From a virus (Duplodnaviria; Heunggongvirae; Uroviricota; Caudoviricetes): a stretch of 35,750 nucleotides of DNA. Location: positions 78,839 through 114,588 of IMG/VR virus record IMGVR_UViG_3300044614_000224; one strand, written 5' to 3'. A program made the translations under genes and the position numbers. This document shows positions 1 to 35,750 of this stretch, piece after piece. The notes below the pieces were generated by a model. It worked only from the letters and a program-made list of their open reading frames with translations. It was not told the DNA's origin and made no database searches. The first letter of the stretch is position 1, and each line of letters opens with the position of its first letter.

Positions 1-2
1 TT

Positions 3-1895
3 AGTAAGTATGCGAAGTATGTCCCAGAACTAAAAAGAAGAGAAACCTGGGATGAGATAGTGGATAGGTATCAGACGATGATGATCAAAAAATATCCTAA
101 ATTACAAGATGCTATTATAGAGAGTGCCAAGTTTATCAGAGATAAGAAGGTGTTACCATCTATGAGAGCTCTTCAGTTTGCTGGTCCAGCAATGGAAGTG
201 AACAACGCTAGAGGATACAACTGTGCTTATCTGCCAGTTGATAGCTTATATAGCTTCAGTGAGACTATGTTCTTATTATTGGGTGGTTCAGGTGTTGGTT
301 TTTCTGTACAGAAGCACCATGTAGCTCAATTGCCAGCTATTAAGAAACAAGAGTCTTACAAGCATAAGAACTATCTTATTGAAGATAGCATTATGGGATG
401 GGCTGATGCTGTGAAGGTTTTGATGAAGTTCTATTTTGAGGGTGGTCTTAAGCCTAAGTTTGACTTCAGAGCTATCCGTGAGAAAGGAGCTAGACTTGTA
501 ACAGCTGGTGGTAAAGCACCTGGTCCAGAACCATTAAAGATTGCATTAGCTCACATAGATGCTATTATGGAACGTAAAGAAGATGGTAGTAAACTATCTC
601 CTCTAGAATGCCATGATATTATGTGTCACATTGCTAATAGTGTCCTTGCAGGTGGTATTAGAAGAAGTGCTATGATTAGCCTATTCAGCCATGATGATGA
701 GGAAATGATTACATGTAAGTATGGCAACTGGTGGGAGCTTAATGAACAACGTGGTAGAAGTAATAACTCAGCTGTCCTTAAAAGAGGTGAGGTGAGTGAA
801 GAAGAATTCATGTCTCTATGGAAAAGAATTGAAGCATCAGGAAGTGGTGAACCAGGTATCTATTGGTCTAATGACCTAGATTGGGGAACTAATCCTTGTT
901 GTGAAATTGGCTTACGTCCATTCCAATTCTGTAACCTATGTGAGGTGAATGTATCTGATATTAAAGATCAAGACGATCTTAATGAAAGAGTGGCAATTGC
1001 TTCATTCTTTGGTACATTACAAGCAGGGTTCTTTGATTTCCACTACTTACGTCCTATTTGGCAAAAGACTACACAGAAAGATGCTCTATTGGGTATTGGT
1101 ATGACAGGTATAGGTTCAGGAGAAATCTTGAAATATGACCTAGAATTAGTAGCTAACACAGCTAAAACTATGAATAGGGATTTATCAGCTCTTATTGGTA
1201 CTAATGAAGCAGCTCGTATCACATGTATTAAGCCTTCTGGTACAACTAGCCTTGTGTTAGGTACAGCTAGTGGTATCCATGCATGGCATGCTCCTCACTA
1301 TCTACGTACAATGAGATTTAATAAGAATGAAGACATTGCTATGTACTTAGAGATTAACCATCCTGAACTATGTGAAGATGATGTGTTACGTCCTAAGGAT
1401 ACAGTTTGTGTACGCATTCCTGTTAAAGCCCCTGAAGGATCTATTCTACGTACAGAGACAGCACTTGATACACTAGAACGTGTTAAGAAGTTCTCTACAG
1501 AATGGGTTAAAGCAGGTCATAACAATGGAGCTAACACACACAATGTAAGTGCTACAATCTCTATCGATAATGATAGAAAATACACTTCTATTAACATGTC
1601 TGATGGTAAAGGAAGTCAATTTACATTATCAAAAGAGGGCTGGTTAAATGAATGGCAAGCTGTAGGTAATTGGATGTGGGACAATAGAGAGGTGTACAAT
1701 GGTCTATCTGTATTACCATTCTTTGGTGGTACGTATAAACAAGCTCCTTTTGAAGACATCACAGAAGAGGAATACAACAACCGCATTAAATCATTGAAAT
1801 CCATTGACTTAACAAAGGTGATGGAACTAGATGATACTGTAGACTTTGGTGCTATCCAAGCTTGCGGAGGTGGTGCTTGTGAAGTTAACATTTAA
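3..1895 (+). CDS. nrdJ: Class II (adenosylcobalamin-dependent) ribonucleoside-triphosphate reductase, 5'-truncated by the window
   Basis: Frame is open from nt 3 (SKYAKYVPELKRRETWDEIVDRY), so the track start at 60 (GTG) is internal. Motifs: MPSMRALQF-like, YNCAY, GSGVGFS, NPCCEI, QFCNL, TCIKPSGTTS, HNVSATI, and a C-terminal CGGGAC Cys pair. No intein-sized insertion. Confidence 0.93.
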   Translation, partial: SKYAKYVPELKRRETWDEIVDRYQTMMIKKYPKLQDAIIESAKFIRDKKVLPSMRALQFAGPAMEVNNARGYNCAYLPVDSLYSFSETMFLLLGGSGVGFSVQKHHVAQLPAIKKQESYKHKNYLIEDSIMGWADAVKVLMKFYFEGGLKPKFDFRAIREKGARLVTAGGKAPGPEPLKIALAHIDAIMERKEDGSKLSPLECHDIMCHIANSVLAGGIRRSAMISLFSHDDEEMITCKYGNWWELNEQRGRSNNSAVLKRGEVSEEEFMSLWKRIEASGSGEPGIYWSNDLDWGTNPCCEIGLRPFQFCNLCEVNVSDIKDQDDLNERVAIASFFGTLQAGFFDFHYLRPIWQKTTQKDALLGIGMTGIGSGEILKYDLELVANTAKTMNRDLSALIGTNEAARITCIKPSGTTSLVLGTASGIHAWHAPHYLRTMRFNKNEDIAMYLEINHPELCEDDVLRPKDTVCVRIPVKAPEGSILRTETALDTLERVKKFSTEWVKAGHNNGANTHNVSATISIDNDRKYTSINMSDGKGSQFTLSKEGWLNEWQAVGNWMWDNREVYNGLSVLPFFGGTYKQAPFEDITEEEYNNRIKSLKSIDLTKVMELDDTVDFGAIQACGGGACEVNI

Positions 1896-2074
1896 TGGAA
1901 AAGAAAGAATTTATAAAAGATAAACATTACTACTTGGATGGGGATAGAGTTGTATTTACAGCTCTGTTCCTCACCCAACGTGGTGAATGTTGTGCAAACG
2001 GGTGTAAGAACTGCCCATATACCAAACCAAGAAAAAAAGGTAATACTCTTCTAGAAGAAGAGAAAAAAATATAG
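1895..2074 (+). CDS. 59-aa Cys-cluster protein (DUF5522-like), not in the ORF track
   Basis: Manual translation: MEKKEFIKDKHYYLDGDRVVFTALFLTQRGECCANGCKNCPYTKPRKKGNTLLEEEKKI. TAATG overlap with the nrdJ stop. The FT..FL..RG.CC..GC..CPY pattern is as I recall for DUF5522. Confidence 0.8.
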   Translation: MEKKEFIKDKHYYLDGDRVVFTALFLTQRGECCANGCKNCPYTKPRKKGNTLLEEEKKI

Positions 2075-2101
2075 TGTTCTGTGTTCTGTTTTGATTATGA
2101 A

Positions 2102-2140
2102 AGCCCTGGTATATCTATACTGGGGCTATTTTTTTATTTT
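2102..2140 (+). terminator. Rho-independent terminator after nrdJ and the Cys-cluster gene
   Basis: 11-bp stem agccctggtat / atactggggct (two G-U pairs), 4-nt loop, followed by a long T tract. Confidence 0.8.
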
Positions 2141-2160
2141 TTATTTTGTAAAGTTATTCG

Positions 2161-2168
2161 TAAATTTG
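2161..2168 (+). promoter_or_regulatory. Bacteroidota-type -7 element (TAAATTTG) upstream of recA
   Basis: TAnnTTTG ending 22 nt before the ATG at 2191. No TTTG at the canonical -33 spacing. Confidence 0.5.
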
Positions 2169-2190
2169 TATCTATAAAAAACCAACAATT

Positions 2191-3225
2191 ATGGCAAAAG
2201 CAAAGGAAACCTCAGAGGGCAAAAGTAAATATCAAGAAGCCCTTGAGAAATTAAACAAAGCTTATGGTGTAGGAACAATCCTAACACTAGAAAGCAAAAC
2301 AGATGGTGCATATGAAATTATCAGTACGGGGAGTATTGGTTTTGATTACATCACATTGGGAACTGGAGGATTTGTAAAAGGTAAGATGTATGAACTAATG
2401 GGTTGGGAAGGCTCAGGTAAGTCTACAATCTGTGGACATGCTGTAGCAGAATGTCAAAAGAAGGGAGGCACTGTATTATATATAGATGGCGAGCATGCTG
2501 TTGATAAGCAATACTTCCAAGCTCTAGGTGTAGATACTACCAAGATGTTAATTGCTCAACCATCATGTGGTGAGGAAGGTTTTAACATTGCTATGGAAAT
2601 GATTCAAACAGGAGATGTTGATCTTGTTATCATTGACTCAGATTCATCATTAATTCCTAAGAAACAATTAGATGGTGATGTAGGTGATAGCACTATCGGT
2701 TACAAAGCTAGATTGAATAGCAATGCATATCCAAAACTAAAAGGTGCCCTATCACAACATAATGTATGTGTTATTGTCGTAAGTCAATATCGTGAGAAGA
2801 TTGGTGTTATGTTTGGTAACCCTACCACAACTCAGGGTGGACATGCATTGAAGTTCTACACTGATGTAAGAATAGAGGTGAGCAAGAGCTTAGCTAAGGA
2901 AGGTGATGTAAACTACGGTAATATTACCAAGGTGAAAGCTGTAAAGAACAAGATGAGTTCTCCTTATAAGCTACATGCATTTGATATTGTATATGGTGAG
3001 GGTATTGATAAGGTGGGTGAGATTATGGAGCTTCTTAATGAGTTTGAACTTGGTAGGAAGTATGGTAAGACATTCACATTCAATGAGACAAAGTACGATC
3101 TTGAAGAGTTTAAAGCTATGTTGTTAGACAACGAAGAGTTTTACAATGAAATCAAGACTAGCATTATTAACAAGATTAACCAAACTGAAATTAAAACTGA
3201 AGAAGATGTTACAAGTGAAATTTAA
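2191..3225 (+). CDS. recA: RecA recombinase
   Basis: ISTGSIGFD, Walker A GWEGSGKST, YIDGEHAVD, Walker B LVIIDS, SQYREKIGVMFGNPTTTQGGHALKFY. Confidence 0.96.
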   Translation: MAKAKETSEGKSKYQEALEKLNKAYGVGTILTLESKTDGAYEIISTGSIGFDYITLGTGGFVKGKMYELMGWEGSGKSTICGHAVAECQKKGGTVLYIDGEHAVDKQYFQALGVDTTKMLIAQPSCGEEGFNIAMEMIQTGDVDLVIIDSDSSLIPKKQLDGDVGDSTIGYKARLNSNAYPKLKGALSQHNVCVIVVSQYREKIGVMFGNPTTTQGGHALKFYTDVRIEVSKSLAKEGDVNYGNITKVKAVKNKMSSPYKLHAFDIVYGEGIDKVGEIMELLNEFELGRKYGKTFTFNETKYDLEEFKAMLLDNEEFYNEIKTSIINKINQTEIKTEEDVTSEI

Positions 3226-3658
3226 AAAGATCTCTGACAACACTATCGTTCCCTCTAGAGGAAGTTTAGATGCAGCATGTTATGATGTATATGCACATTC
3301 TATTGTGCATAAAGATGACGGTAAGGTTGTTGTTGGTTTAGGGTTTAAAACAGAAATCCCTGTAGGTTACAAAGCTGTGTTAGTACCTCGTAGTAACTTA
3401 ACTAAACACAACTGGGTAATGAACAACTCTATAGGTATCATTGATGCTGACTATAGAGGAGAATGGATGTGTGTGTTCACACGATTAGAATTTAATACAT
3501 CAAGTGGAGGAACTGTACAAGACTTCCCTTATGCTGTAGGTGATAGAGTGGCACAGTTCTATCTAGATGAGGTGTATAACATCGCATTCTTAGAAGTGAC
3601 AGCCCTATCAGATACAAATAGAGGTGAAGGTGGATTTGGTTCTACAGGATTAAAATAA
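3206..3658 (+). CDS. dut: Trimeric dUTPase
   Basis: Motifs AACYD, PRSNL, GIIDADYRGE, RVAQ, RGEGGFGSTG. The likely start is ATG 3206 (MLQVKFKK), not 3146. Confidence 0.93.
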   Translation: MLQVKFKKISDNTIVPSRGSLDAACYDVYAHSIVHKDDGKVVVGLGFKTEIPVGYKAVLVPRSNLTKHNWVMNNSIGIIDADYRGEWMCVFTRLEFNTSSGGTVQDFPYAVGDRVAQFYLDEVYNIAFLEVTALSDTNRGEGGFGSTGLK

Positions 3659-3670
3659 CATAAAATTAAA

Positions 3671-4024
3671 ATGATGACTCCAAGAGAATTAGCAGTGATT
3701 AAAGGTTACCAACGTGAGTTCCAAGAAACGTTTGGAAAGAGGCTTGAAATAGACTTTGTAGTGATGAAAAATCTAGACTTCATGCAAGATGAAGGACAGA
3801 CACTTGAGCAAGCTCTTTCAGAATGTGTTGAAAGACATGGTGCAGATATTGAGGTGCTTAAAGATACCAATGTAAGACTCAATAGAACCACCACTAGAAA
3901 AGAAAGGGCAGCTATTGTTGATTTCTCTAGATTTGTTATAGGTAATAACCTTTGTGTTAAAGATGCGTCTGAACTTATTAGAAGAGACAGAAGCAACATT
4001 TATCACTATGCAGGATGTAGATAA
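3671..4024 (+). CDS. Hypothetical protein with a C-terminal HTH resembling DnaA domain IV
   Basis: C-terminal ASELIRRDRSNIYHY resembles the DnaA domain IV RDHSTVIH signature; no AAA+ domain. Confidence 0.4.
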   Translation: MMTPRELAVIKGYQREFQETFGKRLEIDFVVMKNLDFMQDEGQTLEQALSECVERHGADIEVLKDTNVRLNRTTTRKERAAIVDFSRFVIGNNLCVKDASELIRRDRSNIYHYAGCR

Positions 4025-4026
4025 GT

Positions 4027-4428
4027 ATGAAAACACAATGTAAAACATGTGGTAAAAACTGTGATGGAGAATACTGTTTTATACACAAGCCTAGAAAATC
4101 TTTATCCTCTGCGAAAGGATTTAAGGTGAAGGTCCCTGACAAACATCCTATTACAGAGATTAATCCTATGAAGGATTTGTTTCTACGTATATGGAAAACT
4201 AGACCTAGATTGTCAGAAGTTAGTGGGGACTATTTAATAGGTGGTGTGTCAACAGCATTCTTCCATCATATTTTACCAAAAGAAAAATACCCTGAAGCTG
4301 CGTTAGATGAAGAAAATATCATACTTTTGACATTGAATGAACATAATCAAGTGGAGAGTGACATCTATAGATATGAAGAAGTGAATAAGAGACGTGAATA
4401 TTTAAAACAAAAGTATGAGATTAGCTGA
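4027..4428 (+). CDS. HNH-type endonuclease with N-terminal Zn finger
   Basis: CKTC...C....C..H at the N-terminus; FHHILPKEKYPEAALDEENIILLTLNEHNQV is an HH...N...H core. Confidence 0.7.
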   Translation: MKTQCKTCGKNCDGEYCFIHKPRKSLSSAKGFKVKVPDKHPITEINPMKDLFLRIWKTRPRLSEVSGDYLIGGVSTAFFHHILPKEKYPEAALDEENIILLTLNEHNQVESDIYRYEEVNKRREYLKQKYEIS

Positions 4429-4864
4429 GGGAATAATATTAGGTGTATCCTTGGTAGCCATGATAGCTACATCTATCTGGGTGGCAGATGAGAAAACTCC
4501 AAAGCCTAATTACAAAGCATATACAATACCTGCTGGGACATTTGATTTAGATGTACAAATCATTGTTACAGAGGATACAGCATTTGCTGCTAAGTATATA
4601 GCTAAGAACTTTGACAGCAGTCTCAAATCTCCTGACTTAGATGCTAGGGCTGTAACATTTGGTACAGCTGATGGCAAACCTCCTATTATATGGTTCTCAG
4701 ATATTGAGGACTCGTCTGTTGTACAACATGAATTACTCCATGTAACAATAGATATGATGAAATGGGCAGGTATTGAGCTAAATGAGCACACTGAGGAAGT
4801 ATATACCTATCAGCTACAGTATTTAACAAAACAATTTTATAAACAAGTAAACCAAAACAAATGA
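4415..4864 (+). CDS. Membrane-anchored protein with an HExxH zinc-metallopeptidase-like motif
   Basis: Hydrophobic N-terminus (GIILGVSLVAMIATSIWVA); QHELLH followed by a downstream EEVYTY segment. Confidence 0.55.
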   Translation: MRLAEGIILGVSLVAMIATSIWVADEKTPKPNYKAYTIPAGTFDLDVQIIVTEDTAFAAKYIAKNFDSSLKSPDLDARAVTFGTADGKPPIIWFSDIEDSSVVQHELLHVTIDMMKWAGIELNEHTEEVYTYQLQYLTKQFYKQVNQNK

Positions 4865-5130
4865 GCAATTTATTCTTTTACACAAGAAAGGACGGTGATA
4901 AAGTTTACACCGACAGCTTTAACCTGAACAAGGTGATTAGATCAGTTCAAATAGAAGACAACAAAGTGTTAGTCTTATTAGATGATGCACATGACCGTTC
5001 AGAAGATGTTCCAGATATTGATCCTAAGACTGGTAAACAAAGAGGGGTTAAAAGGCAACGCAATACATATTCAACAGAGATTAGCTTAGTTGATGAAGAT
5101 GTAACTAGATTTAACAATTTAAATAATTAA
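4861..5130 (+). CDS. Hypothetical protein
   Basis: ATGA overlap with the upstream gene, A-rich start context, fits the operon. Confidence 0.7.
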   Translation: MSNLFFYTRKDGDKVYTDSFNLNKVIRSVQIEDNKVLVLLDDAHDRSEDVPDIDPKTGKQRGVKRQRNTYSTEISLVDEDVTRFNNLNN

Positions 5131-5132
5131 TC

Positions 5133-5420
5133 ATGGCAAAGTTATTAGGAAACAGAGTGTTATTACAATTACCTCCACAAGAAGAGGAAAGTAAGATTGT
5201 TGTAGACGAGAACACTAAAGAAGCATTACAAAGAGAATTGCTTAACAAGATGTCTAAACTAAAGGTGTTACAAGTTGGTACTATCGTTACAGAGATTAAA
5301 GCAGGAGACTGGGTTTTAGTAGATCCAGCAGCTTTAAACAAAGCTACATTGGTTCCAATCAATGAAAATGATGAACGTGCAATATTAGTATCACCATTTG
5401 ACATAATCCAAATTTGGTAA
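5133..5420 (+). CDS. groES: GroES-like co-chaperonin
   Basis: LLGNRVLL, KVLQVGT and IKAGDWVLV match the GroES/cpn10 pattern; 95 aa. Confidence 0.75.
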   Translation: MAKLLGNRVLLQLPPQEEESKIVVDENTKEALQRELLNKMSKLKVLQVGTIVTEIKAGDWVLVDPAALNKATLVPINENDERAILVSPFDIIQIW

Positions 5421-5421
5421 T

Positions 5422-6177
5422 ATGGAATATCCATTTATATCATGTAAATGTATAACTTATGGTAGAGTGTCCACGCTTGAGGAGAGTATTGAATCTTTCC
5501 TCAAGCAGGACTACCCTGCAGATAAGTGTGAGCTTATAATAGTGAACGACTATCCTTTACAAACTCTTGTATACGATCATCCACAAATTAAGATAGTTAA
5601 CCTAGATAAAACTTTTGACACCATTGGTGAGAAAGAAAACTTTGCTACAGAATTATGCCAGGGAGATATAATATGTCAATGGGATGATGATGATGTAGCT
5701 TTACCAAATCACTTACAAAATGTGGCTAAATACATGACTGATAAGGTGAACATCCTTCACTGGGAAACAGGAGTGTTATGTCACATTACAGGTATTGAAC
5801 AAGTTGGTTGGATAGGTAACTCTGGTATTGTGTTTAGAAAGTCAGCTTGGAAAGCTATAGGAGGACATCCTCTTCAAAATGCTGGATATGATATGACATT
5901 CATTGAAGCAATCAATGCATATGGAGGAAGACTATTTGCTAAACCTCCTAAGGAAGAAGCAAGTTGGTTCTATATGTGGGGTGGTAGAGGTTATCACATG
6001 AGTGGAGAAGGTACTGACCATCCTGGAAAGCTCAACGCTATACAAAGACATAGTGCTTACATTGAATCACAAAGAGTTATAGGAAGAATTCCTACAGGAG
6101 ATGTACATTTAGCTCCCAATTGGAAAAATGATTATTCACAAATGTTAAAAAATTATATTAATGATACATCTAGATAA
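5422..6177 (+). CDS. Glycosyltransferase family 2
   Basis: ISCKCITYGR, ESFLKQDYP, ELIIVND, IGEKEN, QWDDDD (DxD). Confidence 0.85.
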   Translation: MEYPFISCKCITYGRVSTLEESIESFLKQDYPADKCELIIVNDYPLQTLVYDHPQIKIVNLDKTFDTIGEKENFATELCQGDIICQWDDDDVALPNHLQNVAKYMTDKVNILHWETGVLCHITGIEQVGWIGNSGIVFRKSAWKAIGGHPLQNAGYDMTFIEAINAYGGRLFAKPPKEEASWFYMWGGRGYHMSGEGTDHPGKLNAIQRHSAYIESQRVIGRIPTGDVHLAPNWKNDYSQMLKNYINDTSR

Positions 6178-6640
6178 AACAGCTATAATTGGTAAAAATG
6201 TTATTATAGAAGATGATGTTTATATAGGTCCTTATTGTATTATAGGAATGCCTCCTGAATGGAAAGGGAGAGAAAATGAAGATAAAGGTGTTTTAATTAA
6301 AAAAGGATCAAGACTGACAGGACTTGTTACAGTTGATTCTGGAGCAGATAAACAAACAATAATAGGTGAGAATTGCTATCTTATGAAACATTCACATGTT
6401 GGACATGATGCAACCCTAGAAAATAATGTAACACTATCCTGTGGAGCAAAGATAGGAGGTCATTCTATTATTGGAGAATACACAAATATTGGACTGAATG
6501 CTGTAATTCATCAAAAGATATCTATACCAAGAGGTTGTATGATTGGAGCTAGTGCGTTTGTTGGAAAGAAATCACTATTAAAACCAAATTATAAATATGC
6601 TGGAGTTCCAGTTAAAGAAATAGGGAAAAATGAACGCTAG
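6161..6640 (+). CDS. Hexapeptide-repeat (left-handed beta-helix) acyltransferase, LpxA/NeuD-like
   Basis: IGKNVIIEDDVYIGPYCIIG and HSHVGHDATLENNVTLSCGAKIGGHSIIG repeats; C-terminal AGVPVK. Confidence 0.85.
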   Translation: MIHLDKTAIIGKNVIIEDDVYIGPYCIIGMPPEWKGRENEDKGVLIKKGSRLTGLVTVDSGADKQTIIGENCYLMKHSHVGHDATLENNVTLSCGAKIGGHSIIGEYTNIGLNAVIHQKISIPRGCMIGASAFVGKKSLLKPNYKYAGVPVKEIGKNER

Positions 6641-7262
6641 GATAACTGTTAGTCTACCTTGTTTTGGTAGACCTTTAAGAACAAAAAGGTCTATTGAATG
6701 CATTATTAATCAAAACATTAATAACTGGGAAGCATTTATTATGGGCGATTGTTGTCCACATTTTCAAGAACTAATAGATAGTGGCTATCTTGAAACTATA
6801 AAACAAGAACAAGCACTTAAAGGAAACATCATCCATTATTTTAATGCTGAAGTTAATGGAGGAGGTTGTGGATATAAGCTTACAAACTATGCTATTCAAA
6901 ATGCTACAGGAAAATATTTTATATTTTATGCTAATGACGATATCATTTTTGAAGATCATTTTAGCAATTATTTAGAAATAGAAAACACAGACTTAGATTA
7001 TATGTTTTTTAATTCTTGGATAGATCCTATTGATAAAGCTAGAGATTCAACAATTGCTCCATCTCAGATAGGTCATAGTGAGATAATATTAACAACAGAG
7101 CTAGCAAAACAATTACCAGAACATTTACCAACATATGGACATGATTGGGAATTTATAAATGCTATGTTAAAACAAGGAAAAGGCGAAAAATCAAAAAGTA
7201 ACACTCTATCTTATAGAGTCATGCATGTACCAAGTTTTGGAACAAAAGATGAGATAAACTAA
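6630..7262 (+). CDS. Glycosyltransferase family 2
   Basis: ITVSLPCFGR, NQNINNWEAFIMGDCC, AIQNATGKYFIFYANDD, YGHDW. Confidence 0.8.
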   Translation: MNARITVSLPCFGRPLRTKRSIECIINQNINNWEAFIMGDCCPHFQELIDSGYLETIKQEQALKGNIIHYFNAEVNGGGCGYKLTNYAIQNATGKYFIFYANDDIIFEDHFSNYLEIENTDLDYMFFNSWIDPIDKARDSTIAPSQIGHSEIILTTELAKQLPEHLPTYGHDWEFINAMLKQGKGEKSKSNTLSYRVMHVPSFGTKDEIN

Positions 7263-7263
7263 T

Positions 7264-7297
7264 AAAAAAAGCCCTCCATTTCTGGGGGGCTTTTTAT
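7264..7297. terminator. Bidirectional Rho-independent terminator between convergent units
   Basis: aaaaaaa-gccctcca-tttc-tggggggc-ttttt: GC-rich stem with A and T tracts on either side. Confidence 0.88.
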
Positions 7298-7437
7298 TAT
7301 TTTGATAATTTCTTACCAGTCATAGGAGCCATAGGGCTCTTACCTTTATTTCTAGTATTATCTGATTCCTTCATATAAGGCTTGTTAGGCTTAGGGTTTT
7401 TAACCTTAGGAGCTAAACGTGGTTTACCTGATTTCAT
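7297..7437 (-). CDS. 46-aa Lys/Pro-rich protein, not in the ORF track
   Basis: MKSGKPRLAPKVKNPKPNKPYMKESDNTRNKGKSPMAPMTGKKLSK; TAATG overlap with the upstream gene; ends at the terminator. Confidence 0.7.
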   Translation of the reverse strand: MKSGKPRLAPKVKNPKPNKPYMKESDNTRNKGKSPMAPMTGKKLSK

Positions 7438-7865
7438 TAGCAACCATATTTACATTTACCACCCATTTTCTTTTTAGCAACAGGCTTTTTAAACTTGCTA
7501 CCAAGAACAGAAGCTTTGTCTAAAGACTTAGCCATGCTATCAGCACGCTTATCTCTATCAGCTTTCTTAATCATCTTACCTGGTTTCATTTCACTAGGAA
7601 CCATTTTACCAGCTTGTGCTTTTTTAACACTCTTACCGTATTTAGCAGGAGCAGCTTTAGCAGCTTTCTTTTCAGCTCTAGCTTCTTGACGCTCTTCACG
7701 ATTAGCTACTCTTACAGCTTTTTTATAATCACGTTCAGCCACTCTAGCTTCTTTGCGTTCAGCACGATCAGCACCTGATGTAGTTGCAGCACAACCACCA
7801 CGGTACCCACCTTTTTTTATAGGAGCTCCAAATTGAGCTTTTGCAATTTTTTTAACCTTTGCCAT
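7437..7865 (-). CDS. Small basic protein (KAQxG / KxGG motif family)
   Basis: MAKVKKIAKAQFG, KKAQAGK, KKMGGK; very Lys/Ala/Arg rich. Confidence 0.75.
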   Translation of the reverse strand: MAKVKKIAKAQFGAPIKKGGYRGGCAATTSGADRAERKEARVAERDYKKAVRVANREERQEARAEKKAAKAAPAKYGKSVKKAQAGKMVPSEMKPGKMIKKADRDKRADSMAKSLDKASVLGSKFKKPVAKKKMGGKCKYGC

Positions 7866-7883
7866 TTTTATAATTTTAAATTG

Positions 7884-8414
7884 TTAGCATTTCCATTTAC
7901 GCAAAGACTTATTAATCCTACTGTTAGGGTCGTTTGCTGTCTTAGAACTTGTGAGTTTCTTTTTCATACCTGACATCCTAGCACAGAATGATTTCTTTCT
8001 AGGACCACCTTCAGGTTGAGGAGCTTTAAGACCAGGCTTACCTGGATTAGCTCTATTATATGAGGCTCTTCCCTTAGCGTTTAAACCACCTGCAGGATTC
8101 TTACCTTCTTTTCTTTGCCATGCTGGTGTAGAACCACCATTCTTTTGTTTCTTTGGTCTATTTTCTCTACCTTCTCTAACACCTTCAATCTCTTGCCAAT
8201 TATCAAAAACACTAGCGTTACCTCCTTTTACACCTCTTTTATATCCACTTCTATATAGTGCTGAATCTATAGAACTAGGTTTTTTACCACTTGGTACAGG
8301 TCTATCTATATATTTATATTTTGTAGGAGTGGTACGTACAGGATCTATAATAGGTTTTTTAACTCTAGTATTATCAACTTTACTACCACCTTGAGCTTTC
8401 TTAATCCTAGCCAT
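7884..8414 (-). CDS. Small basic protein with a conserved C-terminal phage domain (DUF6321-like from memory)
   Basis: MARIKKAQGG, QKNGGS; C-terminal AWQRKEGKNPAGGLNAKGRASYN...SFCARM...NSRINKSLRKWKC. Confidence 0.78.
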   Translation of the reverse strand: MARIKKAQGGSKVDNTRVKKPIIDPVRTTPTKYKYIDRPVPSGKKPSSIDSALYRSGYKRGVKGGNASVFDNWQEIEGVREGRENRPKKQKNGGSTPAWQRKEGKNPAGGLNAKGRASYNRANPGKPGLKAPQPEGGPRKKSFCARMSGMKKKLTSSKTANDPNSRINKSLRKWKC

Positions 8415-8416
8415 GT

Positions 8417-8815
8417 CTATTTCTTTTTACCTTTGTACTTATAATCAGGGTTGTCTTTATGCCACTTCTTTGTAGAAGCAACACCCTGTTTAACAGTTTT
8501 TGCTCTACCAATCTTAGTGAGATTAATTGTATCCCATTTACCTTTATCTTTAGTAGGGTGGTTTACAACTATATCTCCAGGTTTAGCTTTAGCTGTTTTC
8601 TTTGTGGCTTTATAAACTACATGTTTTTCTCCACCAGCTGTAACCTTCACCTTACCACCATCTTTTAATGTAGAGCCTTTAAACTCTCCCTTCTTTTTAA
8701 CAAGAGGACCATTAGGAACAGGAGTGATTTTACCACCAGCTCTAAGAACTCCCTTACCTACATAAGCTTCTGCTTTCTGTGGGTTATACACCTTGGTCTT
8801 AGGAATTCTAGGCAT
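8417..8815 (-). CDS. Small basic protein
   Basis: Lys-rich; LRAGGKI and LKDGGKV motifs; tight gene packing. Confidence 0.75.
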   Translation of the reverse strand: MPRIPKTKVYNPQKAEAYVGKGVLRAGGKITPVPNGPLVKKKGEFKGSTLKDGGKVKVTAGGEKHVVYKATKKTAKAKPGDIVVNHPTKDKGKWDTINLTKIGRAKTVKQGVASTKKWHKDNPDYKYKGKKK

Positions 8816-8816
8816 G

Positions 8817-16637: not shown

Positions 16638-16937
16638 TTACCACTTTGGAGCTTCTTCTTTAAACTCATCACCTTCTTTCTTCTTAGCTGGAGCTGGTTT
16701 AGCTGCTACTTCTTTTTCCTTGATAACAACTGTCTTACCGCCACCAGCTTGTTGAGCTTGTTGGTTAGAGTTGGTAATGTTAATCACTGGAGCTGGTGCA
16801 GCTGCTGGAGCTTCTTTCTCATCACCACCTGTTAACTTGGTTGTGAACCAACCACCTACACCTAATGTAACTGTGCTTACTAAGCCAATTAAAATGTTTT
16901 TTATAGAGGTGCCACCACCTGCTTGTTCTTCTGACAT
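16638..16937 (-). CDS. Single-TM protein with an Ala/Pro-rich linker
   Basis: ILIGLVSTVTLGVGGWF TM; APAAAPAP and AAKPAPAKK segments. Confidence 0.7.
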   Translation of the reverse strand: MSEEQAGGGTSIKNILIGLVSTVTLGVGGWFTTKLTGGDEKEAPAAAPAPVINITNSNQQAQQAGGGKTVVIKEKEVAAKPAPAKKKEGDEFKEEAPKW

Positions 16938-16941
16938 GTTA

Positions 16942-17319
16942 TTAGTGTTTAATAGTTATAGATCTTTTATATTCTTTCCCTTTGATGTCAATTAATTCAA
17001 GTGTGTAATCACCAGAATTAACATCTGAGTAGTCTAATGTTTTGATAACCAATGTATTATCAGCTGTGAAGCCTGTGCTCTTTTTAACATCTCCGTTCAA
17101 ATCAATTAACCTTATAGAGTATTTAGCTCCTGGTGTAAGGTTCATTGTTACATCCACCTTGCTGCTCACTAGAGCTGTAGATAGATTTGTAATAGCTGTA
17201 GCTGTAGACTCCTTACCTAGGTCAATAACTTGAGGCATTGGTACATCCACCTTTGTACAAGCAATCACTGTTACAATAATTAGTAAATAGATTCCTAGTA
17301 ATACTCTTAACTCTTTCAT
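16942..17319 (-). CDS. Lipoprotein consisting of a T9SS C-terminal-domain-like module
   Basis: Lipobox VIA|C; YSIRLIDLNGDVKK, LDYSDVNSGDYTLEL and C-terminal KRSITIKH resemble the type A CTD pattern (I.D..G..V / D.S....G.Y.L / K...K). Confidence 0.6.
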   Translation of the reverse strand: MKELRVLLGIYLLIIVTVIACTKVDVPMPQVIDLGKESTATAITNLSTALVSSKVDVTMNLTPGAKYSIRLIDLNGDVKKSTGFTADNTLVIKTLDYSDVNSGDYTLELIDIKGKEYKRSITIKH

Positions 17320-19016
17320 TAGAAATTATTATAGCCTGTTAATTTAATAGTTGTTGTGTTTAGTTTTACACCTAGCTGATTACCCTTGTTATCAGAAGCA
17401 TCTAAGTTAGATGTAATCTTGATAGCTGAGTTGATATCTAGTCCACTCTTAAGTGTAGAGAACACCAGCTTGAAAGGAGTGAGATCTTTTCCTGTATATG
17501 GAGTTTTTAATTCTCTATCTACAGCACCAAACTTAATACGTCCATCATGGTTGTTTACAAACACTATCCATGTAGGAACATCACATTTGATAGATTCAAA
17601 CTTCACCTTGGTTGGATCATATACAAACTCAAATTGTAAGCCTGATAGATTAGCTCCATTAGTATTTATATTCACTGGAATAGTAAACTCATCACTGGTA
17701 AGTGTTAGGTTGTTTAAGCTAACATCTACATCAGGTAGATTATCATTAGGTGTATTAACAAACGTAGAGAATGTAGTTACTGTCTGAGCTTGTGTTCTAA
17801 TTGAACTGTGTGATCTATTAATGTCTCCAGGGACTAAGTAACAGATGCTCAATGGTTTAGCTACATTACTTGTTCTGAAATTCACTGTATACTTATCTGT
17901 AACAGCTTTCCAAGATGTAGAAGATAAGCTATCATACGTAGCACTTAGAAATGCAGGAAGGTTTGTTAATGTCTGACCAGAAATAGGTCTAAAGATTGTA
18001 TCAGCTCCTACAGCCTGTGCAAATAATGCTGTTACATCTCCACCATCTAATGTTCTATTGTTGTTAACATCAGCTGCCATATACCCAATACCAGAAGCAA
18101 TATTGCTGTTGGTAAATGTACCATCCAAGTTTTGCTTCATGAATTCTGAAACAGCAGCTGTATAGTCACTTACAGTGATTGCTTTATTAAGCATTGCTGG
18201 AATACTATCTGAAACCACGTTTACATAAATCTTATAAGCTGTATTAGGAAGCAACTCACTACCAAGAGTGAATGAACCATTAGCAGCTGGTGTAACTGTA
18301 GCTCTTAATATGTTTGTAGCTGAGTCAACAAATACCAATCTAGGTTGCTGTCCTCCTGTTAGACCAGTGCTTAACTTTAGTTCCCCATTAACAAGAGCAT
18401 TAGCCACTGGTGTTAGCCCTACCCAAGCTGAGTTAGGTTTAGGCATTCTTGTTTCATAATATGTTCCTCCATAATTACCACTGAATGCTTGAGCAAAGTT
18501 GTAATAGATAGAGTCATATGCAAAACCTGCAGCCACTTGCTCCACTCTAAATCTAATGTTACAGAATGTACCATCTACTAAGTCTGCACTTGATACAGCC
18601 CATATACGATTGATAGCTTTACCACTAGTTGCACTATATCCATAGCTTAGATTGTTAGAGTTAGTTTGACTAGACTCTGTTGTATTCTGTGCAGTTCTGT
18701 TTAGGAAGTAGCCAGGGTAGTATTGATTCTGATAAGACGTCTGTGCTCCTTGAGGAACAGCATTACCAAATGTTAAGTCTATCATATTGATAGCTGACAT
18801 CTGGTGTTGGAAGTCTAGGTAGAAAGAGCGTACAGGTTTACCTGCAGCTGCTTTATATACTAACGACACTTGTACAGTGTCACCTTTCTTAATAGCTCCA
18901 CCATTGATGTTGGTACCAGCAACATTAGGAATTAGCTTTAATTCAGGATTTTGTCCATAAGATGATGTCACAAATATTGTAAAAAGTGTGACAAAAAATA
19001 ATAGTTTTTTTATCAT
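17319..19016 (-). CDS. Secreted cohesin-like / dockerin-like / cohesin protein
   Basis: Signal peptide (SSYG|QN); dockerin Ca-loop AADVNNNRTLDGGD and GDINRS; C-terminal cohesin pattern FTIPVNI...LSGLQFEFVYDPTKVKF; N-terminal GDTVQVSL...FYLDFQH cohesin-like domain. Confidence 0.7.
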   Translation of the reverse strand: MIKKLLFFVTLFTIFVTSSYGQNPELKLIPNVAGTNINGGAIKKGDTVQVSLVYKAAAGKPVRSFYLDFQHQMSAINMIDLTFGNAVPQGAQTSYQNQYYPGYFLNRTAQNTTESSQTNSNNLSYGYSATSGKAINRIWAVSSADLVDGTFCNIRFRVEQVAAGFAYDSIYYNFAQAFSGNYGGTYYETRMPKPNSAWVGLTPVANALVNGELKLSTGLTGGQQPRLVFVDSATNILRATVTPAANGSFTLGSELLPNTAYKIYVNVVSDSIPAMLNKAITVSDYTAAVSEFMKQNLDGTFTNSNIASGIGYMAADVNNNRTLDGGDVTALFAQAVGADTIFRPISGQTLTNLPAFLSATYDSLSSTSWKAVTDKYTVNFRTSNVAKPLSICYLVPGDINRSHSSIRTQAQTVTTFSTFVNTPNDNLPDVDVSLNNLTLTSDEFTIPVNINTNGANLSGLQFEFVYDPTKVKFESIKCDVPTWIVFVNNHDGRIKFGAVDRELKTPYTGKDLTPFKLVFSTLKSGLDINSAIKITSNLDASDNKGNQLGVKLNTTTIKLTGYNNF

Positions 19017-19657
19017 AACAGTTTGTTTACCAATGAGTTAGAAGCTTTCTTTAAAGCAGAACTTAAGTTTTGTTGGTTAAACTTACCGCCTTCATCTATC
19101 AATAAAGTGGACATACTTGTTTCATCCGCAGACTCCTCAACAGTAGCTTTTTTAATAACTTTACCATCTCTAATAATTGATCCAGATAATCTAATAACTA
19201 CTGATTCCTTTTCTTTGTGGAATACAGATAGTTGTGAACTGTTCTTTAACACATCCAGATACACAATGTCTGCTGTAATTTGTAAACTAGCAGAAGGGTC
19301 AATAGAATAATCCTTATCCTGTAACACTTCTTCTATCACATTCTTTACACCAAACTCTAGGTTTCTGTTACCAGCTAACACCCCTACCTTCACTTTATTA
19401 GTGATAGCACCAATGCTTATTTTGTTAGACTGTTCGTAGTAGATGTTACCTGGACTGTTCTTAAACCTACCATCAAATTTCCATGTAAGTTGATTGACTA
19501 TGTTTGTAATCTTCTCATGCTGGTTTGTAAACTCCAGATATAAGAAGAATAACTGTGTGCCTAAAGCACAGAAAATAAAAATCATCACACCATAGAGAAA
19601 AACTAAGAATAGTTTTTGCCCTATGTATGTGCCAATGCTTGCTAATTTTGTCCCCAT
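19013..19657 (-). CDS. Membrane-anchored CsgG-like paralogue
   Basis: N-terminal TM; FGVKNVIEEVL and KFNQQNLSSALKKA align with LGVANISMEYL and KFNQSTISIATKKA of 14989..15705. Confidence 0.55.
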   Translation of the reverse strand: MGTKLASIGTYIGQKLFLVFLYGVMIFIFCALGTQLFFLYLEFTNQHEKITNIVNQLTWKFDGRFKNSPGNIYYEQSNKISIGAITNKVKVGVLAGNRNLEFGVKNVIEEVLQDKDYSIDPSASLQITADIVYLDVLKNSSQLSVFHKEKESVVIRLSGSIIRDGKVIKKATVEESADETSMSTLLIDEGGKFNQQNLSSALKKASNSLVNKLL

Positions 19658-19687
19658 TTATGTTTTGTTTATGAGGACTCAGAAATT

Positions 19688-19813
19688 CTACTTCCCTTGT
19701 CCTCTGTATTTACTTACAGCTTTGTCTTTGGGTCCACTAGTCTTTTTAGCTTTTCCTCCCTTGCGTTTACCAAAGCTAATTTTTCTAACTTCACCACCTT
19801 TTGCTTTTGCCAT
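19688..19813 (-). CDS. 41-aa basic protein ending YRGQGK, not in the ORF track
   Basis: MAKAKGGEVRKISFGKRKGGKAKKTSGPKDKAVSKYRGQGK; A-rich start context. Confidence 0.72.
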   Translation of the reverse strand: MAKAKGGEVRKISFGKRKGGKAKKTSGPKDKAVSKYRGQGK

Positions 19814-19831
19814 GTTGGTTGTTTTTAAATG

Positions 19832-20449
19832 TTAAACTAATAATCCGTGATATTCTTTGAAATGTTTGATACGATCAGCTAAGCCAATTGTACCACCATT
19901 AACACGTTTAGTAATCTTAGTAACTACAGCATCAGAAGTACCTTCGTCTGCTATTTTATTCAATCCATTCTTGCTCCAGAACCAAGCTGCAGACAGTAAT
20001 GCATACTGTGTACCAACTAGATTAGGATCTGCATCAGGGCCTAGGCCTATTGATTTGAAGAATGCTGTGTAGTTATCTTTACCAGTTAACTGGATTGCTC
20101 CTCTTCCACGAAACTTATAACCATCTCCTGATGCTTCAGGACCATTACCCATACGTCCACCATATACAAGATTGGCAATCTTTTCAGGCTTCTTAGCATA
20201 GGCTAAAGCTTTAGGTTCATCAACTGTACCATCAGCTCTTTTAAAATACTTTTTAAATATACCTGTCAATCCTTTAGCAGAGTAGTTGAGGTTCTCTTGG
20301 AACACCTTGAATCCACCACTCTCATGTCCTGTTTGAGCTAGGAAATGAGCAAGACGTGCTGGAGTGTTTATTTGGAATTTCTCCATCACCTCAGGTATCT
20401 TGTCTAATATGCTGTCAGGAATATGTCCTTTCAAATTATTTAACGTCAT
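19832..20449 (-). CDS. GH19-family endolysin
   Basis: RLAHFLAQTGHESGGF, ENLNYS, YKFRGRGAIQLTGKDNY, SAAWFW, TKRVNGGTIGLADR. Confidence 0.92.
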   Translation of the reverse strand: MTLNNLKGHIPDSILDKIPEVMEKFQINTPARLAHFLAQTGHESGGFKVFQENLNYSAKGLTGIFKKYFKRADGTVDEPKALAYAKKPEKIANLVYGGRMGNGPEASGDGYKFRGRGAIQLTGKDNYTAFFKSIGLGPDADPNLVGTQYALLSAAWFWSKNGLNKIADEGTSDAVVTKITKRVNGGTIGLADRIKHFKEYHGLLV

Positions 20450-20594
20450 TCTTCTTCTTCTTTTTATTAGGTTTTTTCTTAGGAGCTACAGGCTTAGGTT
20501 CAACAACTGGTTCTTCTTGCTTAACCTCTACAGCTGTACCAGCTAGTTCTTTCTTACCAAATAACTTTTTAATTAATTCTAAGATCTTCTTCAT
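20436..20594 (-). CDS. 52-aa protein with an amphipathic N-terminus and Lys-rich tail, not in the ORF track
   Basis: MKKILELIKKLFGKKELAGTAVEVKQEEPVVEPKPVAPKKKPNKKKKKNDVK; lies between the spanin-like and endolysin genes. Confidence 0.6.
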   Translation of the reverse strand: MKKILELIKKLFGKKELAGTAVEVKQEEPVVEPKPVAPKKKPNKKKKKNDVK

Positions 20595-20597
20595 GTT

Positions 20598-21215
20598 TTA
20601 TTTTTTGAGTTTCCAAAATGTTTGAAAGCCATAACTTATTTGACCTTCAACGCTTGTACCAAGTGTTACATTATATATCTGATCACTCTTAGTTTTAAGA
20701 AGCAAACCAGCATTTAAGCTTGTAACACCTAATGTTTTATTACCACCTATACCACCACCTACATATAATTGATTCTTAGGAGGGGCATACTTGGTGATAG
20801 TTGTAGTTGTATGTATAGTAGGTATCTTATAATGATATTGATACCCACGATTATCTAGTTTGTTAGAATGCACTGTATCACTTACAACAATGTATCCTAC
20901 AGAATCAAGCTTGAGACTATCTCTGTAAACGTTCTTAGCTAAGAACAGACTCAATAGATTTTCATATTGAACCTTCAAAGCAGCGTAGTTTGTATCAGCT
21001 ATATACTGAGGAGGAAGTGTATCATGTACTACAGGAAGTGTTTTGTAAACAGTCATTCTCTTTACGATGAGACTATCACGCACCTCATATGTAGTGTCAT
21101 GTACAGTTACTGTGTCAGGTCCCTTGACAGCTTTATCAGGTCCACAACCAGTTCTTTGTAAGACTATAATTGCTATGAGCACAAGTATAGCCAGAGTTAG
21201 TATGTTTTTATTCAT
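20598..21215 (-). CDS. Putative spanin-like envelope protein of the lysis module
   Basis: N-terminal TM/lipid anchor (ILVLIAIIVLQRTGC), D-S/T-rich periplasmic stretch, short coiled coil, C-terminal beta strands; adjacent to the holin-like and endolysin genes. Confidence 0.5.
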   Translation of the reverse strand: MNKNILTLAILVLIAIIVLQRTGCGPDKAVKGPDTVTVHDTTYEVRDSLIVKRMTVYKTLPVVHDTLPPQYIADTNYAALKVQYENLLSLFLAKNVYRDSLKLDSVGYIVVSDTVHSNKLDNRGYQYHYKIPTIHTTTTITKYAPPKNQLYVGGGIGGNKTLGVTSLNAGLLLKTKSDQIYNVTLGTSVEGQISYGFQTFWKLKK

Positions 21216-21432
21216 TGTCTTTCTTTTTAGTTGAAAATTTATCCCATGTAGTGAATCCCATCCCTACAAAGATTATCCCAGCCACCAGGTCTGCCATGTG
21301 TGTATTAACATTGAAGTTGAATATAAAAGCACTTAGTAAACATATTGCACTAAGTGTAACAATAGTTCTCTTGTGACTGGTAGATCCACGCTCATCTGTG
21401 AGCATGTCTTTTAGAATTTGTTTAAAGCTCAT
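21208..21432 (-). CDS. Putative holin (two TMs)
   Basis: 74 aa, two hydrophobic helices, charged C-terminus KFSTKKKDNE, lysis context. Confidence 0.55.
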   Translation of the reverse strand: MSFKQILKDMLTDERGSTSHKRTIVTLSAICLLSAFIFNFNVNTHMADLVAGIIFVGMGFTTWDKFSTKKKDNE

Positions 21433-21764
21433 CTTTGTTTGCTTTTTGATTTAACATAAGAGAACTCTCTGTTGGCAGCAACCCTGATTATAACAGGAGG
21501 TTCTTCTACAGGTCTGAGAGGAGCACTTGTGTTTGCTTTAAAGACACTCCTTTCTAGGTTGTCTATACGTGTCTTGTCTATATTAGACTGGGCCATGAGA
21601 GCCTTGACATCAGCTTTCACCTCATTGACATCATGCAAAATCATTAGGCCTAATATAGAAACCAGGCTTGGGAATACCCATACCTTGAACGCTACGATTG
21701 CAGAGTTTTCTTGATTCATTTCAGTAAATAAAATAACATGCCTGTCCCATTTAAGAGAAGGCAT
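21429..21764 (-). CDS. Single-TM coiled-coil protein (lysis-associated); the start may be the second Met
   Basis: VWVFPSLVSILGLMIL TM followed by DVNEVKADVKALM...TRIDNLERSV heptads. Confidence 0.6.
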   Translation of the reverse strand: MPSLKWDRHVILFTEMNQENSAIVAFKVWVFPSLVSILGLMILHDVNEVKADVKALMAQSNIDKTRIDNLERSVFKANTSAPLRPVEEPPVIIRVAANREFSYVKSKSKQR

Positions 21765-21787
21765 GTTATGTAGTTATAAATAAATTG

Positions 21788-21994
21788 TTATTTCTTCAGA
21801 CCATACTTAATCCACTTGTACCAGATACGTTCATGGATAAAGTATTGTATAGGTTTGTATATAAGTTCAGCCACCCCAAAGGTAGCCCCTATCTTAATGG
21901 ATCCGCTAATCCCCCACATAAGCAAGAAGCCTATCAAGGTGCTGACAATCCTGTAACTTATAGTTTTTGCAACATGTCGTTTGACTAATGGCAT
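21788..21994 (-). CDS. DUF2061-like small membrane protein
   Basis: RHVAKTISYRIVST...YFIHERIW pattern. Start moved to ATG 21994 because the track's TTG (22006) lies inside a promoter -7 box. Confidence 0.7.
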   Translation of the reverse strand: MPLVKRHVAKTISYRIVSTLIGFLLMWGISGSIKIGATFGVAELIYKPIQYFIHERIWYKWIKYGLKK

Positions 21995-22003
21995 AATATT
22001 GGG

Positions 22004-22035
22004 CAAAGGTATGTAAAAAGATTGATATAACCAAA
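22004..22035 (-). promoter_or_regulatory. Bacteroidota sigma-A-type promoter heading the lysis/envelope operon
   Basis: TTTG-N20-TACCTTTG. Confidence 0.8.
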
Positions 22036-22044
22036 TCTTTTTTT

Positions 22045-22413
22045 CTAGTAGGGTTGGTAGGACTTTTCCTCTATAAACTCAGAACCATACTTCATATTAA
22101 TTTCTTTCTTAATACGTGCTCGCTTGTCATTCAATAAGTAAACACTCCTAGCTAGCTGAACAAAGTAGTCATCAAAAACCTTGTTTCTCTCACAATCTCT
22201 GAGTCTATCCTCTACATCCCAGAGCTTTTTATTCACCCAGAGTAGCTCATCTGTCAAAGAATCATGTACTATCTCTGGAGGAATCACTCCAGTGAGGTAG
22301 GTTCTCTCCTTAAACACGTTGGTAAGCTTATCTTTATCTTGTATATTCAAAGCTTTGATAGATAGGATGGTCCATTTGTCTACCACTTCTCCTATAGAAA
22401 CTTCTATTTGCAT
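22045..22413 (-). CDS. DUF6165-like protein
   Basis: MQIEVSIGEVVDKWTILSIK...LWDVEDRLR...F...ARSVY..ND.RA..K..IN...GS...EEKSY. Start moved to ATG 22413. Confidence 0.72.
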   Translation of the reverse strand: MQIEVSIGEVVDKWTILSIKALNIQDKDKLTNVFKERTYLTGVIPPEIVHDSLTDELLWVNKKLWDVEDRLRDCERNKVFDDYFVQLARSVYLLNDKRARIKKEINMKYGSEFIEEKSYQPY

Positions 22414-22423
22414 ATTAAAAGTG

Positions 22424-22454
22424 TTTGATATTCCACACAAATATAGTAATTTTG
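22424..22454 (+). promoter_or_regulatory. Bacteroidota sigma-A-type promoter for the 1128-aa fusion gene
   Basis: TTTG-N19-TAATTTTG, 18 nt before the ATG at 22473. Confidence 0.7.
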
Positions 22455-22468
22455 TTGTAAATAATCAA
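22438..22468 (-). promoter_or_regulatory. Bacteroidota sigma-A-type promoter for the DUF6165-like gene, overlapping the divergent promoter
   Basis: Minus strand reads TTG-N20-TATATTTG. Confidence 0.62.
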
Positions 22469-22472
22469 TGCT

Positions 22473-25400
22473 ATGCCCAACAGTTATACATATTTTAAGC
22501 AAGAGGTAAAGGAGTGGTTCAGGGATAATGTTCCTGCTAACACAAAGGTGTTAGACGTAGGTCCTGGACAGGGTACATATGGTAAGCTTTTATTTGAACT
22601 TGGGTATGCCATAGATGCTGTTGAGGTGTGGGACCCTTACATTAGTGAGTATAAACTGTGGGAGTATTATGGTAATGTACATATTGCTGATATACGTGAG
22701 TTTGATTGGTCTGAGTATGAGTTCATCATCCTAGGAGATGTGTTAGAACATTTGACAGCTGAAGAAGGACAGAAGCTCATCACTGATATTGCCATGGCTA
22801 GGAAGCAATATTTGGTTGCTATTCCCTATATGATGGAGCAAGATGGTGAGGAGTATGGTAATACATATGAGACCCACCTGCAAGCAGACCTTACAAAGGA
22901 TGTGATGGCAGAACGCTATCCTACACTAGACCTACTCTATGCAAATGATTACTATGGGTATTATGTAAGTAAGAAGATAGCAGACAAAGCATTTGTACTA
23001 TATGCCACAGAAGCCTATTATGATATTGTGACAGCCTGTGTTAAGTCACTCACTACATTCAGTCAGTATCCAGTGTTTGTATACATGCTTAACTCTGACA
23101 AGAAGGTACCTAGAGCTACAACTATCAGGTGGAACTGTGATATAGATCCAATAGAATACAATACCAAAGAACAGTTTTATATCAATAGAACAGATGATAG
23201 GGTATATAATATTCTTATACAGCGTCCACTGATTGTTATAGACTGTCTGAAGTATGCTGACACTGTAATGTATGTAGACAGTGACAGTATTGCTACACCT
23301 TTTGTAGACAGAGTATTTAACTATCCTGTCTCTGAGTATCCCTTGTTTACATCTAGCATCTATGACCAGATGTTTCTGAATGGAAAAGGAGACCTTGAGA
23401 AACCTATTTGTGATCTATTAGATATACAGAGAGGCAGATATATACAAACAGGATACTTCCTAGCCAATAGAGATTGTCTACCATTCTTACAAGAGTGGGC
23501 TAGCTTATGCACTGACTCAAGAGTGATGAGTGATTTCAAACTGTATGCTCCCTTCCACGAAGAGACATTAGCTAACGCAACACTTTGGAAGAATGATTAT
23601 AACAAATCTCTACCACTCATCTATACTAATGCTAGCTTGGATGTACTAGAGAACATAGATAAATATGAGTTTGGTAAAGAGCATTGGGAATGGTTTAAAC
23701 TACCTGATAGTAAGCATGAGTTATTCTTCTACCATGGAGAGAAGAGACCAGATGTAATGTACAAGATGATTAGCAGATTGAAAGGTAATAAGAGAGTGTT
23801 GTTCCTAGCTCCTCATCTATCAACAGGTGGTATGCCTGCGTTCCTATTAAAGAGAATACAGGAGATAAAAGATCATGTAGAGATATATGTAGTCGAGTAT
23901 CAATGCCACAGCTTAGACTTTGTTGTACAGCGTAATGCAATCAAAGAGATTGTAGGATCTAACTTCACTACACTGTATGAGAACAAGATGGAACTGTTTG
24001 ATATTATTGATAGCTGGAAGCCAGACATCATTCATCTAGATGAACCTGCTGAAAGATATAACAGAGAGATGATTACTAAGTTGTATGATACAAACAGATC
24101 ATACAAGATTGTAGAGACATTCCATGATGTAGCATTCAAGCCTGAAGAAAAGATATTCCAATCAGAAGCATACGCATTCTGTACACCATACCACCTCAAC
24201 AAGTTTACAAACTTACAGGGATATAGAAAGGTGATTGAGTTTCCTTTAGAGGATAAAAGACCAAGTATTTTAGGTAAGATAGAAGCTAAGAACAAGTTGG
24301 GATTTGCACCATTTAAGACTAGTGTTGTAAATGTAGGACTGTGGACTCCAGGTAAGAACCAAGCAGAGGGAATTGAAATAGCTAAGAAGTATCCTCACAT
24401 GGATTTCTATTTTGTAGGTAACCAAGCAGGCAACTTCAAAGATTACTGGGAACCATTAATGGAATTCCTACCAAAGAATGTATATGTTCTAGGAGAGAAG
24501 AGTAATGTAGAAGACTACTTAACAGCTGCAGATATATTCATGTTCAACAGCACATGGGAATGCAATCCTCTTGTACTTAGAGAAGCCATCAGCTATGCAC
24601 TACCTGTTGTAGCTAGAAACCTACCACAGTATGAAGATATGTTTACTAAGTATCTCCTACCTATAGATAGTAATCTGGATGAAGTGTGTGATGAATACAG
24701 AAATGGAATTGTTCATTACCGTATACCAGATGTAACATTTAAACAAGACTACATAGACTTCTACAATCATGTAGACCCTATTTCTCTACAGTCACAAGAT
24801 GTAACCATCACACAGCATTACATAGTTAATCCATTCCTTGAGATAACAGGTGTGAGTGATAGTGATTTCAAGATAGAATTCTACGATGAGCAGGATGTAT
24901 GTCACTACAGTAGTGTGATCAAAACCAACCAGTGGGTAAAGCTAAACAGAAGCTATTACACTAAATGGAGAAACAAGATATGGCAAGATGGCAATCTCAT
25001 ACACGACTACACACTAGACTATACAGACAAGACTGTCTTCATCTACTTTGATAGTGAGAGTCTTGGAGATACAATTGCATGGATGCCATACTGTTTAGAG
25101 TTTAAGAAGAAGCACAACTGTCATGTTGTTGTAAGCACATATAAAAACTTCTTGTTTGAGAAGGCCTATCCAGAGCTTGAGTTTGTTGCACCTGGAACAC
25201 CTGTGAATGCTTATGGAGAATACATAATAGGTTGGAGATATAACACAGACCAAGAGCCTGAGTTGTGTAACACCATCCCTCTACAGAAAGCAGCTACTAA
25301 TATACTTGGACTAGAATACAAAGAAATAAGACCTAGGTTTGCTTTTACACCTACAACAATTGAGGATAGGTATGTAACTATTGCTACGAATAGTACAACA

Positions 25401-25859
25401 GGATGTAAGTTTTGGACTAAAGAAGGGTGGCAAGAAGTGATTAACTATCTTGTAAGTCAAGGATACAAAGTGTACAATGTATCTAAGGAAAGAAATCCAT
25501 TTGATAACTGTGTACAGATAGAAGATACATCAATGGATAACACCATCAATGTGATTTGGAACAGTAAGTTCTTTATAGGACTTAGTTCAGGATTAAGCTG
25601 GTTAGCTTGGATGATGGGTAAACAAGTGGTGATGATTTCTAACTTCACCAAAGCAGACCACGAGTTTCAATCCAATTGTATTAGAATTACAGATGAGACT
25701 GTATGCCATGGATGTTGGAACAATAAGAATTTTAAGTTTGATAGAGGAGACTGGAACTGGTGCCCTATCTGGAAGGGTTATGACAAACAGTTTGAATGCC
25801 ATAACACCATCACAGCAGATAAAGTTATAGCTTCCCTTCAGCCTTTAATTGTTCTCTAA
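22473..25859 (+). CDS. Four-domain fusion: SAM methyltransferase + GT-A (GT8-like) + GT4-like GT-B + TibC/AAH-type autotransporter heptosyltransferase
   Basis: VLDVGPGQG and ILGDVLEH (MTase); MYVDSD (GT-A); LFLAPHLSTGGMP, KNQ, ADIFMFNSTWECNPLVLREA (GT4); DSESLGDTIAW, FFIGLSSGLSWLAW and CHGC-x15-C-x11-C (AAH/TibC). Confidence 0.82.
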   Translation: MPNSYTYFKQEVKEWFRDNVPANTKVLDVGPGQGTYGKLLFELGYAIDAVEVWDPYISEYKLWEYYGNVHIADIREFDWSEYEFIILGDVLEHLTAEEGQKLITDIAMARKQYLVAIPYMMEQDGEEYGNTYETHLQADLTKDVMAERYPTLDLLYANDYYGYYVSKKIADKAFVLYATEAYYDIVTACVKSLTTFSQYPVFVYMLNSDKKVPRATTIRWNCDIDPIEYNTKEQFYINRTDDRVYNILIQRPLIVIDCLKYADTVMYVDSDSIATPFVDRVFNYPVSEYPLFTSSIYDQMFLNGKGDLEKPICDLLDIQRGRYIQTGYFLANRDCLPFLQEWASLCTDSRVMSDFKLYAPFHEETLANATLWKNDYNKSLPLIYTNASLDVLENIDKYEFGKEHWEWFKLPDSKHELFFYHGEKRPDVMYKMISRLKGNKRVLFLAPHLSTGGMPAFLLKRIQEIKDHVEIYVVEYQCHSLDFVVQRNAIKEIVGSNFTTLYENKMELFDIIDSWKPDIIHLDEPAERYNREMITKLYDTNRSYKIVETFHDVAFKPEEKIFQSEAYAFCTPYHLNKFTNLQGYRKVIEFPLEDKRPSILGKIEAKNKLGFAPFKTSVVNVGLWTPGKNQAEGIEIAKKYPHMDFYFVGNQAGNFKDYWEPLMEFLPKNVYVLGEKSNVEDYLTAADIFMFNSTWECNPLVLREAISYALPVVARNLPQYEDMFTKYLLPIDSNLDEVCDEYRNGIVHYRIPDVTFKQDYIDFYNHVDPISLQSQDVTITQHYIVNPFLEITGVSDSDFKIEFYDEQDVCHYSSVIKTNQWVKLNRSYYTKWRNKIWQDGNLIHDYTLDYTDKTVFIYFDSESLGDTIAWMPYCLEFKKKHNCHVVVSTYKNFLFEKAYPELEFVAPGTPVNAYGEYIIGWRYNTDQEPELCNTIPLQKAATNILGLEYKEIRPRFAFTPTTIEDRYVTIATNSTTGCKFWTKEGWQEVINYLVSQGYKVYNVSKERNPFDNCVQIEDTSMDNTINVIWNSKFFIGLSSGLSWLAWMMGKQVVMISNFTKADHEFQSNCIRITDETVCHGCWNNKNFKFDRGDWNWCPIWKGYDKQFECHNTITADKVIASLQPLIVL

Positions 25860-26211
25860 TTTGTGTAGCAGATATATCATGTATATCTTGAGGTGGTACA
25901 TGTTCTACAACATCATAACCAATACCTCTACCAATATTAACAGATTCAATATCAGGTATAATCATGAGTCTAACTCTTCCTTCCTCAATGAGATCCATTA
26001 ATTCTTCTGTTAGATTCATCATAACTTGCCATGCAGACCAAGGATTCTTCTCATCAGGAGTAACATCTCTTACACAGAGAAGAACATTCTTACCTTCATT
26101 TAATTTCTGATCAATCAACCATCTGTGACCAGGATGCCATGGTTGCCATCTTCCTATGAACATAGCATAACCACTTCCATTACCATTACCTTTTGCTAGA
26201 ATATTCTGCAT
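25825..26211 (-). CDS. Minimal HxGH nucleotidyltransferase (cytidylyltransferase-like superfamily)
   Basis: FIGRWQPWHPGH and C-terminal DISATQIR. Confidence 0.8.
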   Translation of the reverse strand: MQNILAKGNGNGSGYAMFIGRWQPWHPGHRWLIDQKLNEGKNVLLCVRDVTPDEKNPWSAWQVMMNLTEELMDLIEEGRVRLMIIPDIESVNIGRGIGYDVVEHVPPQDIHDISATQIREQLKAEGKL

Positions 26212-26633
26212 ACATATTTGATTTTATCTACACTGTCTTCAATAGAAGTGTTAGATGTATTAATAATTAAATCTACATCATCTTTCTGTGGTGGTTCAAA
26301 GTCTGCCACTTTAAATTGATCTCTACCTCTATCTTCTTCATATGTGAGATAGATCCATTTAACATCTCTGGTTAGACTGCTTAGGTACTCTCTAGCTTCT
26401 TCATAAGGATACACTAGTGATAACACTATGTTATAGTTTCTTGCTTTATTCAAATAGTAAGCAATGTCACTAGCTCTGTTTAAGTTTTTAATCCTACCTT
26501 CTTTACTGTAGTCTTTGTTCTTAAACATATCTCTTAGTTCATCACCATCTATGTGGTGAAATCCCTCTGCTATAAATTTTTTAGCAAGAGTTGTCTTGCC
26601 TGATGCAGGCTGTCCAAATAATACTATTATCAT
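26196..26633 (-). CDS. cysC: Adenylylsulfate (APS) kinase
   Basis: P-loop GQPASGKTT, IDGDELR, YSKEGRIKNL, VLSLVYPYEEAR, FEPP. Confidence 0.82.
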   Translation of the reverse strand: MIIVLFGQPASGKTTLAKKFIAEGFHHIDGDELRDMFKNKDYSKEGRIKNLNRASDIAYYLNKARNYNIVLSLVYPYEEAREYLSSLTRDVKWIYLTYEEDRGRDQFKVADFEPPQKDDVDLIINTSNTSIEDSVDKIKYVCRIF

Positions 26634-27448
26634 TTTGAATATCTAAATTGTTGAAAGAACCATTGATAGTTGTCCCATATCCAACCTGTAACATCCTTAC
26701 CTAATAAAGCTTTTGCTCTAGAAGGAACAGGTTCTAATCTAGTACGAATAGTGTGGTCACCAAAACTTCCATACACTTCATCATCTTCCTTAGTAACTTG
26801 TTCTATATTATCCCAATCATGTTGGTAATAAGGAATGCCTAGGTATTGATATATTCTTTGCATCTCTGTATCAGGGTAAAGACATAAGTCTTCAAACTTA
26901 ACAAACAATACATGTTTGTCTATTCCTAGTCTGAACATCTCTTGTAATCTTTCTATAGCTAATCCAACAGGTTGACTCTGTGCCCAGATGTCTATACGTT
27001 TAGGAACTGTTGTCCCAGTCATCTGTGCCCAGTTGAGAATAGCATTAGCCTTATCAGGATTCTTTCTGTAGTTGTTCTCCATAGAAGCAAAGACATCACG
27101 TAGGTCTCTCACCATACATATAATCTTTGGCTCTGGGTGAATGAAGTTTAGGAAGTCATAATGGATTCCCCATCCTCTAGATTTGTCTACAACATATTTC
27201 TTATCTGTAATAGCATTGTAATAAGCAATCATTCCTTCTTTGCAGAATGCTTGGAATGCAGCTTTCATCACTTGTGGATCTTGAGCTTGGAACTCAGGGC
27301 TGTCTGTATAGTTTCCTCTAGCAGCAAACACCAATTCAAGCACACCACTAGTTGGTGTAGCATAGATGTCTGGGTTTTGTGCTAATATGTTTTGTAACAA
27401 TGTTGAACCTGCTCTTGGTAAAGAGCTTTGATAGAATATATTCTCCAT
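26630..27448 (-). CDS. PAPS-dependent sulfotransferase
   Basis: 5'-PSB motif SLPRAGSTLL, DKSR, 3'-PB motif MVRDLRDVFAS, VKFEDL..P..EMQRIYQYLG. Confidence 0.88.
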   Translation of the reverse strand: MENIFYQSSLPRAGSTLLQNILAQNPDIYATPTSGVLELVFAARGNYTDSPEFQAQDPQVMKAAFQAFCKEGMIAYYNAITDKKYVVDKSRGWGIHYDFLNFIHPEPKIICMVRDLRDVFASMENNYRKNPDKANAILNWAQMTGTTVPKRIDIWAQSQPVGLAIERLQEMFRLGIDKHVLFVKFEDLCLYPDTEMQRIYQYLGIPYYQHDWDNIEQVTKEDDEVYGSFGDHTIRTRLEPVPSRAKALLGKDVTGWIWDNYQWFFQQFRYSK

Positions 27449-27449
27449 A

Positions 27450-28325
27450 TTAAGATTTTAAAGATGCTATGATTTGATCTACATTAAATATTTCTTTCTC
27501 ATTGTTATATGGAAACTCTAATAGGTTCCCTGATATATCAAACTTCTGCAAGTATGCGTTGCGTAACTCAGGCTTCTTAGTGAATGGATTACATACAATG
27601 TTATCATGTACATCATATCCAAACACCTCAGGCTTATTACACACCCATAGCACTGTAGAAGGTTTATTCATAGCAGCAGCTGCATGATGACCAAAGCTAT
27701 CCATTAACAATCTCTTACTACTAAGTTCTATAAGAACAGCAAGTGCTCTGAAGTTATCTGTAACAGGAGTGGTGAAGTCATAACCAATCTGATCTTCTCT
27801 TCTTATGTGTACAATGTTATAATCATTCTTAAATTCATGTATAACATTCTCCACTACATAACTAGGAATGTCTCTAGCCCATGAGTATTTCAACTCTTGT
27901 CCTGGAGCACCACCATTTGTTTGTAATAATAAAATAGGTCTGTCAGACGTAAACTTCTGACCAAAGAACTTACGTTCTCTATCTGTAAGATAGAGCTTAG
28001 GAGTAACATCTTCAGGTGTAGGAACACCAAACATTCTTGTCCATGTATGGCTTAAATGTTCATTCTGCATAAGATGTTCTGTCTGTACATATGGATCATG
28101 TGCAAACACCTTAAACTCTTTACCCTCTATAAAATCTTCATAGAAGTATTGTGTCATACCAAAAGAAAATGAGCGATACACAAAGGGGTTGTTTATAAAC
28201 ACCTCTGGGTAACCGCTCATTACAATTAATTGACTATCAGGATATTGTTTGTGAATTGCTTCACAAACAGATGTAGCAAGTATACACTTACCTATACCAC
28301 CATTGATTTGGAAAATGATATTCAT
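27450..28325 (-). CDS. GT9-like (GT-B) glycosyltransferase
   Basis: NGGIGKCILAT...IHKQYPDSQLIV, EVFINNP, LLMDSFGHHAAAAMNKPSTVLW. Confidence 0.7.
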   Translation of the reverse strand: MNIIFQINGGIGKCILATSVCEAIHKQYPDSQLIVMSGYPEVFINNPFVYRSFSFGMTQYFYEDFIEGKEFKVFAHDPYVQTEHLMQNEHLSHTWTRMFGVPTPEDVTPKLYLTDRERKFFGQKFTSDRPILLLQTNGGAPGQELKYSWARDIPSYVVENVIHEFKNDYNIVHIRREDQIGYDFTTPVTDNFRALAVLIELSSKRLLMDSFGHHAAAAMNKPSTVLWVCNKPEVFGYDVHDNIVCNPFTKKPELRNAYLQKFDISGNLLEFPYNNEKEIFNVDQIIASLKS

Positions 28326-28341
28326 AATTTAGCTTTACAAG

Positions 28342-28373
28342 CAAAGGTATACATTGCTTATAATAAAACCAAA
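28342..28373 (-). promoter_or_regulatory. Bacteroidota sigma-A-type promoter heading the GT9-sulfotransferase-cysC-HxGH operon
   Basis: TTTG-N20-TACCTTTG, 16 nt before the ATG at 28325. Confidence 0.8.
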
Positions 28374-28383
28374 TTATTTAACA

Positions 28384-28731
28384 TTATTCTTCAACAGCTG
28401 TAGTAGTAGTTGTGGTGGTTGTAGGACCAGCCAAAACAGCCTCAGCAAGATCTACAAAAGCTGTAGTATCTAAGTCTGCATACTGCACTCTGAAACTTTG
28501 TGCACCTTGTTGACTTGGTAGCCAATCAGAGAAAAGATCATAGAATGTGTTGATAGCATGGTACTCTTTAGGACCAGTGTAACCTTCTGGTTTGTTTGCC
28601 CATACATCATCTACGCAAGCGTCTACTAGAGCTTGGAAGTCAGAAACATTTGCCTGTACGTTTTGAGTATCAGTGATTACTTGCACTGTACCAAAGCCAA
28701 AGATGTGAAGTGTGTTAAATGGATTTGCCAT
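28384..28731 (-). CDS. Hypothetical protein with a C-terminal poly-Thr tract
   Basis: Ends GPTTTTTTTAVEE; A-rich start context. Confidence 0.7.
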   Translation of the reverse strand: MANPFNTLHIFGFGTVQVITDTQNVQANVSDFQALVDACVDDVWANKPEGYTGPKEYHAINTFYDLFSDWLPSQQGAQSFRVQYADLDTTAFVDLAEAVLAGPTTTTTTTTAVEE

Positions 28732-28777
28732 TGTTTATTGTTTTTTATTTTTGTAAAATTAATATTTTTATTGAAAT

Positions 28778-29260
28778 TTAACAAGGGAATATGCTAATAA
28801 TATTACCACTGTTGTCCACTTGATAACTATCAGACCCTGGTCCCTGAGAATACCATAAGTTTCCACCTGCTACAGGAGTTGTTCCACAACCACCTAATAC
28901 ATAAAGTACAGTAGGGAATAGAGCATTGTCTGTATCAAATAACGTTAAAGTATTAAAGTGGTCACATGGGTTTATATTTGCAGGATATAAGAAAATTTGC
29001 TGACAAGCTACTGTTGTTGTAGTGGTAGTTGTTGTTGGTGGGGGTTGTAGATTTGATTTTACCACCAATTGATTTGAAGCTTTTGATGCATAAGGACCAT
29101 AAGCTGTATCAATATATACATAATAATCAGCATCAGCTTTTGTAATCTGCTCTGTGCTTGCAGGTATGCTATTTTTTAATGCAAACACTCCTGTGGTTAC
29201 AGCATCCTGTAGGTTGTTAAAAGATATACATTGATTACTTGCTATACCTGCCCAACTCAT
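28778..29260 (-). CDS. Putative tail-associated protein with an internal Pro/Thr linker
   Basis: ATGA overlap with the fibre gene; PPPTTTTTTTT separates two small domains. Confidence 0.6.
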   Translation of the reverse strand: MSWAGIASNQCISFNNLQDAVTTGVFALKNSIPASTEQITKADADYYVYIDTAYGPYASKASNQLVVKSNLQPPPTTTTTTTTVACQQIFLYPANINPCDHFNTLTLFDTDNALFPTVLYVLGGCGTTPVAGGNLWYSQGPGSDSYQVDNSGNIISIFPC

Positions 29261-32200
29261 GATTCATATTTTTTAATTATGGCTTCTAATTTAGCTATCC
29301 TTTCTTCCAGTTTAGCTAATTTATAAGTGTTTACTTGGTTGTAATCTACTTGCTTATATCCTTCTATGTTATTGTGTACAGCGTTTGGAAGTATCTTTTC
29401 TACATCTTGAGCTATGTAACCATAACAAGATTTGTTTTCTTTATCTGATTTCCAACTGAAGTTAGCGAAGTTAATTCCATCATAAGCACTAAATGTATTG
29501 TGTACATTTTTAAGTCTGCAATCTGATGTTTCAAAGAAAGCTGTAGCAAACATACAAGATATAGCACAGAAGTTATTCCAATAGAATGTACTATTAGCAC
29601 TTCCTGTATAACAAACCCCACCACCACCTGAATATGCACCTGATACTGTAACATTTTTACCACCTAAAAGTGAAGAGTAGATTCCTGATGATGTGTTGTT
29701 ATTACCTCCTCCTACAAAAGAATGACATCCTGATGATGTATTAGAAAGACCACCACTTACAGTAGAGTAAAAATTTGATGCTATATTTCCACTACCTCCT
29801 CCAACAATAGAACAAGCTCCTGAAGCAGTGTTAGAAATACCACCTGCAACAACTGAATTTTGACCTGATGCAGTACCATATCTTCCACTAAATGTTCCTG
29901 ACCTAACTCCTGAAGCCACATTTTGTAATCCTCCTCCTACTACTGCATCATCCTGACCTGCACCATTGAGTCTACCCCCTCCTATAAATGAAAATGCTCC
30001 TGTTGCAACATGAGTCTCTCCACCTCCAATTGTAGATGATTGACCTGAAGCAGTGTTTACTATACCACCTGCAATAGTAGCCCAAGCTCCTGAAACAACG
30101 TTACCTTGACCACCTCCAATAGTTCCTCTACAACCTGCACTAATTTTATTTTGATAACCACCTGAGATTGTAGATGCATAGACACCACAAATACAGTTAT
30201 TATATCCTGCACCAATGAATGAATAATATCCTGAAACTGTATTACCATTTCCTCCAACCACTGCTGCTTTATATGGACCTGTTGCTATATTGTTATAACC
30301 TCCAACAACAACAGAACCTAGAGTAAGAGCAGAATTACCACATCCTCCACCTACAAAACCAAAAACATTAGTCGCACTATTACCTAGACCACCACCAACA
30401 AAACTACAAGCACCTGAAGCTGTATTCGTAGCACCACCTACAACAGTAGAAGCTACTCCTGTTGCATTATTTCCACTACCTCCTCCAACAACAGAACAAG
30501 CTCCCAATGCTCTTGCTGAAATACCACCTGATGCTGTTGCATAATCTGCACAAGCATAGACTTCTCTACCACCTGCTGCTATTGAAGCATATCCCACTGC
30601 TCTATTTCCACAACCACCTGCAATTGTAGAATGAGAACCTGAAGCAACGTTACTGCCTGCTCCTGCTCCTCCACCACCACCTATAAAACTACAAGCTCCT
30701 GAGGCAGTATTTAATTGACCACCACCTACAATAGCATGACCTCCTGAAGCTGTGTTAGTTTGACCACCTAAAACACTACTTACAATTCCTGAAGCTGTAT
30801 TATCATATCCGCCACTAATAGTAGAATAGTTACTATTTGCAGCGTTTGAATATCCCCCACTTACAGAGGATTGAAGTCCTAAAGCACGATTGTTAGAACC
30901 TGCTCCTATGAAAGCATAATTTCCTGAAGAAATATTAGTAATTCCTCCTACAATAGCTGAAATATAGCCTGAAGCTGTGTTAGAAGCACCGCCTGACACA
31001 GTAGAACAACCTCCTGAAGCTGTGTTAGCTCTACCCCCAACAACTGTTGACATAGCCCCTGATGCAACATTAAACCATCCACCACCTATAGTTGCTACAT
31101 ATCCTGAAGCTGTATTACCATATCCTCCTAATATAGAACTATAAAAGTTTGTTGAAGCAACGTTTTCTCTACCTCCTGCTACAGTTGAAAAACAAGAAGT
31201 AGCTTGGTTAGAACCTCCTCCTCCTATTGTTGAAGTATGTCCTGAAGCTATATTACCCCTTCCACCTCCAATTGTTGATTGTGCTTCTGTAGCCCTATTC
31301 TGAAATCCTCCTCCTATAAAAGAGTATTGACCTGCGTTACATACCGCAGGAGGAGATGTAAAATATCCAAATGCAGGATTGAATGTACCTCCTGTTGTAT
31401 TACCTCCAACACCACCTGCAATGGTAGCACCTGTTACACAACATTGAGCAACTGAACTACAAATATAGTTATATGAACCGCCACCAACTGTTGATACAAG
31501 ACCACCTGCTCTCCCACAATAACCTCCACTAACTGTACTTGCATAAGCAAGTGCTTGGTTTCTCCAACCTGCACCAATAAATGCGTATGAATTTGATGTT
31601 GTATTATTGTAACCGCCTCCAATAACTGACCAATTACCTGATGCTGTATGGGTATCTCCTCCACCTATAAAAGAACAGTTTCCTGAGGCTGTATTGCTAA
31701 TACCACCCCCAATATATGAACGTACACCTGAAGCAGTACTACCCCAAGACCATCCAACACCTGAAGCATAACCTGATGCTGTAGAAGAATATCCTTGTGC
31801 ACTTGAATTATATCCACAAGCTAAATTAAATGCTCCCCCAAAACTAGCTGTATATGTTGTTATTGCTCTATTACAATAGCCACCTGATATAACAGAAGAT
31901 GAACCTGAAGCAGTATTTGTAAAACCTCCACCTATTGTAGAACAAGCTCCTGAAGCTGTGTTTATAAATCCACCTGAAACTGTAGAAGAATCGCCTGATG
32001 ATACGTTTGCATATCCTCCTGATATTGTTGCAAAAGTTGCACAAGCTCTGTTGTTTCTACCACCTCCTACTGTAGAGTTAGTAGAATTAGCTACGTTTAC
32101 GCATCCTCCACCAATAAAAGAAAATGCTCCTGAAGCTGTGTTACTTTGACCACCGCCAACTGTTGAAACACCACCTGACGCAATGTTTGATGCACCACCT

Positions 32201-35200
32201 GAAATTATTGATTCAGTTCCTGAAGCTGTATTAAAACTACCACTCAAAGAACCTGCATAGTTTCCTGATGCATTGTTTGCAAAACCTGCTGCTACAGAAG
32301 TATAACCACTTGCTATTGAACCACAACCTCCTGCAACAGTTGCATAACATCCACTTGCAAAGTTAATTCTGCCACCTGACACAACTGCCATATACCCTGT
32401 AGTACAGTTGTCATATCCACCACCAATTGTTGAATATTGATTTACTGCATTATTATATAATCCTCCTGATACAGTAGAACCATAATTTTCTACAGTATTA
32501 TAATATCCACCACTTAATGTACCATACTCAGCAGCCACAAATATATTATTACATTTACCGCCACCTAAAAAAGAATGACCACTTGCTACTACGTTGATTT
32601 GACCCCCTCCAATAATACTACAACTACCTGAAACTGAATTAGACTGCCCACCACCTATTGTAGTTGCACAAGCCAAAGCACAGTTTAAATATCCTCCACC
32701 TACAGTTGCATGAGTTGCTGTTGCTGTATTACTTCTTCCACCTGAAACAGTAGACCTATATGCTGAAGCTGTATTTGCAAGTCCACCTCCCACTGTTGCA
32801 TCATCTGAAGTGGCACTATTTTGTCTACCACCACCAACAGTTGTTGTAAATCCTGTAGCTGCATTTGAAAGACCTCCTGATACAACTGTATAGTTATTAG
32901 ATGCTGTATTGCTTTGACCGCCTGAAATAGTGGCTGCATATCCTGATGCTGTATTTGATACACCACCACCCACAGTACTTCTTGTATTGGTCGCACAGTT
33001 AGACCAACCTCCTGATACAGTTGCTATTGTTCCTGAAGAAATATTCAAGCAACCACCTCCTACAGTAGAAGCAAAACCTGTTGCTCTGTTTTGAAATCCC
33101 CCTCCTATAAATGATAAACGTCCTGCTGCATAAAATGCAGTTGGAGGATTATTAAATCTACAACCATTCCAAGTACCACCTGATGTATTGTTTCCAACTC
33201 CACCTGCTATTGTTGCACCTGCTGAACAGATGTCTGCTGTTGCATTACATATAAAGTTGCAAAGACCACCACCAATAGTAGCGTTAGTATTTATTACACA
33301 GTTTTTATAACCTCCTGATACTGTTGAACCATAAGCTGAAGAAGTGTTTGATGAACCTCCACCTACTAAAGCATATCTTCCTGATGCTGTGTTATAACTA
33401 CCACCACCAACTGTTGAATATAGTCCTGAAGATGTATTCAGAAGCCCTCCTACTACAATTGACCTATTATTATTAGCAGTATTACAATTACCACCTCCAA
33501 TAAATGACCAAGCTCCTGAAGCTACGTTTTGTTGACCGCCACCTATTGTTGAACAATTGGCTGATGCAACATTTGATATACCTGCCCCAACAAAAGCCCT
33601 TTCTCCACATGCCCTGTTAGAATTTCCACCAACTATTGCTGATTCTAACGCAGATGCAACATTACCATATCCACTACTTACTGTAGTTCTTGTATTACAA
33701 GCAACATTACCAGCACCACCACCTACAAAAGATCCTGAACCTGAAGCTGTGTTAGATGCTCCTGCAACAACTGCTGCATAACCACCACTTGCTGTGTTAT
33801 TATTTCCTCCTCCTACAAATGAGCCATATCCACTTGCTGTTGCTGCTCTACCACCTGCTACTGAACAAGCACCTGATGCTGTGTTTGATAAACCTCCAAC
33901 AACTGTTGACTGACCACCTGAAGCAGTATTAGCTTGTCCACCTGCTACAGTTGCTCTTGTATTGTTTGCTGTATTACCATTACCACCACCTACTGTTGAT
34001 TGAAGTCCTGATGCTGTATTATTTCTACCTCCACCTACAACTGTTGAATCACAAGAAGAAATATTAAAATAGCCACCTCCTATAAATGATAAATATGCTG
34101 ATGCTGTATTATCATAACCACCGCTAATTGTTGAATAATTACCACTAGCTAAATTGCTACAACCCCCTCCTATTGTAGAACAACCTCCTGAAGCTGTGTT
34201 AGATACACCTCCTCCTACAAAAGAACGACCACCTGATGCAGTATTACTTTGTCCACCTGCTACTGTAGAATTAGTAGCACTTGAAACGTTATATGAACCG
34301 CTTACTGTTGAAGCACCACCTGACGCTGTATTATTTCTACCACCGCCAACAAAGTTGAAATTGCTTGTACTTAAATTAGCATAACCACCTGTTATATTAG
34401 CATAATATCCATTACTTATTGTGTTGCTTTGACCACCGCCAATAGTGCTTATAAGACCATTTGAGCAAATTAAGTTTCCTGAACCACCTGCTATTGTATT
34501 AAATATTGCTAAAGCTCTATTGTTTTCACCACCTCCCACTGTAGAACAGTTTCCTGATGCAGTATTAGTTAAGCCACCACTTACAGTTGCTCTTGCTCCT
34601 GAAGCAGTGTTTTGTTGACCACCACCAACTGTTGACATATAGCCACTAGCTGTATGTAAATAACCACCACTCACTGTAGAGCAGTTACCAGATGCTGTGT
34701 TGCACCTACCTCCTCCTATTGTAGATGAATATCCTGATGCTGTATTTATATTACCACCTGATGCGGTTGCAAAAGGCTTAGATGCTGCATTAGAACCACC
34801 ACCACCTATAAAAGTATAACATCCTGAAGCATTATTTCCACCACCACCACCTACAATTGCACCTTCTCCTGTAGCTCTACTATTATTACCACCTAATACA
34901 CTTGCGTAGATAACTGTAGCACAGTTAAGTCTACCACCTGCCACTGTTGAGTTTTGTGCGATAGCACAGTTTAGATACCCTCCACTTACTGTACTTGTTA
35001 TACCTGTTGCCCTATTGCTTACACCTCCTCCAACAGAAGAATAAGTGCTACTTGAAGTATTACCTTGACCACCAGCTACTACAGAAGCATACCCTGACGC
35101 TGTATTTGTTCTACCGCCTCCTATTGTACTCCATAGTCCTGATCCTGCATTCCCTTGTCCTCCACCTACAAAAGAACAAGCACCTGATGCTATGTTTGAT

Positions 35201-35748
35201 AAACCTCCAACAACTGTTGACTGACCACCTGAAGCAGTATTAGAAGAACCTCCACCAACTGTTGCAAATGAAGCTGAGGCAATATTAAGGCGACCACCTG
35301 AAATTGTTGCAGCACAACAACCTGTAACACTATTACCTGCTCCACCACCAATAAAATTTATTTTACCTGCTGTTATACCATTTACTTCTCCCCCTCCAAT
35401 AGTATTTGAATAAGCTCCTGACGCTGTATTTTTATATCCTCCTGATACAGTAGAATATCCTGTTGAGGCAAAGTTACAAACACCTCCTCCTACAAATGTA
35501 TATATTGATGAAGAAATGTTCCCACTACCACCTCCTACAAAAGAACAAGCACCTGAAGCTGTATTTGAGCATCCTCCACCAACAAAAGAACGAGTACCTG
35601 AAGCAGCATTACCTATACCATTTCCTACAAAAGAATAATCTCCTGAAGCAACATTATTTACACCTGTTCCTATAAAAGATACGTTACCATTTGCTGTATT
35701 TGCACCACCATTACCTATGAAAGCATAATAAGTACCACTTGCTGTGTT
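29257..35748 (-). CDS. Giant repeat fibre/adhesin with a C-terminal peptidase S74 intramolecular chaperone; 5'-truncated by the window (at least 2163 aa)
   Basis: I checked codon by codon: no stop from 34945 to the window end, so the track's GTG start is internal. More than 100 15-aa repeats (N.ASG..ST[VI][GS]GG..). C-terminal ETSDCRLK, YGYIAQDVEKILPNAV, VDY and a terminal coiled coil. Confidence 0.88.
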   Translation of the reverse strand, partial: NTASGTYYAFIGNGGANTANGNVSFIGTGVNNVASGDYSFVGNGIGNAASGTRSFVGGGCSNTASGACSFVGGGSGNISSSIYTFVGGGVCNFASTGYSTVSGGYKNTASGAYSNTIGGGEVNGITAGKINFIGGGAGNSVTGCCAATISGGRLNIASASFATVGGGSSNTASGGQSTVVGGLSNIASGACSFVGGGQGNAGSGLWSTIGGGRTNTASGYASVVAGGQGNTSSSTYSSVGGGVSNRATGITSTVSGGYLNCAIAQNSTVAGGRLNCATVIYASVLGGNNSRATGEGAIVGGGGGNNASGCYTFIGGGGSNAASKPFATASGGNINTASGYSSTIGGGRCNTASGNCSTVSGGYLHTASGYMSTVGGGQQNTASGARATVSGGLTNTASGNCSTVGGGENNRALAIFNTIAGGSGNLICSNGLISTIGGGQSNTISNGYYANITGGYANLSTSNFNFVGGGRNNTASGGASTVSGSYNVSSATNSTVAGGQSNTASGGRSFVGGGVSNTASGGCSTIGGGCSNLASGNYSTISGGYDNTASAYLSFIGGGYFNISSCDSTVVGGGRNNTASGLQSTVGGGNGNTANNTRATVAGGQANTASGGQSTVVGGLSNTASGACSVAGGRAATASGYGSFVGGGNNNTASGGYAAVVAGASNTASGSGSFVGGGAGNVACNTRTTVSSGYGNVASALESAIVGGNSNRACGERAFVGAGISNVASANCSTIGGGQQNVASGAWSFIGGGNCNTANNNRSIVVGGLLNTSSGLYSTVGGGSYNTASGRYALVGGGSSNTSSAYGSTVSGGYKNCVINTNATIGGGLCNFICNATADICSAGATIAGGVGNNTSGGTWNGCRFNNPPTAFYAAGRLSFIGGGFQNRATGFASTVGGGCLNISSGTIATVSGGWSNCATNTRSTVGGGVSNTASGYAATISGGQSNTASNNYTVVSGGLSNAATGFTTTVGGGRQNSATSDDATVGGGLANTASAYRSTVSGGRSNTATATHATVGGGYLNCALACATTIGGGQSNSVSGSCSIIGGGQINVVASGHSFLGGGKCNNIFVAAEYGTLSGGYYNTVENYGSTVSGGLYNNAVNQYSTIGGGYDNCTTGYMAVVSGGRINFASGCYATVAGGCGSIASGYTSVAAGFANNASGNYAGSLSGSFNTASGTESIISGGASNIASGGVSTVGGGQSNTASGAFSFIGGGCVNVANSTNSTVGGGRNNRACATFATISGGYANVSSGDSSTVSGGFINTASGACSTIGGGFTNTASGSSSVISGGYCNRAITTYTASFGGAFNLACGYNSSAQGYSSTASGYASGVGWSWGSTASGVRSYIGGGISNTASGNCSFIGGGDTHTASGNWSVIGGGYNNTTSNSYAFIGAGWRNQALAYASTVSGGYCGRAGGLVSTVGGGSYNYICSSVAQCCVTGATIAGGVGGNTTGGTFNPAFGYFTSPPAVCNAGQYSFIGGGFQNRATEAQSTIGGGRGNIASGHTSTIGGGGSNQATSCFSTVAGGRENVASTNFYSSILGGYGNTASGYVATIGGGWFNVASGAMSTVVGGRANTASGGCSTVSGGASNTASGYISAIVGGITNISSGNYAFIGAGSNNRALGLQSSVSGGYSNAANSNYSTISGGYDNTASGIVSSVLGGQTNTASGGHAIVGGGQLNTASGACSFIGGGGGAGAGSNVASGSHSTIAGGCGNRAVGYASIAAGGREVYACADYATASGGISARALGACSVVGGGSGNNATGVASTVVGGATNTASGACSFVGGGLGNSATNVFGFVGGGCGNSALTLGSVVVGGYNNIATGPYKAAVVGGNGNTVSGYYSFIGAGYNNCICGVYASTISGGYQNKISAGCRGTIGGGQGNVVSGAWATIAGGIVNTASGQSSTIGGGETHVATGAFSFIGGGRLNGAGQDDAVVGGGLQNVASGVRSGTFSGRYGTASGQNSVVAGGISNTASGACSIVGGGSGNIASNFYSTVSGGLSNTSSGCHSFVGGGNNNTSSGIYSSLLGGKNVTVSGAYSGGGGVCYTGSANSTFYWNNFCAISCMFATAFFETSDCRLKNVHNTFSAYDGINFANFSWKSDKENKSCYGYIAQDVEKILPNAVHNNIEGYKQVDYNQVNTYKLAKLEERIAKLEAIIKKYES
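33863..33932. repeat. 70-bp near-identical direct repeat, copy A, inside the fibre gene
   Basis: 69/70 identical to 35174-35243 by manual alignment. Confidence 0.85.
35174..35243. repeat. 70-bp near-identical direct repeat, copy B, inside the fibre gene
   Basis: 69/70 identical to 33863-33932; the single difference is G33881 vs A35192. Confidence 0.85.
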
Positions 35749-35750
35749 AT

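What the first reader, a model, noticed from the sequence alone, without database searches (positions are those of the whole stretch)
24780..35748. TibC/AAH-type protein heptosyltransferase co-located with a giant SGG-repeat fibre
Seen: the C-terminal domain has SLGD, GLSSGLSW and four Cys spaced +3/+16/+12 (nt 25704-25799). About 3.4 kb away is a fibre with roughly 30 SGG motifs by eye count, many as [ST]-[VI]-S-G-G. Known: TibC/AAH are iron-containing enzymes (Cys339/342/358/370 in TibC as I recall, the same spacing) that heptosylate Ser in Val/Ser/Gly-Gly beta-helix repeats of the AIDA-I and TibA adhesins. Inference: the phage hyperglycosylates its own adhesin-like fibre, a viral counterpart of the autotransporter system. 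Caveat: the AIDA motif (VxNSGG) is similar but not identical, and the donor sugar may differ.
Basis: partly seen in the sequence, partly recalled or inferred. Interest (0 to 1): 0.87.

Follow-up and report, generated by a model that had tools for sequence, protein, structure and literature searches.

The report
Phage enzyme that sugar-coats collagen-like fibre

Summary
The 1128-aa protein at 22473-25859 ends in a TibC/AAH-type domain: TIGR04414 scores 248 bits against a cut-off of 200, and the model superposes on TibC at TM 0.90. A giant fibre with 37 SGG ends 3.4 kb away.

The SGG repeats are 15-residue UspA1/YadA-type head repeats, not AIDA repeats. Only 8 of 50 phage records that carry the enzyme have such repeats, and two near-complete phages have them without the enzyme.

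What tracks the enzyme is a proline-free collagen-like Gly-Thr/Ser-Ser tract:
- It is present in 12 of 12 near-complete enzyme-positive records and 0 of 9 enzyme-negative relatives.
- The pairing recurs in a Microcystis phage, a megaphage and archaeal and bacterial MAG contigs.
- This fibre is 3288 aa once read across the record's ends, and has 186 such triplets outside the window.

The enzyme belongs to a sister clade of the classical family. That clade lacks Arg-286 and the beta-hairpin thumb.

Most likely the fibre's collagen-like serines are glycosylated, and the glycan is then extended, methylated and sulfated. No experiment exists. This scan reached the same pairing earlier on other genomes; I found no paper on it.

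The parts
22473..25859 (+). Four-domain glycan-assembly enzyme, 1128 aa. Domains: SAM methyltransferase (about aa 1-170), GT-A retaining-type transferase (aa 171-450), GT4 GT-B transferase (about aa 450-780), TibC/AAH-type protein O-glycosyltransferase (aa 795-1122).
   Evidence: Weak methyltransferase Pfam hits at aa 21-107. PF00534 at aa 604-726. The same domain order recurs in 42 related loci, and shorter forms in 43.
22983..23822 (+). Middle GT-A domain with a conserved D-S-D (DxD) motif. Its fold resembles retaining GT6/GT8-type alpha-Gal/GalNAc transferases.
   Evidence: AF2 model pLDDT 89. Foldseek against PDB gives E about 3e-8 and TM about 0.5 to GT6 enzymes. D99 and D101 are invariant in alignment A3. 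No Pfam hit.
24855..25838 (+). TibC/AAH-type domain: beta-barrel, GT-B core with catalytic Asp-866, and a Cys4 iron-finger at nt 25704-25799.
   Evidence: TIGR04414 248 bits. PDB 4RAP E 1.8e-48. AF2 model pLDDT 87 superposes on TibC at TM 0.90, rmsd 2.4 A. Residue conservation.
25825..26211 (-). Small nucleotidyltransferase-fold protein, a candidate minimal ATP sulfurylase. Fused to the kinase in other phages.
   Evidence: PF01467 weak. phrog_10255 C-terminal half. TIGR00125 26 bits.
26196..26633 (-). APS (adenylyl-sulfate) kinase-like P-loop kinase.
   Evidence: PF01583 35.6 bits. NF004041 E 2e-11.
26630..27448 (-). Carbohydrate-type sulfotransferase.
   Evidence: PF13469 73.7 bits. NoeE-like E 1.8e-11. 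Found in 22 of 83 enzyme-bearing phage loci and in L151.
27450..28325 (-). Probable GT9-like (heptosyltransferase-fold) glycosyltransferase. Divergent.
   Evidence: phrog_8954. BLASTP E 4e-6 to the GT9 protein of L151. Atlas neighbours include clusters with PF01075 in 45% of members. No direct Pfam hit, so this is a lead only.
28384..29260 (-). Two small ORFs of unknown function (115 and 160 aa) directly downstream of the fibre gene.
   Evidence: No family hits. Present in 8 and 10 of 83 related loci.
29614..35748 (-). Fibre, window part. About 2050 aa of 15-residue left-handed beta-roll repeats with consensus S-T-V-G-G-G-x-x-N-T-A-S-G-x-x, of the UspA1/YadA head type.
   Evidence: Period 15 by autocorrelation. 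Consensus. PDB 3PR7 UspA1 E 2.6e-26 and 3ULT. PF21300.
29374..29526 (-). C-terminal intramolecular chaperone / self-cleaving domain of the fibre (Peptidase_S74). The stop codon is at 29257-29259.
   Evidence: PF13884 30.9 bits against a cut-off of 22, at aa 2075-2125 of P0002.

Best explanation
The 1128-aa protein is a modular glycan-building enzyme. Its C-terminal TibC/AAH-type domain most likely primes O-glycosylation of serines on the phage's own 3288-aa fibre. The other parts then act on the glycan: the GT4 and GT-A domains (and perhaps the GT9-like ORF) extend it, the N-terminal methyltransferase methylates it, and the neighbouring sulfotransferase with its APS-kinase/nucleotidyltransferase pair sulfates it. 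The main acceptor is most likely the Pro-free collagen-like part of the fibre. That part has 186 Gly-X-Y triplets, with X = Thr 71% or Ser 25% and Y = Ser 69%. It lies at record positions about 285-2516, outside the window. Modification probably occurs on unfolded chains in the cytoplasm before the fibre trimerises. The SGG beta-roll may be an additional acceptor, but nothing comparative supports that. Shown here: enzyme identity, fold, conserved catalytic and iron-finger residues, fibre anatomy, and co-occurrence. Inferred: that the fibre is the substrate, which residues are modified, the order of steps, and the donor sugar. The donor is ADP-heptose by homology, but the adenine-contacting Arg-286 is replaced in this clade.
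For: Enzyme identity:
- TIGR04414 scores above the curated cut-off.
- PDB TibC E 1.8e-48, with Asp-110, Thr-226, Lys-230, Trp-305 and all four Cys aligned.
- The model superposes on TibC at TM 0.90.
- These residues are invariant or nearly so across 113 homologues.

Co-occurrence with collagen-like tracts:
- In 50 enzyme-bearing phage records, 39 have runs of at least 15 Gly-X-Y triplets. This includes 8 of 8 records that are at least 90% complete. The 11 without are fragments, 6-35% complete.
- Among phages sharing this fibre's N-terminal domain, 9 of 9 enzyme-positive records have collagen-like tracts. Among enzyme-negative records 1 of 30 does, and that contig ends about 1 kb past the fibre.
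- 15 enzyme-negative relatives, 9 of them at least 90% complete, have no such run anywhere.
- The window's nearest relatives by fibre N-terminus (84% identity) lack both the tracts and the enzyme.
- A minimal GT4+TibC-like enzyme (705 aa) sits beside a 3122-aa fibre that is about 850 GSS/GTS triplets with no beta-roll.

Independent lineages:
- The pairing recurs in Microcystis phage Mel-JY01 (202 triplets, 1.7 kb away) and in megaphage LR756501.
- It also recurs in MAG contigs assigned to Bacteroidota, Schekmanbacteria (GC 66%), Thermoplasmatales and Nitrosotalea.

Tree:
- A deep split (SH-aLRT 99) separates the classical autotransporter-linked clade from the window's clade.
- Classical clade: 13 of 28 members have SGG-rich neighbours and none has a collagen-like neighbour.
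- Window's clade: 38 of 85 have a collagen-like neighbour within the flank and none has an AIDA-type neighbour.

Acceptor chemistry and donor supply:
- The Y position is mostly Ser in all lineages. TibC modifies Ser and not Thr (PMC4358343).
- MAGs that hold near-identical contigs carry gmhA and rfaE-II, so a host could supply activated heptose.
Against: - No biochemical data exist for any member of this clade.
- Co-occurrence cannot say which of the fused transferase domains touches the protein.
- Within the phage family, phylogenetically independent contrasts are few: 2-3 pairs, sign test not significant.
- Arg-286, needed for TibC activity and for ADP specificity, is Thr here and in 65 of 85 clade members, so the donor may not be ADP-heptose.
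- The 10-residue beta-hairpin thumb needed for the TibC dodecamer is deleted, so the processive ring mechanism cannot simply be transferred.
- TibC's known substrates are beta-helices, not collagen-like chains.
- The phage encodes no heptose pathway, and neither do 50 related records.
- One megaphage (LR756504) has the enzyme but no collagen-like ORF within 20 kb.
Confidence: 0.6

Rival explanations
1. One reading: the TibC-like domain heptosylates serines in the SGG loops of the beta-roll repeats, as AAH and TibC do on AIDA-I and TibA.
For: - The fibre has 37 SGG and 63 [ST]-x-[VI]-[SG]-G-G loops.
- TibC modifies Ser-313 in QNSGG and Ser-322 in NTSAA of TibA (PMC4358343). These resemble the fibre's S-G-G and N-T-A-S-G turns.
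- One family member, BimC, is paired with a YadA-like trimeric autotransporter, BimA (PMC11499645).
- The fibre's repeats are of that head type.
Against: - Only 8 of 50 enzyme-bearing phage records have such repeats, and only 2 of the 8 near-complete ones.
- Every enzyme-bearing record that has beta-roll repeats also has collagen-like tracts.
- Beta-roll fibres without collagen-like tracts occur in records lacking the enzyme, at 86% and 91% completeness.
- The repeats have a 15-residue period and are left-handed-roll type, not the 19-residue AIDA type. They contain no NSGG.
- BimC is reported to act by binding BimA's membrane domain, not by a shown glycosylation.
Confidence: 0.15
2. The enzyme acts on the host rather than the virion. 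For example, it could modify the LPS core or a host surface protein during infection, to block superinfection or change receptors.
For: - The domain is related to GT9 LPS heptosyltransferases (PF01075; WaaC and WaaF structures).
- Phages commonly encode host-modifying glycosyltransferases (general knowledge).
- The phage relies on host sugar nucleotides.
Against: - This does not explain the strict co-variation with collagen-like fibre genes, or the tail-to-tail adjacency across very different viruses and MAG contigs.
- The domain is much closer to the protein-modifying TibC (TM 0.90) than to LPS enzymes (TM about 0.5).
Confidence: 0.1
3. The enzyme glycosylates other virion proteins, such as capsid decoration proteins or other Ser/Thr-rich proteins of this genome. 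The link to the fibre is then only shared late-gene neighbourhood.
For: - The window holds several other glycosyltransferases and Ser/Thr-rich proteins (earlier-scan notes, not tested here).
- Some enzyme-bearing loci have 1000-aa proteins with 30% Ser+Thr upstream instead of a nearby collagen-like gene.
Against: - Those same records still hold collagen-like runs elsewhere when the whole record is searched, for example G049, G066, G067 and G072.
- Relatives with the same gene order but no collagen-like tract lack the enzyme.
Confidence: 0.1

Closest known systems
TibC-TibA and AAH-AIDA-I of E. coli (bacterial autotransporter heptosyltransferases, BAHT; TIGR04414; PDB 4RAP/4RB4; PMC4358343)
   Same: Same fold, including the N-terminal beta-barrel (TM 0.90). 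Catalytic Asp-110, Thr-226, Lys-230 and Trp-305 are conserved, as is the Cys4 iron-finger with identical spacing. Ser sits at the AAH stereoselectivity position. The gene lies next to a very large, repetitive, Ser-rich surface protein that is the presumed substrate.
   Different: A separate deep clade. Arg-286 is replaced by Thr, and the 10-residue beta-hairpin thumb used for dodecamer assembly is deleted. The domain is fused behind three other enzyme domains instead of standing alone. It is encoded by a phage. Its partner is a virion fibre with collagen-like and YadA-head-type repeats, not a type Va autotransporter with 19-residue AIDA repeats. Donor sugar and activity are untested.
BclA and BclA3 collagen-like exosporium glycoproteins of Bacillus and Clostridioides (for example the SgtA transferase; PMC8968730, PMC7157674)
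   Same: A bacterial-world collagen-like Gly-X-Y filament whose hydroxy-amino acids are O-glycosylated by a dedicated, nearby-encoded transferase. The sugar is thought to help hydration and stability of a hydroxyproline-free triple helix.
   Different: BclA tracts are Gly-Pro-Thr with Thr as acceptor. Here there is no proline at all, and Ser dominates the Y position. The transferases are unrelated families. The context is a spore surface rather than a phage fibre.
Virus-encoded multidomain glycosyltransferases that glycosylate virion proteins (chlorovirus PBCV-1 A064R type; mycobacteriophage virion glycosylation). Recalled from general knowledge, not tested here.
   Same: One viral polypeptide joins several transferase domains with a methyltransferase to build a glycan on a structural protein in the cytoplasm, using host sugar nucleotides.
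   Different: Different transferase families, acceptor proteins and hosts. None is known to use a TibC-type priming domain or a sulfation module.
UspA1/YadA-type trimeric autotransporter head repeats, and phage fibres ending in a Peptidase_S74 intramolecular chaperone
   Same: The fibre's 15-residue repeats match the UspA1 head (3PR7, E 2.6e-26). The C-terminus has the S74 chaperone domain typical of trimeric phage fibres and spikes.
   Different: The length is extreme (about 140 repeats). The repeats are combined in one chain with two collagen-like tracts. There is no membrane anchor.

Membership tests
BAHT (TibC/AAH; TIGR04414) | Profile score above the curated equivalog cut-off | tested here: met
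   248.1 bits against a cut-off of 200, aa 795-1122. 250.9 bits in the genome search.
BAHT (TibC/AAH; TIGR04414) | TibC protomer fold: beta-barrel, GT-B core and iron-finger insertion | tested here: met
   AF2 model (pLDDT 87) against 4RAP: TM 0.90, rmsd 2.4 A. The next-best folds, GT9 WaaC and WaaF, reach TM about 0.5.
BAHT (TibC/AAH; TIGR04414) | Catalytic base Asp-110 | tested here: met
   It aligns with Asp-866 in SLGD. Invariant in 113 of 113 homologues.
BAHT (TibC/AAH; TIGR04414) | Four Cys of the 1Fe-0S iron-finger (Cys-339/342/358/370) | tested here: met
   C1078, C1081, C1097 and C1109 have the same spacing and align column for column. Iron binding itself cannot be tested here.
BAHT (TibC/AAH; TIGR04414) | ADP-heptose-binding residues Thr-226, Lys-230, Trp-305 and Arg-286 | tested here: not met
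   Thr, Lys and Trp are conserved. Arg-286 is Thr here and is non-Arg in 82 of 85 members of this clade, but Arg in 28 of 28 classical members.
BAHT (TibC/AAH; TIGR04414) | Beta-hairpin thumb that builds the dodecameric ring | tested here: not met
   The thumb region is 31 aa here, against a constant 41 aa in the classical clade. The alignment to 4RAP shows gaps of 4+2+4 residues. The oligomeric state itself was not tested.
BAHT (TibC/AAH; TIGR04414) | Genomic partner is an autotransporter with AIDA-type repeats | tested here: not met
   The partner is a phage fibre. There is no NSGG motif and the period is 15, not 19. Classical members do sit beside SGG-rich or AIDA-repeat proteins.
BAHT (TibC/AAH; TIGR04414) | Transfers heptose from ADP-heptose to protein Ser | not testable with these tools
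   Needs biochemistry. The phage has no gmhA or rfaE. Putative host MAGs do.
Collagen-like (Gly-X-Y) protein | Long uninterrupted Gly-X-Y tracts | tested here: met
   Seven tracts of 10-43 triplets, 186 in all, at aa 329-1072 of the full fibre. No proline. Triple-helix formation cannot be tested here.
YadA/UspA1-type trimeric autotransporter head repeats | Sequence match to a solved head domain, with repeat period 14-15 | tested here: met
   3PR7 UspA1 E 2.6e-26. Period 15. PF21300 beta-roll.
Peptidase_S74 intramolecular chaperone | Pfam PF13884 above the gathering score at the C-terminus | tested here: met
   30.9 bits against 22, aa 2075-2125 of P0002.

The most novel reading that the evidence does not exclude
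A whole branch of the TibC/AAH family, at least several hundred 50%-identity clusters and mostly viral, has switched from beta-helical autotransporters to Pro-free collagen-like Gly-Thr/Ser-Ser chains. On this reading, dense O-glycosylation of the Y-position serines takes the place of hydroxyproline in holding the triple helix together. Here the glycan would be further methylated and sulfated. The result would be an anionic sugar coat on the phage fibre that also shapes host recognition or environmental stickiness.
Probability: 0.3. Interest if true: 0.85.

Novelty: new variant of a known kind. Interest (0 to 1): 0.7.

Why it matters
If it holds, there are three consequences.

- Protein O-heptosylation has so far been a virulence speciality of a few Proteobacteria. 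It would become a widespread virion-decoration system of environmental phages: 878 cluster representatives match at E <= 1e-30.
- It would give the first enzyme candidates for glycosylating bacterial-world collagen-like chains that have no proline. That would explain how such chains can fold.
- It offers a testable route to glycan-coated, possibly sulfated, designer collagen-like fibres.

For this window, it also corrects the target: the acceptor most likely lies in the part of the gene beyond the window's end.

Tried and rejected
- Megablast of 11 kb of the window against GenBank phages found nothing.
- Searches for phage-encoded heptose synthesis found nothing. gmhA, rfaE-I and rfaE-II are absent from the genome, and gmhA is absent from 50 related records. 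An earlier-scan note of a phage with its own heptose genes therefore does not extend to this lineage.
- Pfam and NCBIfam gave no hit for ORFs 27450-28325, 28384-28731 and 28778-29260. The GT9-like label for the first rests on weak evidence.
- The independent-pairs test on the fibre N-terminal tree gave only 2-3 contrasts. All went in the predicted direction, but the test was not significant.
- The built-in control of the triplet pattern search is uninformative, because the pattern reads the same backwards. I used enzyme-negative relatives as the control instead.
- One call failed on a size limit and was resent with fewer loci.
- I did not run an enzyme-substrate complex prediction, since the tool's own guidance says such pairs are rarely informative.
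- Literature searches for phage or collagen-like links to this enzyme family found no relevant paper.

Full report
**Setting.** The window is the last 35.7 kb of a 114,588-bp IMG/VR phage record with 127-bp direct terminal repeats. An earlier follow-up on the same genome calls it crAss-related; I did not re-test that. GC content is about 36%.

**The observation.**
- ORF 22473-25859 (+) encodes 1128 aa.
- Its C-terminal third scores 248.1 bits on TIGR04414 ("autotransporter strand-loop-strand O-heptosyltransferase", curated cut-off 200). It matches TibC structures 4RAP/4RB4 at E 1.8e-48.
- The alignment puts SLGD's Asp on TibC Asp-110. The 4RB4 chain, which is the D110A mutant, shows Ala at exactly that column.
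- The motif C-x2-C-x15-C-x11-C sits at nt 25704-25799. It aligns with Cys-339/342/358/370, the iron-finger residues named in PMC4358343.
- An AlphaFold model built on 18 phage homologues (pLDDT 87) superposes on TibC at TM 0.90, rmsd 2.4 A. LPS heptosyltransferases come next at TM about 0.5.
- The fibre ORF 29257-35748 (-) holds 37 SGG, against 16.6 +/- 3.5 expected from shuffles.

**The rest of the enzyme and its neighbours.**
- The protein has four domains:
  - a weak SAM-methyltransferase match at aa 21-107;
  - a GT-A domain at aa 171-450 with an invariant D-S-D motif, whose model (pLDDT 89) resembles retaining GT6/GT8 enzymes;
  - a GT4 domain (PF00534);
  - the TibC-like domain.
- Between the enzyme and the fibre, on the fibre's strand, lie several genes:
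  - a small nucleotidyltransferase-fold ORF, an APS-kinase-like ORF and a sulfotransferase;
  - a divergent, probably GT9-like ORF;
  - two small unknown ORFs.
- The sulfation genes accompany the enzyme in about 22 of 83 related phage loci.

**The fibre is larger than the window shows.**
- Joining the record's ends through the terminal repeat keeps the frame open and gives a 3288-aa protein.
- Close relatives carry the same architecture in a single uninterrupted ORF (L003 and L005). The join is therefore not an artefact.
- From the N-terminus, the fibre has:
  - a 325-aa domain shared with many related phages;
  - collagen-like tracts at aa 329-649 and 821-1072, separated by a globular insert;
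  - about 2100 aa of 15-residue repeats;
  - a Peptidase_S74 chaperone domain.
- The collagen-like tracts comprise 186 Gly-X-Y triplets. X is Thr 71% or Ser 25%, Y is Ser 69% or Thr 13%, and there is no proline.
- The 15-residue repeats have consensus S-T-V-G-G-G-x-x-N-T-A-S-G-x-x. They match the head of the trimeric autotransporter UspA1 (3PR7, E 2.6e-26) and a grass antifreeze beta-roll.
- They are not AIDA/TibA 19-residue repeats. NSGG and VxNSGG do not occur.

- The TibC-like domain is common in IMG/VR: 166 confirmed loci, always inside 700-1500-aa multidomain proteins.
- Within +/-10 kb, only about 14 of 80 loci show a beta-roll fibre. Most show a convergent giant ORF made of Gly-[TS]-[ST] triplets, up to 920 triplets and 58% Ser+Thr.
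- In L070-L078, a two-domain GT4+TibC-like enzyme sits beside a 3122-aa fibre that is about 850 GSS/GTS triplets with small globular inserts and no beta-roll.
- Searching whole records:
  - 39 of 50 enzyme-bearing records have at least 15 consecutive triplets. That includes 8 of 8 near-complete ones, and the 11 without are fragments at 6-35% completeness.
  - Only 8 of 50 have beta-roll repeats, and only 2 of the 8 near-complete ones.
- In the reverse direction, beta-roll fibres that also have collagen-like tracts have the enzyme nearby (L083, L084, L093, L094). Those without collagen-like tracts (L085-L092) do not, either in the flank or in the whole record. One of these records is 86% complete.

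**A within-family control.**
- Thirty-nine phage records share this fibre's N-terminal domain.
- Nine have the enzyme, and all nine fibres have collagen-like tracts. Only two of the nine have beta-roll repeats.
- Thirty lack the enzyme. Only one of these has collagen-like tracts, and its contig ends about 1 kb beyond the fibre. One other, 91% complete, has beta-roll repeats without the enzyme.
- Fifteen enzyme-negative records, nine of them at least 90% complete, contain no collagen-like run at all.
- The window's closest relatives by this domain (84% identity) lack both features.
- On the domain tree, both traits change together three times. That yields only 2-3 independent contrasts, so this test alone is not significant.

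**Independent lineages and the family tree.**
- A scan of 185,579 species genomes found 55 loci.
- Members from Acetobacteraceae, Trinickia, Selenomonadaceae and Citrobacter rodentium sit directly upstream of SGG-rich proteins. In C. rodentium the neighbour is annotated "AIDA repeat-containing protein". None has collagen-like neighbours.
- Hits closer to the phage domain lie on MAG contigs assigned to Sediminibacterium, Chitinophaga, Bacteroides, Lentimicrobiaceae, Schekmanbacteria (GC 66%), Thermoplasmatales and Nitrosotalea. Many of these have GSS/GTS collagen-like ORFs beside them.
- The cultured Microcystis phage Mel-JY01 has a 1016-aa open frame with 202 such triplets 1.7 kb upstream of its TibC-like gene. 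A 735-kb megaphage has a 29-triplet ORF 3.6 kb away.
- A 113-sequence tree splits (SH-aLRT 99) into two clades:
  - the classical clade, where 13 of 28 have SGG-rich neighbours and none has collagen-like neighbours;
  - the window's clade, where 38 of 85 have collagen-like neighbours inside the fetched flank and none has AIDA-type neighbours.
- The two clades share Asp-110, Lys-230, Trp-305 and the four Cys. They differ in two ways:
  - Arg-286, which contacts adenine N1 and is required in TibC, is invariant in the classical clade. In the window's clade it is Thr, Val, Ala or Ile in 80 of 85 members and Arg in only 3.
  - The beta-hairpin thumb region is 41 aa in every classical member but 31 aa here.
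- The thumb builds the TibC dodecamer (PMC4358343). The ring mechanism may therefore not apply to this clade.

**Mechanism proposed.**
- The TibC-like domain primes Ser O-glycosylation on nascent or unfolded fibre chains, chiefly the Y-position serines of the collagen-like tracts.
- The fused GT4 and GT-A domains, and perhaps the GT9-like ORF, extend the sugar.
- The methyltransferase and the sulfotransferase, supplied by the APS kinase and nucleotidyltransferase pair, cap it.
- The S74 domain then drives trimerisation and cleaves itself off. That role comes from established knowledge of the S74 family.
- That TibC modifies Ser and not Thr fits the Ser-rich Y position seen in every lineage.
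- The donor is ADP-heptose by homology. Putative host MAGs encode gmhA and rfaE-II, but the phages do not. The loss of Arg-286 leaves the nucleotide open.
- The fold, the residues, the anatomy and the co-occurrence are shown. Everything else is inference.

**Rivals.**
- The SGG/NTASG loops could still be acceptors. They resemble the modified TibA sites QNSGG and NTSAA. BimC-BimA is a precedent for a family member paired with a YadA-type protein. Comparative data give this no support.
- A host target, or another virion protein, remains possible. Neither explains the co-variation.

**Novelty.**
- Full-text searches found no paper linking this enzyme family to phages or to collagen-like proteins.
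- Reviews describe bacterial collagen-like tracts as Pro/Thr-rich and rarely glycosylated, BclA being the exception (PMC8968730).
- This scan has already reached the same pairing on other genomes: 79 notes in at least 66 genomes. I formed the collagen-like reading and stated it, the look-up that opened the earlier notes; I read those particular notes only.
- The family is large: 878 cluster representatives match at E <= 1e-30, most of them multidomain.

**Verdict.** This is a new variant of a known enzyme family with a new class of partner.

Noticed in passing
window 35748 / record start (L107:3-3500, minus strand): The fibre gene crosses the ends of the record through the 127-bp terminal repeat. 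The window shows only its C-terminal 2163 of 3288 aa. The collagen-like tracts lie at about L107:285-2516.
   Followed up: yes
window 25825-27448: A compact sulfation module: a 128-aa nucleotidyltransferase-fold ORF, an APS-kinase-like ORF and a NoeE-like sulfotransferase. The first two are fused in other phages (phrog_10255). The module accompanies the TibC-like gene in about 22 of 83 phage loci.
   Followed up: partly
window 27450-28325: A 291-aa ORF with weak GT9-like features. Where GT9 enzymes have G-D in the N-terminal motif, it reads G-I-G-K, so the usual catalytic Asp may be missing.
   Followed up: partly
window 22045-22440: A DUF6165 protein lies divergently upstream of the enzyme gene. 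Homologues occur in 30 of 83 enzyme-bearing phage loci and in two MAG contigs. Function unknown.
   Followed up: partly
window 19832-20449: A GH19 (chitinase class I fold) endolysin with a strong match to phrog_181.
   Followed up: no
L082:2-3049 (Microcystis phage Mel-JY01, PP395634.1): A 1016-aa open frame with 202 GTS/GSS triplets is not annotated. The record instead carries two minus-strand 'hypothetical protein' CDS over it, which are probably antisense miscalls. The frame reaches the first bases of the record, so it may continue from the other end.
   Followed up: partly
L151:4503-13566 (MAG contig labelled Bacteroides): The same toolkit is split into separate genes: sulfotransferase, GT9, two GT4 proteins, a stand-alone TibC-like protein and a carbamoyltransferase. 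Three collagen-like ORFs follow. This hints that the glycan can also be carbamoylated.
   Followed up: partly
P0003, P0017, P0021: Some database proteins carry three or four matched stretches of the TibC-like profile in one chain. These may be tandem TibC-like domains.
   Followed up: no
L204 (megaphage LR756504.1): A stand-alone 389-aa TibC-like ORF has no collagen-like ORF within 20 kb on either side. The rest of the 636-kb genome was not examined.
   Followed up: no

Follow-up and report, generated by a model that had tools for sequence, protein, structure and literature searches.

The window, the whole stretch of 35,750 nucleotides of viral DNA analysed here, holds four open reading frames on its minus strand between positions 28325 and 25825, where the preliminary description had placed them (Table 1). 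They code, in order, for a glycosyltransferase (GT), a sulfotransferase, an APS kinase and a small HxGH nucleotidyltransferase (NT), and constitute a confirmed operon. It had been proposed that one promoter drives the four genes through overlapping junctions; promoter and genes were recovered, as were overlaps of 4 nucleotides (ATGA) between the sulfotransferase and kinase genes and of 16 nucleotides between the kinase and NT genes, but the GT and sulfotransferase genes are separated by a 1-nucleotide gap. The 3' end of the NT gene converges with, and overlaps by 35 nucleotides, a plus-strand frame of 1128 codons. Since a sigma-70 scan of the window gave nothing beyond chance (14 found, 16.8 expected), the Bacteroidota-type pattern TTTG-N20-TACCTTTG was used in its place. 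Six copies of it occur in the window where 1.25 would be expected, a count reached in one of 100 shuffles, and several related phages have it 5' of their GT gene as well. The host of the phage is probably a member of the Bacteroidota.

Table 1. Features of the sulfation locus and its surroundings (positions in the window)
Feature	Position	Strand	Basis
DUF2061 small membrane protein	21788..21994	-	PF09834, E=6e-15; own promoter at 22035-22004
Multi-domain glycosyltransferase, 1128 aa, C-terminal Aah/TibC-type protein O-heptosyltransferase domain	22473..25859	+	TIGR04414, GT4 domain
Candidate minimal ATP sulfurylase, NadM-derived HxGH nucleotidyltransferase (NT), 128 aa	25825..26211	-	motifs, genomic contexts
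Lidless (trimmed) APS kinase, 145 aa	26196..26633	-	PF01583, motifs
PAPS-dependent sulfotransferase (predicted), 272 aa	26630..27448	-	PF13469; 5'-PSB PRAGSTLL, 3'-PB RDLRDVFAS
GT-B glycosyltransferase, GT9 fold (heptosyltransferase-like), 291 aa	27450..28325	-	predicted structure, phrog_8954
Bacteroidota-type promoter, TTTG-N20-TACCTTTG	28342..28373	-	consensus match alone; 16 nt 5' of GT start
Gly/Ser/Asn-rich repeat fibre, 1895 aa, C-terminal S74 chaperone	29257..34944	-	PF13884, tail-fibre PHROG

The first gene had been called GT9-like, and its modelled product (pLDDT 89.9) does possess a GT-B fold of the GT9 type, matched by Foldseek to 3tov (E=6.5e-12) and WaaF (1psw, E=1e-10) and also to WaaC and TibC, although a Pfam search (PF01075 included) returned no match. 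A sequence search of the PDB gave none either, BLASTP comparison with the TibC-like domain was not significant, and PF01075 is present on 45% of the members of an Atlas cluster related to the GT. The identification of the second gene as a sulfotransferase was upheld by PF13469 (73.7 bits, E=3e-20, cut-off 27) and by the presence of both the 5'-PSB and 3'-PB motifs. Its closest solved relatives are tyrosylprotein sulfotransferases (TPST; E=2.5e-5), whose catalytic Glu is absent from it. The 1128 amino acid neighbour scores 248 bits against TIGR04414 (cut-off 200) and may lay the glycan for sulfation, for which, as for glycosylation, the 1895 amino acid fibre would be a candidate target. Of 31 close loci with GT and sulfotransferase genes, 22 encode a repeat fibre or a tail sheath/tube protein no more than approximately 6 kb away. 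The DUF2061-like gene noted earlier in the window was likewise found. At 49 of 80 viral loci such a gene lies close to the NT, mostly as its immediate neighbour, and one is found just 5' of cysC-cysD-cysN at locus L252; the window copy is a displaced member of the cassette.

As previously suggested, the third gene encodes an APS kinase: it scores 35.6 against PF01583 (cut-off 21.1) and retains the P-loop, DGDxxR, YSxxGRxxN, P-Y and FEPP motifs, with the R, F-Y, R, N and P residues of the APS site. Its DPKGLY..FTGI lid is deleted, a loss overlooked in the preliminary description; in canonical APS kinases the lid contacts APS. Against TIGR00455 it reaches 34.5 bits, below the cut-off of 138.7, and among NCBIfam models it scores best with PRK05541 (44 bits, cut-off 127), which we take to include Campylobacter Cj1415.

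The modelled NT (pLDDT 86.9) has the HxGH nucleotidyltransferase fold. It is nearer, in sequence and fold, to NMNAT and PPAT than to Sat: the best structural match is NMNAT (Z=9.4, rmsd 3.0, 110 residues aligned), against Z=7.4 (rmsd 3.5, 115 residues) for Sat 1v47 and only 6.3 for HldC. HHalign gave 98.8% to the NMNAT/PPAT side and 5.6% to Sat, in a register too weak for residue mapping, so that the likeness of GRGxGY to GRDHAG is merely positional. The original portrayal of the protein as NMNAT-like and far shorter than Sat was apt, its best matches being archaeal NMNAT/NadM and its size one third that of Sat. Like these NMNATs it carries GRxQPxHxGH (GRWQPWHPGH in the window), the G, R, Q, P, H, G and H of which are invariant across 133 NT sequences, as are R48, P57, GR94-95, G98-Y99 and ISATxIR. 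Against the NMNAT family models, however, it scores 27–31 bits, with cut-offs of 127–409 (127, 181, ~400), and a 17-residue deletion relative to a true NMNAT removes the NMN-binding helix after the DI motif, which bears the nicotinamide-stacking Trp. The NT is a descendant of the NadM-type NMN adenylyltransferases, minus this helix. A shortened Sat was considered and rejected in favour of a separate NadM-derived family: the sulfate/ATP motif QxRNxxHxxH is absent, PF01747 has no match in the NT or the phage genome, and 128 residues do not make up the Sat architecture of ~400. No description of the NT family was found in the literature searched, the coverage of which excluded most subscription papers.

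At 146 of 160 loci (78/80 viral, 68/80 cellular) an APS kinase precedes the NT or is fused to it, fusions to full-length CysC being found in Patescibacteria and one Saprospiraceae genome. Among 50 cellular carriers, two have CysD and four Sat. In one Flavobacteriales family, scored for NT and CysD, 12 genomes possess the NT and 33 CysD with zero overlap (Fisher p=2.4e-7, which reflects few independent events since these NTs form one clade), and each of the 43 in which an APS kinase is clearly present has one or the other, never both. Here the cysC-NT and cysC-cysD-cysN cassettes share a single slot, between gcvH/TonB and deoC-cysQ-flippase-sulfotransferases. NadD is retained in 12/12 of the NT genomes, and in an MGIII archaeon the NT occurs alongside a true NMNAT. 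The exclusion in Marinisomatales (NT in 15 genomes, Sat in 77, overlap 0, p=1e-5) counts for little here: all carriers have genomes of 0.7–1.1 Mb, and streamlining confounds it. In Marinimicrobia, lidless and full-length CysC alternate 5' of the same NT, while a Nitrospiraceae cys operon has the order Rrf2, sulfite reductase, APS reductase, NT. In the SAR11 sample of 101 genomes, scored for NT, aprA and Sat, 35 of the 37 with aprA and 11 of the remaining 64 possess the NT (p=3.7e-15), and five have Sat. The SAR11 aprMBA genes are preceded by the short form of the NT, immediately upstream of aprM-aprB in 8 of 12 loci, aprM having been assigned by position alone, with no Pfam match. Most genomes scored are incomplete MAGs or SAGs; the NT of genome G055, on a 2.9-kb contig, shares 73% identity with SAR11 copies and probably entered that bin by contamination, and the result is the same without it. 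Phylogenetically the window NT belongs to a clade (support 100/100) with the cysDN-slot and cysH-operon proteins, the SAR11 NTs forming a separate sub-branch. A search of the complete phage genome revealed no Sat, CysH/CysD-family, Nampt, GmhA or PfkB gene. The NT family is distributed in a manner complementary to Sat/CysDN and linked to enzymes that use APS.

On the basis of comparative genomics, we propose that the NT is very probably a minimal ATP sulfurylase of a third kind, and that this candidate probably feeds PAPS to the phage sulfotransferase. The earlier supposition that the HxGH protein supplies APS, as a candidate function, gains support from the in-place exchange with cysDN, the cysH and SAR11 apr operons, the CysC fusions and the retention of NadD. 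Independently of Sat and CysDN, the family would have evolved from an NMN adenylyltransferase of the NadM type, keeping the ATP site (HxGH, SxT, GR); a small site for an anion is probably built from the invariant Arg48 and the GRGxGY loop. The NT would convert ATP and sulfate to APS, the overlapping trimmed kinase would turn APS into PAPS and pull the unfavourable first step, and the co-transcribed sulfotransferase would place the sulfate on an acceptor. The least certain step is this acceptor, for which we favour, tentatively and at somewhat short of even chances, a glycan on the virion fibre proteins, made by the GT9-fold enzyme and the Aah/TibC-like neighbour. The explanation as a whole, from a NadM-derived minimal ATP sulfurylase through PAPS to a sulfated acceptor, appears likely, given the genes, folds, motifs, linkage and distribution from which we infer all activities.

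Weighing against the ATP sulfurylase reading are the closer likeness to NMNAT and PPAT, the missing QxRN motif, the few events behind the Flavobacteriales p-value, the confounding in Marinisomatales, certain genomes having the NT together with Sat or CysD, the loss of the APS-contacting lid and the separate SAR11 sub-branch. Moreover, a sulfotransferase of the window's family lies within 6 kb in 29 of 49 close viral loci, approximately 40% being without one.

The NMNAT likeness might point to NadR-like NAD salvage, with the NT as NMN/NaMN adenylyltransferase and the kinase as nicotinamide-riboside kinase: archaeal NMNAT and NadM top its sequence and structure matches, and in phage Sano a kinase-NT fusion adjoins a NADAR gene. 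This is very improbable, given the ~31-bit NMNAT scores, the deleted Trp helix, the NadD or NMNAT retained by carriers, a phage without Nampt, and cellular partners that are full-length CysC, APS reductase and AprBA; Sano, too, has a sulfotransferase-like gene, two upstream. HldC shares the HxGH superfamily, and a sugar-phosphate adenylyltransferase (HldC/RfaE type) could furnish ADP-heptose for both GT9-fold enzymes, one in the same transcript and the other, TibC-like, adjacent. The poor HldC match, the lack of GmhA or a PfkB kinase in the phage, the sulfur genes of the cellular contexts and the presence of the GT in 26 of 80 viral loci, 78 of which have the kinase, make it scarcely credible.

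Two further explanations concern the phage pair and its purpose. The short NT and lidless kinase may have drifted to another donor, such as 3'-phospho-NDP-phosphoramidate (Campylobacter Cj1415), transferred by the sulfotransferase fold; the lost lid, PRK05541 as top model and the missing TPST Glu would suit this. We judge it very unlikely, since most APS-site motifs are retained, lidless and full-length CysC alternate before one NT in Marinimicrobia, the short NT form precedes SAR11 aprMBA, and DUF2061 also accompanies cysC-cysD-cysN. Alternatively, the enzyme is correctly identified, as in our preferred reading from which this differs in target alone, and serves host sulfate assimilation or the sulfation of tyrosines in proteins, of glycans in the host envelope or of a small molecule. 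Earlier reports usually interpret phage cysC as an assimilation gene (PMC10914622; bioRxiv 2021.01.05.425418), expression ahead of the late phase is suggested by the host-type promoter, and the nearest solved relatives act on tyrosylproteins. The absence of cysH from the complete genome, the GT and sulfotransferase on one transcript and the fibre or tail genes at 22 of 31 close loci speak for the virion, leaving another purpose less likely than not.

To our knowledge, annotation recognizes two classes of ATP sulfurylase alone, Sat and CysDN, and genomes without either count as incapable of sulfate activation. A third class would fill such pathway holes in abundant marine lineages. SAR11 is reported to have aprBA and cysC without sat or cysDN (PMC5069961; 'without sat' also in PMC12636525), for which the NT would provide the reason, with recovery of ATP from sulfite becoming possible. 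Freshwater and marine phages carry cysC, expressed in situ, and its reading there as an assimilation gene is accompanied, in the passages covered (PMC10914622; bioRxiv 2021.01.05.425418), by no mention of a partner nucleotidyltransferase or sulfotransferase; with a third class, phage cysC would instead contribute one half of a PAPS synthase that the phage itself encodes for sulfation. It is fairly likely that the NT represents an independent, NMNAT-derived third class of ~120 residues, widespread among phages of aquatic habitats and among ocean microbes with streamlined genomes, that it acts as the partner 'missing' from SAR11 AprBA, and that phages sulfate their own virion glycoproteins with it.

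Compared with known systems, the NT shares with NadM-type and archaeal NMN adenylyltransferases (TIGR01527; 1f9a, 1ej2, 2qjo) the GRxQPxHxGH start, the NPF loop and the PDI and SxT motifs, but is ~40 residues shorter through loss of the NMN-binding and C-terminal helices, has Arg48 where NMNAT has Gly, gains the GRGxGY loop, and is linked to sulfur rather than NAD genes. With Sat (PF01747; 1v47, 1r6x) it has in common the HxGH fold, GR at the end of strand 4, the ISxT motif, the proposed reaction and the contexts (cysC, cysH, aprMBA), whereas QxRN, the PUA-like domain and any Pfam match are wanting. CysD/CysN (TIGR02039), with which it alternates beside cysC in Flavobacteriales, has an unrelated PP-loop fold and needs the CysN GTPase, while the NT is a single chain. 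The bifunctional PAPS synthases (human PAPSS, Aquifex Sat-CysC) join a kinase to a sulfate-activating domain, as do the NT fusions, among them PHROG 10255, a fused form of the window kinase and NT that is annotated in the Xylella phages Sano and Salvo as a 'kinase' with no reaction assigned; the Sat domain of PAPSS alone has ~400 residues, whereas entire kinase-NT fusions have 243–329.

The virus record is complete (114,588 bases with direct terminal repeats), and the window is its end. Four of its minus-strand genes form a cassette encoding a glycosyltransferase (GT), a sulfotransferase, an APS kinase and an HxGH nucleotidyltransferase (NT). The GT and sulfotransferase ORFs are separated by 1 nt, and the kinase ORF overlaps that of the sulfotransferase by 4 nt and that of NT by 16 nt; the overlaps of the preliminary description thus hold for both joins of the kinase gene and not for that between GT and sulfotransferase. 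The Bacteroidota promoter pattern is enriched (6 in the window versus 1.25 expected) and also precedes other window genes, DUF2061 among them, which points to a Bacteroidota host.

Features of the cassette and of other window genes
Feature	Coordinates	Strand	Remarks
GT ORF	28325-27450	-	291 aa
Sulfotransferase ORF	27448-26630	-	272 aa
Kinase ORF	26633-26196	-	145 aa
NT ORF	26211-25825	-	128 aa
Bacteroidota-type promoter	28373-28342	-	pattern match
Fibre	29257-34944	-	1895 aa; Gly/Ser/Asn repeats (414 Gly), C-terminal S74 chaperone
Glycosyltransferase	22473-25859	+	1128 aa; weak methyltransferase-like, GT4, C-terminal Aah/TibC-type O-heptosyltransferase (above TIGR04414 cut-off)
LpxA-like hexapeptide-repeat ORF between two GT2-like ORFs	5422-7262	+	read from motifs
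Six consecutive small ORFs	7437-10137	-	very Lys/Arg-rich; common KAQxG and GGK-type motifs
Secreted or lipoprotein-like ORF cluster	13745-19657	-	414, 238, 565, 214 aa; no PHROG match

The GT has no Pfam match; its predicted fold is that of a GT9-type GT-B enzyme (model pLDDT 89.9; best 3tov, E 6.5e-12). Both PAPS-binding motifs are present in the sulfotransferase, whose closest solved relatives are tyrosylprotein sulfotransferases, although it lacks their catalytic Glu. The kinase scores above the Pfam APS kinase cut-off, has APS kinases as top PDB matches, and still has its P-loop, its DGDxxR motif and most positions of the APS site; the DPKGLY lid is gone. In Marinimicrobia the kinase upstream of NT is lidless at some loci and full-length at others, which argues that the trimmed form does the same job.

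NT belongs to a large family (4445 matches) whose members carry no annotation beyond cytidyltransferase-like or NMN adenylyltransferase (NMNAT). Sequence, profile and structure alike place it nearest to NadM-type NMNAT (HHalign 98.8% versus 5.6% with Sat). The NMNAT likeness noted earlier was therefore borne out, while membership of the Sat family was ruled out, since the QxRN motif is absent from the window NT. Neither is it a regular NMNAT: scores against NMNAT families fall far below cut-offs, it has lost a 17-residue segment that includes the NMN-binding helix, and its family shows invariants of its own (Arg48, GRGxGY), all retained in the window protein. A role in filling an NAD gap was likewise rejected, because NadD is kept in 12/12 Flavobacteriales NT genomes and NT coexists with a true NMNAT in an MGIII archaeon.

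The kinase gene lies upstream of, or is fused to, NT in 78/80 viral loci (the other 2 are at contig ends) and in 68/80 cellular loci. The fused form corresponds to PHROG 10255 in Xylella phages Sano and Salvo. In Patescibacteria and one Saprospiraceae genome the NT domain is joined to a full-length CysC, passing TIGR00455 where tested. The Patescibacteria fusions (326-329 aa; loci L214:7413-8402, L230:5243-6229, L218:7440-8420) lie beside sulfotransferase-like genes. In cultured phage Sano (L081:6555-8324), gp33, annotated as hypothetical, resembles sulfotransferases (PF17784, E 4e-4); its gene is the second one upstream of the fusion, with a NADAR gene between. No kinase gene was found within 3.5 kb upstream of NT in three Marinoscillum-like genomes (L183, L186, L189). 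One Marinisomatales genome (G222; contigs C17, C18, C22) has four NT copies, two in tandem.

Among 50 cellular NT carriers, CysD occurs in only 2 and Sat in only 4. A control scan of 52 genomes from a single Flavobacteriales family found NT in 12, CysD in 33 and both in 0 (p 2.4e-7), the NTs there forming a single clade in the tree and the exchange thus reflecting few independent events. Wherever the APS kinase is clear (43 genomes), exactly one of the two is present (11 NT versus 32 CysD). The slot, flanked by sprA-gcvH-tonB on one side and deoC-cysQ-flippase-sulfotransferases on the other, holds cysC-cysD-cysN in some genomes and cysC-NT in others; each state is found in both local gene arrangements, and the swap is in place.

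NT also occurs in sulfur-gene contexts without a kinase. Three Nitrospiraceae genomes have the order Rrf2, sulfite reductase, thioredoxin-dependent APS reductase, NT, and carry Sat elsewhere. Among 101 Pelagibacteraceae genomes NT is found in 46 and Sat in 5; 35/37 with aprA have NT. In SAR11 it is immediately upstream of aprM-aprB in 8/12 loci read (aprM by position), where other sulfur oxidisers have sat upstream of aprM-aprB-aprA. The chief argument for the activity is that APS is the one metabolite common to CysC, APS reductase and AprBA; these contexts, together with the CysDN exchange, support the earlier proposal that the small HxGH protein supplies APS, and from gene context ATP sulfurylase activity is very probable. 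SAR11 is reported to have aprBA and cysC without sat or cysDN (PMC5069961), and aprAB is under strong purifying selection inside 'incomplete' pathways (PMC12636525). At L243:7965-11588 and L279-L289, also SAR11, NT is directly 5' of aprM-aprB-aprA, and a TenA/PqqC-like gene often adjoins.

The window NT falls in a clade (100/100) with cysDN-slot, cysH-operon and fused proteins. The phage genome encodes one sulfotransferase, and no Sat, CysH/CysD-family, Nampt, GmhA or PfkB gene was found in it; PAPS therefore has one evident consumer, which the cassette would likely feed. DUF2061 is near NT in 49/80 viral loci, mostly as immediate neighbour; the copy recognized earlier in the window is indeed present, displaced by ~3.8 kb.

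The cassette sits between the repeat fibre and the larger glycosyltransferase, whose ORF extends 35 nt into the 3' end of NT, and the fibre is a possible substrate of this TibC-like enzyme. Of 31 close loci with GT or sulfotransferase, 22 have a gene for a repeat fibre or for a tail sheath or tube nearby. Sulfation of a fibre glycan is our preferred, tentative reading; the acceptor may instead be the host envelope, tyrosine or a small molecule. Elsewhere, the LpxA- and GT2-like ORFs may, judging from motifs, be further glycan-modifying genes, the Lys/Arg-rich ORFs possibly encode DNA-condensing or core proteins, and the secreted cluster looks like a Bacteroidota envelope module.

Our literature search found no paper assigning a function to the NT family. 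Phage cysC is already known and is read as an assimilation gene (PMC10914622; bioRxiv 2021.01.05.425418); its partner here is a candidate for a new family of enzymes that catalyses an already known reaction.
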